Shown here piece by piece: positions 1-48,946 of a stretch of 48,946 bases of DNA. A model generated the notes under the pieces. It did not search any database. It worked only from the letters and a program-made list of their open reading frames with translations, and was not told the origin of the DNA. This DNA is from an uncultured Candidatus Saccharibacteria bacterium (lineage in GTDB: Bacteria; Patescibacteriota; Saccharimonadia; Saccharimonadales; JAGQNJ01), in contig CAZMFO010000004.1 of assembly GCA_964565615.1 (NCBI GenBank), positions 1-48,946 of the forward strand. The letters are read 5' to 3'. How positions within the stretch are numbered: position 1 is the stretch's first letter; every line of letters begins with the position of its first letter. The translations under genes and the position numbers were made by a program.

Positions 1-101
1 CTAAACATAACTATTCCACATAGTAAAGTGTCCACGATGTAGTGGGTAAGTGCATAGCAGTTAACTTTGATGGTATTTTTTCGTATAATAGTTTACTGAA
101 T

Positions 102-620
102 ATGCATAAACAAACAGCAATTGTTAAAGCCGAGCCATCTATAAAAGAAAACGCTAAGCTTGTGGGGATTTTTTTGTTTTTGATAATTTCTGCAACTTTA
201 ATGGGGGCAATGGGTAGTATCAATGCCGTAGAGTGGTTGCGCTGGTTTATGGGTGGGTTATTGATTATCTTTGGGGGTTTGAAGTTACTGGGTATAGAGG
301 TTTTTATTAAGGTGTTTCCTTTATTTGATTTACTAGCCAAACGGGTTCGTCCATATAAGTATATTTATCCATTTGTTCAAGTTTTGTTTGGAATATTTTT
401 TATAGTCGGAGCATGGCCACTCTTTCGCAATTTAGCTACAATCGTGATTGGGTTATCTGGTTTGATTGGAATGATAAATGTTGTAATCCAACGCGGAGCA
501 GTTCGTTTATCTTATCTTGGGACTATCTTACGATTACGATTTTCTACAGTTATATTAATAGAGAATACCCTAATGGTTTGTTTGAGTGTAATTATGCTGA
601 TTAGTGAGTTAATTGTTTAG
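102..620 (+). CDS. MauE/DoxX-family membrane protein
   Basis: Several hydrophobic helices, FxxFDLLAKR..Y.Y.YPF motif and a C-terminal 'LSYLGTILRLRFSTVILIEN' segment resembling MauE-like proteins. The ORF track starts at 42, but ATG 102 follows TATAAT (85-90) and is the preferred start. Confidence 0.6.
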   Translation: MHKQTAIVKAEPSIKENAKLVGIFLFLIISATLMGAMGSINAVEWLRWFMGGLLIIFGGLKLLGIEVFIKVFPLFDLLAKRVRPYKYIYPFVQVLFGIFFIVGAWPLFRNLATIVIGLSGLIGMINVVIQRGAVRLSYLGTILRLRFSTVILIENTLMVCLSVIMLISELIV

Positions 621-1423
621 TTGGTTAGATCTCGGCGAATAAAAACCATCCAGGAGAAAAGCAAACAACAAGCAATAATACCGACAAAAACACAAAGGTT
701 TATCCAATTGTATGTACCTGCTAAAATTTCTGCGGGTTTGTAGTAAGTAAAAGCAAAGAGTTTAGACGGCCATTTTAGCCAATTGGCAATATCAACTAAA
801 GATGCAATTATGTATCCACCAAGCGCATAAACTGTTGCAAGTCCGATGCTGGCAAATCTGGCTTTGCCAAAAGAGGTTACTAAAAACGCCAAGGCGCCAA
901 AAGACATCGCAAGCAGTATACTGGCAAGTGTAGCTAGGGCAATGTTAATTGAGTTAACATCTAGTTTTACAAGTTTAGCAAATGTTAATGTAACTATTCC
1001 AGAAACAGAACCAGTAATTAATATAATTATCACGCCACTGATATTTTTAGCCGTTAGCAAGACAGACCTTGATACTGGTCTGCTCAGTAGTAATTCTATG
1101 GTTTTTTCTTTTTCTTCGCGTGCCAGTAAGGAGCTACCTAATGATATTGCTAATATGCCAAGCAACATCGGCAACATTAAATAAAAAATTTGGCTACTTA
1201 AATAACCAATTGGAGATAAAAATTCGTTTGTGTCAGAAAAAAGTGCCATGGCAGAATCTGGAATTTCTGAAAATGCTTGCTCTAGTTGCTGTGATTGATC
1301 TCTAAACGATGGATAAAAAGCAAGATTTAACGAAATGAAAGCCGTAACCGCAAACCCCCACCACATTATTGACCAGCGTCTTTGCCATAGCTCCCATTTG
1401 ATTATACTTAGAATGGTTTTCAT
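617..1423 (-). CDS. ABC-2 type transporter permease
   Basis: About 6 TM segments, 'LLAREEKEKTIELLLSRPVSRS' motif, C-terminal 'F.RRDL'. Overlaps the upstream ATPase gene by 4 bp. Confidence 0.85.
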   Translation of the reverse strand: MKTILSIIKWELWQRRWSIMWWGFAVTAFISLNLAFYPSFRDQSQQLEQAFSEIPDSAMALFSDTNEFLSPIGYLSSQIFYLMLPMLLGILAISLGSSLLAREEKEKTIELLLSRPVSRSVLLTAKNISGVIIILITGSVSGIVTLTFAKLVKLDVNSINIALATLASILLAMSFGALAFLVTSFGKARFASIGLATVYALGGYIIASLVDIANWLKWPSKLFAFTYYKPAEILAGTYNWINLCVFVGIIACCLLFSWMVFIRRDLTN

Positions 1424-2331
1424 CTTTTACTGTCCGTTTCATAATATTTCATGAATTCTTCTTCAAGGTCCAGCTCTTTACTGCTTAAGCTATAAATTTT
1501 TTGCTTAGATAAAAATAAAAGCAGGGGCGATAAATTACCACGAACATGAATAACAAAAGAATTTTGGTTAGTTTTTGATACTTTCTTAACGCCGGAGACT
1601 CTTTTAATGTCTACAGCTGTTACATTGGTCTTAAAACTTACATTGAATGTTTGCGCGGCCTCATCTTTTAGATCGGCAATATTATGCTCGTTTACCAATT
1701 TGCCATCTTTTATGATGCCAATGCGATTACAAATCTTTTTAACTTCTGTTAGATTGTGGCTACTAATAAAGATTGTTACGCCTCCGCTACTAAGTTTCTT
1801 TACTAGATCATAAAAAGTTTCTTGCATTAGTGGATCTAGGCCGTCGGTTGGTTCGTCTAAAATTAAAAGATCAGGTTCGTGCATACAGGCCTGAATTATG
1901 CCAAGTTTTTGTTTGTTGCCCTTAGAAAGCTCGCCAATTTTTTTATTGATGTTTGGCTTAAATAGGCTAATTAGTTCTTTGTAAAAATTTTTGTTTTTGT
2001 TTGGTTGAATTTCTGACATATAACTAAAAAATTGTTTGGTAGTCATTTTGTCATAGGCGGTAAAATCGCCAGAGAGATAGCCGATTGATTTTTTAATTTG
2101 TACAGAGTCTTTTACTATGTCTTTTCCAAATATTGTCGCGTCGCCTTCGGTGGGTTGCAAAAAGTTAAGAAGTGTTCTAATAGTGGTAGATTTTCCAGCA
2201 CCGTTTGGACCTAAAAAACCATAAACATCACCCTTATTTACTTTAATGCTCAAAGCTTTAAGGGCGTAGGGTGACTTTTCGCTATAGCGTTTACTAAGTT
2301 TGTTGCATTCTATAACGATCTCTGTTCGCAT
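1420..2331 (-). CDS. ABC transporter ATP-binding protein
   Basis: Walker A GPNGAGKST, signature-like LSKGNKQK, Walker B LLILDEPT, H-loop SSH. Start moved from 2415 to ATG 2331, which lies 6 nt after TACAAT (2343-2338). Confidence 0.92.
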   Translation of the reverse strand: MRTEIVIECNKLSKRYSEKSPYALKALSIKVNKGDVYGFLGPNGAGKSTTIRTLLNFLQPTEGDATIFGKDIVKDSVQIKKSIGYLSGDFTAYDKMTTKQFFSYMSEIQPNKNKNFYKELISLFKPNINKKIGELSKGNKQKLGIIQACMHEPDLLILDEPTDGLDPLMQETFYDLVKKLSSGGVTIFISSHNLTEVKKICNRIGIIKDGKLVNEHNIADLKDEAAQTFNVSFKTNVTAVDIKRVSGVKKVSKTNQNSFVIHVRGNLSPLLLFLSKQKIYSLSSKELDLEEEFMKYYETDSKR

Positions 2332-2403
2332 GATCATATTGTAATACATAATTAGCGAATCCAACTTATTTAGTTTACGGCGGGCTAGGGTTATTATGTA
2401 TTT

Positions 2404-3104
2404 ATGGCTAGACAAAAGACAAATAGTGAAACAGGGGTATTATTTGTAATTTTTTTTGCTTGTATTAACTTCGGTGTTTGCAAAACATGGTTTTAGTGAT
2501 CTAAAAGAATGGTTATTTTTTACGATATAATTTGCATTTATCAAGTAATTTAATGCTACTCATTACTCAATCTGGCACAATAGTGCAGTAGCTGGCGGAG
2601 TTTTAGTGCTGTTTTTCACTAAACGAAAAAAAAGCAAGTTTTGCAATTATTTTTAACTGGTTATTTAACATACATTTTTTGTAGCGTTATTAAAAGAACT
2701 AATTGCCAGACCAAGACCAAACGAAGTACTGCCAAACATATATTCTTTTGATATGGATGCATTTGGGTACGGGTTTCCGTCTGGGCATACGGCATTAGTA
2801 GTTGTTACTACGCTACTTTTTTTTGGAATTTTTTGGTAATGCGGGCAAAGCCTTTTTGATTGTTTTAGTGGCTTTAGTTGGTTTATCTAGGTTGACTTTA
2901 GGTGTTTATGCGCCACTAGATATTTTAAGTGGCGCTTTACTTGGTGCGCTTACTTATGTATTAATTAGGGGGCTTGTAAATTTAATAAAAAGGTTGAAAA
3001 ATCTTAATATCAAGCTTATGATTATAATTAGGAAGTGTGAGGCTTCCATACTAACCTCGGCAGTATGTCGAGGTTTATGGTTTAAGGCATTATTTATGTC
3101 CTAG
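2404..3104 (+). pseudogene. Frameshifted PAP2-family phosphatase pseudogene
   Basis: PAP2 motifs are present but split over frames: KELIARPRP (from 2693), FPSGH (2774-2788), SRLTLGVYAPLD (catalytic His appears as Tyr). About 6 frame changes are needed, mostly at T6/T8/A8 runs. Confidence 0.8.
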
Positions 3105-3125
3105 TTTCTGGTAAAATAGACTCTA

Positions 3126-3896
3126 GTGAGTATTATTTTATACATAGTTGTATTTTCTTTAATTGGCAGTGTAGTTTCCTTGATGGGCGGATTGTTATTA
3201 TTGAGTAATCAAAAATTGGCAAAAAAGCTTGCATTTTTTGCTACGCCGTTTGCCGGCGGGGCATTGCTAGCGGCAGTTTTTACTGATTTGTTGCCAGAGG
3301 GTATTGAGTTTGCCTCTGCCTCTACAGTACTCCAAGCTACGCTATTTGGAATGGTAGCCTTCTTTCTGGCAGAGGGTGGTTTGCGGTGGTTTCATCATCA
3401 TCACGAACACCCAAACGAGGGGCAGGGTCGTCAGTCCTCTCCTATTTTAATAGTTATTGGTGATACACTTCATAATGCCCTAGATGGCGTAGCTATTGCT
3501 GCAAGTTTTATGATTAGCATTCCGACCGGCATAGTTACAACTCTAGCGGTTGCTTCTCACGAGATCCCTCAAGAAATTGGCGATTTTGGCTTACTGTTAA
3601 CAAAAGGTTATTCACGCCAAAAAGTATTGATAGCTAACTCGGTGAGCGCTTTAGCAACCTTAGTTTTTGCATTGCTTACCTATTTTCTGGGTTCTAGTGA
3701 GGCTTTGCCAGTCGGAGCTTTACTAGGGTTGAGTGCAGGATTTTTGCTTTACATATCTGCTAGCGATGTAATTCCGACTATTCATCTGTCAAAAAATAAA
3801 CACCTGACTTTTTACCAACAGTCCCTGTTATTTATGGCCGGTATTTTTATTGTTTCTTTGATGACCACTTTGGCTCATAGTTTTATTGTTGAGTAA
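3126..3896 (+). CDS. ZIP-family (ZupT-like) metal transporter
   Basis: HHHHEH loop, GDTLHNALDG and HEIPQEIGDF motifs, multiple TM helices. Confidence 0.9.
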   Translation: MSIILYIVVFSLIGSVVSLMGGLLLLSNQKLAKKLAFFATPFAGGALLAAVFTDLLPEGIEFASASTVLQATLFGMVAFFLAEGGLRWFHHHHEHPNEGQGRQSSPILIVIGDTLHNALDGVAIAASFMISIPTGIVTTLAVASHEIPQEIGDFGLLLTKGYSRQKVLIANSVSALATLVFALLTYFLGSSEALPVGALLGLSAGFLLYISASDVIPTIHLSKNKHLTFYQQSLLFMAGIFIVSLMTTLAHSFIVE

Positions 3897-3952
3897 GGAT
3901 GAGCATTAGCATTGCTCTAGTAAGATAAGCAACTTAGACATATAATGGAGGT

Positions 3953-5017
3953 ATGGATGTAATGACTGTGGTTGTGCTTCTGATTTTGGTTGCTGGTTTT
4001 GGTTTGGTTAGCTTTGTTTTAAGTCAAAAAATTAAAGAACTAAAACAAGAGTCGGCGACACAGTTACTTAAACAAGACATTACAAATCTTAATGACTCTT
4101 TGCAGAAAATCAATGATGGACTAAAGGATCATCTAACCTCTCGGCTTGATAGAAGTCAAGATCAGATTGCAAAACAATACGAGCAAAGCAACAAGATTAT
4201 TAAAGATGTTACTCAAAAACTAGAGAAGCTTGAAAACACCAACAAGAATGTCGGTGATATTGCTTCGGAATTAAAAACTTTACAAAATGTTTTGCAAAAC
4301 CCTAAACAACGCGGAGTGTTAGGGGAGTATTATCTGGCACAGATATTAGAAAATGTTTTACCGGTTGGAGCGTTTGAGCTACAGTACAAAATTGCCGATG
4401 GTTTAGTTGTTGACGCAGTTATAAAGATGGACGATAGATTGCTCCCACTAGACAGCAAGTTTTCATTAGAGAACTATAATAGGTTACTCGACGCTGATGT
4501 TGGTGAGCGAGAGAGACTGGTTAAGGCTTTTAGAGAGGATGTAAAAAAGCGTATTGATGAAACCGCCAAATATATTAAACCCACAAGACAGACACTAGAT
4601 CAAGCTTTGATGTTTATCCCCAGTGAGGCTATTTATTATGATTTACTGGCGAACAAAGTTGGTCTAAGTGGCGTGAACGGCCGTAACTTATTGCAATATG
4701 CCCTTGAAAAAAAGGTGACTATAGTTGGTCCTAGTACCTTATCTGCTATGCTTCAGACAATTGCACAAGGCTTGCGAAGTGTAGAAATCCATAAAGATAC
4801 CGAAAAAATTCGCAAAAATATCGAGCAATTGCAAAAGCATTTGCTTGCCTATAACGCATATTATGTTAAGTTGGGGAACTCTTTGGGGGCAACAGTCGGA
4901 CACTATAACAATGCCAGCAGAGAGCTTGGCAAAATAGATAAAGACATTGTTAAAATTGGTGGTGGAGAAACTGCAATAGAACCCTTACTATTAGATAGAC
5001 CCAGCCAAGAGTTATGA
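3953..5017 (+). CDS. rmuC: DNA recombination protein RmuC
   Basis: N-terminal TM plus coiled coil, NPKQRGVLGE, 'LPLDSKF', 'MFIPSEAIY' and 'GPSTL' RmuC motifs. Confidence 0.92.
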   Translation: MDVMTVVVLLILVAGFGLVSFVLSQKIKELKQESATQLLKQDITNLNDSLQKINDGLKDHLTSRLDRSQDQIAKQYEQSNKIIKDVTQKLEKLENTNKNVGDIASELKTLQNVLQNPKQRGVLGEYYLAQILENVLPVGAFELQYKIADGLVVDAVIKMDDRLLPLDSKFSLENYNRLLDADVGERERLVKAFREDVKKRIDETAKYIKPTRQTLDQALMFIPSEAIYYDLLANKVGLSGVNGRNLLQYALEKKVTIVGPSTLSAMLQTIAQGLRSVEIHKDTEKIRKNIEQLQKHLLAYNAYYVKLGNSLGATVGHYNNASRELGKIDKDIVKIGGGETAIEPLLLDRPSQEL

Positions 5018-5065
5018 TAGAGTACGGGCGAGGCTATACTAAAATAAATATGGTATAATAACTTA

Positions 5066-5266
5066 ATGAAGGATATTTTTGAGGTTCCGGAAGGGGATGT
5101 CGATCCATTTTTGGATAAGATCGTCATGAGTGTGCCGTTGGGTTGTTTGGCAATTGTTGTTGATAGGTATACAGAAGCTATTCGTCAAGGGGCTACTCCT
5201 GAAGACGCTTATTTTATGGTTTCTTCCCCCGAGAGTAATTATTTTTTTGAGCAATCAAGTCAATAG
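5066..5266 (+). CDS. Small hypothetical protein (66 aa)
   Basis: ATG lies 6 nt after an extended -10 (TGGTATAAT 5051-5059). Acidic composition. Overlaps the 3' end of the convergent glycoside hydrolase gene by 53 bp. Confidence 0.5.
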   Translation: MKDIFEVPEGDVDPFLDKIVMSVPLGCLAIVVDRYTEAIRQGATPEDAYFMVSSPESNYFFEQSSQ

Positions 5267-6560
5267 TGAGCGAAGCTGTCCATGAAAAGTTTTGAGCACC
5301 AGCTGGTGTCCCATTTTTGGGCGAAAAGTATTCGTTTATACCCGACTTAGCAACCATACCTAGAGTTTGTTGGCGTATTTGCTCTGCTTCGTCATCAAAA
5401 CCGTAGCGTTTCAGCCCATCAATAATTAACCAGTTGGTGTTTATCCATGATGGGCCTTGCCAATAGAGGTGCTCCTTAAACCATTCGGAGTTTACGGGTA
5501 CTGTGGGGACAGGGTAGCTAGTGCCAAACAGGTGTTTTGATTTAAGAAGCTCAACTAGTATTTTGGCTCGTTCTTTTGGAATACTCCCCGCATATAGTGG
5601 TAAGAGTGTTCCGATTGAGCTTACTTTGATGAGCTTGCCCGTTGTTGTATTTTTTGAATAGTATTGGCTGGTATAAGGATCCCACAACTGTTCTAGACTG
5701 GCCTTAGTGTTCTCTATGTTAGTCGTAAGATTTTTGGGTAGTTTTATATTTAAAGATCTAGCGATATTAGACAAGTGGCTATTCGCCCGAATTAAGATGG
5801 AGTTGTAGTTGATATCAATGATACTGATGCGTGTAGGGTTTTTATTAGGGCCGACCTTGTAATGGTTGCGCAGTAATTTGCGTTGCATTGAATAAAGCAG
5901 TAAACCGTCTATTGTACTAAGTCGTTGGCCCGGTAAGACTAACTTGCGATCACTCCTAAAGTAAGTCAGCAAAGCATCTAACCGCGTTGCTTTAATCGTT
6001 TTTATCCAAAATGGCATACCGTAATTATTGATTTCGGCTATCCACGGAGGCGTGTTGTCTAGACCGGTTTCCCATGGGTGTACCAAACTGATTAGCCCCG
6101 ATTTATCAAAATCGCGTTCTTTATAAAGCCATTTATGAAAGGCAAGGAGAGCGGGGAACATTTTCTTGTACCATATTAAGCGCTCTTCTTTTGTAAGAAG
6201 TTCGCCAACTCGAACAACGGCTTCTGCTAACATCGGTGGTTGAGTAATACCACTGGTTGCATAATCATCAGGAGATTGGATTGATAGACTACTTTGCCAA
6301 AAACCGGCACTCTGTTTGCCAATAAAATCGCGAGTTAAAATCATATGTGGTAGCATACCGTTATGCCATTGTCCGCGCAAAAGACTTATCAGTTCTTGTT
6401 GAGCTCTTGGTACATCATAGTGGCGTTGCCCGATGGCAACAAAACAACTATCCCATAGCCACTGATGAGGGTACAGTCCCGGAGCGGGTATTATGTGACT
6501 CCCGCGGTCGTTATTCGTTAAAACATCTATACATTTTTGATACAGTTCATCGTCCGACAT
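5214..6560 (-). CDS. GH63/MGH1-like (alpha/alpha)6 glycoside hydrolase
   Basis: YPHQWLWDSCF, SGITQPP, HPWETGLDNTP, YWQGPSWINTNWL and EYFSP..G.GA.NFSWTA motifs typical of mannosyl/glucosylglycerate hydrolase-like enzymes. Confidence 0.8.
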   Translation of the reverse strand: MSDDELYQKCIDVLTNNDRGSHIIPAPGLYPHQWLWDSCFVAIGQRHYDVPRAQQELISLLRGQWHNGMLPHMILTRDFIGKQSAGFWQSSLSIQSPDDYATSGITQPPMLAEAVVRVGELLTKEERLIWYKKMFPALLAFHKWLYKERDFDKSGLISLVHPWETGLDNTPPWIAEINNYGMPFWIKTIKATRLDALLTYFRSDRKLVLPGQRLSTIDGLLLYSMQRKLLRNHYKVGPNKNPTRISIIDINYNSILIRANSHLSNIARSLNIKLPKNLTTNIENTKASLEQLWDPYTSQYYSKNTTTGKLIKVSSIGTLLPLYAGSIPKERAKILVELLKSKHLFGTSYPVPTVPVNSEWFKEHLYWQGPSWINTNWLIIDGLKRYGFDDEAEQIRQQTLGMVAKSGINEYFSPKNGTPAGAQNFSWTASLTIDLIAQKNNYSRGKKP

Positions 6561-6591
6561 TATGTCATTAGTATAACCTGCTTATGATTTA

Positions 6592-7125
6592 TTAGTAACT
6601 GTATTGCCAACCGGGTTGCCATTGCTTTTTGGGTCGCCAATTTTCTTTAATTACTTGATCCCACGATTTTCCGTTTATGATAACCTCCATTGCTAGCTGT
6701 GTTGCTTCGTGGCCAATAATTGCTATGTAGTCGTTCTTATGAAAAAGCTTCATGTCGTTTAAGAACGATTTAATGCGCACTTCCACTTCTTTGTAGGATT
6801 CTCCATTAGGATAGGGTATATCAACGAATTTATGCATATCACTTTTGAATTTTTTATTCTGACCATCAAATTGACCATAGTTTGCTTCGCGAAGACGCCA
6901 ATCGTATCGCAACGGGTGAGTATTACCAAAGCCAAGCTTGGCTGATTCAATAGCTCTTTGGAGATCTGAACAATAAACAATGCTAAATGATTTATCTTTT
7001 ATTAATTTTGGCAATTCTTTTGCTTGATTAATTCCTTCTGGTGATAATTTTCCCGGTAACCAACCAGTTGCGATATGATTTTTATTGTCTACAGTAGTGC
7101 TATGAGCAAAAAATACTATTTTCAT
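6592..7125 (-). CDS. Histidine phosphatase (phosphoglycerate mutase) family protein
   Basis: N-terminal AHS (variant of RHG), SDLQRA, LREANYG.FDG, GESY and a later GH. Confidence 0.85.
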   Translation of the reverse strand: MKIVFFAHSTTVDNKNHIATGWLPGKLSPEGINQAKELPKLIKDKSFSIVYCSDLQRAIESAKLGFGNTHPLRYDWRLREANYGQFDGQNKKFKSDMHKFVDIPYPNGESYKEVEVRIKSFLNDMKLFHKNDYIAIIGHEATQLAMEVIINGKSWDQVIKENWRPKKQWQPGWQYSY

Positions 7126-7126
7126 A

Positions 7127-7624
7127 TTATTTGAAGTTAGTGAAGTTGATAGGAAAATCGAAGCCCTTATTTTTTAGCAAATGCATTGCAGACTGGAGTT
7201 CGTCTTTTTTAGGGCTTGTAATTCGAACAGCCTCGCCCTGTATTTGTGCTTTTATCTTTGGGAGTTCATCACGGAGTAGTTTGGTAATTTGTTTAGCTCT
7301 GTCTTGATTAAGCCCCTGAATAAACGGCAAGTTTTTTGTAGATTTTAAATTTGCGACGATTGGCTCTTGGCTAATATCTAATACTTTCTGATCAATATTA
7401 CGACTAGCAAGTTTTTTGCGAATAATCTCAATTATCGCCTCTAGCTGGTAGTCACTATTACCAGTAATTTTGAATCCAGTTTTACTAGTGTCCAACCATT
7501 CAATACTCGCTGGAGTACCCTTAAAGTCATACCGATTAGTAATTTCTCTTTGAACCTGATCAAGCACATTGTTCATTTCGGCTTTGTCAAACTCACTAAC
7601 TACATCAAAACTAAACTGTGCCAT
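7127..7624 (-). CDS. yajQ: YajQ-family cyclic di-GMP/nucleotide-binding protein
   Basis: SFDVVSEFD, EI.NRYDFKG, AQIQGEAVRITSPKKDELQ and F.NFK motifs. Confidence 0.92.
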   Translation of the reverse strand: MAQFSFDVVSEFDKAEMNNVLDQVQREITNRYDFKGTPASIEWLDTSKTGFKITGNSDYQLEAIIEIIRKKLASRNIDQKVLDISQEPIVANLKSTKNLPFIQGLNQDRAKQITKLLRDELPKIKAQIQGEAVRITSPKKDELQSAMHLLKNKGFDFPINFTNFK

Positions 7625-8059
7625 TTAACCAGCCTCTTTAATGGGGATATCAAGTTCTTTGGCAACTTTGTGTGCCCAGATTACTAGCTCGTTAAGGGTT
7701 TTAGTAGCGTGTTTTAGCTCTTTTTCGGTGAGGTTAGATTTTTTCTCTAGTTTACTTAAAATTATTAGTATATCGCGAATATCGTTACTGTTCATTTCTA
7801 CAATGTCTTCTAGCTTGCTAAGGCGTTCTTCTAGCCTGTTTATTTGAACAGTTAGTGTGTGAAGATTGTTTTCTATCGAAGACATCCGACCCTCAAGGTT
7901 CGCCATCCGACCCTCAAGGTTCTCCATCCGACCCTCAAGGTTCTCCATCCGTTTTTCTAATCCGATGATTTTTCCTTCTTGTTGCAAAAATCCATCCGAT
8001 GTTATTTGCATCAGTTCTTGCAGGGTTTCCAAAATTTCTGCGTTCTTAATCTCGGGCAT
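7625..8059 (-). CDS. Coiled-coil hypothetical protein with heptad repeats
   Basis: LEKRMEN-LEGRMEN-LEGRMAN-LEGRMSS heptads. Start ATG 8059 is 6 nt after TATAAT (8071-8066), which removes the overlap with pheS seen in the ORF track. Confidence 0.75.
   Translation of the reverse strand: MPEIKNAEILETLQELMQITSDGFLQQEGKIIGLEKRMENLEGRMENLEGRMANLEGRMSSIENNLHTLTVQINRLEERLSKLEDIVEMNSNDIRDILIILSKLEKKSNLTEKELKHATKTLNELVIWAHKVAKELDIPIKEAG
7883..7951. repeat. 21-bp tandem repeat, about 3.3 copies (coding heptad)
   Basis: catccgaccctcaaggtt(cgc/ctc) at 7883, 7904 and 7925, plus partial catccg at 7946. Confidence 0.95.
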
Positions 8060-8113
8060 ATTTAAATTATATGTCTTATGCGTGCTGGTTAGCAATGGTA
8101 TAATGGTCAACAA

Positions 8114-9097
8114 ATGAATTATCAAAACAAGCAGATTGCAGATGTAGCTCAAAAACTTCAAAAAGAATTTGAAGAGCTTGATGATAAATCAAAAATTTTA
8201 AAATCTAGCGACCTTAAAGATTTGTATGCACAAATACCGTTGCTTAATCCAAGAGATAGGGCGAGTTTTGGTAAAGAGCTAAATCATTTGAAGGATTATT
8301 TGCAGAACCAAGTTAAAAAATCGCAACATAATCAGAGGGTGATTGAACCGATTGATGTAACTGCTCCATTTGCCGAAAACACCCCAAGCAACCTACGCCC
8401 TCGTTTGTTGACCAGTAATTTGGGGAGCAGACATCCTTTAACGACCGAAACAGAGCAAATAGTAGATATATTTACTAGAATGGGCTTTGAGGCAGTAGAG
8501 TCGCGACAGCTAGATGATGAGTACCATATGTTTAGTAGTTTGAACTTTCCAGAAGGGCACCCGGCGCGAGATGATTACGATACTTTCGTAACTACAGAGG
8601 GGTTAATTGCTCCAGCACATACTAGCACTATGCAAAATCGAGTATTAAGAAGCAAAAAGCCACCAATAAGATATGTAATTCCGGGGCGTGTTTTTCGTAA
8701 CGAAGACCTTGACGCCACACACGAGCATACCTTTTATCAACTAGAAGGAGTTTATGTAGATAAGGGTATCAATGTCGGGCATCTAATCGCTACATTAAAA
8801 ACCTTTTTAGAGGAATACTTTCAAGAAGAAATAGAGGTCCGAACTCAACCATTTTACTTTCCTTTTACCGAACCGAGTTTTGAATATGCAATAAAGAGGC
8901 CGGGCAAAGATTGGTTGGAAATTTTAGGTTGTGGTTTGATTCATCCCAATGTGTTAGCTCAAGGTGGCATTGATCCAAAGAAATATAGTGGTTTTGCTTG
9001 GGGCTTTGGAATTGACAGGCTAGTGATGATGAAATATGGGATTGAAGATGTGCGTCATTTTGAGTCGGCAAAACTAGATTTTTTGAGGCAGTTTTGA
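8114..9097 (+). CDS. pheS: Phenylalanine--tRNA ligase alpha subunit
   Basis: HPARDDYDTF, HTSTMQ, GRVFRNE..DATH.H.F.QLEG, FPFTEPS and GFAWGFGIDRL motifs. Confidence 0.97.
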   Translation: MNYQNKQIADVAQKLQKEFEELDDKSKILKSSDLKDLYAQIPLLNPRDRASFGKELNHLKDYLQNQVKKSQHNQRVIEPIDVTAPFAENTPSNLRPRLLTSNLGSRHPLTTETEQIVDIFTRMGFEAVESRQLDDEYHMFSSLNFPEGHPARDDYDTFVTTEGLIAPAHTSTMQNRVLRSKKPPIRYVIPGRVFRNEDLDATHEHTFYQLEGVYVDKGINVGHLIATLKTFLEEYFQEEIEVRTQPFYFPFTEPSFEYAIKRPGKDWLEILGCGLIHPNVLAQGGIDPKKYSGFAWGFGIDRLVMMKYGIEDVRHFESAKLDFLRQF

Positions 9098-9435
9098 TGA
9101 AGATAGTTAAAAAGATATCAATATCGGAATTAAAAACTATGGCAGAAAAAATGGACGGAAACTTAGTTAAAGCAGATGTTGATGTTGCTAAACAGATTGT
9201 TATAGTAGATATGCCTATGCATTTTGAGGGCGAGCAAGAGTTATTGCAAAAAGGCTCTAGCCAAAAAGATCTTTGGGGTATCAATTTGTTTCCAAAAAAG
9301 TTTGGCTCTGATGAATTTATAGCTTTTGAATCAATGATCAACATTAAACCACCCAACAATCAGAGTATGACCATACAATCAGAAGAAATATGCAATCAAA
9401 TCATAGATATTATCAATGGGGTTGTCTATGAGTAG
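9094..9435 (+). CDS. DUF5674-family protein
   Basis: 'LVKADVDV', 'MHFEGEQELL..GS.QKDLWGINLFP' and 'FESMINIKP' recognised as DUF5674-like. ATGA coupling to the pheS stop. Confidence 0.75.
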   Translation: MMKIVKKISISELKTMAEKMDGNLVKADVDVAKQIVIVDMPMHFEGEQELLQKGSSQKDLWGINLFPKKFGSDEFIAFESMINIKPPNNQSMTIQSEEICNQIIDIINGVVYE

Positions 9436-9742
9436 TTACCACACGAACTCTTTAAAAAACGCTGATATTTTTATGGTTATGGGCTCAATTTATGCAGAGG
9501 TAGCACGATACGACTCGGCAATTGCATCTAATAAGATTGATCAAGCAAAACAGGCTATCGTTCGAACTAATGAACTTGTTAAGTATTCGCAAAAATTAAC
9601 ACAAATCAATAGGGCGCAAAAACTTGAGTTACAGAAGTTTTATGATGTCTTTTTACAGCGCACACAAAATTCTGAAATAAGTAATTTGGATGATTACTTA
9701 TTACCATTTGCTATGGCTTCACGCAGGAGGTCGGCAGTATGA
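9428..9742 (+). CDS. Helical hypothetical protein (DUF5674 partner)
   Basis: Overlaps the DUF5674 stop. All-helical pattern 'MGSIYAEVAR...RTNEL...YLLPFAMASR'. Confidence 0.65.
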   Translation: MSSYHTNSLKNADIFMVMGSIYAEVARYDSAIASNKIDQAKQAIVRTNELVKYSQKLTQINRAQKLELQKFYDVFLQRTQNSEISNLDDYLLPFAMASRRRSAV

Positions 9743-10167
9743 ATCTACAGACGGTTAGTGAGTTTTTAGATACCCAAGAAACATGCGTTCTATCGACTGT
9801 CAGCAGTGAAGGCTGGCCAATGTCGGCGACAGTTGGATTTTCTCATAATGATAAATTGACTATTTTAATAGGGACAAGCAACAAAAGCCGAAAATATCGG
9901 AACCTTTTAAACCACCAAAAGGTGTCAATCGTTATTGGTACAACTGCGCCGAGAACTGTGCAGTATCAGGGAGTTGCCAAAGAAGTTAATGCTGTTGATA
10001 TAGCCAAAAGATTGGCGTTACATTTTAATAAATTGCCCTCTGCCAAAACTTTTTATGATGACCCAGACCAGAGGTATTTTATAATCACTCCAATGTGGTT
10101 ACGGATGACTGATTATTCACAAAAACCGTCAATTTTTGAAACAGAGGAGTTTAATTATGAAAATTAG
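9739..10167 (+). CDS. Pyridoxamine 5'-phosphate oxidase-like FMN-binding protein
   Basis: 'VLSTVS.EGWPMSATV', 'T..KSRKYRNL..HQKVSIVIG' and 'VQYQG.A' split-barrel motifs. Confidence 0.8.
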   Translation: MNLQTVSEFLDTQETCVLSTVSSEGWPMSATVGFSHNDKLTILIGTSNKSRKYRNLLNHQKVSIVIGTTAPRTVQYQGVAKEVNAVDIAKRLALHFNKLPSAKTFYDDPDQRYFIITPMWLRMTDYSQKPSIFETEEFNYEN

Positions 10168-12652
10168 TGTTAACTGGATTAAAGAATTTACTGATATTAA
10201 GCTGTCTGTTGATGAATTAGTTGCAAGAATTGGGGCACAACTTGGCGAAGTTGAAGAAGTAGTTAGTCTTGGAGAGCGGTATCAAGGAATAATTGTTGCC
10301 AAAGTTATGTCCTGCGAAAAACACCCAAATGCCGATAAGTTAAGCGTCTGTTTGCTAGACGACGGCGGGGTAGCAAAAGGCGTAAAGAGAAATGCCAACG
10401 GCTGGGTGCAAGTTGTTTGTGGGGCGCCTAATGTTAGAAAGGGCATTACCGTCGCTTGGCTCCCACCAGGAGTAATTGTGCCTAGCTCGTTTGCTGGAGA
10501 GCAATTTAAGTTAGAGGCAAGAGAACTTCGGGGCGAATTAAGTAACGGTATGATCGCTAGTGGTCAAGAACTGGCTATAAATAACGATCATTCAGGTATT
10601 TTAGTACTAGACAAGCCGGCAAAACCCGGAGATCCGTTTGCCGAGGTGTATCAACTTAATGACTATATTATTGATGTAGAAAATAAGATGTTTACTCATC
10701 GTCCAGATTGTTTTGGTCAGCTTGGAGTGGCTCGTGAAGTTGCTGGGATTACAGGAGTTAGGTTTGTTAGCCCAGATTGGTACTTGAGTGAAATGGACAG
10801 CCTTCAAAACAAATCTACAAAAAAAATAGATATTCAGATAGAAAATCAGATACCAGAGCTTGTACCACGATTTATGGTATTGCCGATATCTGGGGTAAAG
10901 GTAGCACCAGCACCAATTATGGTTCAGAGTTTTTTAAGTCGAGTTGGAATTAATCCAATAAATAACATAGTTGATATTACCAATTTTGTGATGGCGCTTA
11001 CTGCTCAACCAATGCACGCTTATGATTACGATAAGCTGGTGTCTTTGGACAGCACTGCTACCTTTGTAATTAGAAAGCCAAAAAAGGGCGAGAGGATTGC
11101 CTTACTTAATGGTAAAACAGTAGAACCAGACAAGAACTCTATTATGATAGCTTGCAAGAAAGCTCCGCTTGGTATTGGGGGTGTAATGGGTGGTTCTTCT
11201 ACAGAGGTTGATTACCAGACAAAAAACATTGTGTTAGAGTGCGCCAGTTTTGATATGTATGCCATCAGGCGATCTAGTATGGCAAACGGATTGTTTACCG
11301 ATGCAGTTACCAGATTTAGTAAGGGTCAGAGCCAAAGGCAAAATGATCGGATTATGGCTTATGCTTCGGCGTGGGTAAAAAAGTTAGCTGGCGGAGAAGT
11401 AGCCGGTGGCTTGCAAGACACGATAGAAGATATTGGCAAAATAAAGCCAGTGGTGGTTTCTGCAGAATTTATCAATCAAAGACTGGGAGCTAACCTGACT
11501 ATAAAACAGATAACCAAGATATTAAATAATGTTGAATTTTTGGTGGAAGAAAAGAAAGATGAACTGTATATTACAGTACCGTTTTGGCGGACAGATGTAG
11601 AGATTGCCGAAGATGTGGTTGAAGAGGTTGGGCGACTGTATGGTTATGACAATTTACCAATCAGTTTGCCAAATCGAAACTTAAAACCCGCTAGTTATAA
11701 TTCAATTTTGGGAACCAAATCAAAGGCTAGGAGTGTCTTGTCTTCTGCAGGAGCTAACGAGGTGCTGACTTATAGCTTTGTTCACGGTAGGTTGCTAGAA
11801 GCCGTTGGGCAAGATAAAGAACTGGCTTATCAAATAAATAATGCCTTGAGTCCTCAACTTCAATACTATCGGTTAAGTTTGCTCCCCAGTTTGCTTGAAA
11901 AGGTACACTTAAACATTAAGACGGGCTATGGACAGTTTGCTATTTACGAAGTTAATAAAACTCACGATAAATCAAACACTCACGAAGACGGTCTGCCGAT
12001 AGAAGAAGAGCGCTTAGCGTTAGTATTTACAGCTGACGACAAGACCGCAACAGTCTATAATGGGAGTGCCTTTTATCAGGCAAAGCTATACCTAGAGACC
12101 TTGCTTGAGGGCTTTGGTTTAAAAAAGCTTGTCTTTCAGCCGGCCACCTCGCACTCGCCTAAAACAGATACCGGCAAGCAATGTTTAGCACCTTTTGAAG
12201 TATCACGAAGTGCATATTGTAAGACTAGTGATGGGGTGTTGCTTGGGATTGTCGGAGAGGTTAATGCTCAAGCAAAAACTAGCTTAAAGTTACCAAGCTA
12301 TACTGCAGGGTTTGAGTTAAATCTGGGGATGATTGACTCGTATAAGAGCAGTAAAGAGTACCTTCCTCTGGCACGGTTTCCGGATACATCTCAAGACTTA
12401 ACAGTAACAATAGATCGATCAACTTCGCTAGCCGAGCTTGAGCAAGCTATTCACAGATCTCTAACAAAACAATCAACAGAATATGGTTATGTGTGGCGAT
12501 GTAGTGTTATTGATATTTATCAAAAAGAGTCTTCGTCCAGTAAAAATATAACTTTTAAAATTACTTTATCTCACCCAGAGCGGACACTGGTTACAGAAGA
12601 AGTCAATAAGCTAATAGAAGTTATTGCTAAGGCGGGCATACAACCTAAATAG
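10157..12652 (+). CDS. pheT: Phenylalanine--tRNA ligase beta subunit
   Basis: HPNADKL, VVCGAPN, HRPDCFG..GVARE, NNIVDITN, VPFWRTDV....DVVEEVGRLYGY and RFP...QDL motifs. SD (gaggag) precedes ATG 10157. Confidence 0.97.
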   Translation: MKISVNWIKEFTDIKLSVDELVARIGAQLGEVEEVVSLGERYQGIIVAKVMSCEKHPNADKLSVCLLDDGGVAKGVKRNANGWVQVVCGAPNVRKGITVAWLPPGVIVPSSFAGEQFKLEARELRGELSNGMIASGQELAINNDHSGILVLDKPAKPGDPFAEVYQLNDYIIDVENKMFTHRPDCFGQLGVAREVAGITGVRFVSPDWYLSEMDSLQNKSTKKIDIQIENQIPELVPRFMVLPISGVKVAPAPIMVQSFLSRVGINPINNIVDITNFVMALTAQPMHAYDYDKLVSLDSTATFVIRKPKKGERIALLNGKTVEPDKNSIMIACKKAPLGIGGVMGGSSTEVDYQTKNIVLECASFDMYAIRRSSMANGLFTDAVTRFSKGQSQRQNDRIMAYASAWVKKLAGGEVAGGLQDTIEDIGKIKPVVVSAEFINQRLGANLTIKQITKILNNVEFLVEEKKDELYITVPFWRTDVEIAEDVVEEVGRLYGYDNLPISLPNRNLKPASYNSILGTKSKARSVLSSAGANEVLTYSFVHGRLLEAVGQDKELAYQINNALSPQLQYYRLSLLPSLLEKVHLNIKTGYGQFAIYEVNKTHDKSNTHEDGLPIEEERLALVFTADDKTATVYNGSAFYQAKLYLETLLEGFGLKKLVFQPATSHSPKTDTGKQCLAPFEVSRSAYCKTSDGVLLGIVGEVNAQAKTSLKLPSYTAGFELNLGMIDSYKSSKEYLPLARFPDTSQDLTVTIDRSTSLAELEQAIHRSLTKQSTEYGYVWRCSVIDIYQKESSSSKNITFKITLSHPERTLVTEEVNKLIEVIAKAGIQPK

Positions 12653-12695
12653 TTATAATTATTACAAGCATCAAAAAGCCTAGTAAGTTAGTCAT

Positions 12696-12725
12696 TTGAC
12701 AGGCAAATTACTCCTGTGCTAACAT
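12696..12725 (+). promoter_or_regulatory. Sigma70-type promoter of the phage-tail-like cassette
   Basis: TTGACA (12696-12701), 18-nt spacer ending in TGC, then TAACAT (12720-12725). Confidence 0.55.
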
Positions 12726-12776
12726 AAAGCTAATACTTATTTAGATAGCAGGGGTACATAATAAACTAATACATCT

Positions 12777-13337
12777 ATGGCTAGACTACCAATACCGGGA
12801 CAAGACGGAGGAGTATGGGGCAACATTCTTAATGAATATCTATCTGTATCTCACGAATCAGATGGCACTATTAAACCAAGTGCTATACCACCATCTTCCG
12901 GAGCTACAGGCGCCACAGGAGTTCAAGGAGCTACAGGTGCACAAGGCCCAGCTGGCCCTCAAGGAGCAACCGGAAGCTTAGGAGTAACGGGCGCAACAGG
13001 TGCAACCGGCATTGCTGGCCCCCAAGGAGCAACAGGAGTACAGGGCGCTACCGGTTCTGGATCTACTGGAGCTACAGGAGTTCAAGGCTCAACCGGAGTA
13101 CAGGGCGCAACCGGCCCTCAAGGCGCTACCGGCCCGGGAGTAATCTCTGGTGGTACTACTGGTCAAGTATTAGCTAAGGCTTCAAACCTAGATAACGATA
13201 CGGTATGGACAACCGTTCCTAGCAATCCGGTAACATCAGTCAACGGCAAAACTGGCCCAACTGTTGTACTGACCGCACCCGATGTAGGAGCCCAACCCGC
13301 AGGTTATTCAAGATCATTTTTATTAGGAGGTATGTAG
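12777..13337 (+). CDS. Collagen-like fibre protein with phage tail-fibre-type motifs
   Basis: 17+9 Gly-X-Y triplets, then '[17 protein letters not shown]' and '[19 protein letters not shown]' motifs that I recognise from phage tail fibres. Confidence 0.75.
12900..13139 (+). repeat. Collagen-like Gly-X-Y repeat (GAT/GVQ/GPQ-rich)
   Basis: Residues 42-121: 17 triplets, a GS interruption, then 9 triplets. Confidence 0.95.
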
Positions 13338-13338
13338 T

Positions 13339-13668
13339 ATGGCAACAACCGTAAAAGTATTAGGGCAATCAGCTCCGTCAGCAAACACAGACACCACTCT
13401 GTATACAGTACCGGCATCTACTTCAACAATTGCCAGTTCGGTAATTGTATCTAACAGAGGAGCTACTAGTGCTACATTTAGAGTAGCTGTTCGCGTTGGG
13501 GGTGCCCCTTTAGCGAACCAGCATTACATCTTTTATGACATAGCCATTCCTGCTAAAGATTCTTTTGTCGCCACAATTGGAGGAACCTTCTCGGCTGGCG
13601 ATGTCATTACCGTTAGAGCATCAACAGCAGACCTTTCGTTTAATCTATTTGGGGAAGAAACTGCGTGA
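13339..13668 (+). CDS. Phage-type small beta-rich protein
   Basis: SD aggagg. 'MATTVKVLGQSAPSA.TDTTLYTVPAST.TI.SS..VSNRG..ATFRVAVR...YDI.IPA.DS...G.T..AGDVITVRAS...SFNLFGEE' resembles a small protein family I recall from tailed-phage structural regions. Confidence 0.7.
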   Translation: MATTVKVLGQSAPSANTDTTLYTVPASTSTIASSVIVSNRGATSATFRVAVRVGGAPLANQHYIFYDIAIPAKDSFVATIGGTFSAGDVITVRASTADLSFNLFGEETA

Positions 13669-14966
13669 GCATAAGGTGGGCATCAGATACGCCACAAAGC
13701 ACTCGGCTTGTTGGGCAACCTCAAAGTAGTACTAATGATGACTCTTGGGTAAGACCAGCCGATTGGCTTACATTACCAACTGTTAACATAGGTGACGAAA
13801 AGGTGGTGCTGCTGGTCGCTGTGTGGGACCTGTCGCACAACTGGTTGGCGTTCGCCTGTACGGGCGCTTACACGGTGGATTGGGGGGACGGTTCCGCACC
13901 GGCGAACGTCGCGTCGGGTGTGAAGGCGTCACATGATTTCGCGTGGGCTGATATCGATTCGGGCACTTTGAGTGTGCATGGGTATCGGCAGGCGATCGTG
14001 ACGATCACCCCGCAAGCCGGGCAGCATCTGACGTCGTTGTCGTTCTCTCAGCCGCATGTGGGTGCCGGGGGTGGGGTGTCGAACGGGACGTTGGAAGCCG
14101 TGTTGGCGGTCCCGTATGCGACATCGTTCACGTTCTACAACAGTGCCACGGTGGCGATGGACAACCGCTATTTGGAGCATGTGTCGATCGTGGACGCACC
14201 GTCGCTGATAACGGCGTACCAGATGTTCGCGGGCATGAATGCATTGCAGAAGGTGGATGCACCGGATGCGACAGGCGCATGGACCAGCACAATCACCAAC
14301 TTCTCCCAGATGTTCAGCAACTGTTCTTCCCTGCGTGAGGCCCCGTTGTTGAACACGTCCGCGGGAACCACCTTCTCCCAGATGTTCCGCAACTGTTATT
14401 CGTTGCGTGAGGTTCCGGCGTTGAACACCACAGCGGGAACCAACTTCTCCGGCATGTTCAACAGCTGTTCTTCCCTACGTGAGGTCCCGTTGTTGAACAC
14501 CGCCGCAGGAACCAACTTCTCCGAAATGTTCCGCAGCTGTTATTCCCTGCGCGAGGTTCCGGCGTTGATCACCGCTGCGGGAACCAACTTCGTCAACATG
14601 TTCAGCGGCTGTTCTTCTCTGCGTGAGGTCCCGGCGTTTAACACGTCCGCGGGAACCAACTTCTCCGGCATGTTCTACGCCTGTTCTTCCCTGCGCGAGG
14701 TCCCGTTGTTGAACACCGCAGCGGGAACCAGCTTCTCCCAGATGTTCGGCAATTGCAACAGTTTGCATTCTGCGCCGCTCGCAGGCACCCGATACAGCAT
14801 CAACTACACCAACTGCTACCTCGACGCCGCCGACCTCGACGCCATCTACACAGCGTTGGGCACCGCAGCCGGAGCACAAACAATCACCGTCACAGGCAAC
14901 CCCGGTATCGGCAGCGACGACCCGTCAATAGCGACCGCCAAAGGCTGGACCGTAACCGGCTCGTAA
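13665..14966 (+). CDS. BspA/DUF285-like leucine-rich-repeat protein, phage-tail-associated type
   Basis: N-terminal WVRPADWLTLP, PKD-like 'YTVDWGDG', 24-aa repeats (MF.xCxSLREVP..NT.AGTNF), C-terminal 'TITVTGNPG...DPSIATAKGWTVTG'. GTGA overlap with the upstream gene. Confidence 0.8.
   Translation: MSIRWASDTPQSTRLVGQPQSSTNDDSWVRPADWLTLPTVNIGDEKVVLLVAVWDLSHNWLAFACTGAYTVDWGDGSAPANVASGVKASHDFAWADIDSGTLSVHGYRQAIVTITPQAGQHLTSLSFSQPHVGAGGGVSNGTLEAVLAVPYATSFTFYNSATVAMDNRYLEHVSIVDAPSLITAYQMFAGMNALQKVDAPDATGAWTSTITNFSQMFSNCSSLREAPLLNTSAGTTFSQMFRNCYSLREVPALNTTAGTNFSGMFNSCSSLREVPLLNTAAGTNFSEMFRSCYSLREVPALITAAGTNFVNMFSGCSSLREVPAFNTSAGTNFSGMFYACSSLREVPLLNTAAGTSFSQMFGNCNSLHSAPLAGTRYSINYTNCYLDAADLDAIYTALGTAAGAQTITVTGNPGIGSDDPSIATAKGWTVTGS
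14301..14762 (+). repeat. 72-bp (24-aa) tandem repeat, 6 full copies plus 1 partial
   Basis: Units start at 14301, 14373, 14445, 14517, 14589, 14661 and 14733 (exact 72-bp period). Confidence 0.97.
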
Positions 14967-14996
14967 CAGCGAATTAGTTTAGTACAATACAGGCTA

Positions 14997-15024
14997 TTGA
15001 CATTATAAAAAAAGTTCTTATAAT
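14997..15024 (+). promoter_or_regulatory. Consensus sigma70 promoter with no downstream CDS
   Basis: Exact TTGACA (14997-15002), 16-nt spacer, exact TATAAT (15019-15024). Predicted +1 near 15031. Confidence 0.8.
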
Positions 15025-15030
15025 CAGATT

Positions 15031-15556
15031 AGTTTGGTAGAGTCTTAATTTAGATTCCTAAACTGTACATTGACAGATGTAAGATACACATTAGGCAATG
15101 ACTACAGGTATTACAAATGTAATGATTGTAGCCATTGTCTAATAATTTTAGCTATAGATCTAAAGTCTGGAGATTCTGTAGTTCCACCGCTACAGAAAAC
15201 ATACGGAACCGCTCCTCCGTATGTCTCCAGCGCAAGTTGGGTGTCTGCCGTTTTTGGCAGAACCGCCTCCCCGCCAGCGGTTGTGGGAATCACGCACCCA
15301 ACTTGCAAGTTCTGGAACCCCATCAAGAGAGTCAACCAAATAGGTTGAGCCATTTAGGTAGGTTCCAAATAGATCGTGGGCCCCACGGCTACTGGTTCGC
15401 CAGTTCCGCCTTCCACCCATAAGCCGTGGGGTCCACATAGGCGTAAATTGCGCTAAAATGCAAAAATTTGTTGAGAGGCGTTTTTTAAGTTGAGGACTTC
15501 TTGTTCTCCTTTTCGCTACTCCAAATTACTATCTTACATCTGTCATCTTTTTCTTT
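15031..15556 (+). ncRNA. Candidate large structured non-coding RNA (about 525 nt), family not recognised
   Basis: Promoter directly upstream. 5' hairpin starts at the predicted +1. Perfect 16-bp closing helix 15071-15086/15530-15545, more than 12 nested helices, UUCG tetraloop, G-U pairs favouring the + strand, GC about 60% in the core versus about 23% in the flank, U-tract 15546-15556. Confidence 0.8.
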
Positions 15557-15767
15557 AGTTTGATATTAGCTCACGAATTGTCGTGGTTTAATATAAAACT
15601 ATTGTTCTTAGCAAGATGAGAAAATAACCAGATTGTCTTTACCAAAGAGGTCTTACGATTTGTGGTTGTTTTGGTGGATCACTAGCCTTCTAAAAAACAT
15701 CAAAAACAATCGGCTCTTGGCTACCCGACTTTTTGTTTGATTAAAGAGGGTGTAAACTATTGTTAAA

Positions 15768-17534
15768 GTGAAGTACCTAATCAATATCTTAAAACTGTCA
15801 TCTTCTCTATGGAGATACTACTTAGCCATTAGCCTATTAAGTGTTTTGGTGGCCCTATCTGGGCTGGTTACTCCTTTGCTTTCTGGGCGAGCAATTGATC
15901 TATTAAGGTCTGGCACAGATAGTTTATCAACCCTGCTGGTGATTTCTGTCTTGATATTTTTAGCGGACATATTTTCTACTTTGGTGTCTAACTATGGAGG
16001 CTATTTAGGTGATGTGATGACATCTAAGCTAGAGCGTATTTTGAGTACACGGTACTACCAGCACTTGCTACAGTTGCCACAGACCTATTACGATAGCGAA
16101 CTTTCTGGCAAGATAATAAATCGCTTAAATAGGTCCATTACTCAAATAGGCAATTTTGTCCATATGTGGTGTAATAACTTTTTGCAGTTTGTTTTTAGCA
16201 CCATTTTGTCATTAGGCATTATTGCTTACTTTAGCTGGCCAATAGCTTTACTTTTGTTTTTGCTGTACCCAATTTATGTATTTATGACCATTAAAACTAG
16301 CGGAAAGTGGTTAAAATATCAGGCAAAAATTAACAAAAATTGGGATATCGCCTCTGGCCGATTTGCCGAGAGTATTACCCAGATTAAGGTAGTAAAAAGT
16401 TTTGTTCGCGAGGCTTCTGAACTGCGACATTTTGACAAATACTACAAAAAAATTACCAGTATTGTTTACCCACAGTCTAGACTTTGGCATAACCGCGATA
16501 TTCAGCGTCGCTTGATATTGAATATCATTTTTTTGGGAGTGTACGCGTTGATTTTTTATCAGGCTACCCAAAATCAATATACGCCCGGGCAGGCTGTAAC
16601 CTTAATTTTGTATGCTATGCAAATTAGAATTCCAATTTTTACCATTAGTTTTTTGGTAGATAACACACAGCGAGCTATTGCCGATAGCAAAGATTATTTT
16701 GATGTTATGGCTATTAAGTCGCAAATTTTAGACCTACCAAATGCGACCACGCTTAAAGTTAGCTCTGGAGGCATTGAGTTTAAGGATGTAAGCTTCTCGT
16801 ACGGCAACGCACTAGTTTTAAACAAAATCTCTCTTAAAATTAAGCCCTCATCAAAAATTGCTCTGGTTGGCGAGAGTGGAGAGGGTAAAACCACTTTAAC
16901 AAATTTGATAATGCGTTTTTACGAACCGAACTCGGGACAAATCATCATTGATGGGCAAGATATAGCTACGGTAACACAAAGTAGTTTACGACAGAACATT
17001 GGTGCGGTTTTTCAGGAATCGGCATTATTTAGTGGAACGATAAAAGAGAACATTTCATACGGTAGGCCAAACGCTAAACAAAAAGATATAGAAGAAGCAG
17101 CCAAAATGGCAAATGCACATCAGTTTATTAGCGAACTAAAAAAGGGTTACGATACAGAGATAGGCGAGCGTGGCTTAAAGCTCTCTGGCGGGCAAAAACA
17201 ACGAATAGCTATTGCTAGAGCACTTCTTAAAGACGCCCCGATACTAATTCTTGATGAGGCGACCAGTAGCTTAGATAGCAAGAGTGAGCGAATGGTGCAA
17301 GAAGCCCTTGAGAGGCTGATGGAGAACAGGACAACCATTGTTGTGGCTCATCGTTTAAGTACTATACAAAATGTTGATACCATAGTTACGCTCAAGAAAG
17401 GCAAGATAGACGAGGTTGGCACACCAGCGGAGCTAGCAAAATCGGGCGGTATCTATTCTCGCTTACTAGAGTTGCAACGCGAGGGTGTTTCTTCTGGCAA
17501 AGAGCGTTTACAAAAGTTTGATATCGCCAGCTAG
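15768..17534 (+). CDS. ABC exporter, fused permease/ATPase (MsbA/multidrug-like)
   Basis: N-terminal TM domain, GESGEGKT, LSGGQKQR, ILILDEATSSLD and AHRLST. Confidence 0.93.
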   Translation: MKYLINILKLSSSLWRYYLAISLLSVLVALSGLVTPLLSGRAIDLLRSGTDSLSTLLVISVLIFLADIFSTLVSNYGGYLGDVMTSKLERILSTRYYQHLLQLPQTYYDSELSGKIINRLNRSITQIGNFVHMWCNNFLQFVFSTILSLGIIAYFSWPIALLLFLLYPIYVFMTIKTSGKWLKYQAKINKNWDIASGRFAESITQIKVVKSFVREASELRHFDKYYKKITSIVYPQSRLWHNRDIQRRLILNIIFLGVYALIFYQATQNQYTPGQAVTLILYAMQIRIPIFTISFLVDNTQRAIADSKDYFDVMAIKSQILDLPNATTLKVSSGGIEFKDVSFSYGNALVLNKISLKIKPSSKIALVGESGEGKTTLTNLIMRFYEPNSGQIIIDGQDIATVTQSSLRQNIGAVFQESALFSGTIKENISYGRPNAKQKDIEEAAKMANAHQFISELKKGYDTEIGERGLKLSGGQKQRIAIARALLKDAPILILDEATSSLDSKSERMVQEALERLMENRTTIVVAHRLSTIQNVDTIVTLKKGKIDEVGTPAELAKSGGIYSRLLELQREGVSSGKERLQKFDIAS

Positions 17535-17591
17535 AGAGTCTTAAAGTTTGGTTTGTGGGATTGTTGATGATTATCGTATATACTAATCCTT

Positions 17592-18047
17592 ATGAGCAGA
17601 AGATCAGTCAGGGCTATCGTTGTTAAAGACAATAATTTGTTAGTAATGTTTCGTAATAAGTTTGGCGTCAAGTATGTAACGCTAGTCGGAGGGACAGTAG
17701 AAATGGGTGAGTCATTAGAGCAGTCTGTCCTTAGAGAGGTGCAAGAAGAGGCAAGTATTCAGGTGGCTAACCCACGATTAGTGATGATAGATCACGCCGA
17801 TTTTTACGGCGACCAGTATGTGTATTATTGCGATTATTTGTCGGGCGAGCCACAGTTATCAGCACAATCGCCAGAGTTAGCAATTCATAAAATGGGCAAA
17901 AACCTTTACGAACCGGGTTGGTTACCGCTGTCCGAGTTATCTAAAGTGCCGTTCCTTTCAAAAGAACTACAAGAAGCAATTATTAAAGCTACTACTTCTG
18001 GGTGGTCAACCGAGATCGTTGAGTTTTCTAGTAAACGAAATGTCTAA
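17592..18047 (+). CDS. NUDIX hydrolase
   Basis: Nudix box GGTVEMGESLEQSVLREVQEEASI. Confidence 0.92.
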   Translation: MSRRSVRAIVVKDNNLLVMFRNKFGVKYVTLVGGTVEMGESLEQSVLREVQEEASIQVANPRLVMIDHADFYGDQYVYYCDYLSGEPQLSAQSPELAIHKMGKNLYEPGWLPLSELSKVPFLSKELQEAIIKATTSGWSTEIVEFSSKRNV

Positions 18048-18139
18048 TGCGGTAAATAATACCTCATAATTCTACTTGTTTGTTTTGTTTTAGAGGTGGA
18101 CCTTTGCTATACTTTAAAACACTACAAAAGGAGGAATAA

Positions 18140-18685
18140 GTGGCACAAACAACACAACGAGCGTTTGCATTGAGCCTAGCAATTTTGTTTATTATAACGA
18201 CAGTTGGTTTTAGTGGTTATGTAGTCTGGGAGATGTTTAAGGGTAAGGACAGCCAATCCCAGTCTATTGAACAAGAACTAGCCAATAGTGCAAAAGAAAC
18301 TAAGCAAGAGGAGGATCCATTGAAAGGGCAACCATTAGATAACTTTACGCCAATGCCAGAGGTTACCGAACTTAAGATTGAAGATACAAAAATAGGTGAG
18401 GGTGCAGAGGCAAAACCAGAGTCTAGTGTAACCGTACACTACACAGGGGCAATTGCCAGTACTGGTAAGATTTTTGAAAGCTCCCTAGGGCGTGGTGAAC
18501 CAGTTAGTTTTCCCCTAGCTGGGGTAATTGCTGGCTGGAAAGAGGGTATTCCCGGTATGAAGGAGGGTGGCAAACGCCGTTTGATTATCCCAGCAGAAAA
18601 GGCTTACGGAGAACAATCGCCATCACCTGATATTCCACCAAACTCTGACTTAGTATTTGATGTAGAGTTGATCAAGGTGCAATAG
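18140..18685 (+). CDS. FKBP-type peptidyl-prolyl isomerase, N-terminally membrane anchored
   Basis: VTVHYTG, VIAGWKEGI.GMKEGGKRRLIIP...AYG, IPPNSDLVFDVEL. SD aggagg. Confidence 0.95.
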   Translation: MAQTTQRAFALSLAILFIITTVGFSGYVVWEMFKGKDSQSQSIEQELANSAKETKQEEDPLKGQPLDNFTPMPEVTELKIEDTKIGEGAEAKPESSVTVHYTGAIASTGKIFESSLGRGEPVSFPLAGVIAGWKEGIPGMKEGGKRRLIIPAEKAYGEQSPSPDIPPNSDLVFDVELIKVQ

Positions 18686-18691
18686 CAAAAA

Positions 18692-18740
18692 ACACAACAT
18701 ATAGCGTCTTGACTTAAACCATAAGCACTACATATAATGA
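18692..18740. promoter_or_regulatory. Tandem NrdR-like boxes overlapping a sigma70 promoter
   Basis: acacaacatatagcgt (18692-18707; 14/16 to acaCwAtATaTwGtgt) and gcactacatataatga (18725-18740), 33 bp apart. Promoter TTGACT 18709-18714 / TATAAT 18733-18738. Confidence 0.65.
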
Positions 18741-18855
18741 TTTATGTACCATAAACGGACATTAATTTTAAAATAAACAACCGACCAGACTACCGTATGG
18801 GAGCCTTCTATGAGAGCAGAAGGGGTGGTCAAGTCGCTAAGAAGGGAGTCATACA

Positions 18856-19104
18856 ATGGCAAAAAATATTACGATCTATACAACCAACACCTGCGGTTAT
18901 TGCACTATGGTTAAAAAGTTCTTGACGGCAAAAGGGCAAACCTACGAAGAGGTAAATCTAGACCAAGACCCAGCACGCCAACAAGAGGCTTTGGCGATTA
19001 GTGGTGCCTTAACTGTGCCGGTAACAGTTGTTACTAAAGAAGACGACTCTAAAGAAGTCGTTGTTGGCTATAACCTTGCTAAACTTGCACCAGCATTAGG
19101 TTGA
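18856..19104 (+). CDS. NrdH-like glutaredoxin
   Basis: ITIYTTNTCGYC, TVPVT, VVGYN. NrdR-like boxes upstream and trxB downstream. Confidence 0.88.
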   Translation: MAKNITIYTTNTCGYCTMVKKFLTAKGQTYEEVNLDQDPARQQEALAISGALTVPVTVVTKEDDSKEVVVGYNLAKLAPALG

Positions 19105-19175
19105 GCTCGCTTGTTGTTAAGATTGGAACTCTCTGTGCCAAGAGGTATTGATAGATAAGTATTAGGAGGAGAAAT

Positions 19176-20102
19176 ATGACAGAAAAGACCATTGATGTAG
19201 TAATGATAGGTGCTGGCCCAGCCTCATTGAGCGCCTCTATTTATACCACCCGTGAGGATATCAAAACGGTTTTATACGAAAAGGGAGTAATTGGCGGGCT
19301 AGCGGCCATTACAGATTGGGTAGATAATTATCCGGGTTTTCCAAAGGGCATTGCAGGGCTTGATTTAGCAGAAGATTTGCGTCAGCAGGCAGAACGTTTC
19401 GGGGCAGAGATTAGATTGGGAGAGGTTTTTAGGATTTCTCTTAATAAAGATGGAACAAAGACCCTAGCAACTACCGACGGGGATATTACGGCAAAAGTAG
19501 TTTTGATTGCTACAGGTAGTGATTATAAAAAACTTGGTATTCCGGGTGAGCAAGAATATTATGGGCGTGGAGTACACTATTGTGCGACCTGCGATGGAGC
19601 ATTTTACCGAGACAAACCCCTTGTGGTCGTTGGTGGTGGCAATTCGGCTGTTCAAGAGGCTCTATTTTTGACTAGGTTTGCAAGTAAGATTGATATGCTA
19701 ATAAGAAGTGAGTTGCGAGCCTCTGATGTTTTAATAAAAGAGCTCAAGGCTAACCCTAAAATTACTGTACACACAGGGACAACTACCGATGAAATTATTG
19801 CACAAGATAACAAAGTGATTAAAGTTGTTGGTTCTAAAGCCGGAAAAAAACAGGAGTTTCCGACGGATGGAGTTTTTGTCTTTATTGGTTTACTGCCCAA
19901 TACAGGATTTTTAAAAGATAGCGATATAAAGCTCGACGATATCGGCCTGATTGTAACTGATCAGCATCTTCAAACAAGTATGAAGGGGGTGTTTTCTGCT
20001 GGTGATGTAAGAAGTGGGGCAACTATGCAGATTGCTTCTGCGGTTGGCGAAGGGGCAACAGCAGCTTTACGTATTCGGGAGTATCTAGAGGGCAAGCTGT
20101 AA
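19176..20102 (+). CDS. trxB: Thioredoxin reductase
   Basis: IGAGPA, NYPGF, GVHYCATCDG, VVGGGNSAVQEA and FSAGDVR motifs. Confidence 0.96.
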   Translation: MTEKTIDVVMIGAGPASLSASIYTTREDIKTVLYEKGVIGGLAAITDWVDNYPGFPKGIAGLDLAEDLRQQAERFGAEIRLGEVFRISLNKDGTKTLATTDGDITAKVVLIATGSDYKKLGIPGEQEYYGRGVHYCATCDGAFYRDKPLVVVGGGNSAVQEALFLTRFASKIDMLIRSELRASDVLIKELKANPKITVHTGTTTDEIIAQDNKVIKVVGSKAGKKQEFPTDGVFVFIGLLPNTGFLKDSDIKLDDIGLIVTDQHLQTSMKGVFSAGDVRSGATMQIASAVGEGATAALRIREYLEGKL

Positions 20103-20106
20103 ATCT

Positions 20107-20769
20107 TTAATATCCCGAAAAGGAGTCGGTAACAATTTGGTTTTTAGGAATGTTGTTGTGTTGGAGAGTATCGGATACATTTGCAACAAATGTCGGCGAG
20201 CCAGAAATATACGTTAAGGCGTTTGGCTTTTGATTATTGAGTCTCAACAATTCTTGTAGGATATTTTTGTCATTGTCGGCAACAGAGTATTCTGCTTTAA
20301 AGTTATCAAAAAGTTGATGTTCAATAATGTCATCACTAGATCGAACAGAGTAGAGTATCTTAATATTACTCGAATTGTGGCTATCGGCTAACCACTTAAC
20401 AATACTACGAACAGGAGTAATCCCAACTCCGTTAGCCACAAAAATTACCGGCTTTGCTTTGTCTATGGGTAGCACAAAATCACCCATCGGCTCTGTGTAG
20501 GTAATTTCTTGATTTGGTTTAAGTTCCAGAAGAGCTTGTTTAAAAGTTGAAGCATTTGTTTTAATTCGAGTAGTAATTGCCAGTTGGTTTTCTGTTGGCG
20601 AAGAGTAGACCGTAAACCAGCGTTTTGTTCCTCGACTGTCTGGGTGGTTATGTGGCAATGAAACTTCGATATATTGGCCGGGCACATTGTTGATTGGTTT
20701 TTCTGTATCAAACCAAAAGGAATAGATTTCGTTGGTGAGTTGATGGATTTTGTTTAACCTAGCCCTCAT
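20107..20769 (-). CDS. FAD/NAD(P)-binding oxidoreductase (ferredoxin reductase-like)
   Basis: PGQY, RWFT..SSP, GDFVLP, ANGVGITPVRS and YISGSP motifs. Confidence 0.85.
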   Translation of the reverse strand: MRARLNKIHQLTNEIYSFWFDTEKPINNVPGQYIEVSLPHNHPDSRGTKRWFTVYSSPTENQLAITTRIKTNASTFKQALLELKPNQEITYTEPMGDFVLPIDKAKPVIFVANGVGITPVRSIVKWLADSHNSSNIKILYSVRSSDDIIEHQLFDNFKAEYSVADNDKNILQELLRLNNQKPNALTYISGSPTFVANVSDTLQHNNIPKNQIVTDSFSGY

Positions 20770-21431
20770 TTTGATTTAAAGTGTTTAAATTGGTTAGGAT
20801 AATCGGTGCAAATATCAATATCTCGATATAAAAACTTAAATAATCTCCCCACCCAATCCTTATTGAGGGTGTATGTGTACACATCAAGATTGTTATATTT
20901 TGCTAGAAGGTAAGTTATTGGATTAACGATACCATAGTGTAATCCTACTCCGTCAGCCTTTAATTTTTTGGCTTGGTTGATAATTTCGAAGGGACTGTGG
21001 TGCTCTAAGATATAGCAATAGCTTACTGGTCGATATCTTTTTATTTCTCGGATTGCAGAATGGTGAAAAGAGGCAAACTTAATATCTACAGTTGGATGTT
21101 TGTCGGTTACTTTAAATATATCTTCTGGATCAATGCTTTCTTTTAGTTCTATTATTGCTCCTTTATTAGGCAGTAGCTTAAGGGCATCATCTAAGGTTGG
21201 TAGGTTTGGGCAGGGTGTTCGCAGTTGCTTAAGGGTGCAGTCTTTAATTTTAAGGTCAACTCCGTAAGTGCGGATTAAGTTGGAGTCGTGGCAAAGTACG
21301 AGCTTGCCGTCGCGCGTGGCGCGAATATCAATTTCTATGGCGTCCGCCCCAAATTGTAAGCCTTCTTTTATGCTTTCTAGCGTGTTCTCAAGCGCAAGAC
21401 CGGCGGCCCCGCGGTGTCCGATTATTTTCAT
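20766..21431 (-). CDS. Glycerophosphodiester phosphodiesterase
   Basis: IIGHRGAAG...ENTL, EIDIRATRDG.LVLCHD, IIELK, CTDYP. Confidence 0.92.
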   Translation of the reverse strand: MKIIGHRGAAGLALENTLESIKEGLQFGADAIEIDIRATRDGKLVLCHDSNLIRTYGVDLKIKDCTLKQLRTPCPNLPTLDDALKLLPNKGAIIELKESIDPEDIFKVTDKHPTVDIKFASFHHSAIREIKRYRPVSYCYILEHHSPFEIINQAKKLKADGVGLHYGIVNPITYLLAKYNNLDVYTYTLNKDWVGRLFKFLYRDIDICTDYPNQFKHFKSK

Positions 21432-21522
21432 CTTATATCTATTGTACTATAATGTTTAATGATGGCTGAATAATCGTTTGTTTGCTTATTTAGCGGTTTA
21501 GACTAATTATAAAGGAGGAATA

Positions 21523-22053
21523 ATGGCGGATTTTAATAAGATACTAGATGCTGGCGATGTAGATGGTGGTGTAATCAATACGGTGATTGAAATACCAAAG
21601 TGGTCAACGCTGAAAATTGAGTGGAACCGTAAGCTGGCGATCTTTGAACTTGATCGCGTGGAACCAAGCATTTTTGCCAAGCCCGTCAACTACGGATTTA
21701 TCCCACAAACATTAGATGAAGACGGCGACGAGCTTGATACTTTGGTGCTGACCAACGATCCAATCCCGACAGGCGTCTATCTAAAGGCTAGAGTTGTTGC
21801 CGTGTTGCGATTTGTGGATGATGGCGAGGTGGACGACAAGATTATTTGTGTGCCAGAGGACGACCGCAACACCGACAATGCCATTACCTCACTAGATGAT
21901 TTGCACGAACAATGGCGCAAGAAGATTGAACATCACTTCAATCACTACAAAGACCTCAAGAAACCTGGCTCTACAGTGGTAAAGAGTTGGGGAGACGCCG
22001 AAGAAGCCAAGCAAATCATCAAAGAATGCCAAACCCGCTGGCAGAATCGATAG
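21523..22053 (+). CDS. ppa: Family I inorganic pyrophosphatase
   Basis: EIPK, PVNYGFIPQTLDEDGDELD, DDGEVDDK, F.HYKDL. SD aaggagg. Confidence 0.95.
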   Translation: MADFNKILDAGDVDGGVINTVIEIPKWSTLKIEWNRKLAIFELDRVEPSIFAKPVNYGFIPQTLDEDGDELDTLVLTNDPIPTGVYLKARVVAVLRFVDDGEVDDKIICVPEDDRNTDNAITSLDDLHEQWRKKIEHHFNHYKDLKKPGSTVVKSWGDAEEAKQIIKECQTRWQNR

Positions 22054-22057
22054 GAAT

Positions 22058-22735
22058 ATGAGTAGAATAATAGTAACTGGCGCAAGTGATGGAATTGGCA
22101 AAAGCTTAGCTATTGAGCTTGCAAAAGAGGGGCATGACTTAGTTTTGTTTGGTCGAAATGAGCGACGCCTAAAAGAGACTGCAACAAAAGCTAATGATGC
22201 AGAATATTACTCCTTTGACCTAAATAATTACGAAGCTATGTCTCAAGCCGTCAACAAAACTCTTAAGAATGGTGGTGTTGATGTGCTTATAAATAATGCA
22301 GGTATTTGGCATAAAATGGTTGACTTAGAAGCCATCCCCCATAAGGTAATAGAAGATGTTATTAATACAAACTTAGCTTCACAGATATTATTGACTCAAA
22401 AACTTTTGCCACACATTCGTAATCGGGAAAACAGCTTCATCGTCAATATCGTGTCAAAATCTGGTATCACCGCACAAGCTGGGCAGTCTGTTTATTCGGC
22501 TAGTAAATGGGGTTTACGAGGTTTTACGGATGTACTCCGTGTGGACACAAAAGAAGATAAAGTGCATGTAATTGGTGTATACCAGTCTGGTATAAACACC
22601 AAACTTTTCGAAAAAGCTGGTGATGACTTCCCGGTAGAGCAGTTTACTAACCCGGATGACCTGGCCAGAGTTATTGCCTTCACCCTAAAGCAACCACCAA
22701 ATTTAATAGTTAACGAGATAAGAATTGATAGATGA
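22058..22735 (+). CDS. Short-chain dehydrogenase/reductase
   Basis: TGASDGIG, NNAG, catalytic YSASKW. Confidence 0.93.
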   Translation: MSRIIVTGASDGIGKSLAIELAKEGHDLVLFGRNERRLKETATKANDAEYYSFDLNNYEAMSQAVNKTLKNGGVDVLINNAGIWHKMVDLEAIPHKVIEDVINTNLASQILLTQKLLPHIRNRENSFIVNIVSKSGITAQAGQSVYSASKWGLRGFTDVLRVDTKEDKVHVIGVYQSGINTKLFEKAGDDFPVEQFTNPDDLARVIAFTLKQPPNLIVNEIRIDR

Positions 22736-22799
22736 TGGATAGGACGCATACATCAACTGGTCTGAAAGTTCTAACGCATGCTCAACTGGCAGAAAACCG

Positions 22800-23471
22800 A
22801 TGAAAAATCATTATATTGTTTATTCGCATGGCTTCGGTGTTCGTAAGGATGATCGTGGCTTATTCACAGATATTACAAAAGCGTTTCCGGATGCTAGGCA
22901 TAGAATGTTTGACTACAACGAGTTTGACGAGAATTCTAATACACTGATTGCTAGACCGCTTGATCAGCAGGCTGTCATTCTTAGCCAACAAATTGAGGCC
23001 GTACGCCAGGAATACTCAGAAGCTATTATTGATATCATTGCTCATTCTCAAGGTTGTGTGGTAGCTAGTCTAGCGAAGCCTTCGAATATTCGCAGAGTTA
23101 TATTTCTTGCTCCGCCGGCTCAGTTTTTGGGGTTGGAAAAGAAGGAGATATATTCGTTCAGACCAAATACTGTCACTGACGAGGATGGTACGATCCGCAT
23201 GCCTAGACGGGACGGCTCTACAACAATTATTAAAGAGGATTTTTGGAAAAGCCGTGATGGCATTAAGCCTATCGAGCTATATAATGTACTTGGTAAACAA
23301 ACGGAGCTAACTATTATCACTGCAACAAAAGACGAGGTGCTTGCAAACACAGACTTCACTGGCCTCGTGAAATCTATCAGAATCATAGAACAAGAAGCTA
23401 ACCACGACTTTACCGGCGAATATAGAGAACCTCTCCTCAAGCAAATTACAAAGGTGTTACAGAATGACTAA
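22800..23471 (+). CDS. Alpha/beta hydrolase
   Basis: HGFG, nucleophile elbow AHSQG, DEVL, ANHDF. Confidence 0.8.
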   Translation: MKNHYIVYSHGFGVRKDDRGLFTDITKAFPDARHRMFDYNEFDENSNTLIARPLDQQAVILSQQIEAVRQEYSEAIIDIIAHSQGCVVASLAKPSNIRRVIFLAPPAQFLGLEKKEIYSFRPNTVTDEDGTIRMPRRDGSTTIIKEDFWKSRDGIKPIELYNVLGKQTELTIITATKDEVLANTDFTGLVKSIRIIEQEANHDFTGEYREPLLKQITKVLQND

Positions 23472-24066
23472 ATATGTACTCAATTCTGGTGGCATAAAAA
23501 ATGCTCCAGAGCTCAAGAAACAATTTCATCTAGAGATTGTCAAAGGTTTAGGTAATTCACCGAAATTTCTTCTTTGTAATTTTGCCCAGGCTCGTGAATA
23601 TTGGGAGGTTAAGTTTCGGGGGTATTCCAATGCGATAAGCGAAGATATGCCCGAAGGAATTGTGCCGACCTTTGATCTGGCGATGCCCGATAAGTTTGCC
23701 GAGCAGTGTAAACAAGCAGATGTGATTTACTTTCACGGTGGCGACGAACACCTACTGAACTACTGGATGAATCAATTTGATATTCCAGCAATCTTTGAAG
23801 GAAAGGTCGTGGCGACAAACTCTGCAAGCTCTGATATGCTCAGTGTTGCTTTCTGGACTTGTGATTGGCGTGAAGTTCACGAAGGCTTCGGTATCCTGCC
23901 TATAAAGTTTATCCCTCATTATCAATCGAATTTTGGCGATGACGACTCTCGTGGACCGATTGATTGGCAGAAAGCTTACGATGAGCTCGCAAATTATGGA
24001 GACACTAGCTTACCTATCCTTGCCTTAAAAGAAGGCGAGTTCAAGGTATTCGAAATAGAAAACTAG
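23464..24066 (+). CDS. Peptidase S51 / type 1 glutamine amidotransferase-like protein
   Basis: ADVIYFHGGD, 'VVATNSASS' (variant of G.SAG), FIPHY. Confidence 0.75.
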   Translation: MTKYVLNSGGIKNAPELKKQFHLEIVKGLGNSPKFLLCNFAQAREYWEVKFRGYSNAISEDMPEGIVPTFDLAMPDKFAEQCKQADVIYFHGGDEHLLNYWMNQFDIPAIFEGKVVATNSASSDMLSVAFWTCDWREVHEGFGILPIKFIPHYQSNFGDDDSRGPIDWQKAYDELANYGDTSLPILALKEGEFKVFEIEN

Positions 24067-24133
24067 ATTATTAATACGATTTTGCTTGTGGTAAAATAAC
24101 AGCAATGATAGATATTATAAGTGGGGGTAACAA

Positions 24134-25147
24134 ATGAAGACAAAAGTTGCAATTAATGGTTTTGGGCGTATTGGGCGAAACGCTTTTAAGATAGCGTTTG
24201 ATAGATCGGATGTGGATATTGTCGCCATTAACGACTTAACAAAAACAGAGGTTCTTGCCTATTTGTTAAAGCACGATACAAACTACGGGGCTTATGAGCG
24301 AAATGTATCTTTTGATGAGCATAACTTGATAGTTGACGGGTATAAAATACCTGTTACTGCCGAGAAAGACCCCAAAGCTTTACCATGGAAGGAGCTTGAG
24401 GTTGACGTGGTTATTGAATCAACCGGACGCTTCACAAAAAGTGAAGACGCGAAGATGCATATTACAGCGGGAGCAATGAAGGTTGTAATTTCTGGCCCGA
24501 CAAAGAGTGGCGATATTGACACAATAGTACTTGGCGCAAATGATGATAAGTTAGCTAAAAGCACAGATGTTATTAGTAATGCTAGTTGTACAACAAACTC
24601 GCTTGCTGCAATTATGTCAATAATGGATGAAGTTTTTGGAGTTGAGAAAGCTATGCTCACGACAGTTCATAGTTATACCGCAAGCCAGGTTTTGCAAGAT
24701 GGACCAGCTAAAGATATGCGTGAGTCTCGTGCGGCAGCCGAAAATATTGTTCCAACAACAACAGGCGCAGCGATTGCTACAACTTTGGCTGTGCCAGAAT
24801 TAAAAGGTAAATTTGATGGGATGAGTGTGCGGGTTCCAACATCAGTCGTTTCATTAAGTGATGTTACGATGGTGTTAAAAAAGCCCACTACTAAAGAACA
24901 AATCAATAAGGCGTTGAGTGAGGCTGTTAAAGAGCCTTTTTATCAAGGGATTTTGGATGTTACTGATGAGCCTTTGGTGAGTAGTGATTTTATTGGCAAT
25001 AGTCACTCTGGGATTATTGATTTGCAACTAACTAATGTAGTTGGTGGTAATTTGGCTAAAGTGGTAATTTGGTATGACAACGAATGGGGTTATAGCAACC
25101 GGTTGGTCGAGGTTGTTGCCGATGTCGGCAAGCAAATCAATCAATAA
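24134..25147 (+). CDS. gap: Type I glyceraldehyde-3-phosphate dehydrogenase
   Basis: INGFGRIGR, SNASCTTN, PTTTGAA, WYDNEWGYS. Confidence 0.98.
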   Translation: MKTKVAINGFGRIGRNAFKIAFDRSDVDIVAINDLTKTEVLAYLLKHDTNYGAYERNVSFDEHNLIVDGYKIPVTAEKDPKALPWKELEVDVVIESTGRFTKSEDAKMHITAGAMKVVISGPTKSGDIDTIVLGANDDKLAKSTDVISNASCTTNSLAAIMSIMDEVFGVEKAMLTTVHSYTASQVLQDGPAKDMRESRAAAENIVPTTTGAAIATTLAVPELKGKFDGMSVRVPTSVVSLSDVTMVLKKPTTKEQINKALSEAVKEPFYQGILDVTDEPLVSSDFIGNSHSGIIDLQLTNVVGGNLAKVVIWYDNEWGYSNRLVEVVADVGKQINQ

Positions 25148-25158
25148 GTGATGAAGGT

Positions 25159-25521
25159 ATGGATGATAATTCACTAAACAACAGTTTATCTCAGAATAAT
25201 TTTGCAGAACAAAAGCTACATCAGGAAGTTACTAATACTAATCAGAGTTCAGTTTCCGGAGCGGAGATTCAGCCAACGCAAAATGATGGTGTAGTAAAAA
25301 AGATCAAAAAGCGTTTTTTTATTATTTTGGTAACGTGGCTATTCGCGTTACCGGTAGCTTTAGCATTGTCGATCTATTCTCGAATAATTTATAGGGATGC
25401 TCCAGATGCTGTTATGGCTTTTATTAATATAACAACGATACTGTTAGGATTTTATGCATTACTAGGGTGGATACTATTGATAATTTTTGGGACAAAATGG
25501 AGTAGTCTGAGTAAGAAATGA
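25159..25521 (+). CDS. Hypothetical membrane protein (2 TM)
   Basis: Polar N-terminus and two hydrophobic helices. ATGA overlap with rpiB. Confidence 0.65.
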   Translation: MDDNSLNNSLSQNNFAEQKLHQEVTNTNQSSVSGAEIQPTQNDGVVKKIKKRFFIILVTWLFALPVALALSIYSRIIYRDAPDAVMAFINITTILLGFYALLGWILLIIFGTKWSSLSKK

Positions 25522-25961
25522 AGATTTTTATCGGGGCAGATCATAACGGGTTTCGTTTAAAGGAGCATATCGAACATTATTTACGAAGTTTGGGATATGA
25601 TGTTAAAGATGTGAGTGGTAATAAATTTGATCAAGATGATGATTACCCGATTCATTCAGCTAAAGTAGCAACAAGCGTCTTGGCTACTCCGGGTAGCGTG
25701 GGGATACTACTTTGTGGAAGTGGGCAGGGTGTTTGTATGAGTGCCAATCGTTTTAAGGGTATTAGGGCTAGTTTGGTGTGGAACGAGGCAGAGGCTCGAG
25801 TTTCGCGCAATGATGACGATGCAAATATACTGTGCTTGCCGGCCAGAGAATTTCCGAAACTTGACGATGTTAAGCAGATTATTGATATTTGGCTTAATAC
25901 TCCATTTGGTGGAGCAATTCGTTACACGCGAAGAATTAAGCAAATGGACCAACTTACATAG
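25518..25961 (+). CDS. rpiB: Ribose-5-phosphate isomerase B
   Basis: IGADHNG, DDYP, GILLCGSGQGVC.SANRFKGIRA, R..NDANILCL. Confidence 0.95.
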   Translation: MKIFIGADHNGFRLKEHIEHYLRSLGYDVKDVSGNKFDQDDDYPIHSAKVATSVLATPGSVGILLCGSGQGVCMSANRFKGIRASLVWNEAEARVSRNDDDANILCLPAREFPKLDDVKQIIDIWLNTPFGGAIRYTRRIKQMDQLT

Positions 25962-25972
25962 AGGAACAGAAT

Positions 25973-26614
25973 ATGTCTATTATTTGCCCAACAGTTTTAG
26001 CTAATGATGCACACGATTATCAGACACAAATCAATAAGATTAAGCCTTTTGCCTCGAGAGTGCAGATTGACTTAACCGATGGGGTGTTTGCGCAGTCACC
26101 AACGATTGCCTTGGAGCAGGTGTGGATTCCCGAATCAATGCAGGTCGATCTGCATTTAATGTATAAAACACCAATGGATTACCTAGATGAAGCCATAAAA
26201 CTACAACCTAGTATGGTGATTGTTCATGCCGAGGCAGAGGGCAATTTTGTGAAAATTGCAGATAAATTGCATAAGTCAGGTGTTAAGGTCGGGGTTGCCT
26301 TATTGCCGAAAACCTCAACGCATACCATTAAGCCATCGTTATCGGTGATTGATCATGTGCTGATCTTTAGCGGAGATTTAGGGAAATTTGGCGGAGTGGC
26401 AGATCTTGACTTGTTAAAAAAAGTAGTTCAGCTAAAAGAATGGAAGCAAGATTTAGAATTTGGCTGGGATGGTGGTATAAATGACAAAAACGCTCGTCAA
26501 CTAGCATCAGGTGGGATTAATGTTTTAAATGTCGGGGGGTATATTCAAAACTCACCTTCTCCAAAACAACACTACGACAAATTAGTCTCGTTAATAGGCA
26601 CAAGCGTGATATAA
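25973..26614 (+). CDS. rpe: Ribulose-phosphate 3-epimerase
   Basis: QIDLTDG.F, DLHLM, VHAEA, WDGGIN, NVG motifs. Confidence 0.9.
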   Translation: MSIICPTVLANDAHDYQTQINKIKPFASRVQIDLTDGVFAQSPTIALEQVWIPESMQVDLHLMYKTPMDYLDEAIKLQPSMVIVHAEAEGNFVKIADKLHKSGVKVGVALLPKTSTHTIKPSLSVIDHVLIFSGDLGKFGGVADLDLLKKVVQLKEWKQDLEFGWDGGINDKNARQLASGGINVLNVGGYIQNSPSPKQHYDKLVSLIGTSVI

Positions 26615-26624
26615 TTTTTGGTAT

Positions 26625-27503
26625 ATGGGTGGCCAACAAACATATACTACTCAATCTCTAAATCAAATCGCTAATTCGGTTAGAGAAGACATTATTAAAA
26701 TGCTAGAAAATGCTGGTAGTGGGCATAGTGCCGGTCCGCTTGGGTTAGCTGATATTTTTACAGCCTTATATTTTGACATTTTGAAACACAACCCCAAAAA
26801 ACCAGACTGGGATGAGCGCGATATTTTATTGTTAAGCAATGGTCATTGTGTACCTGTGCAGTATGCAACTATGGCTCACGCTGGCTATTTTGACAAAAAA
26901 GAGCTTATGACATTGCGACAATTTGGTTCCAGATTGCAAGGGCATCCAGAAAGGACAAGATTGCCAGGACTAGAAAATACTAGCGGACCATTAGGTTGTG
27001 GCCTAAGCCAAGCATGCGGTATGTCTTTGGCAATGCAAATGAATCATGATACGCACCGTTGGATTTATGTAGTGATGGGCGATGGCGAACTAGACGAAGG
27101 CAATGTGTGGGAGGCTGGAATGCTAGCTAGCAAATATAACTTGCACAACATAGTTGGTATTATTGATCGTAATAATATACAGATTGATGGTCCAACAGAG
27201 GAAGTTATGCCCTTAGAAGACCTGCGAGCTAAGTGGGAGGCTTTTGGTTGGCATGTACAAGAAATTGATGGGCACAATATAGAGGCAGTTATTGATGCTT
27301 GTTCGATGGCGCGAGCAATTACCGAGAAACCGAGTATGATAATTGCACATACTATACCCGGTAAGGGAGTTGATTTTATGGAATATAACTATAAATGGCA
27401 TGGTGGCGCACCTGGGCAAGGAGTGCCAAATAAAGAACAAGCCAGAGAAGCACTAAAAGAGTTGAGAACGTTGGGAGGAAAAATCAGGAGTGAACACCAA
27501 TGA
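26625..27503 (+). CDS. Transketolase, N-terminal (TPP-binding) subunit
   Basis: GSGHSAG, LSNGH, LQGHP, GPLG.GLS, GDGELDEG..WEA TPP motif. Confidence 0.95.
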   Translation: MGGQQTYTTQSLNQIANSVREDIIKMLENAGSGHSAGPLGLADIFTALYFDILKHNPKKPDWDERDILLLSNGHCVPVQYATMAHAGYFDKKELMTLRQFGSRLQGHPERTRLPGLENTSGPLGCGLSQACGMSLAMQMNHDTHRWIYVVMGDGELDEGNVWEAGMLASKYNLHNIVGIIDRNNIQIDGPTEEVMPLEDLRAKWEAFGWHVQEIDGHNIEAVIDACSMARAITEKPSMIIAHTIPGKGVDFMEYNYKWHGGAPGQGVPNKEQAREALKELRTLGGKIRSEHQ

Positions 27504-28492
27504 GTGTGCTTGATCTCCACCTCGTTCATAAAAGCTGGGGTAAATCTAAGGTTGAGTTTGAGCCTAATCGCAAAGGATTTGGTAGGGGTTTGCTCGAGGC
27601 AGGCAAACACAATGACAACGTTGTAGCTTGTTGTGCTGACTTAACCGAATCAACCCAGATGCACTTATTCAGAGATGCCTTTCCCGAACGTTTTGTTGAG
27701 ATTGGTGTAGCAGAACAAAATCTAGTAACTGTAGGTTCGGGCTTGGCATCAATGGGTAAGATACCATTTGTAAGTAGCTATGCGGCATTTAGTCCGGGGC
27801 GAAACTGGGAGCAAATACGTACTACTATTTGTTTAAATGACCAGCCAGTACGCATTGTTGGTTCTCATGCAGGGGTTAGTGTTGGACCAGATGGCGCAAC
27901 TCATCAGATGTTAGAAGACATTGCTCTTATGCGTGCTTTGCCAAATATGACTGTTATTTCTCCATCCGACAGTATTGAGGCCGAAAAGGCCACAATTGCT
28001 CTGGCTAAATACAACAAACCAGCTTACTTGCGATTAGCGCGAGAAGCTGTACCAATAATATCTACTAAAGATACGCCATTTGAAATCGGCAAAGCATACG
28101 TATATGACAGGGGTGAGGATATAACTATTGTAGCAACCGGGACCATGACGTATCACGCTCTCGTAGCATCAGACATTCTTTATAAAGAAGGGATTGAGGC
28201 AGAGGTGATCCATTGCCCGACTATTAAGCCCCTTGATGGTCTAACAATTTTATCTAGCATAAAAAAGACTCGTTGTGTGGTTACTGTAGAGGAGCACCAA
28301 ACAACTGGCGGACTAGGTGGTGCAATAGCAGAATTTATTGGCGAGCATTTGCCGGTACCACTTAGGCGAGTGGGAGTTCACGATCGATTTGGAGAGTCTG
28401 GCAAACCAGATGAGTTGTTTGAGTATCTAGGGCTAACTGCCAAGCATATTGCTCTTGTGGCCCATCAATGTTATGAAAGCAGGAGGAACTAG
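27500..28492 (+). CDS. Transketolase, C-terminal subunit
   Basis: ADLTEST, GVAEQNL, GPDGATHQ..ED, YLRLAR, EEH...GGLG. Confidence 0.95.
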   Translation: MSVLDLHLVHKSWGKSKVEFEPNRKGFGRGLLEAGKHNDNVVACCADLTESTQMHLFRDAFPERFVEIGVAEQNLVTVGSGLASMGKIPFVSSYAAFSPGRNWEQIRTTICLNDQPVRIVGSHAGVSVGPDGATHQMLEDIALMRALPNMTVISPSDSIEAEKATIALAKYNKPAYLRLAREAVPIISTKDTPFEIGKAYVYDRGEDITIVATGTMTYHALVASDILYKEGIEAEVIHCPTIKPLDGLTILSSIKKTRCVVTVEEHQTTGGLGGAIAEFIGEHLPVPLRRVGVHDRFGESGKPDELFEYLGLTAKHIALVAHQCYESRRN

Positions 28493-28495
28493 CTT

Positions 28496-29407
28496 ATGTC
28501 GTTAACCTTAAGGCAAATGAGGCAGAACTGTGCAGAGGCACGGATTTTAATGGAACGATCTAGGAGGGGCAAGTTTGCCGTAGGGGCCTTTAATCTAGAT
28601 AATCAAGAAACATTAATAGCTGTAGCTAGGGCGGCCAAAAAAACAAAAGCACCGGTTTTGGTAGAGGTTAGTAAGGGTGAGGTAGATGCTTTAGGGCTTG
28701 ACAATGTCAGAGATATGGTTGACAACTATAAAGCGGAGTATGGCGTTGAGATGTATATCAACCTAGATCACAGTCCTAGTGTCGAGGATGCTTTAGACGG
28801 CATAGAAGCTGGTTTTGAGTTCATACACATAGACGTTTCTCAGGCTAACCACGAGGCTAGCGACGAAGAAATTATTAGTTCTACAAAAGAGGTTGTAAAC
28901 TATGCCAGACTAACCGGTGCATTAGTAGAGAGTGAGCCACATTATTTTGGCGGGAGTTCTAATTTGCATACAGAAAAGATTGATTACGCCGAAATTAAAA
29001 AGACTTTTAGTACTCCTCTTGGTGCAAGATCGTTTGTTAACGCTACGGGCATAGATACTTTTGCTGTGGCGATTGGTAATTTGCATGGTAAATATCCTGT
29101 TCCAAAAAAGCTTGATCTAGATTTACTTAAAGAAATTCGTAAAGAGCTTGATTGCAACATTAGTCTGCATGGCGGTAGTGGCACGCCCGGTCGTTACTTT
29201 GAGGAAGCGGCTCGTATTGGGGTCAGTAAGATAAACATTAATTCTGATATGCGGGTCGCCTATCGAAATACTCTAGAAAAGGTTCTTGCCGAGAACAAAG
29301 ACGAGTATGCTGTAGTTAAGTTGATGGGGCAGGTGATTACGGTTGTTCAGAAGGTGGTAGAGGCCAAGATTGATGCTTTTGGTTCTGCCGGAAAGGCACA
29401 AGTTTAG
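28496..29407 (+). CDS. fba: Class II fructose-bisphosphate aldolase
   Basis: GAFN, NLDH, AIGNLHGKY, SLHGGSG, KININSD. Confidence 0.92.
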   Translation: MSLTLRQMRQNCAEARILMERSRRGKFAVGAFNLDNQETLIAVARAAKKTKAPVLVEVSKGEVDALGLDNVRDMVDNYKAEYGVEMYINLDHSPSVEDALDGIEAGFEFIHIDVSQANHEASDEEIISSTKEVVNYARLTGALVESEPHYFGGSSNLHTEKIDYAEIKKTFSTPLGARSFVNATGIDTFAVAIGNLHGKYPVPKKLDLDLLKEIRKELDCNISLHGGSGTPGRYFEEAARIGVSKININSDMRVAYRNTLEKVLAENKDEYAVVKLMGQVITVVQKVVEAKIDAFGSAGKAQV

Positions 29408-29416
29408 GGTTTTCAG

Positions 29417-30382
29417 TTGAAGAGGGTGCATATAGTTTCTATTGGAGCAGCCGTGCAGGATGTCTTTTTGCAAGGGCGAATTTTTAAACCAGTTAAGGAA
29501 AAAGATGGAGACTTAGTAAACGAGTTTGATCTAGGTACCAAGAACGATATTGAGGGTATTGTCCATAGTGTTGGTGGTGGAGCAACGAACGCTAGCGTAA
29601 CATTTGCTCGGCTGGGATTTAATAGTTGGTATATGGGGCGTATCGGAAACGATATTCCCGGCAGAGTGATATTAGATACCCTGGCCGACGAAAAGGTCAA
29701 TACCAGCTTAGTGTGGACTGCCAAAGATGTCGGCACAGGTTATTCGACTCTATTATTAGCACCGTCTGGGGAGAGAACAATTTTAACATATAGAGGTGCT
29801 TCGTCAGAGTATAAATTGTCTGTGGCAAGATTTAAGTCGGTCAAGCCTGATTGGTTTTATATTAGCTCTTTATCTGGCGACATTGATGCACTAGAGGTTA
29901 TTGTTGATTATGCTCGCAAAAAAAAGATAAAAATAGCTATTAACCCCGGAAAGGGCGAGCTAAAACAGCATTCCAGATTTAAAAAACTTCTCCCGTCATT
30001 TGACATATTAAGTATAAATAAAGAGGAGATAGAAGAGCTATTTGGTACAGCAGATTTATTTAGTTTGATGAAACGAGCTCATCAAGATGTTGATATTGTG
30101 GTAGTAACCGATGGGGCCAGAGGCTCTTATGTGATAAACGATAATCAGATTTATAAAGCTGGTATGTATAAAGATGTCCCAGTAATTGATCGGACAGGAG
30201 CGGGGGACGCTTTTTGTAGTGGTTTTGTAGCAATGATTGCTAGGGGGGAACCCATTGAGAAGGCCATTGTTTATGGAAGTGCTAATTCTACAAGTGTAGT
30301 AGGGCAAATCGGAGCAAAGGCCGGTATTCTAAAATCAAGTAATAACCTTGATGCAATGAAGATAATAGTAAAGTCAATTTAA
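29417..30382 (+). CDS. PfkB-family carbohydrate kinase
   Basis: GGGATNASV..ARLG, NPG, NKEE, VVTDG.RG, DRTGAGDAF. Confidence 0.93.
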   Translation: MKRVHIVSIGAAVQDVFLQGRIFKPVKEKDGDLVNEFDLGTKNDIEGIVHSVGGGATNASVTFARLGFNSWYMGRIGNDIPGRVILDTLADEKVNTSLVWTAKDVGTGYSTLLLAPSGERTILTYRGASSEYKLSVARFKSVKPDWFYISSLSGDIDALEVIVDYARKKKIKIAINPGKGELKQHSRFKKLLPSFDILSINKEEIEELFGTADLFSLMKRAHQDVDIVVVTDGARGSYVINDNQIYKAGMYKDVPVIDRTGAGDAFCSGFVAMIARGEPIEKAIVYGSANSTSVVGQIGAKAGILKSSNNLDAMKIIVKSI

Positions 30383-30428
30383 TTGTTTGTTTTGCTGGTA
30401 TAAGTTGCTTATGGTAATCTATTTATAG

Positions 30429-31667
30429 ATGTCAAAAATGTTATCAGATTTACTGGGGGCAAAAGAGCCGTTGTTCTCTATGAGTCTTAACCAACTTGAG
30501 CAAGCTAGCGGGAATCCAAGCGCAGATGTTCGCCTTACGGCAGAGATAATCGGGGCCACAAGGCTAAAAACCGAAGAATTGGGGCTTGATCCAGACGATA
30601 CCTCACCGCGGGAGCTACACTCGGCACTACTTGCCAAAATTGAGGATCATAACAAGCGTTTAGTGCGTCGCATCGGTGGCGACGACCCCAACGATGCTTC
30701 TGCTTTGATGCCACTAATGCGTAAAACATGGGAAAGAGTTAAGACAAACAAAAGTTGTTGGGTGCTAAAAAAATCTGTCGCTAAGGCGATGCTCAAAAAT
30801 AAGCCACCAACACAGATTATGAAGAATCTAGGATACCGATCTGTTGATAGTATGATCAAACATGAAAATCTTGGAGAGATTTATGGAGCATTGAGGTTTG
30901 CCGAAAGTCCGGACTGGCTCAATGAGTTTAACGAGCAATACCAGAACCTAACACCTAGAGATTTTGAAACAAGACAGATAGAAGTTATTGAGATGGATTT
31001 GAAGCGCTGGGGCGAAATCGCTACTCCATTTATTCATAAAAAAAAGCATAATATCACTCATCTTAAAGAGCTTGGTATTATCTTGATGCTACCAATTACT
31101 CCCAAAGCAAAATTGCGGGGAATTGCTATATTTACTCTGCCTTTGCTGTTTCACTATTTGCAAGAAATTAGACTTTACTCGGCATTTTTTAAGCTGAAGC
31201 AGGTTGAACCAAACTTTGGTAAAGTGGTTGTTAATACACTATTAGCGGATCCGAGTGATGCTGTGATTATGAGTGGTAGTAAAATCCACTGGCGAGTTAT
31301 TCAACGATATTTTGGCAAGCTAGAAAAAGAAAAGCATCCCGAGATATTTGAGCCACATGTTCAACCAGAAGACTTGCATTGGCGACGGGCGGAGGATATG
31401 CTTTACGATCTTGATCCAGAACTAGGCTTCTGGCGAGATATGGATTATGTTGGTATTATGGACAAAGATAAACGACCAGTAACCCTAAATATGCTAGATG
31501 TGGCAGCTAGTTTCGTAAACGATTTGCCTTATGCGAATCGAGCAATCTATCACTTTAGAGAATCACTATGGAACGAGATATTTATTCGTTATATGGGGCA
31601 AAAAAACCTAGAAGAGCAAGTTTTAGCACAACTAGATAACGATGTAATAAAACCAGAAACCCTATGA
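30429..31667 (+). CDS. Hypothetical protein (412 aa)
   Basis: Long open frame with normal codon style. No motif recognised. ATGA-coupled to the next gene. Confidence 0.85.
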   Translation: MSKMLSDLLGAKEPLFSMSLNQLEQASGNPSADVRLTAEIIGATRLKTEELGLDPDDTSPRELHSALLAKIEDHNKRLVRRIGGDDPNDASALMPLMRKTWERVKTNKSCWVLKKSVAKAMLKNKPPTQIMKNLGYRSVDSMIKHENLGEIYGALRFAESPDWLNEFNEQYQNLTPRDFETRQIEVIEMDLKRWGEIATPFIHKKKHNITHLKELGIILMLPITPKAKLRGIAIFTLPLLFHYLQEIRLYSAFFKLKQVEPNFGKVVVNTLLADPSDAVIMSGSKIHWRVIQRYFGKLEKEKHPEIFEPHVQPEDLHWRRAEDMLYDLDPELGFWRDMDYVGIMDKDKRPVTLNMLDVAASFVNDLPYANRAIYHFRESLWNEIFIRYMGQKNLEEQVLAQLDNDVIKPETL

Positions 31668-32329
31668 GCTACTTATTTAGACCAGACCCTCATCCTTCGG
31701 CAAAAACAACAAACGATGGGCATCACCTAAGTTTTACAATTTGTGTATCTGGAGCCGCTGGAGGTAAGACAGTTGAAGAATCTGCCGATCTAGCCGAAGC
31801 ACTTGGTCGTTCAATTGCCAAACATGGGCACATATTAACTACTGGAGCAACGGTTGGTCTGCCGTTTTATGCCGCAAAAGGCGCAAAGTCTGCGGGCGGT
31901 ATGAGCATTGGGTTTTCTCCGGCTGGTAGTCTAAGAGAACACTTAAAAAAATATCGTTTGCCTTTTGAGTTTTTTGATTTCATTAACTTTACCGGAATGC
32001 AATATGTTGGCCGAGATTTGTATTTAGTTCAGTCTAGTGATGCATTGATTACTGTAGGTGGAAGATTTGGGAGCTTGCACGAGTTTATTACTGGGTTAGA
32101 GGCTGGCAAGCCTTGTGGGGTTTTGGTTGGTAGTGGTGGTGCTTCGGATATTATTCCCGATTTAATGAAGAGCCTATCTCCTCCCAAGAAGTCAATAGTA
32201 GTTTACGATACTGATCCTAATGCCCTTGTAGAAAAGATGGAAGATATTCTAGAAGAACAATATAGCGATATTTACGAAGCTCATAATTCTAACATCGACT
32301 ATAGTCGTGCTCAAAAACCAACCGGTTAA
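31664..32329 (+). CDS. LOG/SLOG-family nucleotide-binding protein (TIGR00725-like)
   Basis: [25 protein letters not shown], '[11 protein letters not shown]', [11 protein letters not shown]. Confidence 0.8.
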
Positions 32330-32355
32330 CAGATGAGTACGATATACTAATTGAT

Positions 32356-34314
32356 GTGAGCAGATTTGAACTAACTTCAAAGTTTAATCCGACTGGTGAT
32401 CAACCACAAGCCATTAAGCAATTGACCGAGGGCTTAATTCGGGGCGAAAAGCAACAGGTGTTGTTGGGTGTTACTGGTTCGGGCAAGACTTTTACTATGG
32501 CCAATATCGTTGCTAATTTACAACGACCGACTTTGGTATTGAGTCATAATAAAACATTGGCCGCACAGCTGTATAACGAGTTCAAAAACTTCTTTCCTAA
32601 CAATGCTGTCCATTACTTTGTGAGCTACTTTGATTACTATCAACCAGAGGCATATATCGCCAGAAGTGACACTTACATAGAAAAAGATAGTCAAATTAAC
32701 GAAGAGATAGATAGGCTACGACATTCGGCAACTGATTCTTTGCTCTCTCGCCGAGATGTGTTGATCGTTGCTAGCGTAAGTTGTATTTATGGTATAGGAT
32801 CGGTGGAAGATTACGGCGGATTATCTCAAACTATTAAGGTTGGAGAAAAACGAGTGAGAGATAAACTAATCCGGCAACTGACAGATATTCAATATCAACG
32901 CAATGACATTGACTTTCATCGGGGAACTTTTAGAGTTCGGGGTGATGTGGTTGATATTTATCCTGCCGGCGAAGAAGTAGCATATAGAGTGGATTTTTTT
33001 GGTGATGAGGTAGAGTCAATTAGTAAGTTAAATCCGTTAACTGGCGAAGTTATTACCAAGCCAAATCAGGTAGTTATCTATCCTAGCTCTCATTATGTAA
33101 CCTCTAAAGAAAAAATAAAAAAAGCGTTGGTAGAAATCCGTCAGGAGCTTGATGAGCGACTACGGTTTTTTAAAAATAATGGTCAGCTTTTAGAAGCTCA
33201 ACGACTAGAACAGCGTACTAACTTTGATCTTGAGATGCTAGAGGAAACCGGTTTTGTCAAGGGAATAGAAAACTACAGCCGATATTTAACTAATCGAGAG
33301 GTAGGAGAACAGCCAGCCACTTTGCTGGATTATTTTCCGGACGACTACTTGATGTTAGTTGACGAATCTCATATGACACTACCACAAGTTCGGGGTATGT
33401 ATAATGGCGATCGAGCACGAAAAGAAGTATTAGTAGAGCATGGGTTTAGACTACCCAGTGCCTTAGACAATCGGCCACTAACATTTATTGAGTTTGAGCG
33501 ACATATAAATCAGGTAGTTTATGTTAGTGCAACTCCTGCAGAATACGAACTTAGCCGTAGTCCTAAACCAGCCCAGCAAATTATTAGACCGACCGGTTTA
33601 CTTGATCCGCAAATAGAAGTTAAACCAGTTGCTGGACAGGTAGATGACCTAATTGCCGAAATTCGCACAACGATTGCCAAAGGACACCGGGTATTGGTTA
33701 CAACTCTTACAAAGAGGATGGCAGAAGATTTAACGGACTACCTACAAGAGTTAAACATCAAGGTAACTTATCTCCATAGCGAGGTTGATACGCTAGAACG
33801 AACCGATATATTGCGAGATTTGCGACTAGGCGTATATGATGTGTTGATAGGAATAAACTTGTTACGAGAAGGCATTGATCTGCCAGAGGTTAGCCTCGTA
33901 GCCATATTGGATGCTGACAAAGAAGGTTTTTTAAGAAGTGAGTCCGCTTTGGTGCAAACAATTGGTCGCGCAGCCAGACATCAAGAAGGCAGGGTGTTGA
34001 TGTATGCAGATGTTATTACCGGTAGTATGAAGCGGGCAATTGACGAGACTAATCGTCGTAGAGCTATTCAAAAAACCTACAATAAACAACACGGAATTAC
34101 ACCATCTAGTATAGATAAAGCTATTGAGGAACGAATGATGCAAGAGCAGAGTGAGCCGAAGCCTAAAATTGACTTAAAAAAGATTCCCAAAGACGAGTAT
34201 CCACAGCTAATCTCCGACTTAACTGCACAAATGGAGCTGGCGTCTAGCAATTTAGAATTTGAGAAAGCAGCAGATTTGCGTGATTTAATTGCCGAAATTA
34301 AAGAGAAGTCTTAA
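32356..34314 (+). CDS. uvrB: Excinuclease ABC subunit B
   Basis: [38 protein letters not shown]-terminal UVR domain. Confidence 0.98.
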
Positions 34315-34328
34315 TGTTTTGTCAGAAG

Positions 34329-35252
34329 CTAACTCGGTAAGGCAGAATCGGTTATTAACCGAGCATATTCTTGGGCAATAAACGATGGATGGGTGATTGG
34401 GGAGGCATGGCCAACTCTGTCAATTACCCTAAAATTGTCAGTAGCTCCAGCCATTTCGGCAGATACTTGATTGATGTTAAATAGTTCATCGTTGCGAGGT
34501 TGCATAATAGCTACCTTAACATTAGGGTCAAGTTGACGAATTAGTTGTCGTATATCACAACTGCTGGCTACTAGCATTTCGCCAATAGTCAGCATAGGGT
34601 TGCTGGCAATATGTTTGAGACAATTGAGTGAATCTATGGGTGATGGCCTAAATTCATGTCGTTTTAATAGGTCTATAGCTAATCGTCCAACAAGCTTTGG
34701 TGCGCCCGGTGCAAGTGTTCGTGGAGAATGATCCACTAATCCAGCCGAGCTAAACAGGGTCAGTTGTTTTATTAAATGAGGTTTGTGGTTGGCTAGCTGT
34801 GTTCCGATAAATCCTCCCATTGAATGACCAAAAAGGTTAACTCTTGAATCTAAGCCATGGTTCGGAAGCGCACTAATCGCTCCTTTTACCAACTTTGAGG
34901 ACAGAGCTGTCGGTTTAAATAGATGTGATGGATGCATCATCGCCTCAAATTTTTGTGTGCGTGATAATTTGCATCGCAAGGTAATTAAGCCTTGCTCTGC
35001 AGACATAGCTCTGGCTAAGCCTCTGTAAGCGGGTTCTGATCCGGCAAATCCGTAAATAATTACATTAACAGTGTCGTTAATCGGTTTTTCGGGGATCTCT
35101 AGAATATACTGGCTAGTCGATCCGGCAATAGGTACCTCGTCTTCGATTGTTTGGGTACAAAAAAAGCCCTCCTTAAGTAGAGGGCGCGAGGCTTCTTCTT
35201 GGGATGATAAATTATAATCTATCTCTAACTGTTCTGGTTTGACCGCTAACAT
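34329..35252 (-). CDS. Alpha/beta hydrolase
   Basis: YGFAG, GHSMGG nucleophile elbow, DELF, GHASP. Confidence 0.82.
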   Translation of the reverse strand: MLAVKPEQLEIDYNLSSQEEASRPLLKEGFFCTQTIEDEVPIAGSTSQYILEIPEKPINDTVNVIIYGFAGSEPAYRGLARAMSAEQGLITLRCKLSRTQKFEAMMHPSHLFKPTALSSKLVKGAISALPNHGLDSRVNLFGHSMGGFIGTQLANHKPHLIKQLTLFSSAGLVDHSPRTLAPGAPKLVGRLAIDLLKRHEFRPSPIDSLNCLKHIASNPMLTIGEMLVASSCDIRQLIRQLDPNVKVAIMQPRNDELFNINQVSAEMAGATDNFRVIDRVGHASPITHPSFIAQEYARLITDSALPS

Positions 35253-35341
35253 AAGTGTTCCTTAGTTGCTTATGTCTTAATATATGCCTAAAATCAAAGT
35301 TTGGCAAGCAAGTAGTAAAGAAATTTGTTATACTACTTTAA

Positions 35342-35635
35342 ATGGCGAAGATATCTGTTGAAGATGTATTAAAATTGGCACGACTTTCCAAGATTCAACT
35401 CACTAAAGATGAGCTTACGGAGTTTACTGATGAGATAGCAGATGTTATCAAATATGTGGAGCAACTTTCGTCAGTAGATACGGACAATCTAGAGCCCACC
35501 ATACAGGTCACAGGCCTAGAAAATGTTACTCGTCCTGATGAAGTTATTGATTATGGTCTATCGCAAGCAGATTTATTAAAAAATGTTTCAGAGCTTGAAG
35601 AACAGCAGATAAAAGTTAAGAGAGTAATAGAATAG
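35342..35635 (+). CDS. gatC: Asp/Glu-tRNA amidotransferase subunit C
   Basis: 'IS.EDVLKLARLSKI.L', 'NVTRPDEV', 'IKVKRVI'. First gene of gatCAB. Confidence 0.93.
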   Translation: MAKISVEDVLKLARLSKIQLTKDELTEFTDEIADVIKYVEQLSSVDTDNLEPTIQVTGLENVTRPDEVIDYGLSQADLLKNVSELEEQQIKVKRVIE

Positions 35636-35642
35636 GTTAGAG

Positions 35643-37067
35643 ATGAATAATAAATGGCCATCTATTGCTGAAATTGCTAGGCAGGTACAATCGCAAGAAA
35701 GAAGTGCCTTGAGCTTTGTTGAGGAATCATTAAGTAGAATAGCTGAGGCTAGTGATTATCAGGCCATCGTAGCGTCAATTACTAGTCGGTCTAAGGGGCG
35801 AGCCCGAGAGATTGATCAGGCAGTCAAAGCTGGCAAGTCGGTTGGTCGTCTGGCAGGCGTTCCTTTTGTAGCCAAAGATAACTTTTTGGTTTTTGGGGCA
35901 AAAACTACTGCTTCTAGTAATATGCTTAAGAGCTTTGATGCCCCCTACCAATCAACTGCAATAAATAAACTAGAGGCAGAAGGTGCAATCTGTGTTGCCA
36001 AGGCTAATTTAGATGCCTTTGCTCATGGTTCAAGCACCGAGAATAGTGATTTTTTTACCACCAAAAACCCAAGAGATAAACAGTTAGTTCCTGGTGGTTC
36101 ATCGGGTGGGTCAGCCGTTGCTGTTGCCTTAAATCTCGCTCCGTTTGCTCTCGGCACAGATACGGGCGGATCAATCCGTTTGCCTGCCAGTTTTTGTGGA
36201 GTGGTTGGTTATAAGCCAACCTATGGTTTGGTGTCTCGTAGCGGAGTAATTGCTATGGCCAGCAGTACGGATGTAGTCGGTCCAATTACTACCAGTATTG
36301 ATGATACGGCTCTTGTTCTAGATGTAATGGCCGGCAAGGATCCGCTTGATAGCACAACTATTGATCGCGATAAAGAATCCTATTATTCGTTTGTTCCTTC
36401 ATCTAAAATGCGCATTGGAGTCGTCAAGGAGTTTATTGGCGAAGGCTTAGATGAGTCAATAAAAAAGCTTATCAATCAAAAAATTCAGTCTATAAAAAAG
36501 CTGGGATACGATGTTCAGGAAGTCAGTATTCCGTCGATCTCGCTGGCTTTAGCCTGTTATTACATTTTGTGTCCGGCTGAGGTTTCCAGCAATTTAAGTC
36601 GTTATGACGGGTTAAGATTTGGCTTTAACGACAAGACGGCAAAAACTCTTGATGATAGCTATATTCTGTCAAGAAGTAGAGGATTTGGCAAAGAAGCTAA
36701 AAGGCGTATTTTGATTGGTACATATGTGCTTAGTAGTGGGTATTATGATGCTTATTATAAAAAAGCACAGATTGTTCGGACACAATTAATTAATGAATTT
36801 AACCGAGCCCTTAGTAAGGTTGATATTTTGCTCGGGCCAACAGCACCAGTGACCGCTTTTAAGATTGGGCAGAATATCAATAATCCATTAGCTATGTATT
36901 TAACAGATATAATGACGGTGAGTGCTAATTTAGTCGGCGTTCCAGCAATGAGTCTGCCGGTTGGAGAAGTAAAGGGATTGCCGGTTGGGCTACAATTAAT
37001 GTCAGCTCAGAAGTTCGATCGTCAACTATTGTCTTTTGCAAAACAAATAGAAGGAGATATAAAATGA
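35643..37067 (+). CDS. gatA: Asp/Glu-tRNA amidotransferase subunit A
   Basis: KDNF, amidase signature PGGSSGGSA, GTDTGGSIRLPA, SSNLSRYDG, LSSGYYDAYY. Confidence 0.97.
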   Translation: MNNKWPSIAEIARQVQSQERSALSFVEESLSRIAEASDYQAIVASITSRSKGRAREIDQAVKAGKSVGRLAGVPFVAKDNFLVFGAKTTASSNMLKSFDAPYQSTAINKLEAEGAICVAKANLDAFAHGSSTENSDFFTTKNPRDKQLVPGGSSGGSAVAVALNLAPFALGTDTGGSIRLPASFCGVVGYKPTYGLVSRSGVIAMASSTDVVGPITTSIDDTALVLDVMAGKDPLDSTTIDRDKESYYSFVPSSKMRIGVVKEFIGEGLDESIKKLINQKIQSIKKLGYDVQEVSIPSISLALACYYILCPAEVSSNLSRYDGLRFGFNDKTAKTLDDSYILSRSRGFGKEAKRRILIGTYVLSSGYYDAYYKKAQIVRTQLINEFNRALSKVDILLGPTAPVTAFKIGQNINNPLAMYLTDIMTVSANLVGVPAMSLPVGEVKGLPVGLQLMSAQKFDRQLLSFAKQIEGDIK

Positions 37068-37474
37068 TTAGTTTTGAGATGTTAATGGGTGTAATAGCCG
37101 GTGTCATTATTTTGATTATCGTAGCGATATTTGCTCATAAGTATGCTCCTAAAAGGACTAGAAAATCAGCTTTTCAATCTAAATGGAAAGACATCATTAA
37201 GCATTGCGCCCATAAAGAAACATGGCCATCAGCTCTTTCTATGGCCGACGAATTACTAGATGAAGCATTAAAAAAACGCCGGTACAAAGGTAAGAATATG
37301 GGCGAAAGGTTGGTATCGGCACAAAAGGCATTTACCGAAAACGATATTCTTTGGTCAGCTCATAAACTTGCCGTTAAAGCTAGAGAGCACCCAAAAATGC
37401 GACTTAAGGAAAAGGATGTTAAGACAGCATTGGCTAGTTTTCGTCAAGGTCTTAAGGATGTTGGCGTGCTATGA
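37064..37474 (+). CDS. Hypothetical membrane-anchored protein between gatA and gatB
   Basis: N-terminal TM helix and basic helical domain 'ADELLDEALK...G.NMGERL'. ATGA overlaps on both sides. Confidence 0.8.
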   Translation: MISFEMLMGVIAGVIILIIVAIFAHKYAPKRTRKSAFQSKWKDIIKHCAHKETWPSALSMADELLDEALKKRRYKGKNMGERLVSAQKAFTENDILWSAHKLAVKAREHPKMRLKEKDVKTALASFRQGLKDVGVL

Positions 37475-38931
37475 GCTTAGGTCTTGAACAATACCAAGTT
37501 CGTGGGTACTTGCCAACTATAGGCATAGAGTGTCATGTTCAGCTAAAGACTAAAACAAAACTGTTTGCAGGGGTTGGCAACGACGCCAGAGAAGCTCGCC
37601 CTAATACCTTAATAAGCCCTATATGTCTTGGCTTGCCGGGTACCTTACCTGTTTTAAACCAAAATGCTGTAGAGTTGGCAATTAGAGCGTCTTTTGCTCT
37701 GGGAACGCCCCCTCAGATCTACAGTAAGTTCGATCGTAAACACTATTTTTATCCTGATTTGCCTAAGGGGTATCAAATTACACAGTTTGATCAACCAATA
37801 ATTGTTGGGGGGTGCGTAAATTTTGAGTTAAATGGTCAGAAGCGTTCTGTAGCAATTACTAGAGCCCACCTAGAAGAAGATGCCGGTAAGAGCTCTCACC
37901 CCGAAGGCAAAGATTATTCACTAGTAGATCTTAATCGGGCTGGCACACCTCTGCTAGAAATTGTTTCCGAACCTCAAATACATTCTCCTACAGAGGCTAA
38001 GGCTTACGCTAAAGAATTATATCTTTTGATGCGCTACGCTGATGTTTCTGATGCCGACCTGTATCACGGAAATATGCGTTTTGATGTTAATGTGTCAGTA
38101 AGTAGGGATGATTCTTTGGGTACTAGAACAGAAACAAAAAATCTCAATTCTTTTAAAAGCATCCAAAAAGCTGTCCAATACGAAATCAATCGTCAGATTG
38201 ACCTCCTTGAGAAAGGTGCAATTATCGTTCAAGAAACAAGAGGTTGGGACGATGCCAAACAAAGAACCTATTCGCAAAGATCTAAAGAGGAAGCGCACGA
38301 TTACCGGTACTTTCCAGAACCAGACATACCTCCAATTAGATTAACTAATACGCAAATTAAAGAGGTAAAAGTTAAGATAGCATTTTTGCCCGATCAGTTA
38401 CGCCAACGCCTTGCTAAGCTAGATTTATCAACCTCAACTCGCAAAACCATCGTTGATAATTTAGTAGTAGGAAGTTTTATGTATCAACTTACCGAAGGGG
38501 CTTCAGCAACTCAAGCCAAAAAAATTGCAAACTGGTTGGCTTCTGATGTACAAGCAGTCGTAATCGCAGATTCTTTAAAGTGGGAAGACCTGCACCTAGA
38601 CGAACAATCTTTTTTGGACTTATGCAAATTAGTAGAGAGTAATCAAATTAGTTCAACAGGCGCCAAAGAAGTGGTTATAGAATTAGTAAAGAATCAAGGT
38701 AGCCCATTAACTATTGCCAAACAAAGAGATTTATTGCAAGTTTCTGACGAGAGTGAGCTAACAGTTATCATCAAACAAGTAATTCGTCAAAACCCGAAGG
38801 CTGTTGTCGACATAAAAAGCGGTCAAACAAAAGTTATGGGATTTTTGGTTGGTCAAGTAATGAAGGAATCACAGGGTAAAGCAAACCCAAGTCTGGCACA
38901 AAAAATAATCACTCAGGAGTTGGGGCTATAA
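37471..38931 (+). CDS. gatB: Asp/Glu-tRNA amidotransferase subunit B
   Basis: GIECHVQL, FDRKHYFYPDLPKGYQITQ, HLEEDAGK, NRAG.PLLEIVSEP, DYRYFPEPD. Confidence 0.98.
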   Translation: MSLGLEQYQVRGYLPTIGIECHVQLKTKTKLFAGVGNDAREARPNTLISPICLGLPGTLPVLNQNAVELAIRASFALGTPPQIYSKFDRKHYFYPDLPKGYQITQFDQPIIVGGCVNFELNGQKRSVAITRAHLEEDAGKSSHPEGKDYSLVDLNRAGTPLLEIVSEPQIHSPTEAKAYAKELYLLMRYADVSDADLYHGNMRFDVNVSVSRDDSLGTRTETKNLNSFKSIQKAVQYEINRQIDLLEKGAIIVQETRGWDDAKQRTYSQRSKEEAHDYRYFPEPDIPPIRLTNTQIKEVKVKIAFLPDQLRQRLAKLDLSTSTRKTIVDNLVVGSFMYQLTEGASATQAKKIANWLASDVQAVVIADSLKWEDLHLDEQSFLDLCKLVESNQISSTGAKEVVIELVKNQGSPLTIAKQRDLLQVSDESELTVIIKQVIRQNPKAVVDIKSGQTKVMGFLVGQVMKESQGKANPSLAQKIITQELGL

Positions 38932-39812
38932 TGAGAACAAAAGTTGTTACAAAAGCGATAATTGCTGCCGCTGGCTTTGGTACGCGATTTTTGCCACAGA
39001 CAAAAGCAATGCCCAAAGAGATGTTGCCGATCATTGATAAGCCAGTTATTCAAATGATCGTTGAAGAAGCAGTCAGGGCCGGAGTAACCGATATAATTAT
39101 TGTAACAGGTAGTACAAAACGAGCCATAGAGGATCATTTTGATCGAGCAGTTGAGCTGGAGGCCGAATTGATTGCTAAGGGTAAGTATCAAGAAGCCGAG
39201 CAAATAAAGTCAATTGCAGAAATGGCTAATTTTGTCTATGTTCGTCAAAAGGGTAATCCACGGGGTAGTGGGCGTCCGGTGCTTAATGCCTCGCACCTGC
39301 TGGGTGATGAGCCGTTCTTTGTTTTTTTTGCCGACGATTTTTTTAGGTCAGAAACACCTAGAGCCCTGCAATTGCTCGAGGCTTACCAGCAAACAGGCAA
39401 AGCCGTTATCTCTGGCATAGAAGTCAATAAAGCCGACGCTGATAAATATGGAATGGTTAAGTTAGGTAAGCAAATTAATCAGAACATTTATGAAGTATTG
39501 GAGCTGATAGAGAAACCCGGCCAGCAAGAGACGCCCTCTACTATTGCTTCAGTTGGTGGTTATTTACTAACTTCAGATATTTTACCTATCTTAAATCAAG
39601 AGAAGATTAGCCAGCGAGGCGAAATTGAATTGTCCGAAGCCATAAATGGCCTGGCTCAACAAGATCAGGTCGTTACCAGAATAATCGATGGAGTCTATCA
39701 CGATACAGGGAACAAAATAAAGTATCTTGAAGCAGTAGTAGATACGGCTTTGACACACCCAGATATATCTACCGAGTTTCGTGATTATCTTGTAAATCGC
39801 TTAGCGGAGTAG
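38931..39812 (+). CDS. galU: UTP--glucose-1-phosphate uridylyltransferase (GalU-like)
   Basis: AAGFGTRFLPQTKAMPKEMLPIIDKP, KRAIEDHFD, EKP, GEIEL.EAI, DTG. Confidence 0.88.
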   Translation: MRTKVVTKAIIAAAGFGTRFLPQTKAMPKEMLPIIDKPVIQMIVEEAVRAGVTDIIIVTGSTKRAIEDHFDRAVELEAELIAKGKYQEAEQIKSIAEMANFVYVRQKGNPRGSGRPVLNASHLLGDEPFFVFFADDFFRSETPRALQLLEAYQQTGKAVISGIEVNKADADKYGMVKLGKQINQNIYEVLELIEKPGQQETPSTIASVGGYLLTSDILPILNQEKISQRGEIELSEAINGLAQQDQVVTRIIDGVYHDTGNKIKYLEAVVDTALTHPDISTEFRDYLVNRLAE

Positions 39813-39824
39813 TATTATTTGCTT

Positions 39825-40088
39825 ATGGATGCTTACGGAATACTAGTCATTATACTGGCTGTTGCTTTAGCCATTTTGTTAGTTCTTTCTATTGCAATCG
39901 CAGTAGCGGTTCTTAAACTGATGAAGAAAATTCAGATTATCACCGACAAGGCTAGTGAGGTAATGGATGATGTAGAAACAGTCAGTGGCTATTTTAGAAA
40001 AACAGCCGGTCCGGTTGCGATAACCGGCATAATTAGTAACATTGTTTCTAAGGTAGCAGAGATAACGCATAAGAAAGGTTCAAAATAA
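39825..40088 (+). CDS. Hypothetical membrane protein (DUF948-like)
   Basis: N-terminal TM helix then coiled coil, directly upstream of a YtxH-like gene. ATG 39825 preferred to TTG 39819. Confidence 0.7.
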   Translation: MDAYGILVIILAVALAILLVLSIAIAVAVLKLMKKIQIITDKASEVMDDVETVSGYFRKTAGPVAITGIISNIVSKVAEITHKKGSK

Positions 40089-40495
40089 TGTCAAAAAATG
40101 ATGGTAAAAAATTTGCAATCGGAGCTGTTATTGGAGCGATTGCCGGACTTGTTACCGGACTATTGACAGCACCACAAAGTGGTAAAGAAACCCGAGAAGA
40201 TATAAAAAAGACGGCCACAAAAGTATTTGTCGAGGCCGAAAAGAAGCTAAAGAGCTTATATGGTGAGCTTGCCGACTTAATAGATAAAGGTAAGGCAGAA
40301 GTAACCAAGATCACCGGTAAAAGTAAAGAAGAGCTAGAAAAGGCTTTAGATGTTGCCCAAAAGGCTCAACTAAAGGCTAAAGAAGTAATTAGTGCGATTC
40401 GTAGTGGAGAAACGGCTAATCCAGAACTAGAGAAAGCTATTAAGGAAGTTACTAAAGCTAAAGATCAACTAAAAAAATATCTAACAAGTTCTTAA
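40088..40495 (+). CDS. YtxH-domain protein
   Basis: 'FAIGAVIGAIAGLVTGLLTAPQSGKETRE' YtxH signature. Confidence 0.9.
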   Translation: MSKNDGKKFAIGAVIGAIAGLVTGLLTAPQSGKETREDIKKTATKVFVEAEKKLKSLYGELADLIDKGKAEVTKITGKSKEELEKALDVAQKAQLKAKEVISAIRSGETANPELEKAIKEVTKAKDQLKKYLTSS

Positions 40496-40510
40496 ATATC
40501 TTATAAATAT

Positions 40511-40780
40511 ATGGGTAAACAAAAACCAATTCTATCAAAAAAAGATTCCATAAATGTAGCTAAGGCGTTAGAGGTGTTGTTTACGACTCAATATATTAGC
40601 CGAAGACAGCTTTATAAAGAGAACTTTTTGCGAGGTGTATTTTTTAGTGCCGGAACGATTTTAGGAGCCGCCTTGCTGGTTACTTTAAGTGCCTGGATAT
40701 TGTCATTTTTTGACGAAGTACCGATAATTGGGCCAGCAGTTGATGTTATTCAAAAATCAATCGAGAACAGCCAGCAGTAG
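40511..40780 (+). CDS. DUF5665-like membrane protein
   Basis: 'NFLRGVFFSAGTILGA...D.VPIIG' pattern. Confidence 0.7.
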   Translation: MGKQKPILSKKDSINVAKALEVLFTTQYISRRQLYKENFLRGVFFSAGTILGAALLVTLSAWILSFFDEVPIIGPAVDVIQKSIENSQQ

Positions 40781-40841
40781 TTTGTTGTAATACTAGACAA
40801 AACATCGCACAAGTCACCAGAATTGATTATACTAAAGCACT

Positions 40842-43800
40842 ATGGGGAGTAAACTTAGTCCGAAAGATTATGTTCATTTGCATAATCATACCCAATTTAG
40901 CTTGTTGGACGGTTTGACAAAACTACCAGATCTAATAGATTATATTAAGTCCCACAAAATGGAATCTGTCGCTATGACTGATCACGGAACGCTTTCTGGG
41001 TCTATTGAGTTTTATAAAATAGCTACTGCTAACAATATAAAGCCAATAATTGGCATAGAAACCTATGTTGCCTCCAGAAAACATACCGACAAAGATCCGG
41101 CTAAAGATAAGCTACGATATCACTTAATTATGCTGGCAATGAATAATGTAGGTTATCAAAATCTAATGAGGTTGAGCACTATTGCCAATCTGGATGGGTA
41201 TTATTACTTTCCTAGAATTGACCATGAGCTAATAGAGAAGTATAACGAGGGCATTATTGTTTTGAGTGCTTGTATGGGCGGAGAGGTTGCCGATGCTTTA
41301 AAGAATAATCAGTACGATAAAGCTAAACAAGTCGCTAGCTGGTATCAAAAGATATTTGGCGACAGGTATTACCTAGAGGTTCAAGACCATGGGCATCCTG
41401 ATAATCCTCTGTTTAACGAAGAGCAAGGGCAGATAAATCAACAAGTCATCAGCCTAGCCAAAGAATTAGGAATTAAAGTAGTAGTAACTTGCGACGCTCA
41501 TTACCTAAAGCACCAAGATCAAGACGCTCACGAGGTGTTGTTGTGCGTCGGCACGGGTTCGTTACTAACTGACGAAAAGCGAATGTCGCTTAGAGAGTTC
41601 CCCCTACATGTAACGGATCCTAAAGAAATAATTAAGCGATGGGGGAGCGATAATCCAGAGGTAATTTTAAACACCAAAGAAATTGCTGATAGGTGTAATG
41701 TTACTATTAAATTGGGTGATATTTTAATTCCGAAGTTTTCAGTACCAGCAAAAGAAACAGAAAAATCTTATTTACATAAATTAGTTTATCGTGGCTTAGC
41801 CTGGCGTTATGGCGGATGTACTTATGACGATAGTCAATCCATGAATCTTGCAGACGCCAAAAAAACTCTTCCAGAAAACATTGCCCTAAGGGCAGTATTT
41901 GAGCTAAAGGTAATTGACAAGATGGGCTTTAATGGATATTTTTTGATAATCGCCGATTTTATCAATTGGGGAAAAAATCAAGGTATTGTTTTTGGTCCGG
42001 GACGAGGGAGCGCCGCCGGCTCTATTATTGCCTATGCACTGCGTATCACAGAAATTGATCCGATAAAATACGACTTGCTTTTTGAAAGGTTTTTAAATCC
42101 CGATCGTATCTCTATGCCAGATATAGACATAGATATTCAGGATACTCGCCGAGACGAGGTCATTTTGTATTGTGTTAATAAGTATGGCGCTGATAGGGTA
42201 GCTAATATAGTTACTTTTGGTCGGATGGCGGCCAGAAACGCTGTTCGAGATACAGCAAGGGTGCTCAATGTTCCCTACGGTGATGCAGATCGGCTAGCTA
42301 AGATGATTCCACCGCCAGTCCAAGGGAGACATATCCCCCTCAAGGTATCGCTTGCAGAAAACAGTGAACTTAAAAATGAGTATCAGACAAATCCTATTGC
42401 TAAACAGGTTTTTGATTTAGCAATACAACTAGAGGGGACAATTCGCTCGCATGGCGTACACGCCGCCGGAGTCGTCATCGCCCCAGATGATATTGTGAAA
42501 TATACACCATTAGAAAGAGCCCAAAAAGGAGTAATCTCTACTCAATATTCTATGGGGCCGATTGAGGAACTTGGGTTACTTAAGATGGACTTTTTGGGTT
42601 TATCAAACCTTTCTATAATTAAAAACACCCTGCGGATTGTCAAAAAAGTTTATCATCAGGAGATAGATATTGACAGTCTGCCATTAAATGATCAAAAGAC
42701 CTATCATCTACTTCAGGCTGGCGATACGACGGGAGTGTTTCAGCTAGAATCAGCGGGTATGAAGCGATACTTAAAGGAGCTAAAACCAACTGACTTTGAG
42801 GACATAATTGCTATGGTGGCTTTGTATCGTCCGGGTCCTATGCAGTTTATAGACGAATTTATCGCTCGTAAGCACGGGCAGAAAGAGATTGTCTACCCCC
42901 ATCCATCAATGGAAAACGCCCTTAAGAACACTTATGGAGTTTTAGTTTATCAAGAGCAGGTTATGCAGATAAGCAAAGAGGTATGTGGCTTTAGTGGCGG
43001 GGAGGCTGACACATTAAGAAAGGCAATTGGTAAGAAAAATGCTGAATTAATGGCCAAAATGAGGGATAAAATGATTGATGGGGGCCAAAAACACTCTGGA
43101 ATTAGCAAGTCATTAATGGAGACTTTTTGGAAACAGCTTGAGGATTTTGCCGCCTATTGTTTTAACAAATCGCATGCCGCTTGCTATGGTTTAATCGCTT
43201 ATCAAACGGCTTATCTTAAGGCGCATTTTCCGCCCGCCTTTATGGCATCATTGATGACCAGTGCCTATGGAGATACCGACAGACTAGCAATTGAGATAAA
43301 AGAGTGCACACGGATGGGTATTGAGGTTTTGCAACCCGACATTAACGAATCATTCTTAGAGTTTGCTGTGGTGCCTAAGACGAAACAAATCAGATTTGGT
43401 ATGAGTGCTATAAAAAATGTTGGCACAAATGCCGTAGAAGAAATCTTGCGATTACGAGAAGAGAACGGACGCTTTTTGTCTTTAGAGCAATTTTTTTCGT
43501 TGGTAAACCCTAGTATTGTCAATCGAAAAAATATAGAGAGCCTAATAAAATCTGGGGCATTTGATAGTTTGGGTGATAGACTACAGCTACTTGATAATCT
43601 TGATGTATTGATGGCGTATGCCACAAAAACACAAAAAGAGCAAAATAGCGGACAAACCGATTTGTTTGGTGGATCTGATACAGAGCAAGCTAGATCAGAA
43701 TTAATACTGGGGCCAGTTGTCGGTGAATACTCGGTAAATGACAAACTTTTTTGGGAAAGAGAGCTACTGGGATTGTATTTGTCTCAACATCCGTTAGAGG

Positions 43801-44453
43801 CCTATAAGACTCTTCTACAAGAGACGACACTTAATTTTAAGACAATTAAGCCTACGCATAATGGAAAAAAAGTTACGGTCGGAGGGTCGATTACCGATAC
43901 CAGAGAAATAACAACAAAGAGCGGACAAAAAATGGCTTTTATTCAACTGACAGATGGCGATAATGACCTTGAGTTAATTGTTTTCCCGAGTGTTTATCAG
44001 CAGACGATAGGTATCTGGCAGAAGGATGCCGTAGTGATCGCTAACGGCAAAGTTTCGTCAAAAGACAAGTCAGGAATTGCGGTTGACGAAGTCAAGATAC
44101 TAGTAGAAGAAGCTCGGCAAGTTACTATTGAGCAAGCACAAGCTTATCTGCCGACGGGACGGAAAAAGCGCATCCCCAAAGAGGTTCCAGTTAAGTCTAA
44201 GAAAAAAAGTGAGTCTCTTTTGTCAAAGCCTCAAAAGTTGTATGTCAGAATTCACAACACAGCTGATAATCAAAGATTGACCACTCTAAAAGATACCTTG
44301 AGTACCTTTAGTGGTTCAACTGATGTCATTTTGGTGCTCGGCGAGGACACAACTAAGCAAGCAATAAAGCTACCTTTTAGTGTTGATCTGTCGGAGGAGG
44401 CTGTGTCGGCTATAAAAGAGGCGGTTGGCGCCGATAATGTGGTGATTAGTTAA
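40842..44453 (+). CDS. dnaE: DNA polymerase III alpha subunit
   Basis: PHP HLHNH/TDHG, GRGSAAGS, FERFLNPDR..MPDIDID, LLKMDFLGL, FNKSHA. No intein-sized insertion. Confidence 0.98.
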   Translation: MGSKLSPKDYVHLHNHTQFSLLDGLTKLPDLIDYIKSHKMESVAMTDHGTLSGSIEFYKIATANNIKPIIGIETYVASRKHTDKDPAKDKLRYHLIMLAMNNVGYQNLMRLSTIANLDGYYYFPRIDHELIEKYNEGIIVLSACMGGEVADALKNNQYDKAKQVASWYQKIFGDRYYLEVQDHGHPDNPLFNEEQGQINQQVISLAKELGIKVVVTCDAHYLKHQDQDAHEVLLCVGTGSLLTDEKRMSLREFPLHVTDPKEIIKRWGSDNPEVILNTKEIADRCNVTIKLGDILIPKFSVPAKETEKSYLHKLVYRGLAWRYGGCTYDDSQSMNLADAKKTLPENIALRAVFELKVIDKMGFNGYFLIIADFINWGKNQGIVFGPGRGSAAGSIIAYALRITEIDPIKYDLLFERFLNPDRISMPDIDIDIQDTRRDEVILYCVNKYGADRVANIVTFGRMAARNAVRDTARVLNVPYGDADRLAKMIPPPVQGRHIPLKVSLAENSELKNEYQTNPIAKQVFDLAIQLEGTIRSHGVHAAGVVIAPDDIVKYTPLERAQKGVISTQYSMGPIEELGLLKMDFLGLSNLSIIKNTLRIVKKVYHQEIDIDSLPLNDQKTYHLLQAGDTTGVFQLESAGMKRYLKELKPTDFEDIIAMVALYRPGPMQFIDEFIARKHGQKEIVYPHPSMENALKNTYGVLVYQEQVMQISKEVCGFSGGEADTLRKAIGKKNAELMAKMRDKMIDGGQKHSGISKSLMETFWKQLEDFAAYCFNKSHAACYGLIAYQTAYLKAHFPPAFMASLMTSAYGDTDRLAIEIKECTRMGIEVLQPDINESFLEFAVVPKTKQIRFGMSAIKNVGTNAVEEILRLREENGRFLSLEQFFSLVNPSIVNRKNIESLIKSGAFDSLGDRLQLLDNLDVLMAYATKTQKEQNSGQTDLFGGSDTEQARSELILGPVVGEYSVNDKLFWERELLGLYLSQHPLEAYKTLLQETTLNFKTIKPTHNGKKVTVGGSITDTREITTKSGQKMAFIQLTDGDNDLELIVFPSVYQQTIGIWQKDAVVIANGKVSSKDKSGIAVDEVKILVEEARQVTIEQAQAYLPTGRKKRIPKEVPVKSKKKSESLLSKPQKLYVRIHNTADNQRLTTLKDTLSTFSGSTDVILVLGEDTTKQAIKLPFSVDLSEEAVSAIKEAVGADNVVIS

Positions 44454-44459
44454 TAGAGG

Positions 44460-45332
44460 CTAATGTATTTGCCCAGCAGAACGCAGTAGAAGCACCCCAA
44501 ATGATATTAAACAAATTACAGCACTGTCTAGCAACGGATGACGAATAACAAACTTTTCGCCTTTTTTTAAGGCTTTTTTGAGATTTTTGCTATGAACTAC
44601 CACTAAGTAGCAGATGGCTAAGCCAACAATAAATATTACTACATAGGCACTCCAGCTAGATTTTGTAAGCAAGTTGGCAGAAAGAATCGTTTTGCTTTCG
44701 CCAAGTATATTGGTTTTTTTATTAGAGGTAGTACCGTTGGTTGGTGGTAATGGTTTGGCATAAAGAGCGACAACGACTGTAGAGGCGCCACTAGTATTAA
44801 AATTGCCACTACTGGCGACACCAAAGCCAACTTCTGTAAAATCATTATCTAAGAGGTTCTGTCGATGCGATGCACTACGCATCCAACCAAGGATTACAGA
44901 TGTGCTATCATCAAAACCATAAGCTAGGTTCTCGCCTGCCTTTGAATATTGATAATTCTCGTTATCAACAAATATCCACGGGTCGCTACCTTCTGGTGTT
45001 TTGTGTGACCAATAATCCCTCCTAATCATATCTTGAGCCTTATTTTGGGCCGCTTGTTGAAGACGAGGGTTTATGACGAGATTTGTTTTGCCTACTTTTT
45101 GACGCTGGGCATTTGTAGCATCTAGCAAGGCTGGTGGCGTGATGCTGGTAACAGTACCTAGAACCGCTTTGTTTCTTGTTTGCAGTGGGCTAAAAAGAAC
45201 CATCAGCAAAAAACCGATACTGGCGAGCATTGGCAAAAAAGGATAGTAGTGTTTTAGGTACTCTTTGGTATGCCTGTGTTTTGGTCGCAGGTTTTTGCGT
45301 TGTTTATTTGTTTGCGTTTTGACGCGCTTCAT
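44460..45332 (-). CDS. CAP (SCP) domain protein, membrane anchored
   Basis: L.QAAQNKAQDM...YWSH, AGENLA, GWMRSASHRQNLL..FTEVGFG. TM helices at both ends. Confidence 0.9.
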   Translation of the reverse strand: MKRVKTQTNKQRKNLRPKHRHTKEYLKHYYPFLPMLASIGFLLMVLFSPLQTRNKAVLGTVTSITPPALLDATNAQRQKVGKTNLVINPRLQQAAQNKAQDMIRRDYWSHKTPEGSDPWIFVDNENYQYSKAGENLAYGFDDSTSVILGWMRSASHRQNLLDNDFTEVGFGVASSGNFNTSGASTVVVALYAKPLPPTNGTTSNKKTNILGESKTILSANLLTKSSWSAYVVIFIVGLAICYLVVVHSKNLKKALKKGEKFVIRHPLLDSAVICLISFGVLLLRSAGQIH

Positions 45333-45352
45333 ACTTTAACTATACAACATGC

Positions 45353-45847
45353 TTAAGTTTCTCGCAAAGCATAAAGAGCTATGGCCGAAGCGATGGTTAC
45401 ATTAAACGATTCCTTCTTACCATACATCGTTATCTCTAGTAAATCGTCACAGTAGGTTTGTAGATTAGTTGATAACCCTTCTACTTCTGCTCCGAGTAGT
45501 AGAGCACACTTTTCTGGTGGTTGGTAGGTAGTTAATTTAGTACTATTAGGTGTTTGCTCTAGCCCAATAATTCTATACCCAGATTGCCGGAGATTATTTA
45601 TTAATTGACTAATATCACTCTCGTGACTCCACGAGACTGATTTTTCTGCCCCAAGAGCAGTTTTGGCAATTTGTTTAGAAAGTTTTTGACTGATATGGGG
45701 CAAGCGTCCGTCATTTAAATCCATCGGGTAGGGTGTTATGCCACTAAAATAGATATGATCAACACCAAAACCATCGGCAGTTCTTAGTAAAGAACCGACA
45801 TTGTGGGTGCTTCTGATATCGTGGGCAATAACGACTATACTTCTCAT
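45353..45847 (-). CDS. TrmH/SpoU-family RNA methyltransferase
   Basis: DIRSTHNVGSLLRTAD, LGAEVEG, ESFNV.IAS. Confidence 0.92.
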   Translation of the reverse strand: MRSIVVIAHDIRSTHNVGSLLRTADGFGVDHIYFSGITPYPMDLNDGRLPHISQKLSKQIAKTALGAEKSVSWSHESDISQLINNLRQSGYRIIGLEQTPNSTKLTTYQPPEKCALLLGAEVEGLSTNLQTYCDDLLEITMYGKKESFNVTIASAIALYALRET

Positions 45848-45917
45848 TCACATAGCTTAACATTTGTGGTTAAATAGTTACATATGAAAGCTGTTCAAAA
45901 TGGTGGGGGTAGGAGCA

Positions 45918-47522
45918 ATGAGCCAAGATGCTCGGTTTGATGACGAACAAGCAACACTAAAACGAGCGCGCATACTAGGCCTGCCCTATATTGACACATC
46001 GCAGATTGTCAACAAAGCTCTATACAAAGATATATTATCTAAAGAGGAGTTAAGCACTCTTAGAATTATTCCCCTTCAAGCAGACGAACATTCCATAACT
46101 TTTGGCATTACCAATACTACCTCTCAAACTACAATCGCTAACTTTAAACACAGATTTTTAGATCAACGCATTACCTTTGCCTTAATATCTGACAGTGGTT
46201 ATCGCGAGTATATGCGACTCTATAATCCGCCAAAAAAAGTAGAGTATCAAGATATTAACATAACAACTGCTGGTACAGATGATTTAGTTAAACGAGTGTC
46301 AACTATGCTTGAACAAGTTCGTGCCAATGATATGCTGGCTTATTTAGTGCATCAGGCCCATAAATTGCAAGCTTCCGATATTCACACCGAAAATCAACGA
46401 GATTATGTTAGGATTCGTTTTAGAATAGATGGAGTCTTGCATCCCATTGCACGAATTACCCCAGAAAAATATAGAATTTTAGTTTCGGCTATAGCTAGCT
46501 CGGCAAATTTATCTACACAATCACCAGACGCACAGCAAGGTCATATTTCCCAGAAAGTTAAGATGGCCGATGGCGCAATGGTGGATGTTAACCTTAGGGT
46601 AGAAACAGTCCCAACTATTTTTGGTATGGATATAGTTATGCGATTATTTAATCTTAGCCAAGAGATGTATAGTCTGGATAGGCTGGGGCTTAATCCAGAA
46701 GAACGACAAGTTGTTGATGATATAATTTCCAAACCATCAGGATTAGTATTGGTGGTTGGCCCAACGGGTTCGGGAAAAACAACTACTTTGTACTCAATGC
46801 TTAATTCGCTTAACGAGGATAGTCGTAAAATTATTACTATAGAGGACCCCGTAGAGTATCAATTTGAGGGGCTAACGCAAATCCCAGTTAATTCCAAAAG
46901 CTCAAAAGAGGTAAACTTTGCCGAAAAGCTACGGGCCGTTTTACGACTTGATCCAGATGTAGTGATGGTTGGGGAGGTTAGAGATATGGATACTGCCAAA
47001 ACAGCGTTGCAGGCCTCGTTGACCGGACATTTGGTGCTTTCAACCTTTCATGCCGGTTCGGCATCTTTGGCCCTTACTAGATTGGTTGATGTTATCGGTG
47101 CAAATCCTCTGTTTGCTTCGGCAATTAGGCTAGTTATGGCACAACGCTTAGTTCGTAAACTGGATGACAGCACCAAACAACCATATCAGCCGACAGAGGC
47201 AGAGCTACAATATATTGCTAAAGTTTTAGAAGACTTACCGCCCGCTTATGTCAAACCAGACTTTAGTAGTTTGCAGTTATTTAAGCCCGGCAGTTCAGCC
47301 GATAATCCGTACGGCTACACGGGGCAGTTAGCAATTAGAGAGCAGTTTATGATGACTGGTGAGATTTTAAAGTTAATGCAGAGCAATAGTATCGGGGCAA
47401 CCAGTCAAGAGATTGAACAGTCGGCTATCGCTAGCGGTATGAAGACAATGCGTCATGACGCAGTCTTAAAAGTTTGTGCAGGGCAGACTACTTTAGATGA
47501 AGTAATTCGTGTTCTTGGTTAA
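45918..47522 (+). CDS. PilB/GspE-family secretion ATPase
   Basis: ASDIH, RFRIDG.L, GPTGSGKTTTLY, TIEDPVEY, LRLDPDVVMVGEVRD, TGHLVLSTFHA. ATG 45918 follows SD aggag (the ORF track starts at 45900). Confidence 0.93.
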   Translation: MSQDARFDDEQATLKRARILGLPYIDTSQIVNKALYKDILSKEELSTLRIIPLQADEHSITFGITNTTSQTTIANFKHRFLDQRITFALISDSGYREYMRLYNPPKKVEYQDINITTAGTDDLVKRVSTMLEQVRANDMLAYLVHQAHKLQASDIHTENQRDYVRIRFRIDGVLHPIARITPEKYRILVSAIASSANLSTQSPDAQQGHISQKVKMADGAMVDVNLRVETVPTIFGMDIVMRLFNLSQEMYSLDRLGLNPEERQVVDDIISKPSGLVLVVGPTGSGKTTTLYSMLNSLNEDSRKIITIEDPVEYQFEGLTQIPVNSKSSKEVNFAEKLRAVLRLDPDVVMVGEVRDMDTAKTALQASLTGHLVLSTFHAGSASLALTRLVDVIGANPLFASAIRLVMAQRLVRKLDDSTKQPYQPTEAELQYIAKVLEDLPPAYVKPDFSSLQLFKPGSSADNPYGYTGQLAIREQFMMTGEILKLMQSNSIGATSQEIEQSAIASGMKTMRHDAVLKVCAGQTTLDEVIRVLG

Positions 47523-48652
47523 GTAATAACTTTGGTTATTTCTGGCACAAGGCGTTTATCTAGAACCGATGGGATTATTTCATCGGGTGTCGGGCTATCT
47601 ACTAACCCAGCGATTACTTCAGCTACAGCAAGTTTATGTTTATCTGTAATTTTTTGTACTTTATTATCTAGTGCTCCCCGAAAAATTCCAGGAAATGCCA
47701 GAGCATTGTTGACTTGGTTAGGAAAGTCGCTTCGTCCAGTTGCAACAACGGAAGCCCCAGCAGACAACGCTTCATCCGGCATAATCTCTGGTATTGGATT
47801 AGCCATCGCAAATATAATGGGATTATTGGCCATAGATTGGATGTGGGCTTTGTTTAGCAAGCCACCTTTAGAAACTCCAATAAAAATGTCGGCATTTTGC
47901 AGGGCATCGTCGAGATTTCCGCTGATGTTACTTTTGTTCGTCAGAGCTAGCAGTTGTTGCTTTTCGGTGTTTAGGTCGGTACGATGTTTGCTGATGATCC
48001 CTTTGCTGTCAACAGCCAAAATCTCTGGGTTGGCAAACAGTTTAAGTAGTTTAATAATTGCCGTGCCAGCCGCCCCGGCACCAACCACAACAATTCGTGT
48101 GCTAGACAAGTTTTTGCCAGTAACTTTTGTGGCGTTAATTAACCCCGCCAATACTACAATTGCCGTGCCGTGTTGATCATCGTGAAAGACTGGGATTGCC
48201 AACTCCGCTTTAAGGCGATCTTCTACCTCAAAACAAAGCGGAGCAGATATATCTTCTAGATTTATTCCTCCAAAGCTAGGGGCAACTGCTTTAACGGTCG
48301 CTACAATCTCGTCCGCCGAGTGAACATCTAAAATAATTGGCAAGGCATCAATGTTTGCAAAATGCTTAAACAACATAGCCTTACCCTCCATAACCGGCAG
48401 AGCGCCCTCGGGGCCAATATTGCCAAGTCCTAAAACAGCCGACCCGTCACTAACTACAGCTACCGTATTATTAGTCCATGTGTAATCAGCCGTCTGATCT
48501 GGATGGAGGGCCAGATGGCTACTGACCGCTCCTACTCCAGGGGTGTAGTAGGTGCTTAATTTGTCTTTGCTGTCTAGGTTGTCCTTAAGCTTAATAGACA
48601 ACTTACCCTTTAGTTGTTTGTGAAGTCGTAGTGCCTGCTTTGAATAGTCCAT
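47519..48652 (-). CDS. NAD(P)-dependent malic enzyme
   Basis: [57 protein letters not shown]. Confidence 0.95.
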
Positions 48653-48813
48653 AACATATATTGTAACGCCTTCGAATAAATTTGTGTATCTATTAACACA
48701 ATAGAGTCCTCAATAATATTAGCAACCCTAGTAATATGAGTTTATTAAATATCAGCAAATGAATTTTAATGTAAAAATGAGTTATGTATCTCTCCCTATG
48801 CTAATATATACCT

Positions 48814-48939
48814 ATGGAGCCAATGTCAGAAAATCATTTATCTCGCCAAGGAGCTCAATTCCTCCATCAGCAAGATAGTACACTACATCAGTCTGCCCAT
48901 ACTCAAATAGATCGTAGACACATCCAACTTGTAGAATAG
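48814..48939 (+). other. Short ORF (41 aa) or truncated gene start at the window edge
   Basis: MEPMSENHLSRQGAQFLHQQDSTLHQSAHTQIDRRHIQLVE-stop. Context beyond the window is missing. Confidence 0.25.
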
Positions 48940-48946
48940 GTTTGTA

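Follow-up and report, generated by a model that had tools for sequence, protein, structure and literature searches.

The window (the whole 48,946-nt stretch of DNA that was analysed, from an uncultured Candidatus Saccharibacteria bacterium) carries three intact ORFs between positions 12777 and 14966, here called g1, g2 and g3. These genes, their promoter and their segments described below lie on the + strand. The g1 gene (12777-13337) encodes a collagen fibre of 186 aa, g2 (13339-13668) an eight-stranded jelly-roll of 109 aa that is proposed to connect shaft and tip, and g3 (13665-14966, GTG start) a DUF285/BspA leucine-rich repeat (LRR) protein of 433 aa. A preliminary description of the locus had pointed to tight coupling of the three genes, and this can be read directly from the sequence: g1 and g2 are separated by a 1-nt gap (TAG t ATG), and g2 and g3 overlap by 4 nt (GTGA). 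The GGAGGT within the last codons of g1 doubles as the Shine-Dalgarno sequence of g2. Upstream of g1 is a sigma70-type promoter (12696-12725; TTGACA, 18 nt, TG-n-TAACAT) that matched 10/12 consensus positions and has an extended -10 TG in a consensus scan. Promoter-like sites were not enriched across the region (5 found vs 4.0 ± 2.3 expected). A relative that is only 70-79% identical overall has the identical -10 block TGCTAACATAAAGCTAATACTTA in its orthologous locus (L170), where a TTGAC(A/C) -35 is also placed 18 nt upstream of the -10. The promoter proposed earlier is thus present as a motif and is kept in this relative. Identical cassette junctions were recovered from at least 8 sequencing runs of several studies. 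One run (X2) has a TIR element between the promoter and the g1 start codon and another (X11) a 1-nt insertion in g3, on a low-depth contig, so the cassette may be dispensable or decaying in some populations.

The first 40 codons of g1 (12777-12896) encode an N-terminal module (N-module) that is conserved as the head of many stand-alone proteins of fibre- or spike-like type, which together form a large family. It is followed by a collagen-like shaft of 18 + 8 Gly-X-Y triplets with a 2-residue break (12900-13139; Pfam Collagen PF01391, E 7e-11), from which a trimer is to be expected. The C-terminal part (13140-13337) carries tail-fibre motifs and ends in SFLLGGM and the stop codon. The Pfam match, together with an FLLGGM end typical of phage fibres, bears out the view of g1 as a collagen-like fibre with tail-fibre-type motifs.

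The N-module family, recognised by its MARLPxPG..WGDILNEYL head, comprises 4,515 representative proteins or clusters at E≤1e-3. Among the 150 best matches of these 4,515, the module occupies residues 1-40, starting at residue 1, in 139; in g1 the match covers residues 1-42. A collagen body follows in 55 of the top 150 members, and other bodies are pectate-lyase beta-helix, GDSL esterase, DUF2961 and lectin. We found 52 N-module loci in metagenomes, some on contigs of 675-975 kb; two of these contigs carry two such genes each, and a further locus (L146) has three. The loci examined adjoin valS/tsaD (L151), tuf (L132, where the gene follows tuf), RNR/tatC and similar genes. At L147 an N-module gene with a promoter-like TTGACA/TATATA upstream lies between tkt and fba; the window has 3 nt between these two genes. 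N-module genes occur as single or two-gene units amid the housekeeping genes of small genomes (the window, L170-L172, L147, L132 and L151). The module matched no PHROG family, had no confirmed match in a pattern-limited scan of IMG/VR, and was combined with an FLLMGA ending in 0 of the 150 best N-module proteins. It is joined with a g2-type gene in only two or three cassettes (the window, L112 and the run X19).

The g2 protein belongs to a second large family with at least 6,728 clusters at 90% identity. All 120 members listed are 105-110 aa long, and, leaving aside the entry of the window itself, the remaining 119 share 58-72% identity with g2; an alignment of 26 members has 29 invariant columns. 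IMG/VR holds at least 511 g2-like loci, and the 80 relatives listed from it are 54-68% identical to g2. No Pfam family scored above threshold, and tail-fibre families of PHROG matched at ~1e-8. The AlphaFold2 (AF2) model is a jelly-roll (pLDDT 94.6) that resembles phage proteins of ~105-120 aa in BFVD with TM 0.83-0.95; some of these carry the annotation 'virion structural protein'. The model and these structure and PHROG matches agree with the earlier view of g2 as a small beta-rich protein of phage type. Pontimonas phage phiPsal1 gp021 is 48% identical to g2 over 100% of the query; its gene is placed after the tape-measure and tail-fibre genes, and its GenBank note records a match to a virion structural protein of Pelagibacter phage HTVC010P.

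We surveyed the neighbourhoods of 104 g2-like genes in phage and metagenome loci. A same-strand gene lies downstream in 96/104 and starts within -4 to +3 nt in 78 of these 96, and 85 of 95 upstream ORFs close with a hydrophobic-LMG-type (FLLMGA-type) tail. Downstream, the genes vary from locus to locus; DUF285 is present there in 16 of the 104 loci. On siphovirus-like contigs g2 relatives follow the tape measure and its downstream genes, beside a DUF285 gene, and the 1-nt gap and 4-nt overlap of the window recur there. The window cassette likewise combines a g2-family protein, an upstream LMG-type tail and a coupled tip gene; it does not lie within a phage structural block (tape measure, tail tube, lysis genes). 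Sequence comparison therefore supports the interpretation that g2, g3 and the FLLGGM end of g1 represent a widespread phage tail-fibre arrangement, including its gene spacing. Such [fibre-FLLMGA]-[jelly-roll]-[tip] modules are abundant in uncultured aquatic and soil Caudoviricetes, with phiPsal1 gp019-021 as a cultured example. The window shares their gene order, spacings, upstream C-terminal tail and DUF285 tip. Unlike them it has no other phage genes, its g1 has an orthologue in the chromosome of related bacteria, its fibre head is absent from PHROGs and unconfirmed in IMG/VR, and g1, g2 and the g3 leader have host-like codons.

The tip protein g3 begins with a leader (codons 1-42, 13665-13790) of host-like composition. 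Its MSIRW.. start is common to homologues, R30, W34 and other residues are invariant, and a WVRPADWLTLP motif (13746-13778) is conserved in the family; residues 1-24 are modelled with pLDDT <50 (AF2). A beta-sandwich follows (13791-14198; residues ~43-178, strands 46-177, pLDDT mostly >90), which contains a TVDWGDG motif and marks the start of a high-GC3 foreign segment. It is conserved across 34 homologues and has no PDB relative by sequence. The 'PKD-like' label once given to g3 found no Pfam or PDB sequence support, and the model shows only a beta-sandwich with TVDWGDG. Eight 24-aa (72-nt) BspA/DUF285 LRR units (14202-14777) are modelled by AF2 as an LRR solenoid and match Pfam DUF285 (PF03382, E 2e-18, 66.5 bits, cut-off 25) and LRR_5 (PF13306, E 5e-10, 39.7 bits, cut-off 27.7). 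The copy number of this 72-nt repeat family (D1) differs between samples, with one unit more in run X3 and one fewer in run X12. The C-terminal cap and stop codon (14778-14966; ..QTITVTGNPG..IATAKGWTVTGS) complete the gene, and the cap is highly conserved in the family. The Pfam matches, repeats and cap uphold the description of g3 as an LRR protein with a C-terminal cap. Its closest relatives are located in phage tail-gene blocks. In its Pfam matches and LRR solenoid g3 is like the BspA/DUF285 surface proteins (Tannerella BspA, Mycoplasma DUF285 proteins), but it has no secretion or anchoring signal of the kind found in BspA-like proteins and instead carries a phage-family leader, a beta-sandwich and a cap.

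No Sec/Tat-type signal, lipobox, sortase motif or transmembrane segment was found in g1, g2 or g3. The N-termini are hydrophilic and the maximum Kyte-Doolittle(19) value is 1.57, in keeping with the reported lack of Sec-type signal peptides. With no export signal there is no known route to surface display.

The cassette is flanked by pheT (10136-12652) and by genes from an ABC exporter to TrxR (15768-20102), which were named from Pfam matches on a near-identical contig (L003) and on three syntenic loci (L170-L172). Pfam scans assigned 40 further window ORFs either to cellular families, mostly of housekeeping type (pheS, PPP and glycolysis enzymes, UvrB, GatA/GatB, DnaE, PilB-like and others), or to no family. 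There were no phage hallmark genes among them, which agrees with the earlier statement that no prophage surrounds the cassette. The window has no tRNA genes. We found no integrase, flanking phage genes or att-like direct repeats by the cassette, and no protein-level remnants of phage genes downstream of it. Repeats within 12400-15900 are confined to the collagen and the 72-nt LRR units. A diversity-generating retroelement target was considered and rejected: there is no reverse transcriptase among the 40 Pfam-scanned ORFs or the recorded flanking-gene matches, and no template repeat matches a variable region.

Three relatives are syntenic with the window over ~25 kb at 70-79% nucleotide identity; one of them (L170) is CP060231.1, an 876-kb contig of assembly GCA_023898625.1. 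At the site flanked by pheT and the ABC exporter, each carries a single fibre gene of 233 aa, which shares 72% identity with g1. The two are colinear up to about residue 178, beyond which the orthologue (P0412) has its own tip, HSH..FLRGDQTW. This short tip is followed by ~425 nt of GC-rich non-coding DNA. It had been asked whether the pheT-adjacent locus varies among relatives: the fibre is kept in those seen, and it is the tip that differs. The orthologous gene and promoter, host-like GC3 and the large stand-alone family indicate that the fibre locus has been retained in the lineage.

Base composition changes abruptly within the cassette. GC3 is 0.33-0.41 in host genes, 0.20-0.32 across g1, g2 and g3 codons 1-42 (N-module 0.20, collagen shaft 0.32, g2 0.31, g3 leader 0.31) and 0.77 from g3 codon 43 onward. 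In 20-codon windows of the g3 leader it is 0.20-0.25 before the jump. The low GC3 of the shaft shows that its high overall GC comes from Gly/Ala/Pro codons. The one-gene fibre of a relative has a similar break, from GC3 0.25-0.28 to 0.72 from codon 166. A soil metagenome run (X19) contains a diverged cassette in which g1 and g2 are 81-82% identical to those of the window and g3 is 99.7% identical, with high similarity confined between ~13700 and ~14950. The tip has therefore been exchanged recently and moves as a unit. A further locus (L112) has g1-like and g2-like genes with a different tip, and a remnant DUF285 cap downstream of that tip.

We consider it somewhat more likely than not that the cassette is a domesticated, resident modular binding fibre with an exchangeable phage-type tip and not a fragment of a prophage. 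A 'domesticated phage receptor-binding module' had been proposed; g2, g3 and the end of g1 are indeed of phage type, but the fibre base is a resident gene of the lineage. The single promoter would give a translationally coupled three-gene message. From it g1 would supply the lineage-typical 40-residue N-module and a collagen triple-helix shaft, and its FLLGGM tail would be the docking end for the g2 jelly-roll, as in many phage fibres. The g2 protein would in turn carry g3, whose beta-sandwich and eight BspA-type LRRs would form the ligand-binding tip. From these features we infer an assembly in the order g1-g2-g3 and the formation of a trimer. In evolutionary terms, a phage module of connector and tip may have taken the place of the original tip in an ancestral one-gene fibre, which persists in the relatives. 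The tip gene would now be exchanged whole between diverged cassettes by recombination at its conserved ends, while the g3 repeat number would drift through slippage of 72 nt. For the cell, the product may be a fibre for binding or attachment that can be re-targeted, with the host bacterium as its most plausible target.

A different account holds that g1-g3 form the fibre of a phage-like particle encoded elsewhere, with the N-module as the domain that attaches to the virion or baseplate. The scattered N-module genes would then provide receptor-binding proteins in trans, with cytoplasmic assembly and release by lysis, for a resident prophage, a tailocin, a gene-transfer-agent-like particle or a satellite of the lineage. 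The lack of export signals is as expected of virion parts, some g2 relatives are annotated as virion structural proteins, and every N-module body is tail-fibre- or tailspike-like. The N-module also stands at the N-terminus of proteins of Streptomyces phages (BRock gp186, GiJojo gp34 and others) and may thus be a domain for attachment to virions and not one that anchors to a cell. In these phages, however, the gene is found in the tRNA-array region, outside the tail block. Neither the 40 window ORFs nor the 20-kb orthologous loci, for which Pfam matches were recorded for every called gene, contain a tail, baseplate, capsid or lysis gene; at six other N-module loci 2-4 neighbour genes each were scanned, several of them without a family. 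The head has no PHROG family or confirmed IMG/VR match (pattern-limited scan), and each gene examined has its own promoter-like site amid housekeeping genes. We regard a particle of this kind as unlikely. A lower probability still attaches to a decaying, functionless phage leftover that by chance is still intact. Tail-fibre genes do survive in cryptic prophages of E. coli (e14/Rac stf-tfa). The tip is compositionally foreign (GC3 0.77) and thus recent, the X2 insertion and the possible X11 frameshift suggest decay, and the ~425 nt after the relatives' short tip resembles a decayed gene. However, species that share only 70-79% identity retain the fibre gene, promoter included, at this site, and the presence of the orthologous fibre between pheT and the ABC exporter in complete genomes of relatives argues against the decaying prophage remnant that the preliminary description had allowed for. 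Moreover g1, g2 and the g3 leader are host-like at synonymous sites, the N-module is conserved over thousands of intact proteins, flanking phage genes, an integrase, att-like repeats and downstream protein-level remnants are missing, and the tip was replaced precisely gene for gene with frame and coupling kept.

The proteins might also act as an anti-phage decoy or poison fibre, being incorporated into infecting phages or titrating phage parts, and so mis-target or cripple the progeny of phages that use the FLLMGA-g2 system. Judged by sequence they would stay cytoplasmic, and a very common phage fibre system uses g2 and the FLLGGM tail as interchangeable parts. Yet the flanking genes gave only cellular, mostly housekeeping, families in Pfam scans, no g2-carrying phage of this lineage was identified, and the large N-module family with enzymatic and lectin bodies is left unexplained; we consider a decoy very improbable. 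Finally, a high-GC phage or actinobacterial fragment could have been misjoined into a low-GC contig, as GC climbs from ~40% to 55-62% within the region, short contigs break at the repeats and one of them was binned into a Microthrixaceae MAG. A 48.8-kb Logan contig nevertheless has 0 differences over 11500-16500, contigs of other studies (12121-13562 and 14647-20145) span both junctions, and several low-depth runs cover them. The composition break, too, falls inside an intact ORF with a family-conserved leader. These independent assemblies refute an artefact, to which we give practically no weight, and with it the suspicion that the contig is chimeric here.

The resident modular fibre that we favour can be set beside known systems. 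Tips are exchanged in R-type pyocin fibres and in phage and tailocin fibres, and surviving fibre genes are known from the E. coli e14/Rac stf-tfa loci. The window locus resembles such cryptic-prophage and tailocin fibres as a stand-alone chromosomal fibre gene set whose receptor-binding end is swapped by recombination. In contrast to those fibres, which are found in recognisable clusters, it has no cluster, its position is kept across species and it is fused to a lineage-specific fibre base. The collagen-like tail fibres of EHEC prophages exemplify bacterial and prophage collagen-like proteins, with which g1 shares a Gly-X-Y shaft between non-collagen trimerising or binding parts; as far as checked, it is set apart by its N-module, its FLLGGM end and the way it is coupled to g2 and g3. 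In our reading the fibre may be analogous to the mosaic adhesive trimer (MAT) fibres of Bdellovibrio bacteriovorus, a bacterium living on bacteria that has several chromosomal phage-tail-fibre-like proteins (Caulton et al. 2024, PMC10769870). In MATs the N-terminal part does not vary, whereas the C-terminal tips are diverse, can be swapped and are proposed or shown to recognise prey; MATs are single polypeptides with a signal peptide and a beta-rich N-domain of ~130 aa, and their surface location was shown (PMC10769870). As in MATs, a conserved N-module heads many fibre and spike bodies and the tip is exchanged, and the g2 model weakly resembles the tip domain of the MAT Bd2133 (TM 0.53). The cassette differs in that it lacks a signal peptide, its N-module is ~40 aa, unrelated and hydrophilic, and three separate genes, one of them for a phage connector, make up the fibre.

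The mechanism by which ultrasmall episymbiotic bacteria choose and hold their hosts is largely unexplained. In the parts of the literature covered by our searches, type IV pili and a few adhesins were the sole leads on host choice and attachment (PMC10633639; bioRxiv 10.1101/2024.11.25.624915), and text searches found no paper linking phage-type fibres to Saccharibacteria. If the base of a chromosomal fibre is conserved and its tip is exchanged between lineages, the fibre would offer a concrete candidate for a host-range determinant that can be put to the test. Following the Bdellovibrio MATs, it would add a second, independent example of phage receptor-binding hardware re-used by a bacterium that lives on other bacteria. 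The analysis also defines two very large uncharacterised protein families, the g2 connector and the N-module, and the N-module at Met1 offers a simple genomic marker for finding such fibres in metagenomes. We put forward only tentatively, as a doubtful extension, that patescibacterial epibionts own N-module fibres and re-target them via tips captured from phages of high-GC actinobacterial hosts, perhaps through uptake of host or phage DNA by natural competence and recombination at conserved fibre junctions. If this were true, the epibiont would recognise the same surface receptors as the phages of its hosts, the N-module would constitute a novel signal, either for export or for attachment to some structure of the cell surface, and the three-gene cassette would be a host-range determinant of the epibiont.

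The cassette comprises three intact ORFs on the forward strand: g1, a collagen-like fibre protein of 186 aa (12777-13337); g2, the proposed connector, of 109 aa (13339-13668); and g3, a leucine-rich repeat (LRR) protein of 433 aa with a GTG start, the proposed tip (13665-14966). The tight coupling reported in the preliminary description was borne out: the g1/g2 junction has a 1-nt gap (TAG-t-ATG), and g2 overlaps g3 by a GTGA. The proposed sigma70-type promoter corresponds to a promoter-like site, TTGACA-18-TG-TAACAT (12696-12725); its -10 block is identical in the orthologous locus of related genomes, and a -35 stands at the same spacing. g1 passed the Pfam Collagen model (E 7e-11), with 18+8 Gly-X-Y triplets and tail-fibre-type motifs C-terminal to the collagen part. 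g3 passed DUF285 and BspA-type LRR_5. In an alignment of 34 sequences the g3 family fell into four parts. A variable leader with a conserved WVRPxDWLxLP comes first, then the beta-sandwich (TVDWGDG), which is conserved, then repeats of 24 residues, and last a C-terminal cap that is also conserved. The AF2 model of g3 (pLDDT 89.5) was a beta-sandwich followed by an LRR solenoid. The earlier label "PKD-like" for this protein found no support in Pfam, and a fold search of the PDB returned generic LRR ectodomains only. g2 matched no Pfam family. Its AF2 model is an eight-stranded jelly-roll (pLDDT 94.6), for which the PDB fold search gave only generic jelly-rolls (TM about 0.5); sequence searches of the PDB gave no useful match. 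A hydrophobic N-terminus or membrane segment was absent from g1, g2 and g3, in line with the reported lack of Sec-type signal peptides.

The g2 family contains at least 6,728 clusters at 90% identity (105-110 aa in all 120 listed) and at least 511 loci in IMG/VR, while a pattern-limited scan of 185,579 species-representative genomes gave 19 loci only, in scattered phyla. The g2 model matched many phage proteins of ~105-120 aa in BFVD (TM 0.83-0.95), some annotated as virion structural proteins and others being domains of tail-fibre-like proteins. Among cultured phages the family is rare (Pontimonas phage phiPsal1 gp021, P-SSM2 and P-SSM5); gp021 follows tape-measure and tail-fibre genes, and its GenBank note records a match to a virion structural protein of Pelagibacter phage HTVC010P. 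Siphovirus-like contigs, one of them with WhiB and RusA genes, hold a 67%-identical g2 relative after tail-tube, tape-measure and M15-peptidase genes, and here an upstream gene, a 1-nt gap, the g2-like gene, a 4-nt overlap and a DUF285 gene follow one another. A same-strand gene lay downstream of the g2-like gene in 96 of 104 cases, at a spacing of -4 to +3 nt in 78 of the 96. This following gene was variable (DUF285 in 16 of 104, a small collagen-containing protein in many), and several phages carried tandem double pairs of g2-like and tip genes. The ORFs upstream of g2-like genes ranged from 42 to about 1,100 aa, and 85 of 95 ended in FLLMGA, FLLGGM or LLLIGG; g1 ends in SFLLGGM. Because the same layout and tail recur in g2-like loci, we conclude that the end of g1, g2 and g3 copy a common phage fibre design of shaft end, connector and exchangeable tip. 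The earlier reading of the cassette as a phage receptor-binding module therefore holds for these parts but not for the base of g1, which has a position-conserved orthologue in relatives.

This orthologue, P0412, a 233-aa protein annotated "collagen-like protein", is the closest protein to the N-module (g1 residues 1-~40). It is encoded in CP060231.1 (876,243 nt), JAXLZW010000001.1 (939,581 nt) and one ENA contig, at loci in synteny with the MauE/Zip-GAPDH stretch of the window (nucleotide identity 70-79%). The interval between pheT and the ABC exporter holds one fibre gene and then a 75-aa ORF in these relatives; g2 and g3 are absent from it. P0412 and g1 share 72% identity and run colinear up to about residue 178, beyond which P0412 continues ..HSHDATDIT..FLRGDQTW.. 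and g1 ends in FLLGGM. Since position, fibre gene and promoter are kept, the fibre locus is old. The pheT-adjacent locus had been proposed for a check of its variability among relatives: the tip varies, but the fibre gene is kept at the same site. Judged from the aligned loci, the tip is what differs between the lineages. In the CP060231.1 locus (L170, 10500-11355), and likewise in the other syntenic loci L171 and L172, the fibre gene ends soon after FLRGDQTW and is followed by about 425 nt of non-coding DNA of 59-70% GC, and next by the 75-aa ORF, which is high in GC and has a coiled-coil-like end. An Arg-rich 203-aa ORF over the non-coding stretch in L172 looks like an out-of-frame reading. 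The post-fibre stretch of the relatives suggests a decayed high-GC tip gene.

Base composition changes abruptly within g3. GC at third codon positions (GC3) was 0.33-0.41 in host genes, 0.20-0.32 in g1, 0.31 in g2 and 0.31 in codons 1-42 of g3, and 0.77 in codons 43-433; in 20-codon windows the step from 0.20-0.25 to 0.80-0.85 fell around codon 40-47. The same pattern was seen in a relative's fibre gene (0.25-0.28 to codon 165, 0.72 beyond), with about 800 nt of 59-70% GC DNA beyond the gene. Among the fetched loci, the best full-length relative of g3 (52% identity) is on a 69%-GC contig with WhiB, a gene typical of Actinobacteria and of the phages that infect them; the two other close g3 homologues with fetched contigs are on phage-like contigs too. 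Soil run X19 contained a diverged copy of the whole cassette, with 82% identity to the window in the g1 N-module (12775-12857) and 81% in the g1 end and g2 (13223-13693). Identity in g3 was 99.7% over 13707-14045 (1 difference in 339 nt), 99% over 14075-14272 and about 94% in the repeats (14465-14950), and the downstream sequence, on a 2,880-nt contig, was unlike the window beyond 14950; another X19 contig of this cassette has 768 nt. A transfer of g3 as one unit from one diverged cassette to another must therefore be very recent. In L112, a locus whose ABC exporter is 53% identical to that of the window, a g1-like gene (same N-module, same ..FLLGGM end) is followed by a g2-like gene (70% identical), a 281-aa non-DUF285 tip and an 89-aa ORF. 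The DUF285 cap left over 3' of these genes is the footprint of an earlier swap. The number of g3 repeats differed between samples by one 72-nt unit more or fewer.

The N-module matched no PHROG family, and a word-index homologue search with its 42 aa gave no candidates. In IMG/VR none of 37 pattern matches was confirmed, a weak negative from a pattern-limited scan. Exhaustive HMMER against 1.84 billion representative proteins gave 4,515 proteins at E<=1e-3. Among the best 150 of these (68-894 aa), the module began at residue 1 in 139, collagen was present in 55 and an FLLMGA-type tail in 0. At 52 metagenome loci it heads collagen, pectate-lyase beta-helix, GDSL esterase, DUF2961, DUF5907 or fn3 bodies, which match PHROG tail-fibre and tailspike families, often with a tightly following second gene, e.g. 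a ConA-like lectin. These loci were cellular where the scanned neighbours (2-4 per locus, several without a family) gave a family: two copies occur on each of two 675-975-kb contigs, and settings include between valS/tsaD and a Mur ligase, directly 3' of tuf, and beside RNR/tatC in a high-GC genome. In L147, syntenic with window 27500-34314 (protein identity 41-74%), a 627-aa N-module/GDSL gene with promoter-like TTGACA/TATATA upstream sits between tkt and fba, which are 3 nt apart in the window. A high-GC cellular contig (L146 6386-9004, Ga0172380_10004321; GC3 about 0.8) carries three N-module genes within 8 kb, one directly 3' of tatC; the adjacency may be chance, because the N-module has no twin-arginine motif. 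A purely cellular N-module was overturned by tblastn, which placed it at protein N-termini in five Streptomyces phages (six INPHARED records; BRock gp186, GiJojo gp34, LuckySocke and Alone3 gp41, pSt2308) at 52-67% identity. In the two inspected, BRock and GiJojo, the gene lies in a large tRNA-array region outside the tail block. In these phages of ~113 kb (BRock, KX925554.1; GiJojo, PP725410.1; loci L166 and L167) the N-module genes adjoin genes for a Ro-like RNA-binding protein and a peptidase. For BRock gp186 the start as annotated overlaps a tRNA-Lys gene and was probably placed too far upstream.

We weighed several alternative origins for the cassette. All 40 other window ORFs scanned against Pfam fell into cellular, mostly housekeeping, families (among them pheS, DUF5674, PNPOx, inorganic pyrophosphatase, GAPDH, pentose-phosphate and glycolytic enzymes, UvrB, GatA/B, DnaE and a PilB-type ATPase) or into no family, and none showed a phage hallmark; the flanking pheT, ABC exporter, NUDIX, FKBP, glutaredoxin and TrxR genes were named through Pfam hits on the near-identical L003 and the syntenic L170-L172. 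The window lacked tRNA genes, and nothing in it matched Rfam at gathering score. Prophage att sites and a diversity-generating retroelement were considered and rejected, and an empty site was found in none of 8 runs. A chimeric contig, the concern raised in the preliminary description, was likewise rejected. Inside the cassette GC climbs to 55-62% from a level of about 40%, yet the join is genuine, because contigs of several runs cross it: a 48.8-kb Logan contig from a 2019 sludge run matched 11500-16500 without difference, one contig of a 2024 bioreactor run spans pheT-g1-g2, one of a 2025 run extends from the g3 end to 20145, and groundwater and biofilm runs gave low-depth contigs over the same junctions. 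Coverage of the organism reached about 30x in run X1. All differences but one from the short contigs L001 and L002 cluster in LRR repeats at contig ends and are probably repeat mis-assembly. JADLFH010000106.1 (L002/L013; 1,589 nt, window 12903-14489 at 98.6%) was deposited in a Microthrixaceae-labelled MAG (isolate SJ36), most likely as a mis-binned GC-rich fragment. This placement was not accepted as evidence of cassette origin; it could hint at the host if co-abundance binning was used. Relatives of the window proteins at >=90% identity were named Candidatus Saccharibacteria bacterium and, for one genome (CP060231.1), Candidatus Nomurabacteria bacterium. We treat the organism as Saccharibacteria-like Patescibacteria, a label that is uncertain.

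Apparent insertions occur in or beside the cassette in some samples. A search for RNA runs turned up only runs of unknown type, X2 among them with a flat, DNA-like read depth. In this 2025 run (SRR36479851; L001 bases 1-28), both contigs break at a TA (12767/12768) between the promoter and the g1 start and run into inverted ends TAGCCCCCGCAAAACAAATT... / ...AATTTGTTTTGCGGGGACTA. This looks like an IS630/mariner-type element or MITE with TA duplication that would disconnect g1 from its promoter. A low-depth (2.6x) contig of run X11 has a 1-nt G insertion at 14015 in g3, with an expected shift of the reading frame; either the allele is disrupted or an error arose in sequencing or assembly. The cassette may thus be silenced in some populations, through the X2 element or the X11 insertion. 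Two contigs of the 2024 bioreactor run X3 overlap by 8 nt just 3' of the g3 stop (14982-14989) and enter inverted ends GGTTCACTAAACTAAAACGGAACA... / ...TGTTCCATGTTAGTTGACTGAACC, the mark of a second, different terminal-inverted-repeat element with an apparent 8-bp target duplication, which makes the intergenic DNA on either side of the cassette a hot spot for insertion.

A putative structured element (14997-15545) follows the cassette. It opens with a perfect TTGACA-16-TATAAT promoter (14997-15024) and a conserved leader hairpin, and continues as a GC-rich segment of ~480 nt closed by a 10-bp stem, GACAGAUGUA/UACAUCUGUC (15071-15095 / 15521-15545). The segment folds far better than shuffled sequence (z = -10.8; -10.6 in a relative), and Rfam gave no match to it even at E<=1. 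Counterparts lie at about 11395-11885 of L170 and, with a 65-nt insertion, in L171; one relative has an extra perfect hairpin in it. Its ends and its position between fibre locus and ABC exporter are kept in a species 70-79% identical, and its interior differs. The conserved position makes a mobile MITE unlikely; the segment is a candidate for a novel structured RNA or for a long, structured leader belonging to the ABC exporter gene.

The cassette is a chromosomal fibre locus of conserved position; its base is host-adapted, its connector and tip are of phage type, and the tip is exchanged. One promoter would drive a coupled message of the three genes; g1 would trimerise through its collagen part and dock its FLLGGM tail onto g2, and g2 would hold g3, whose LRR face is predicted to bind a ligand. 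The fibre could instead be part of a particle encoded elsewhere, because the predicted proteins g1-g3 have no signal peptide, which makes export the main weakness of a cellular fibre, and because the N-module is also present in phages. For the cellular fibre the closest functional analogue is the MAT family of Bdellovibrio, whose 21 phage-like fibres are encoded in the chromosome, have an N-terminal domain that is invariant and tips that can be swapped, and sit on the predator surface (PMC10769870). Natural competence and growth on Actinobacteria are both known of Saccharibacteria (PMC10633639) and together offer a plausible, if speculative, route for high-GC tip DNA. Literature searches that combined Saccharibacteria or Patescibacteria with tail fibres, collagen, BspA or receptor-binding proteins found no paper linking such a cassette to them, and the papers from these searches that were examined in detail mention neither tail fibres nor collagen-like proteins. 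The work also defined two large protein families that are so far uncharacterised, that of the g2 connector and that of the N-module. We regard the cassette as phage receptor-binding hardware that was probably domesticated, its new owner being a bacterium that lives on others.

Follow-up and report, generated by a model that had tools for sequence, protein, structure and literature searches.

A leucine-rich-repeat tip gene in a Saccharibacteria chromosome is a probable recombinational mosaic within a phage-type fibre cassette

Distal segments of tail fibres are exchanged among phages P2, Mu, P1, lambda and the T-even phages, and T4-type phages swap their tips (gp37/gp38). In the Pontimonas phage phiPsal1, a fibre-like gene ending in ...LMLMGG is followed by a gene (product gp021) annotated as a ‘putative virion structural protein’ and then by an unannotated ORF starting (M)SIRSLS. 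These genes (020–021 and the ORF downstream of them) belong to a complete tail module and follow the tape-measure gene, and the Prochlorococcus phages P-SSM2 and P-SSM5 hold homologous genes. Phage-like fibres with chimeric, exchangeable tips have also been described from Bdellovibrio bacteriovorus, in which the MAT proteins are single proteins of ~1,000 amino acids with beta-helix shafts and have been shown on the surface of the predator (Caulton et al. 2024, PMC10769870).

We analysed a window of 48,946 nucleotides of chromosomal, low-GC (41%) DNA from the lineage Candidatus Saccharibacteria (TM7), in which three genes with the same order as those of phiPsal1 form a cassette at positions 12777–14966. 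The cassette is an insertion of 2.3 kb, bordered by pheT on one side and by a conserved RNA-like element on the other, with an ABC transporter gene next to the latter. It is absent from 28 relatives, in which pheT is followed directly by the ABC transporter gene, and the genes that flank it are collinear with those of the relatives. The remainder of the window consists of housekeeping genes, and no cluster of phage structural (tail or neck) genes surrounds the module in this window. The right edge of the insertion (14967–14996, without strand) was placed by aligning the sequence from ~14995 onward with that lying directly after pheT in relatives, and positions 14995–15081 match the post-pheT region of L003 and L056.

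Several further features of the locus were recorded. Inverted repeats of 12 nt (12759–12770 and 14973–14984) flank the cassette, and its ends also carry a 12-nt direct repeat; both arrangements may be due to chance. Scanning the window and positions 14960–15770 for Rfam families and tRNAs returned nothing that accounts for the locus. A promoter-like site ahead of the cassette on the forward strand (12696–12725), comprising TTGACA, an 18-nt spacer and TAACAT with an extended TG, is a consensus match only. The sequences of the three cassette proteins, read directly, contain no obvious signal peptide, and a search for evidence of expression returned no RNA runs. The cassette was seen in many sludge, biofilm and groundwater samples, and a Woesebacteria MAG holds a similar lone cassette.

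The first gene (12777–13337, forward strand) encodes a collagen-like fibre protein of 186 amino acids with G-X-Y repeats (Pfam PF01391, E = 7e-11), which matches PHROG tail-fibre families and closes with the conserved motif ...SFLLGGM (the end of the window protein is 11 letters, not shown). The second gene (13339–13668, forward strand) encodes an eight-stranded jelly-roll protein of 109 amino acids, the conserved ‘adaptor/knob’ of the module. Its AF2 model has a pLDDT of 96.4 and its jelly-roll fold matches are weak. This small gene lies directly upstream of the third, distal gene, which begins with a GTG codon that overlaps the small gene's stop codon, and stop and start overlap likewise in L172, L173 and L174. 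The 109-residue protein is 48–64% identical to homologues in phiPsal1 and in IMG/VR contigs, and its relatives number >476 in IMG/VR and 2,423 as cluster representatives.

The three genes correspond to a three-part module composed of a fibre gene ending in FLLGGM, the 109-residue jelly-roll protein and, as the tip, a hypervariable gene that begins with MSIR; this module is present in >476 IMG/VR viral contigs, and no description of it was found in the literature searched. It occurs in siphovirus-, myovirus- and podovirus-like contexts, and on one contig (L002) T4-type neck and terminase genes lie beside the same gene order. The gene upstream of the small gene ends in an FLLMGA/FLLGGM motif in 25 of the 26 viral or phage loci examined, and across module loci the C-terminus of that upstream gene is conserved and the downstream gene is hypervariable.

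The tip gene (13665–14966, 433 amino acids) encodes a leucine-rich-repeat protein and is made up of three stretches, all on the forward strand. Codons 1–45 (13665–13799) form a low-GC 5' part (GC3 0.31) that encodes a disordered linker, MSIRWAS..., followed by the start of the folded region, WVRPADWLTLPTVNIGDE. The N-terminus is of the M-[AST]-[IV]-[RK] type, with MSIRWAS in the window protein and MSIRSVS, MAIRRAS and MSVRNVA in homologues. The high-GC piece A (13800–14273), rich in G-ending codons (GC3 0.77, G3 0.53), encodes a beta-sandwich domain (‘AYTVDWGDGS...GYRQAIVTITPQAGQ’) and the first irregular repeats; the relative closest to it (50% identical) is P0103 on contig L172 (67% GC). The high-GC piece B (14274–14966), rich in C-ending codons (GC3 0.74–0.78, C3 0.49–0.61), holds 6.4 tandem 72-nt DUF285/BspA leucine-rich repeats (14295–14752, TRF) and ends in a C-terminal cap (‘...QTITVTGNPG..DDPSIATAKGWTVTGS’) that shares 73.5% identity with P0034, found on contig L173 (63.5% GC).

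Matches of the tip protein to PF03382 (E = 2e-18, 66.5 bits) and PF13306 (39.7 bits) exceed the Pfam gathering cut-offs of 25 and 27.7, respectively. Its AF2 model (pLDDT 87.6) is a leucine-rich-repeat (LRR) solenoid in which residues 1–24 are disordered and residues 31–45 are well ordered, and the 72-nt units and the model agree on repeats of ~24 residues. A fold search of the PDB with this protein returned generic LRR receptors only. The fold and the gene context suggest a putative role of the LRR tip in binding a ligand or receptor. Between strains, the 72-nt units are gained, lost and shuffled as whole units, and this is the fastest change within the population. In sample X12, a 93%-identical variant of the beta-domain was seen at 3–5x depth.

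The abrupt rise in GC content within the tip gene, which a first-pass annotation of this DNA had counted by hand in 60-nt lines, was reproduced: GC is 46.7% and 43.3% across 13681–13800, 61.7% and 71.7% across 13801–13920, 53–62% in the repeats, 66.7% at 14821–14880 and 23.3% at 15001–15060. The block reaches 0.55–0.58, and all other 1-kb windows in the 48.9 kb remain at or below 0.446. Along the tip gene, GC3 is 0.31 at 13665–13799, 0.77 at 13800–14279, 0.78 at 14280–14759 and 0.74 at 14760–14966; the values for comparison are 0.35 for pheT and 0.39 for the ABC transporter gene. The two upstream cassette genes are indeed host-like in this respect, as had been stated, with GC3 of 0.28 for the collagen-like gene, despite its local overall GC of 0.55–0.60 at 12860–13160, and 0.31 for the small gene.

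The maximum-likelihood change point in GC3 falls at the codon at 13800 (log-likelihood gain 49.6 nats), six codons past the WVRPADWLTLP motif just after which the break had been placed. Fourfold-degenerate sites differ between the N-terminal part and part A (p = 1.4e-6), and the discontinuity at synonymous sites, relative both to the host and to the rest of the gene, is abrupt, occurring within 1–2 codons. At its other end the high-GC block was located to within ~5 nt of the stop codon at 14966, where the annotation had it finish. A second change point, with a gain of 21.3 nats and a Fisher p of about 1e-8, lies at 14274 and coincides with a flip in the sign of GC skew and with a switch between G3 and C3. 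The difference in codon flavour described earlier was recovered here: fourfold G:C counts are 61:15 up to ~14280, then 21:40 across the repeats and 6:23 over the tail. The G3/C3 switch is significant in the window gene (p = 7e-10) and not in L172 (p = 1) or L173 (p = 0.78). The block therefore comprises at least two compositional pieces with a break near 14274, in line with the earlier suggestion that it came in more than one piece.

We interpret the tip gene as a three-part recombinational mosaic that forms the distal gene of a phage-type fibre cassette in a Saccharibacteria chromosome, and put the probability of this reading at roughly 0.8. The first 45 codons carry the composition of the low-GC cassette, and codon 46 to the stop would derive from a high-GC relative, or several of them, within this gene family. 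The join lies in the conserved, folded WVRPxDWLTLP...GDxK segment, an arrangement that keeps both the reading frame and the fold. The high-GC part has two compositional pieces (the G3-rich beta-domain, then the C3-rich LRR array and cap), which implies that two or more exchanges took place or that there were two donors. The mechanism could be homologous or short-homology recombination; the crossover site and the nearest high-GC relative share short nucleotide homology only. The mosaic may have been born in a phage or mobile intermediate, after which the finished chimera would act as an exchangeable unit; a near-identical copy stands behind diverged shaft and adaptor genes in a different organism or element.

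High-GC members of the cassette exist (L085, L101, L154, L172 and L173) and include the nearest relatives of the high-GC segments. Those nearest relatives are proteins 50–73% identical to the corresponding part, on anonymous phage-like contigs of 63–67% GC. The segments of the tip gene have differing best matches, the low-GC part offering just 45 codons for such a comparison, 24 of them disordered. A donor was sought in a search of 5.8 billion proteins, in which the best matches reached 36–66% identity, in a JGI metagenome scan with the beta-domain (seven loci, at most 59%) and in an IMG/VR scan (one locus, 59%). Among cultured phages, blastn returned no nucleotide match, and tblastn returned none for a neighbouring gene on L172. 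With best protein identities of 50–73% and no DNA match, these searches do not single out a donor lineage. The first-pass annotation had envisaged a recombinational swap from a high-GC donor, such as an actinobacterium or its phage: the mosaic and the high-GC origin of the 3' 1.17 kb are supported, and the proposed identity of the donor and site of the swap are conjectural. No near-identical donor was found, and an actinobacterial one is not borne out.

A soil sample (X14) contains a copy of the tip gene that is 99.7% identical to that of the window, with one difference in 339 nt across the junction, and the match takes in ~90 nt of the low-GC 5' part. The N-terminus of the X14 shaft and the adaptor gene are ~82% identical to those of the window, and both flanks differ; the linkage in X14 was pieced together from overlapping short unitigs at 4–11x depth, not read from one contig. 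Because the tip is 99.7% identical and the fibre and adaptor are ~82% identical, the chimeric tip gene appears, at the level of sequence, to move between cassettes. Compared with a swap in this genome, as had been proposed, a mosaic that formed in a mobile or phage context and was then transferred is a better fit to two observations: the ready chimera in the different cassette of X14, and a high-GC end that is the right edge of the insertion.

It is a little short of an even bet that the chimera is an older one, formed long ago in phages, and that the chromosome acquired the finished cassette (or carries what is left of a prophage), in which case no splicing into a host gene would have occurred here. 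This account differs from the mosaic reading above in place and timing only. It draws on the exact coincidence between the end of the high-GC DNA and the right border of the insertion, where downstream homology for a double crossover is lacking, on the same chimeric gene having other flanks in X14, and on the presence of GC-discordant tip genes on viral contigs too (L128, L095 and L101). The high-GC block is nevertheless without any sign of amelioration, which makes a great age of the mosaic in low-GC carriers improbable; moreover, no phage genome with this allele was recovered, and no integrase, att site or further phage gene is present in the 48.9-kb window. A join made by the assembler, with the end of a high-GC contig fused to a low-GC Saccharibacteria contig through a conserved motif or the repeats, is barely credible. 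The source is a metagenome assembly, and the 72-nt repeats and the motifs are common to many high-GC homologues in the same samples, but the 5' junction is covered, with 0–7 differences, by independent contigs from X1, X2, X3, X8, X9 and X10. The same junction also lies within the Logan contig L170 and is crossed by an NCBI MAG contig that is 98.6% identical (JADLFH010000106.1, L171). The junction-crossing contigs come from at least five studies of differing years and read depth is even across the junction; a contig of X3 (14647–16500) crosses the 3' edge, and the reading frame and predicted fold are intact. Misassembly, which the annotation had put forward as a test of its claim, was rejected on the strength of these independent contigs. 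Sparse, low-depth coverage of the same strain was present in X20, X33, X34 and X25–X29.

The remaining alternatives locate the signal in the gene itself. Amino-acid content can lift local overall GC, as it does in the collagen-like gene, and conversion can homogenise repeats, so that the composition might be intrinsic, arising from amino-acid content, family codon selection or GC-biased conversion among LRR units and not from foreign ancestry. We regard this as very improbable: the step is present in GC3, beyond total GC, and is abrupt, the collagen-like gene stays at a GC3 of 0.28, and the GC3 peak of the tip gene lies in the non-repeated beta-domain. GC3 is flat in homologues both on low-GC contigs (L001 and L002) and on high-GC contigs (L172 and L173), and low- and high-GC family members track the GC3 of their own genome. 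An ancient composition of the family, the second test that had been proposed, was dismissed on this uniformity. Diversification based on retroelements is common in CPR bacteria, often on C-terminal binding domains, and LRR units do vary between strains. A diversity-generating retroelement, or gene conversion from silent cassettes, acting on the tip gene has scarcely any weight all the same, since the window contains no reverse transcriptase among its annotated ORFs, no template repeat and no duplicate of the gene or of any portion of it; the foreign block spans 1.17 kb, against a variable region of roughly 100 nt, and the differences between strains are changes of whole units, not adenine-specific substitutions. 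Retroelement-type diversification, GC-biased conversion and misassembly were all rejected as explanations.

Read as a recombinational mosaic, the tip gene would be a textbook-quality case of modules exchanged in frame between partners of widely different GC, with a crossover that falls within a folded domain. Tail-fibre genes are known to swap their binding ends, and this would be a clean example. The locus places a very widespread phage fibre module, to all appearances intact, in an obligate epibiont with a streamlined chromosome. If expressed, the cassette would be a candidate for partner-cell recognition by Saccharibacteria, with the high-GC tip as a pointer to that partner or its phages. 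If not expressed, it would be a small remnant of a phage and a record of genes passing between the low-GC and high-GC phage pools of wastewater communities. An unlikely extension is that the epibiont has turned a phage fibre cassette into an attachment organelle of its own, retargeted by tip genes captured from the phages of high-GC hosts (for example, Actinobacteria of activated sludge), in which case phage receptor specificity would have been borrowed for host-cell recognition. Such a history would fit a cassette that stands alone at a locus of housekeeping genes, its occurrence in many sludge, biofilm and groundwater samples, the Woesebacteria cassette and the rapid turnover of LRR units.

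The context of the locus, a tail-fibre-type module with an exchanged distal gene, agrees with the likeness to tail-fibre tip exchange drawn in the first-pass annotation. As in mosaic tail-fibre genes, the proximal part is conserved and the distal part exchangeable, joins fall at conserved motifs or gene borders, the partners differ in base composition, and a collagen-like or fibre shaft gene adjoins. Unlike those of phages, the cassette is a lone three-gene insertion amid CPR housekeeping genes with no other phage gene, and its GC3 contrast (0.31 vs 0.77) gives the largest positive tip-minus-adaptor difference among 62 comparator cassettes. The tip protein resembles LRR surface proteins of the DUF285/BspA type (PF03382, PF13306; NCBIfam TIGR02167 repeat) in its repeats, which score above curated cut-offs, and in its modelled solenoid. 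It departs from them in its architecture (linker, WVRPxDWLTLP, TVDWGDG beta-domain, LRRs and ATAKGWTVTG cap), in lacking a signal peptide or anchor and in the linkage of its gene to that of the 109-residue adaptor.

The parallel with the MAT fibres is that of a bacterium living on other bacteria with phage-like fibre proteins, and the fold of the modelled 109-residue protein matches that of the Bd2133 tip weakly (8ok3; TM 0.55/0.51, E = 1e-3). The cassette nevertheless falls outside that group, having three separate small genes, a collagen-like shaft, no beta-helix and no export signal. The arrangement in phiPsal1 follows the gene order of the cassette: gp021 is 48% identical to the 109-residue protein, and the two loci differ in the tip gene, which is of the glycine-rich class in the phage and of the DUF285 class here.

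The third gene of the cassette, the leucine-rich-repeat (LRR) tip gene that carries the GC step (ORF 13665–14966), changes composition abruptly near its 5' end. The 60-nucleotide GC values in the first-pass annotation proved correct on recount: 46.7% and 43.3% at 13681–13800, then 61.7% and 71.7% at 13801–13920, 53–62% in the repeats, 66.7% at 14821–14880, and 23.3% at 15001–15060. In the frame of the ORF, GC content at third codon positions (GC3) is 0.31 for codons 1–45 (13665–13799) and 0.77, 0.78 and 0.74 for segments 13800–14279, 14280–14759 and 14760–14966; it is 0.28 in the collagen-like gene, 0.31 in the small adaptor gene, 0.35 in pheT and 0.39 in the ABC transporter gene. A single GC3 change point fitted across the small and tip genes is best placed at the codon that begins at 13800 (gain 49.6 nats), six codons 3' of the motif WVRPADWLTLP. 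The high-GC DNA ends at the stop codon, within a few bases, and no other 1-kb window across the 48.9 kb exceeds 0.446 GC. The shift in codon flavour previously noted inside the block is also borne out: G:C counts at fourfold-degenerate sites are 61:15 before ~14280, 21:40 in the repeats and 6:23 in the tail, with a codon-preference change point at 14274 (gain 21.3 nats; Fisher p ~1e-8) and a sign flip of GC skew at ~14274.

An assembly artefact, raised in the first-pass annotation as a possible refutation, is ruled out. The window's sequence is present in many public runs (sludge, bioreactor, biofilm, groundwater and soil), and the 5' junction lies inside independently assembled single-run contigs of X1 (a 48.8-kb contig), X2 (13544–13915, 0 differences), X3 (12767–14356), X8 (13526–14064), X9 (13739–14057) and X10 (13723–13888), with even depth on either side; X3 also crosses the 3' edge (14647–16500). 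A Logan contig (L170; 99.6% match to 12767–14356) and the NCBI MAG contig JADLFH010000106.1 (L171; GCA_020845705.1; 98.6% match to 12903–14489) cross the 5' junction as well. The other such possibility, that relatives share the same profile, is likewise rejected: GC3 is flat, and like that of neighbouring genes, both in low-GC homologues (L001, 46% GC; L002, 32%) and in high-GC ones (L172, 67%; L173, 63.5%), so the step is not a family property. In a comparison of 62 cassettes that share the adaptor gene, the largest positive tip-minus-adaptor GC3 difference (+0.41) is that of the window, whose internal step is exceeded or matched in sharpness by L095 alone. The G3-to-C3 switch (p=7e-10 in the window) is absent in L172 (p=1) and L173 (p=0.78).

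Three IMG/VR contigs also show discordant composition: GC3 is 0.81 in the adaptor gene of L128 but 0.37 in its tip gene, an internal step in L095 runs from 0.15 to 0.41, and GC3 along the L101 tip gene drifts from 0.75 down to 0.42. Exchange between GC classes is therefore a recurrent event in this module.

The surrounding chromosome is that of a Candidatus Saccharibacteria, as placed by pheT (nearest species representative 74% identical), and the remaining window genes are housekeeping (DnaE, GatA/B, UvrB, GAPDH, PilB-type ATPase). The cassette is absent from 28 relatives, in which the same ABC transporter gene comes after pheT; the flanks are collinear, only the three cassette genes being missing, and 14995–15081 aligns to sequence directly after pheT in L003 and L056. 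The segment from 12653 to ~14990 is therefore a 2.3-kb, three-gene insertion. Inverted repeats of 12 nt (12759–12770, TAATAAACTAAT; 14973–14984, ATTAGTTTAGTA) lie just outside the first start and last stop codons and may reflect chance in AT-rich DNA. A Woesebacteria MAG has a lone cassette of similar kind among its chromosomal genes.

Beside the insertion, on the forward strand, lies a high-GC, ORF-free element (14997–15560) behind a perfect TTGACA-16-TATAAT promoter (14997–15024); its start (15028–15039, ATTAGTTTGGTA) directly repeats the right 12-nt copy. A long-range helix of 15 bp (GACAGATGTAAGATA, 15072–15086, with TATCTTACATCTGTC, 15530–15544) closes the element, which is kept downstream of pheT in the Saccharibacteria loci L003, L004, L005 and L056. 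RNAalifold predicted 105 pairs, 47 with compensatory changes, and a covariance model of the 5' 122 nt found further matches downstream of pheT in L038, L059, L028, L011, L015 and L024. No Rfam family matches the element, which is a candidate for a new structured RNA of ~500 nt or else for a long leader belonging to the ABC transporter gene.

Judged by sequence relationships, the cassette is a phage fibre module (module loci: window 12777–13668, L002, L090–L169, L172–L174 and L176). Gene 1 (12777–13337) encodes a collagen-like protein with PHROG tail-fibre matches, ending ...SFLLGGM. Gene 2 (13339–13668) encodes a 109-aa protein modelled by AF2 as a confident eight-stranded jelly roll (pLDDT 96.4); in fold it weakly resembles small viral capsid proteins and the Bdellovibrio Bd2133 fibre tip domain. 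Its family comprises 2,423 cluster representatives (50% identity library), with >476 relatives on IMG/VR viral contigs; some homologues are tandem-doubled or fused at either end to larger proteins or neighbours. On viral contigs a variable fibre gene ending FLLMGA/FLLGGM stands before the adaptor gene, which is always followed, after 0–17 nt, by a hypervariable gene (72–2,107 aa; DUF285, glycine-rich, Ig-like and other classes) with the N-terminus M-[AST]-[IV]-[RK]. In L002 this order stands beside T4-type gp13/gp14/gp15 and terminase genes; in L172, L173 and L174, whose tip genes are closest to that of the window, the adaptor gene overlaps the tip start by 4 nt. We found no description of this widespread three-part module (fibre gene, ~109-aa jelly roll, hypervariable gene) in the literature searched.

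The cultured Pontimonas phage phiPsal1 encodes a gene 2 homologue (gp021, 48% identical, 'putative virion structural protein') after tape-measure and tail-fibre genes, with gp020 ending ...LMLMGG. Directly after gp021 (L176, MG835450.1, 7340–7540) lies an unannotated TTG-start ORF reading (M)SIRSLSRSTIQDF...GGFKYHTFT, which begins (M)SIRSLS and matches the glycine-rich tip class; the annotated gp022 looks like a wrong frame.

The tip protein has 2,306 homologues and shows the full family architecture: a variable N-terminal linker, the WVRPxDWLTLP motif, a ~140-aa 'AYTVDWGDGS...GYRQAIVTITPQAGQ' domain, DUF285/BspA leucine-rich repeats (Pfam PF03382, PF13306) and a conserved cap '...QTITVTGNWG..DDPSIATAKGWTVTG'. 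The family takes another, expanded arrangement in L001 (ENA ERZ15185986 NODE_182, 2–6670), where four tandem paralogues, with no adaptor gene between them, stand beside sortase and ferric-reductase genes in a bacterial-looking context.

The segment holding the step is conserved in low-GC and high-GC members alike (L172 reads WERPGDWLALPTVNNGDQK). In the AF2 model of the whole tip protein (pLDDT 87.6), residues 1–24 are disordered and residues 31–45 already belong to the folded domain; the join thus lies within one fold, the pattern expected from recombination between homologous genes. Most likely, tip genes of low and high GC recombined inside this conserved segment, after WVRPADWLTLP. The earlier proposal of a recombinational mosaic of high-GC origin largely stands, given the step at 13800 and the high-GC relatives L172 and L173. 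So does the suggestion of more than one piece: the beta-domain is closest to P0103 of L172 (50% identical) and the cap to P0034 of L173 (73.5%), separate high-GC, phage-like contigs that both have the adaptor-plus-tip arrangement, and these different closest relatives, with the codon-preference change at 14274, point to two donors or two events at the least. Naming an actinobacterial host or its phage as donor goes too far, as protein, metagenome, IMG/VR and cultured-phage searches found no near-identical donor; the only hint, a circumstantial one, is the actinobacterial host of the sole cultured phage in which a close homologue of the adaptor occurs. In X12, a 93%-identical high-GC beta-domain variant (13948–14315; 3–5x depth) occurs beside exact low-GC backbone copies, and may be either a second allele or related to the donor.

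A swap in this genome was also more than the data allow. In the soil run X14, the shaft gene N-terminus (12775–12857) and adaptor gene (13300–13693) are 82% and 82.5% identical to the window and both flanks are unlike it, yet the tip gene differs at 1 of 339 nt over the stretch spanning the GC step (13707–14045) and at 2 in 14075–14272, with a breakpoint near its start. The chimeric tip gene, including ~90 nt of its low-GC part, therefore recently moved between diverged low-GC cassettes. The high-GC DNA, moreover, stops where the insertion as a whole stops on its right side, a point beyond which the chromosome has no homology to offer. The mosaic is thus at least as likely to have arisen in a phage, or in another mobile context, as in this chromosome.

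Within the population, the common differences are solely gains, losses and shuffles of 72-nt LRR units, which vary in number and order between otherwise identical strains (14295–14752): X2 and X10 have one extra and X12 one fewer. Between L171 and the window there are 21 differing sites within 14388–14486 and 1 elsewhere.

By fold and context, the tip protein would be a ligand-binding LRR solenoid on a beta-sandwich base. No N-terminal signal peptide was seen in the three cassette proteins, read by eye. Virion proteins normally lack one, and its absence speaks against a classical surface adhesin. A search for RNA data found none. The cassette could be an inert remnant, or else a reservoir for recombination. 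The phenomenon is of a known kind: the likeness to tail-fibre-tip exchange noted earlier holds, the cassette being a putative phage fibre module with a hypervariable distal gene. This instance is unusually clean, and its host context unusual. It is improbable, but conceivable by analogy, that the cassette is a domesticated attachment device comparable to the MAT fibres of Bdellovibrio, which are phage-like and chimeric (PMC10769870).

Follow-up and report, generated by a model that had tools for sequence, protein, structure and literature searches.

A likely new family of large structured RNAs at the pheT-ABC exporter locus of Saccharimonadales

Introduction

To our knowledge, bacteria only rarely yield a new class of large RNA with an intricate fold, and very few non-coding RNAs (ncRNAs) beyond the universal ones are known from Saccharibacteria and other members of the Candidate Phyla Radiation (CPR), whose genomes measure about a megabase or less. 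OLE, GOLLD, ROOL, HEARO/omega RNA and raiA each pointed to unexpected biology. For a 48,946-nt stretch of Saccharibacteria DNA (hereafter the window), an earlier note proposed a large structured RNA that had not been described before and that has a promoter of its own, placed directly downstream of a phage-tail-like cassette. Is this segment (15031-15556) an RNA gene, does it belong to a catalogued class, and what could its product do?

Structure signal and promoter

The whole 49-kb window was scanned for structure in 243 scan windows of 400 nt. The strongest signal coincided with 15031-15556 (z of -15.9 vs -4.2 for the next best outside it); the two scan windows covering this segment had z values of -15.9 and -7.8, at a scan median of -0.8. 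On the + strand, 15031-15556 folds at -217.5 kcal/mol, compared with -132.6 +/- 7.0 for dinucleotide shuffles (z of -12.2), and none of the 100 shuffles matched this energy; the - strand folds at -203.6 (z of -11.7). The MFE fold contained all helices listed previously, with coordinates within 1-2 nt, and differed in P2, which comprises about 23 bp with bulges rather than 17. G·U pairs amount to 12 of the 171 pairs on the + strand, a count entered as a correction to the statement that most non-canonical pairs on this strand are G·U. The G+C content of the core, put at about 60%, had been overstated and was measured at 52-54%, compared with 40.9% for the window. A promoter precedes the structured segment:

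14997-15024, + strand: sigma-70-type promoter, TTGACA (14997-15002), 16-nt spacer, TATAAT (15019-15024), 12/12 consensus

The exact TTGACA-16-TATAAT match was thus confirmed, 6 nt upstream of the structured region. When both strands of 14800-15900 were scanned, no other strong promoter-like site was found.

Homologues and their locus

Homologues were located between pheT and an ABC exporter gene on Saccharimonadales contigs. The family set consists of seven full members (the window and six others), together with a 3' fragment (L025) and a divergent tandem copy (L005b), the second module of a tandem duplication at L005, where it lies alongside L005a. The gene order pheT / RNA / ABC exporter / NUDIX / FKBP is kept, the exporter homologues carry Saccharimonadales/Saccharibacteria labels, which bears out the CPR host presumed in the earlier note, and the orientation relative to the flanking genes is identical in 7/7 members. 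Only these seven full sequences, from rather close relatives, underlie the comparison. Members are 420-620 nt in size and all fold with z from -7.5 to -18; in each of the seven, the + strand exceeds the - strand both in stability and in the number of G·U pairs. They have in common the promoter, a 5' hairpin (P0), the invariant end-closing helix P1, the hairpin P2, a four-way junction, the long hairpin Pc with its pyrimidine-rich internal loop, and a purine/pyrimidine 3' hairpin. The core varies greatly in length and content, and its sequences are nearly all different among members, with the helices persisting through many compensatory changes.

Outside the pheT-ABC locus, 12-mer searches with mismatches and two covariance models detected no further copies, neither in the 49-kb window nor across the roughly 158 kb of related loci. 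An exact-pattern scan of genome contigs returned nothing beyond the genome already known as a carrier; in metagenome and viral contigs it gave only chance matches inside coding DNA, without a P1 3' strand downstream, the patterns probably being too strict for diverged members. As far as seen, the family is confined to one group of Saccharimonadales. At L004 and L026, the orthologous locus has no RNA and retains the ABC gene with its proximal promoter. Being absent from some sister lineages, the RNA is dispensable, and its repeated loss or gain is taken to mark an accessory gene.

The link to the upstream cassette did not hold. The window's RNA comes directly after a GC-rich cassette (51-58% G+C), the first two proteins of which match phage tail-fibre PHROGs, and the RNA could accordingly be imagined as phage- or island-borne, moving with this collagen/LRR "fibre" cassette in the way that ROOL and GOLLD are associated with prophages. 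This idea, already largely refuted, retains next to no credence: in the six homologous loci the RNA comes right after pheT without any fibre-like cassette, blastn against 50,697 phage and 72,556 plasmid records gave no match, the motif matches in viral contigs were due to chance and lay inside coding sequence, and the tail-fibre matches derive mostly from collagen repeats. Since only the window has the cassette, its link with the RNA, and with it the suggested prophage context, is considered incidental. The cassette described as phage-tail-like consists of a collagen-repeat protein, a small protein whose tail-fibre-like matches are weak, and a BspA/DUF285 leucine-rich-repeat protein. As to whether homologues stay linked to their neighbours, the fibre cassette is absent elsewhere and the ABC exporter gene is always directly downstream. 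A DGR template/variable region was also considered and rejected: the RNA and the upstream LRR gene share no direct repeat, and a reverse transcriptase is lacking.

Predicted ends of the transcript and the downstream exporter

The ends of the RNA were assigned to the following regions:

15031-15064, + strand: P0, hairpin at the predicted transcript 5' end, motif GGUNGAG(U/C)...(A/G)UUCC
15546-15596, + strand: probable 3' end region, U-rich tract 15546-15556 right after P1, terminator-like hairpin 15571-15586, then UUUAAUAU

The promoter is kept in 7/7 members as TTGAC(A/T)-N16/17-TA(T/A)(A/T/G)(A/T)T, at an equal distance to the 5' hairpin. P0 begins 6-7 nt past the -10 box in all seven and contains an invariant G·U pair (alignment columns 23/37, 7/7 members). 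At the other end, most members have no clear intrinsic terminator after P1; the 3' end of the modelled RNA is probably near 15546-15596, its exact position being undetermined. In the absence of expression data, the existence of the transcript is a prediction, as are its ends and abundance.

The RNA always lies directly upstream of the ABC gene in the same orientation, no strong intrinsic terminator is predicted between the two, and the exporter's putative -35 region overlaps, in relatives, with the hairpin that follows P1. These observations would suit a cis element of the exporter, either a giant 5' leader or a source of read-through interference on the exporter promoter. We regard this as improbable. 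A -10-like box of its own (TAAACT/TACACT/TATACT) precedes the start codon of the ABC gene by 7-11 nt at every locus, and this also holds for L004 and L026, which have no RNA; given this box and an ATG without a Shine-Dalgarno (SD) sequence, a read-through transcript would probably be poorly translated. Moreover, the closed end-to-end P1 and the tandem L005 module fit an autonomous RNA better than a leader, and the constant position may just reflect vertical inheritance. A possible pairing of P1 with the 5' coding region of the ABC mRNA (24/29 repeat) was discarded as a chance match, because its register was inconsistent across loci.

Coding potential

Comparison of both strands between members revealed no conserved ORF, only matches of 9-26 aa in shifting frames that mirror conserved nucleotide motifs. 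Gene callers did place ORFs of 80-92 aa on the minus strand of two members, and L005b contains a 41-aa ORF with two CxxCxGxG motifs and a good SD ahead of it, which could point to a protein-coding gene or small-protein mRNA overlooked by gene callers. However, neither strand carries an ORF conserved among members, the ORFs of the window in the RNA region are short, overlapping and without SD, and the 41-aa peptide has no detectable homologue, so that a coding function can scarcely be entertained.

Helical architecture and covariation

The elements between P0 and the 3' end region of the window's RNA are as follows:

15070-15086, + strand: P1 5' strand, UUGACAGAUGUA (15070-15081) invariant in 7/7 members
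15090-15143, + strand: P2, long hairpin, UUAGGCAAUGA...UCAUUGUCUAAU
15145-15152, + strand: P3 5' strand, closing the whole variable core, partner 15452-15459 (MFE fold)
15157-15231, + strand: P4 5' strand (15157-15162, partner 15370-15375) and three-way junction 15165-15231 with two hairpins, one loop displaying CCGCUCCU (MFE fold)
15232-15306, + strand: Pb, four-way junction, 13-bp closing helix and three hairpins (MFE fold)
15313-15375, + strand: branched hairpin 15313-15367 and P4 3' strand 15370-15375 (MFE fold)
15376-15436, + strand: Pc, 15-bp GC-rich helix (GUGG...CCAC), paired strands 15376-15390 / 15422-15436
15391-15404, + strand: Pc inner hairpin with C(UUCG)G cap (MFE fold)
15405-15421, + strand: unpaired pyrimidine-rich stretch of Pc, 17 nt, UCCGCCUUCCACCCAUA; a pyrimidine-rich single strand recurs in members
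15452-15459, + strand: P3 3' strand (MFE fold)
15465-15527, + strand: 3' domain, irregular hairpin, purine-rich 5' strand GAGAGGCG..GAGGAC, pyrimidine-rich 3' strand GUUCUCCUUUUCGCUACUC
15530-15545, + strand: P1 3' strand, UACAUCUGUC (15535-15544) invariant in 7/7 members and the L025 fragment

A helix of other sequence is predicted at the P3 position in L002, L012, L028 and L005a, and the Pb architecture is predicted, with different sequences, in L002, L009, L012 and L028. The three-way junction sub-domain is found in the window's RNA alone, relatives carrying a single hairpin there. The GCUCCUCC / GUUCCUCC motif of the 3' domain is kept in all members. The two strands of this domain look like an SD/anti-SD pairing.

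Substitution patterns were evaluated helix by helix. P0 (11 pairs, 6 changed on both sides, 97% of cells paired) and P2 (20 pairs, 11 changed on both sides; 95% of cells paired; G·U, A-U or G-C at one position, depending on the member) together had 95.8% of cells paired and both sides changed in 17/31 pairs. The corresponding controls gave 7.4 +/- 1.8 for shuffles (0/500 as high) and 3-5 for slid controls. Double compensatory changes were counted at 28/46 helix positions of the P1 extension, P3, Pb and Pc; the Pb closing helix showed compensatory changes at 9/12 positions, and 7/14 positions of Pc covaried. The count of 28/46 is biased toward pairing, as the helices came from the MFE fold of each individual sequence and were then aligned by register. 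MAFFT and RNAalifold, applied to five full-length members, recovered P1, P2 and Pc, with compensatory change in 31 of the 73 pairs. For the 3' domain, the two programs gave no consensus because the sequence-based alignment was too poor; MAFFT also put the window's Pc sequence in the wrong place, and Pc-type helices were therefore counted by register in a script. The earlier note had named helix-breaking substitutions as grounds for rejecting the RNA, and the homologues preserve the helices rather than break them.

P1 pairs the two ends of the RNA as a perfect 16-bp helix (15071-15086 / 15530-15545). Its inner extension covaries, and in the divergent copy L005b the P1 core itself has covaried. 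The need for pairing alone does not account for the invariant 10-bp core. By analogy, the invariant P1 could be a processing or recognition site, no processing having been shown: like an rRNA-precursor processing stem, it forms a long-range end helix that follows a strong promoter and surrounds a GC-rich structured RNA. In contrast to those RNase III-cleaved stems, the enclosed RNA is not rRNA and P1 has just 13-17 bp.

Viewed as DNA, the P1 strands are inverted repeats of 10-16 bp, which might serve as terminal inverted repeats of a miniature transposon or as recombination sites of an invertible segment, the RNA-like structure being incidental. In the window, about 450 bp are indeed flanked by perfect inverted repeats (16 bp), the element is patchily present among sister lineages, and L005 carries a tandem duplication. 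Nevertheless, such a DNA element is very improbable. No target-site duplication is seen and the flanks differ (ACAT / TCTT); the element occupies a single locus, and neither the 49-kb window nor some 158 kb of related DNA contains dispersed copies; and no transposase or recombinase is found among the neighbour genes. The conserved promoter and P0 lie outside the repeats, which would thus not be the termini of the element. Finally, all seven members have one orientation, the G·U bias matches one strand, and compensatory changes extend across the whole interior.

Comparison with known RNA classes

Searched with Rfam 15 (4227 families), neither the window nor seven related loci gave a match at the gathering score, so that the claimed novelty stands; at E<=10 or E<=5, only miRNA, snoRNA, snRNA and sRNA hairpin noise far below threshold was obtained. 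ARAGORN detected no tRNA or tmRNA in the window (49 kb). There was neither an Rfam match to RNase P RNA, tmRNA, SRP RNA or 6S RNA nor an ARAGORN tmRNA call, and a housekeeping RNA is unlikely since the RNA is missing in the close relatives L004 and L026, where essential RNAs would not be absent. No Rfam model of group I or group II introns, known ribozymes or riboswitches matched, and the covariance models of OLE, ROOL, GOLLD, raiA and HEARO found nothing in the window or related loci. In the literature, nothing relevant was found on a large ncRNA of Saccharibacteria or CPR. At the family level the RNA is novel, in that it has no detectable relation to catalogued RNA families; this says nothing of its mechanism.

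General resemblances remain. OLE lies in an operon with its own protein partners and occurs in anaerobic or extremophilic Firmicutes. Like OLE (about 600 nt), the present RNA has many nested helices and junctions, is lineage-restricted and displays conserved sequence islands within a conserved architecture; unlike OLE, it has its own promoter, no dedicated neighbour protein gene, a highly variable core and a Saccharimonadales host. With ROOL and GOLLD it shares a similar size and ornateness, a sporadic distribution and an unknown function, but it lacks a prophage or tRNA neighbourhood, sits in housekeeping synteny and matches neither model. OLE, ROOL and GOLLD are reported to assemble as homo-oligomers (PMC12286853).

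The RNA might thus be an architectural one of this kind, whose three-dimensional fold, ribonucleoprotein or homo-oligomer does the work instead of target pairing, with P1 and P0 as protein-recognition or assembly sites. Its 420-620 nt, the many nested multi-way junctions, a conserved architecture with idiosyncratic insertions and helical segments more invariant in sequence than pairing explains would all agree with this reading. It has to contend with the lack of similarity to the OLE, ROOL or GOLLD families, with the absence of a conserved neighbour protein gene as partner (the housekeeping neighbours persist where the RNA is absent) and with a core whose variability in length and content is unusual for a precise 3D machine. 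On balance we doubt it, without dismissing it.

Pyrimidine-rich motifs and a proposed mechanism

CUCCU, UCUCC, CCUCC and UCCUC are among the top five over-represented 5-mers in the cores and present in 7/7 members. They were observed 19, 15, 15 and 14 times, respectively, vs 3.2-3.5 expected (CUCCU 3.2, CCUCC 3.3), a 4-6 fold excess; their purine complements showed no similar enrichment. A CCUCC-like cluster with P(unpaired) of at least 0.75 was predicted in 6/7 members, five of them having it in the Pc internal loop and the window in a hairpin loop of the four-way junction. Pairing is predicted for several of the CCUCC-like motifs, and in L009 none is strongly exposed.

The explanation preferred here is a self-standing gene for a stable structured ncRNA of about 515-565 nt, which would be transcribed from the + strand under its own consensus promoter. 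As the homologue comparison supports, the transcript would open with P0 and its 5' and 3' ends would join in the invariant P1, enclosing P2, the P3-closed core and the purine/pyrimidine 3' hairpin; the core would hold the four-way junction and Pc with its exposed pyrimidine-rich strand. Further steps are inferred. Shielded from exonucleases at both ends by P0 and P1, the RNA may be long-lived. It would act in trans, with the CCUCC/CUCCU-like (anti-Shine-Dalgarno-like) segments as working surfaces that either base-pair with purine-rich stretches, ribosome-binding sites for instance, or titrate away a protein binding such a sequence, much as multi-hairpin regulators with C-rich loops or sponge RNAs do. 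Many genes of this genome appear leaderless, which would limit regulation at SD sites.

RNAIII of Staphylococcus aureus is a multi-hairpin RNA of about 500 nt whose C/U-rich single-stranded motifs can pair with G-rich ribosome-binding sites. The comparison with RNAIII, RsaE/RoxS and actinobacterial 6C is a working analogy only, based on the exposed CCUCC-like motifs; in contrast to RNAIII-type regulators, the present RNA has no homology, no quorum-sensing context, no conserved embedded peptide and no identified targets. A likeness to the sponges CsrB/RsmZ lies in a structured RNA with several copies of a short motif, partly in loops, that could titrate a partner, but here the motif is pyrimidine-rich instead of GGA, each RNA carries only 4-7 clusters, and a candidate binding protein is lacking.

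Discussion

The proposal of a large, previously undescribed structured RNA under a promoter of its own is supported by the lack of an Rfam match, the helices kept in homologues, the favoured + strand and the absence of a conserved ORF, and we are confident that 15031-15556 represents a real, novel, structured ncRNA gene. Pairing or titration by the pyrimidine loops remains a tentative proposal for its mechanism, with neither a target nor a protein partner identified. The explanation as a whole, gene and mechanism combined, is a compromise between these two assessments and we lean only slightly toward it.

A further and rather unlikely conjecture is that of a modular RNA, in which a fixed frame (promoter, P0 and invariant P1) would carry a fast-evolving GC-rich cargo that shows anti-Shine-Dalgarno-like strands; if so, no lineage-specific large ornate RNA would have preceded it in the CPR. 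The frame might be duplicated and reloaded, L005b combining the same frame and a covaried P1 with a cargo that is a small zinc-ribbon-like ORF. Such an RNA could serve as a decoy, either of ribosome-binding sites or of a factor recognising the 16S rRNA 3' end; alternatively, the frame might be a recognition tag through which an episymbiont processes, packages or exports the RNA.

That an accessory RNA gene of 0.5 kb with a consensus promoter has been kept across species whose neighbour proteins share only 65-74% identity implies a real function. The family offers a testable object, with a set of covarying helices, an invariant 10-bp helix implying a recognition partner and recurrent exposed anti-SD-like strands.

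Promoter, fold and genomic setting

Inspection of 14700-15900 confirmed a perfect consensus promoter, TTGACA-16-TATAAT, at 14997-15024, exactly as described in the earlier note; no other strong promoter-like site was present on either strand of 14800-15900. The + strand of 15031-15556 folded with a minimum free energy (MFE) of -217.5 kcal/mol, compared with -132.6 ± 7.0 kcal/mol for dinucleotide shuffles (z -12.2), and the - strand with -203.6 kcal/mol (z -11.7). A scan of the 48.9-kb window in 400-nt segments (step 200 nt) gave z-values of -15.9 and -7.8 for the two segments that overlap the RNA, followed by -4.2 (median -0.8), so that the structure is unique within the window. All helices listed in the earlier note were recovered in the MFE fold at the same coordinates, with two figures revised: the G+C content of the core, estimated at ~60%, was measured as 52-54% (window, 40.9%), and the long hairpin P2 (15090-15143), given as 17 bp, comprises ~23 bp with bulges. 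No strong intrinsic terminator was predicted 3' of P1, the end-to-end helix (15071-15086/15530-15545), where the window has the following features:

15546-15556, + strand, U-rich tract after P1
15571-15586, + strand, weak terminator-like hairpin downstream of P1

The RNA is surrounded by the following genes:

Upstream of pheT, in order: pheS, DUF5674 protein, small ORF without Pfam match, PNPOx-like protein
10136-12652, pheT
12777-13337, collagen-repeat protein
Between the collagen-repeat and LRR genes, 109-aa protein with weak tail-fibre-like PHROG matches
13665-14966, BspA/DUF285 leucine-rich-repeat (LRR) protein, last gene before the RNA
15768-17534, ABC exporter, next gene after the RNA, followed by a NUDIX protein

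The exporter's nearest homologues carry Saccharimonadales or Saccharibacteria labels, which places the host among the CPR bacteria, as had been assumed. None of the six related loci contains the three-gene cassette at 12777-14966 (51-58% G+C), which resembles a recently inserted block of genes for surface or adhesin-type proteins. The proposed link of the RNA to a phage-tail-like cassette was rejected: none of the six other RNA loci has collagen/LRR genes, and the adjacency in the window is therefore incidental. Within the LRR gene, 14223-14870 consists of seven tandem 72-nt units, 61-84% identical, each encoding a 24-aa leucine-rich repeat. L001, an independent assembly from the window's population, has 2 SNPs relative to the window towards the 3' side of the LRR gene (within 14647-14966) and a 100% identical RNA. 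The pheS-pheT interval (8114-12652 in the window; also L004, L005, L009 and L012) contains variable small inserted genes, including DUF5674, PNPOx, SDR, ASCH/DUF3850, GDSL lipase and NYN, whose set differs among relatives. The entire pheS-pheT-ABC stretch behaves as an insertion hotspot.

Homologous loci and distribution

Homologues were collected from contigs encoding the closest relatives of the ABC exporter. The ancestral order is pheT, intergenic gap, ABC exporter.

Intergenic gap and state of the element in related loci
Full element: L002 (= L003), 661 nt; L009 (= L010), 634 nt; L011, 701 nt; L012 (= L013, L014), about 620 nt; L028, 617 nt
Full element and, in tandem, a second divergent copy: L005, 1178 nt
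Element absent: L004, 68 nt; L026, 46 nt
3' part of element only: L025, contig end
Element absent, different context: L015/16

The 68 nt between the two genes in L004 are homologous to the sequence downstream of P1 in L009, and the element therefore extends from the promoter to just beyond the 3' strand of P1. Similarity between loci, as detected by nhmmer, is confined to its flanks, and the following plan is shared:

Promoter, TTGAC(A/T)-N16/17-TAnnnT
P0, hairpin beginning 6-7 nt past the -10 box, followed by an 11-nt spacer
Invariant UUGACAGAUGUA after the spacer (5' side of P1)
P2, long hairpin, UUAGGCAAUGA...UCAUUGUCUAAU
Core, G+C-rich, sequence mostly unalignable
Purine/pyrimidine hairpin containing GCUCCUCC
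Invariant UACAUCUGUC closing the plan (3' side of P1)

In L005 (GCA_964577565.1), a second, divergent module (L005b; L005:9591-9990 = L006:1-390) lies in tandem behind the RNA. This module shares the frame of promoter, P0 and P1, with a covaried P1 (UUGACAAGUGUA / UACACUUGUC), and lacks P2. Part of its cargo is a 41-aa ORF that contains two CxxCxGxG motifs and has a strong Shine-Dalgarno (SD) sequence, GGGGGUGAU, upstream; no homologue of the peptide was detectable.

In a neighbour-joining tree of the exporter proteins, L004 is sister to L012 and L026 adjoins L028. RNA-less loci thus stand beside RNA-bearing ones, and the element has therefore been repeatedly lost or gained and is dispensable. 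The element occurs at a single locus: no further copies were found in the window or ~158 kb of related DNA, using one 12-mer with mismatches and the covariance models R1 and R2. A pattern scan of the genome collection returned just the genome already known, and those of the viral and metagenome collections only chance matches; because the patterns were strict, rarity of the element is suggested rather than proven.

Conservation of the structure

The seven members, i.e. the window's RNA and its six full-length homologues, gave + strand z-values of -7.5 to -18 when folded individually, and in all of them the + strand exceeded the - strand both in stability (by 4 to 70 kcal/mol) and in the number of G.U pairs. 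For the 5' part (P0, P1 5' strand and P2), aligned with MAFFT, RNAalifold predicted 31 pairs, 17 of which had changed on both sides, compared with 7.4 ± 1.8 in shuffles (0/500 as high) and 3-5 after sliding the partners by 1-3 columns; 95.8% of cells were paired. One P0 pair is G.U in 7/7 members, where the opposite strand would have a C-A mismatch. In P1, P3 (closing the core), Pb (four-way junction, 15232-15306) and Pc (GC-rich hairpin, 15376-15436), taken from each member's own fold and register-aligned, 28/46 positions carried double compensatory changes. This count is biased towards pairing by construction; its real message is that helices are kept at equivalent places despite different sequences. 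The window, L002 and L009, for instance, have GCAAGUUGGGUG, GCAGAGAGGGC and GCGGAGGAUGC, respectively, as the stem of the four-way junction. A full-length, sequence-based alignment of five members recovered P1, P2 and Pc, with compensatory change at 31 of the 73 pairs. Substitutions among the homologues thus preserve the proposed helices, with compensatory changes in P0, the P1 extension, P2, P3, Pb and Pc.

All seven members have an identical 10-bp P1 core, whose inner extension covaries (AGA/UCU, UAU/AUA, UGA/UCA, AAA/UUU); L005b shows a double swap in the core (GACAAGUGUA / UACACUUGUC). The P1 5' strand begins with a -35 consensus (TTGACA, 15070-15075), and no member has a -10 box at the proper distance for a second promoter there. 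The strict conservation of P1 remains unexplained.

Comparison with known RNAs and proteins

A search with Rfam 15 (4227 families) returned nothing at gathering score for the window, only sub-threshold sRNA/miRNA hairpin noise at E≤10 for the RNA region and zero matches for all members; the absence of a known family thus held for window and homologues alike. ARAGORN detected zero tRNAs and zero tmRNAs in the window, and blastn against 50,697 phage and 72,556 plasmid records gave nothing. No long ORF spans the RNA region, the short ORFs there, which overlap on both strands, lack ribosome-binding sites, and no ORF is conserved among members on either strand.

Relation to the ABC exporter

A role of the RNA as leader of the ABC exporter was considered. 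In all loci, RNA-bearing or RNA-less, the exporter start codon lacks an SD sequence, and a -10-like box (TAAACT, TACACT, TATACT) lies 7-11 nt upstream of it. The gene thus looks leaderless, with a putative promoter of its own, which speaks against a leader role; read-through or promoter interference is not excluded. Many window genes (e.g. 8114, 15768, 17592, 26625, 40842) similarly have no SD sequence and a -10-like box (TATAAT, TATACT, TAAACT) about 7-12 nt before the start, and others have a clear AGGAGG; this pattern suggests that leaderless mRNAs are widespread. The segment 15521-15549 (P1 3' strand and tail) is identical to 15776-15804 (exporter codons 3-12) at 24/29 positions, which would in principle allow the P1 5' strand to base-pair with the beginning of the exporter mRNA. 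This similarity is probably due to chance, because the register is inconsistent in the other loci.

Pyrimidine motifs and possible function

The comparison supports an expected transcript, for which no expression data exist, with a 5' hairpin, paired ends and a conserved set of domains. Across the cores of the seven members, CUCCU shows the strongest over-representation of any 5-mer, with UCUCC, CCUCC and UCCUC likewise in the top five (19, 15, 15 and 14 observed, respectively, versus about 3.3 expected); the complementary purine motifs show no comparable enrichment. Each RNA contains 4-7 clusters of such motifs, at least one of which has a predicted unpaired probability of ≥0.75 in 6/7 members. 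In five of those six, the exposed cluster sits within Pc, in its asymmetric internal loop; that of the window occupies one of the hairpin loops at the four-way junction, although a pyrimidine-rich segment of its Pc, 15405-15421, is unpaired as well. G is under-represented among unpaired positions. The motifs resemble the anti-SD core.

RNAIII, RsaE and 6C are multi-hairpin regulators using C-rich loops, to which the CUCCU-type motifs may be likened; sponge RNAs provide an alternative analogy, based on titration. The inference, by analogy, of a long-lived, trans-acting RNA that would pair with purine-rich sequences or titrate a protein is tentative, and doubtful as it stands; the invariant P1 and P0 would then probably serve stability, processing or recognition.

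Novelty and significance

The RNA is like OLE, ROOL and GOLLD in size and ornateness, but fails to match their models and lacks their typical contexts. A literature search for large ncRNAs in Saccharibacteria or CPR yielded nothing relevant. The main reading of the earlier note, an undescribed large structured RNA, is supported by the lack of an Rfam match and a fold kept in homologues. Even with only seven full sequences and no proof of expression, it is highly probable that this locus represents a real gene for a novel structured RNA. The RNA family is new, as represented by these sequences from one Saccharimonadales group, and bears strongly on both RNA biology and CPR biology, tempered by its narrow, accessory distribution and unknown function.

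Follow-up and report, generated by a model that had tools for sequence, protein, structure and literature searches.

In Gram-positive bacteria, the C-rich seeds of RsaE/RoxS and of the RNAIII hairpins capture purine-rich strands resembling the Shine-Dalgarno (SD) sequence, and sponge RNAs for CsrA carry GGA. Proteins also recognize strands of the former kind: short C-rich single strands are ligands of KH domains in other organisms, and cold-shock and Rho domains are classic binders of pyrimidine-rich or C-rich RNA. In the literature, no validated regulatory RNA was located for Saccharibacteria or other CPR bacteria. The genomes of these organisms are small, so that a strongly promoted RNA of 520 nt represents a real investment for the cell.

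An RNA of this size, uncatalogued and lineage-restricted, was found on the + strand (about 15031-15545) of the window, i.e., the whole stretch of 48,946 nt analyzed here, originating from an uncultured Candidatus Saccharibacteria bacterium with a genome of 815 kb (99.9% complete, about 40% G+C). The RNA resides in a gene-free gap of 800 bp, flanked by a DUF285/BspA-type LRR gene (13665-14966) on one side and an ABC transporter gene (15768-17534) on the other. It is preceded by a perfect sigma-70 promoter (TTGACA-16 nt-TATAAT, 12/12 matches, 14997-15024, + strand), which places the transcript start at about 15031; a consensus promoter is located at the same place in every homologue. A terminator-like hairpin followed by a U-rich run (15571-15594, + strand) represents a possible 3' end of the transcript, and relatives have a hairpin at the same place. 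The assignment to the + strand follows from the promoter shared by all homologues and from G-U pairs within covarying helices. The G+C-rich centre of the RNA folds at -148.4 kcal/mol, corresponding to z = -8.2 against shuffled sequences. Open reading frames of the core showed flat GC1/2/3 values, were not preceded by an SD sequence and were not kept in frame in relatives, and the possibility of a coding RNA was therefore discarded. In summary, the structured RNA is real, promoter-driven and non-coding.

Comparison of the window and 12 homologous loci with Rfam yielded no family at gathering scores, and matches at E-values of up to 10 did not exceed chance level. Since RNase P RNA, tmRNA and 16S rRNA are all encoded elsewhere in the genome, the RNA is none of these three. 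6S RNA was also considered and rejected: the model RF00013 found nothing in the genome, and 6S RNA is a rod of ~180 nt with a central bubble, whereas the RNA studied has a multi-branched fold of 520 nt.

Regarding the genomic setting, an island of elevated G+C content (51-58% compared to ~40% genome-wide; window 12777-14966) comprises a collagen-repeat gene, an ORF of 109 codons and the DUF285/BspA-LRR gene. Together with the RNA, it represents an insertion between pheT and the ABC transporter gene, which are directly adjacent to each other in two other genera of the family; the island adjoining the RNA was probably acquired. The closest relative of the ABC transporter (15768-17534) was detected in one Saccharibacteria genome (52% identity), followed, as nearest named matches, by members of the Actinomycetaceae (Ancrocorticia and Lysinibacter; 43-60%). 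This similarity points to genes having been exchanged between the epibiont and the lineage of its host. For a neighbouring gene, Candidatus Saccharibacteria were the nearest named relatives.

To describe the fold, a partition function was computed on the whole RNA (15028-15550); all elements given below are on the + strand. The conserved 5' domain begins with hairpin P1 (15030-15065; alignment A1, model R1), featuring the core UUGAG...UCC and followed by the conserved (C/A)UUUGACAG. In alignment A1, P1 shows compensatory changes and G-U pairs that are compatible with the + strand alone. Closing helix P2, 16 bp long, is formed in the minimum free energy (MFE) structure by the 5' strand UGACAGAUGUAAGAUA (15071-15086) and the 3' strand UAUCUUACAUCUGUCA (15530-15545), and both strands covary across families. 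The long AU-rich hairpin P3 of the 5' domain (15090-15144) was likewise deduced from the MFE structure and from covariation, with G-U pairs fitting the + strand alone. A species-specific three-way junction (15165-15231), which has no counterpart in relatives, carries the loop-1 hairpin (stem 15174-15181/15190-15197, 8 bp) and the loop-2 hairpin (stem 15200-15207/15216-15223, 8 bp). The loop-3 hairpin (15261-15282), with the 6-bp stem AACCGC/GCGGUU, is species-specific as well. The conserved C-loop hairpin (15374-15437; alignment A3) consists of an outer stem (15376-15390/15422-15436) and a nested UUCG hairpin (15391-15404), beside which loop 4 forms a G-poor, C-rich internal loop of 17 nt on the 3' side.

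The conserved 3'-domain hairpin (15473-15521) contains GAGGCG (15475-15480) and the anti-SD-like CUCCUUUU, in which CUCCUU (15506-15511) belongs to the 3' strand of the hairpin and the two terminal U (15512-15513) stay unpaired in the MFE structure. All eight sequences compared share the same architecture, namely an outer helix, AAAAAG/CUUUUU or a variant thereof, GAG/CUC, and a terminal hairpin. Mimicry of the anti-SD by CCUCCUUU in the 3' domain of relatives was rejected, as this sequence is the paired 3' strand of the conserved hairpin. Likewise, a resemblance of the 3' domain to joined 16S rRNA ends (GAGUUUGA...CCUCCUUU) was dismissed, each match being short enough to be due to chance.

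The initial annotation had pointed to repeated C-rich motifs displayed in loops and linkers, and the segments it listed were all recovered exactly, namely UUCCACCG (15182-15189, loop 1), ACCGCUCC (15208-15215, loop 2), CUCCCCGCCA (15267-15276, loop 3) and UCCGCCUUCCACCCAUA (15405-15421, loop 4). The same applies to the two copies of UUCCACC, the five copies of CCGC, the CCUCC motifs at 15214 and 15266 (both of them partly within stems), and the positions of CGCCUC (15264) and GAGGCG (15475). Its description of the segments as single-stranded agrees with the partition function, which predicts mean unpaired probabilities of 0.77, 1.00, 0.94 and 0.93 for loops 1-4, respectively. Loops 1-3 are hairpin loops on stems of 6-8 bp and loop 4 is an internal loop; each contains 53-70% C and at most one G. 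(A/U)(A/U)CCGC is common to the C-rich hairpin loops 1-3, and UUCCACC was found in two of the four loops.

The statistical significance of this pattern depends on the measure applied. Among unpaired bases of the core, the C fraction (0.287) does not differ from the one obtained with dinucleotide shuffles (0.278 +- 0.023), indicating that the loops simply hold the C-over-G excess of the region (76 C vs. 56 G). The repetition of CCUCC and of 7-mers such as UUCCACC remained at chance level in 2000 shuffles (P = 0.086 each), and five copies of CCGC were less readily obtained (P = 0.013). Furthermore, four of the six large loops (>= 6 nt) contain at least 50% C, a result matched in 2% of 200 shuffles. 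Clustering of C in large loops and the five CCGC copies thus modestly exceed chance. Compared to other structured RNAs of the same genome, the RNA and six homologues contain more C among their unpaired bases (0.20-0.28 vs. 0.10-0.19 in RNase P RNA, tmRNA and 16S rRNA) and less G (0.08-0.14, with 8% in the RNA itself, vs. 0.19-0.25 in RNase P RNA and 16S rRNA), the tmRNA value for G (0.12) being within the range of the RNA family. Given a genome of ~40% G+C, the C-rich loops run against its composition.

Conservation of the loop motifs in homologues, which the initial annotation had proposed as a check, was confirmed for loop 4, while none of the homologues found carries a counterpart of loops 1-3. 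Five of the six species of the genus possess loop 4 as a C-rich, G-poor internal loop of 13-17 nt with 0-2 G and the motif CCUUCC[U/A]C(U)CC or UUCC(C)ACC, and in each of these species the C-rich strand follows a nested hairpin. Besides UCCGCCUUCCACCCAUA of the studied genome, the strands are ACAGUUCCCACCACUU (G005), UAAUCCCACCAGC (G001), CUUCCCUUCCUCUCCA (G003) and CUUCCUCUCCAGUG (G002). Of the 15 pairs of the supporting stem, nine show compensatory double changes (alignment A3); the base of the hairpin is conserved (UCGUGGRG...YCUCCACA), and the distal stem varies by compensation. Analogous C-rich loops were detected in two species of the sister genus (CCUUCCUCUCCC / AAUCACCCAUCCUUCCUCUCCC and CCUCCCUCUCCCC). 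In G004, a complete, single-contig genome, the loop-4 hairpin is deleted and the rest of the RNA is kept (L004:1496-1958). The G004 RNA is ~67 nt shorter than the G003 RNA, and the deletion junction lies between short UCUC-type repeats. The position, low G content and pyrimidine motif of loop 4 are kept while its stem covaries, which speaks for selection acting on the sequence of the loop as such, and, as judged from these alignments, loop 4 is the only one of the four loops that is demonstrably under constraint. The domain of loops 1-3 is unique to the studied species, the relatives featuring G-rich loops in this part (GGAUGGGGA, GGGC), and conservation of loops 1-3 cannot be judged because the relatives lack a homologous domain.

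The interior varies strongly even inside the genus. When the core was compared by BLAST, only the first ~50 nt were matched in relatives. Downstream of this match, a syntenic structured RNA was present in all relatives, with a common architecture consisting of promoter, P1, (C/A)UUUGACAG, the P2 5' strand, P3, a variable G+C-rich multi-branched core, the 3'-domain hairpin and the P2 3' strand. The covariance model R1, representing the 5' domain, matched in 8 out of 24 genomes of the family and in 14 out of 151 sampled genomes of the order, at times with two to three copies per genome, and in none of 150 genomes from other orders of the phylum. Every R1 match is directly preceded by a consensus promoter. 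Scanning metagenomes for the 5' motif resulted in 51 chance matches, none of which passed R1.

Helix P2 covaries across families (GACAAAUAGACAGA/UCUGUCUAUUUGUC, GACAGAAUAGAGAA/UUCUCUAUUCUGUC and GGCAGAUGAGU/ACUCAUCUGCC) and encloses between 420 and 980 nt. In other families of the order, the promoter, 5' domain and P2 frame small, mostly orphan protein genes with good SD sequences (L029:768-1433, - strand; L031:1662-2273, +; L033:1182-1475, -; L034:293-1026, +; L039:1652-2062, +). Examples of these cargoes comprise 221, 203, 136 and 97 codons and show a strong G+C signature by codon position (GC3 values of 0.61-0.97 vs. GC2 values of 0.24-0.39), and one of the encoded proteins contains the C-terminal domain of an RNA polymerase alpha subunit (E = 2.4e-9). 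In the studied genus and its sister genus, the cargo is highly structured and carries no coding signature. Protein cargo in other families and structured RNA here indicate that the 5' domain and P2 represent a general transcript module, with the core as a non-coding payload. An arrangement of this kind around both structured RNAs and protein genes points to an unrecognised module of transcript architecture in the order. Additional R1 matches were observed in G016 (contig 1) and G001 (contigs 4 and 18), and a second, tandem P1-like hairpin with CAUUGACAAGUG follows the first RNA of G016 (contig 22; L007 ~795-860), from which it was concluded that some genomes carry two to three cassettes.

The motif following P1, GGACUUUGACAG, resembles boxA at about 8/11 positions, and NusB is encoded in the genome. 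The boxA consensus GYUCUUUAANA is gamma-proteobacterial and also occurs in leaders of non-rRNA transcripts (PMC5725501). The rrn leader of the studied genome contains GGACUUUAAAAAUUGAG and GGACUUUAAAAA; the clearest rrn boxA, GUGUCUUUAGAAAAC, differs from the motif in the RNA, and R1 did not match the rrn leader. Assignment of the motif as a boxA is accordingly a tentative one. The 16S leader of the studied genome (L041:1296-1345) features a hairpin followed by GAACUUUGGACAGAUUC, closely resembling P1 and UUGACAGAUG of the RNA, and this P1-like stretch is missing from the rrn leader of G004. On contig 14, nusB (365-754) and a KhpA/B-type KH-domain gene (2571-2789) are located ~2 kb apart.

Regarding the function of the loops, the reading put forward here, which is possible yet far from assured and leans on the analogy to RsaE/RoxS and RNAIII, is that they pair in trans with purine-rich RNA. 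An RNA of ~520 nt, transcribed from its own promoter and closed by a helix, displays four nearly G-free, C-rich single strands on stable stems, loop 4 being a pyrimidine strand of 13-17 nt held open beside a small nested hairpin, to which the studied species has added three further C-rich hairpin loops. These strands may serve as docking sites (seeds) that capture purine-rich, SD-like single strands of the GGAGG/GGAAGG type in trans. The RNA with its strand and helices, the exposed loops and the conserved loop 4 are established by the data above, whereas the RNA nature of the ligand, like the target itself, is what we infer here.

Purine-rich ribosome-binding sites exist to be bound, as deduced from the 3' end of the 16S rRNA (...ACCUCCUUUCUAG) and from SD-like motifs preceding 28% of 718 crude ORF starts (vs. 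9% background), a value that roughly supports the earlier statement that SD-led genes are a minority. The multi-site antisense binding to SD regions proposed alongside it found no support: duplexes of the loops with 715 initiation regions were no better than those of composition-matched shuffles, neither on average nor for the top ten, in a comparison of limited sensitivity owing to crude gene calls. Nothing special was found among the four neighbouring genes as loop targets. In five related genomes, GGAGAGGAAGG, to which the conserved loop is complementary, occurred 27 times with at most one mismatch allowed, compared to 28 times for the reversed control, and, with crude gene calls, its sites did not share a common gene start across these five relatives. 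Duplex energies at shuffle level, the lack of enrichment of the complement and the loss of the loop-4 hairpin in G004 are points against docking in trans. An exact copy of GGAGAGGAAGG was observed in G006 (contig 1, 80994; L172:1501-1511), where it precedes the start codon (ATG) of an orphan ORF rich in G+C (MSDCTFSNHG...) by 5 nt; this site is a possible candidate target of the sister-genus C-loop or may belong to another cassette.

Alternatively, loops 1-3 and much of the C-richness might be a functionless by-product of C exceeding G in a modular and rapidly evolving RNA in which hairpins come and go, G being kept from loops merely because it causes misfolding. This explanation, which we regard as rather doubtful, would account for the unpaired C fraction and for the chance-level repeats of UUCCACC and CCUCC described above, for the restriction of the loop 1-3 domain to one species, with G-rich loops in the corresponding part of the relatives, and for the dispensability of the loop-4 hairpin in G004; moreover, the RNA adjoins an island of 51-58% G+C, from which C-richness could be inherited. 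It is at odds, however, with the loop-4 motif being kept in two genera while the stem covaries, and with the low frequency of four C-rich large loops among shuffles (2%), and unconstrained loops in a genome of 40% G+C should drift to A/U. A second proposal of the initial annotation, a multivalent protein sponge, would turn the loops into repeated protein sites, the RNA titrating or organising, e.g., a KhpA/KhpB-type KH protein. Such a protein is encoded in the genome (76.7 bits; contig 14, 2571-2789), the loops are presented on separate stable hairpins as in sponge RNAs, share (A/U)(A/U)CCGC with CCGC occurring more often than in shuffles, and include UUCCACC twice, and the searches for RNA targets gave no signal. 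The relatives, however, have no more than one or two loops of this kind, one species lacking the loop-4 type altogether, and the specificity of bacterial KhpA/B is not established. A sponge or scaffold function appears unlikely. Neither a cold-shock domain nor a Rho RNA-binding domain was found in the 99.9% complete genome, and a rut-like (Rho-binding) reading of the C-rich strands was rejected on account of the latter result.

Contacts of the RNA with itself, whether as pseudoknot, kissing loops or homo-oligomer as in ROOL, GOLLD and OLE, are quite improbable. The pseudoknot between CGCCUC and GAGGCG suggested earlier is contradicted by the modelled fold, in which both arms are paired locally: CGC (15264-15266) pairs with 15277-15279 at the top of the loop-3 stem (p about 0.9), and five of the six bases of GAGGCG pair within 15514-15519 (p 0.93-0.99), leaving A15476 unpaired, in a 3'-domain hairpin that is conserved in eight sequences. 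As one of three 6-nt complements between a loop and the rest of the RNA, the match is unexceptional. Kissing-loop oligomerisation, also proposed at the outset, is disfavoured since the C-rich loops cannot pair together, the only hairpin loop containing G is GGAAU (15286-15290), and no consistent partner was identified; a search for a conserved intramolecular partner of loop 4 was negative as well. A duplex of 5 bp is possible between GGAAU and the GUUCC of loops 1 and 4, and the conserved GGAUGGGGA loop of relatives reaches -14.3 kcal/mol with the C-loop in G003, but these duplexes are weak in other species (-8.8 to -9.7), and the G-rich loop is present in G004, where the C-loop is deleted, and absent in the studied species with its four C-loops. 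Finally, the loops might be antisense to purine tracts of the organism's own 16S rRNA, which would let the RNA dock on 30S subunits that are immature or idle. Within the 16S rRNA, the strongest duplexes were those with GGGGAGGAAGG, near position 1186, and GGAAGGUGGGGAU, in helix 45 beside the anti-SD. They are favourable for a sister-genus loop (-32.8 vs. -23.3 +- 2.1 in shuffles) and the G003 loop (-25.7 vs. -20.6 +- 1.4), and loops 3 and 4 of the studied species reached P about 0.03 against the 3' terminal 75 nt. However, significance was obtained for only 2 of the 11 loops tested, those of G005, G001, G002 and the second sister-genus loop not being significant, and loop 4 of the studied species was no better than shuffles at ~1186. 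A pyrimidine run of any kind is bound to pick out the longest purine run in the 16S rRNA, and both tracts are base-paired in mature 30S subunits. Docking on the 16S rRNA is regarded as highly improbable. An equally slim chance is given to the combined reading that the RNA is the non-coding payload of an undescribed modular cassette of the order and that the C-loop, CCUUCCUC(U)CCC or AUCCCACC, is antisense to the two 16S tracts. The cassette would consist of the consensus promoter, P1, UUUGACAG and the cargo-enclosing helix, with small orphan protein genes as cargo elsewhere; if this were true, an RNA docking on immature or idle 30S subunits would tune the ribosome supply of an ultra-small epibiont.

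Pairing of the C-rich loops in trans with purine-rich RNA, the reading preferred here, is best considered in relation to described RNAs. For the outer parts of the transcript, rrn-type leaders offer a parallel, since a hairpin and GGACUUUGACAG precede a strand whose pairing partner lies at the distant 3' end, so that the entire product is enclosed, comparable to 16S rRNA between its RNase III stems; in contrast to such leaders, the boxA match is partial, and the search of the genome for a Rho RNA-binding domain was negative. The RNA also shares features with the large ornate RNAs ROOL, GOLLD, OLE and the raiA motif, being a multi-branched, very stable (z = -8.2) RNA in the size range of 420-700 nt with covarying helices and a narrow phylogenetic range. 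It differs from them in matching no model, in its distinctive conserved 5' domain and closing helix, and in an interior that varies within the genus. Unlike the multimer-forming ROOL, GOLLD and OLE, it possesses no self-complementary or mutually complementary conserved loops, GGAAU/GUUCC (5 bp) being the only such pair. With the CsrB/RsmZ sponges, the RNA shares the recurrence of a short motif across several of its hairpin loops; however, this motif is C-rich rather than GGA, with 0-1 G per loop, and is present in 1-4 copies instead of about 5-20.

Compared to RsaE/RoxS and RNAIII, neither sequence nor structure homology exists, as judged by the lack of Rfam matches at gathering scores or at E-values of up to 10, the motif is CCUUCCNC(U)CC or UUCCACC instead of UCCC/CCCC, the conserved copy is an internal rather than an apical loop, and no target was found; relative to RsaE, its length is greater by a factor of 2-5, and a terminal helix closes the molecule. 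Nevertheless, the conserved, nearly G-free pyrimidine strand on a covarying stem offers a concrete, mutable handle toward the partner of the RNA. As in RsaE/RoxS and in loops H7, H13 and H14 of RNAIII from Staphylococcus aureus, several C-rich, G-poor loops are displayed on stable stems of a single RNA, which, like RsaE/RoxS and RNAIII, is independently transcribed in a monoderm-type bacterium and presents loops that are complementary to purine-rich, SD-like sequence.
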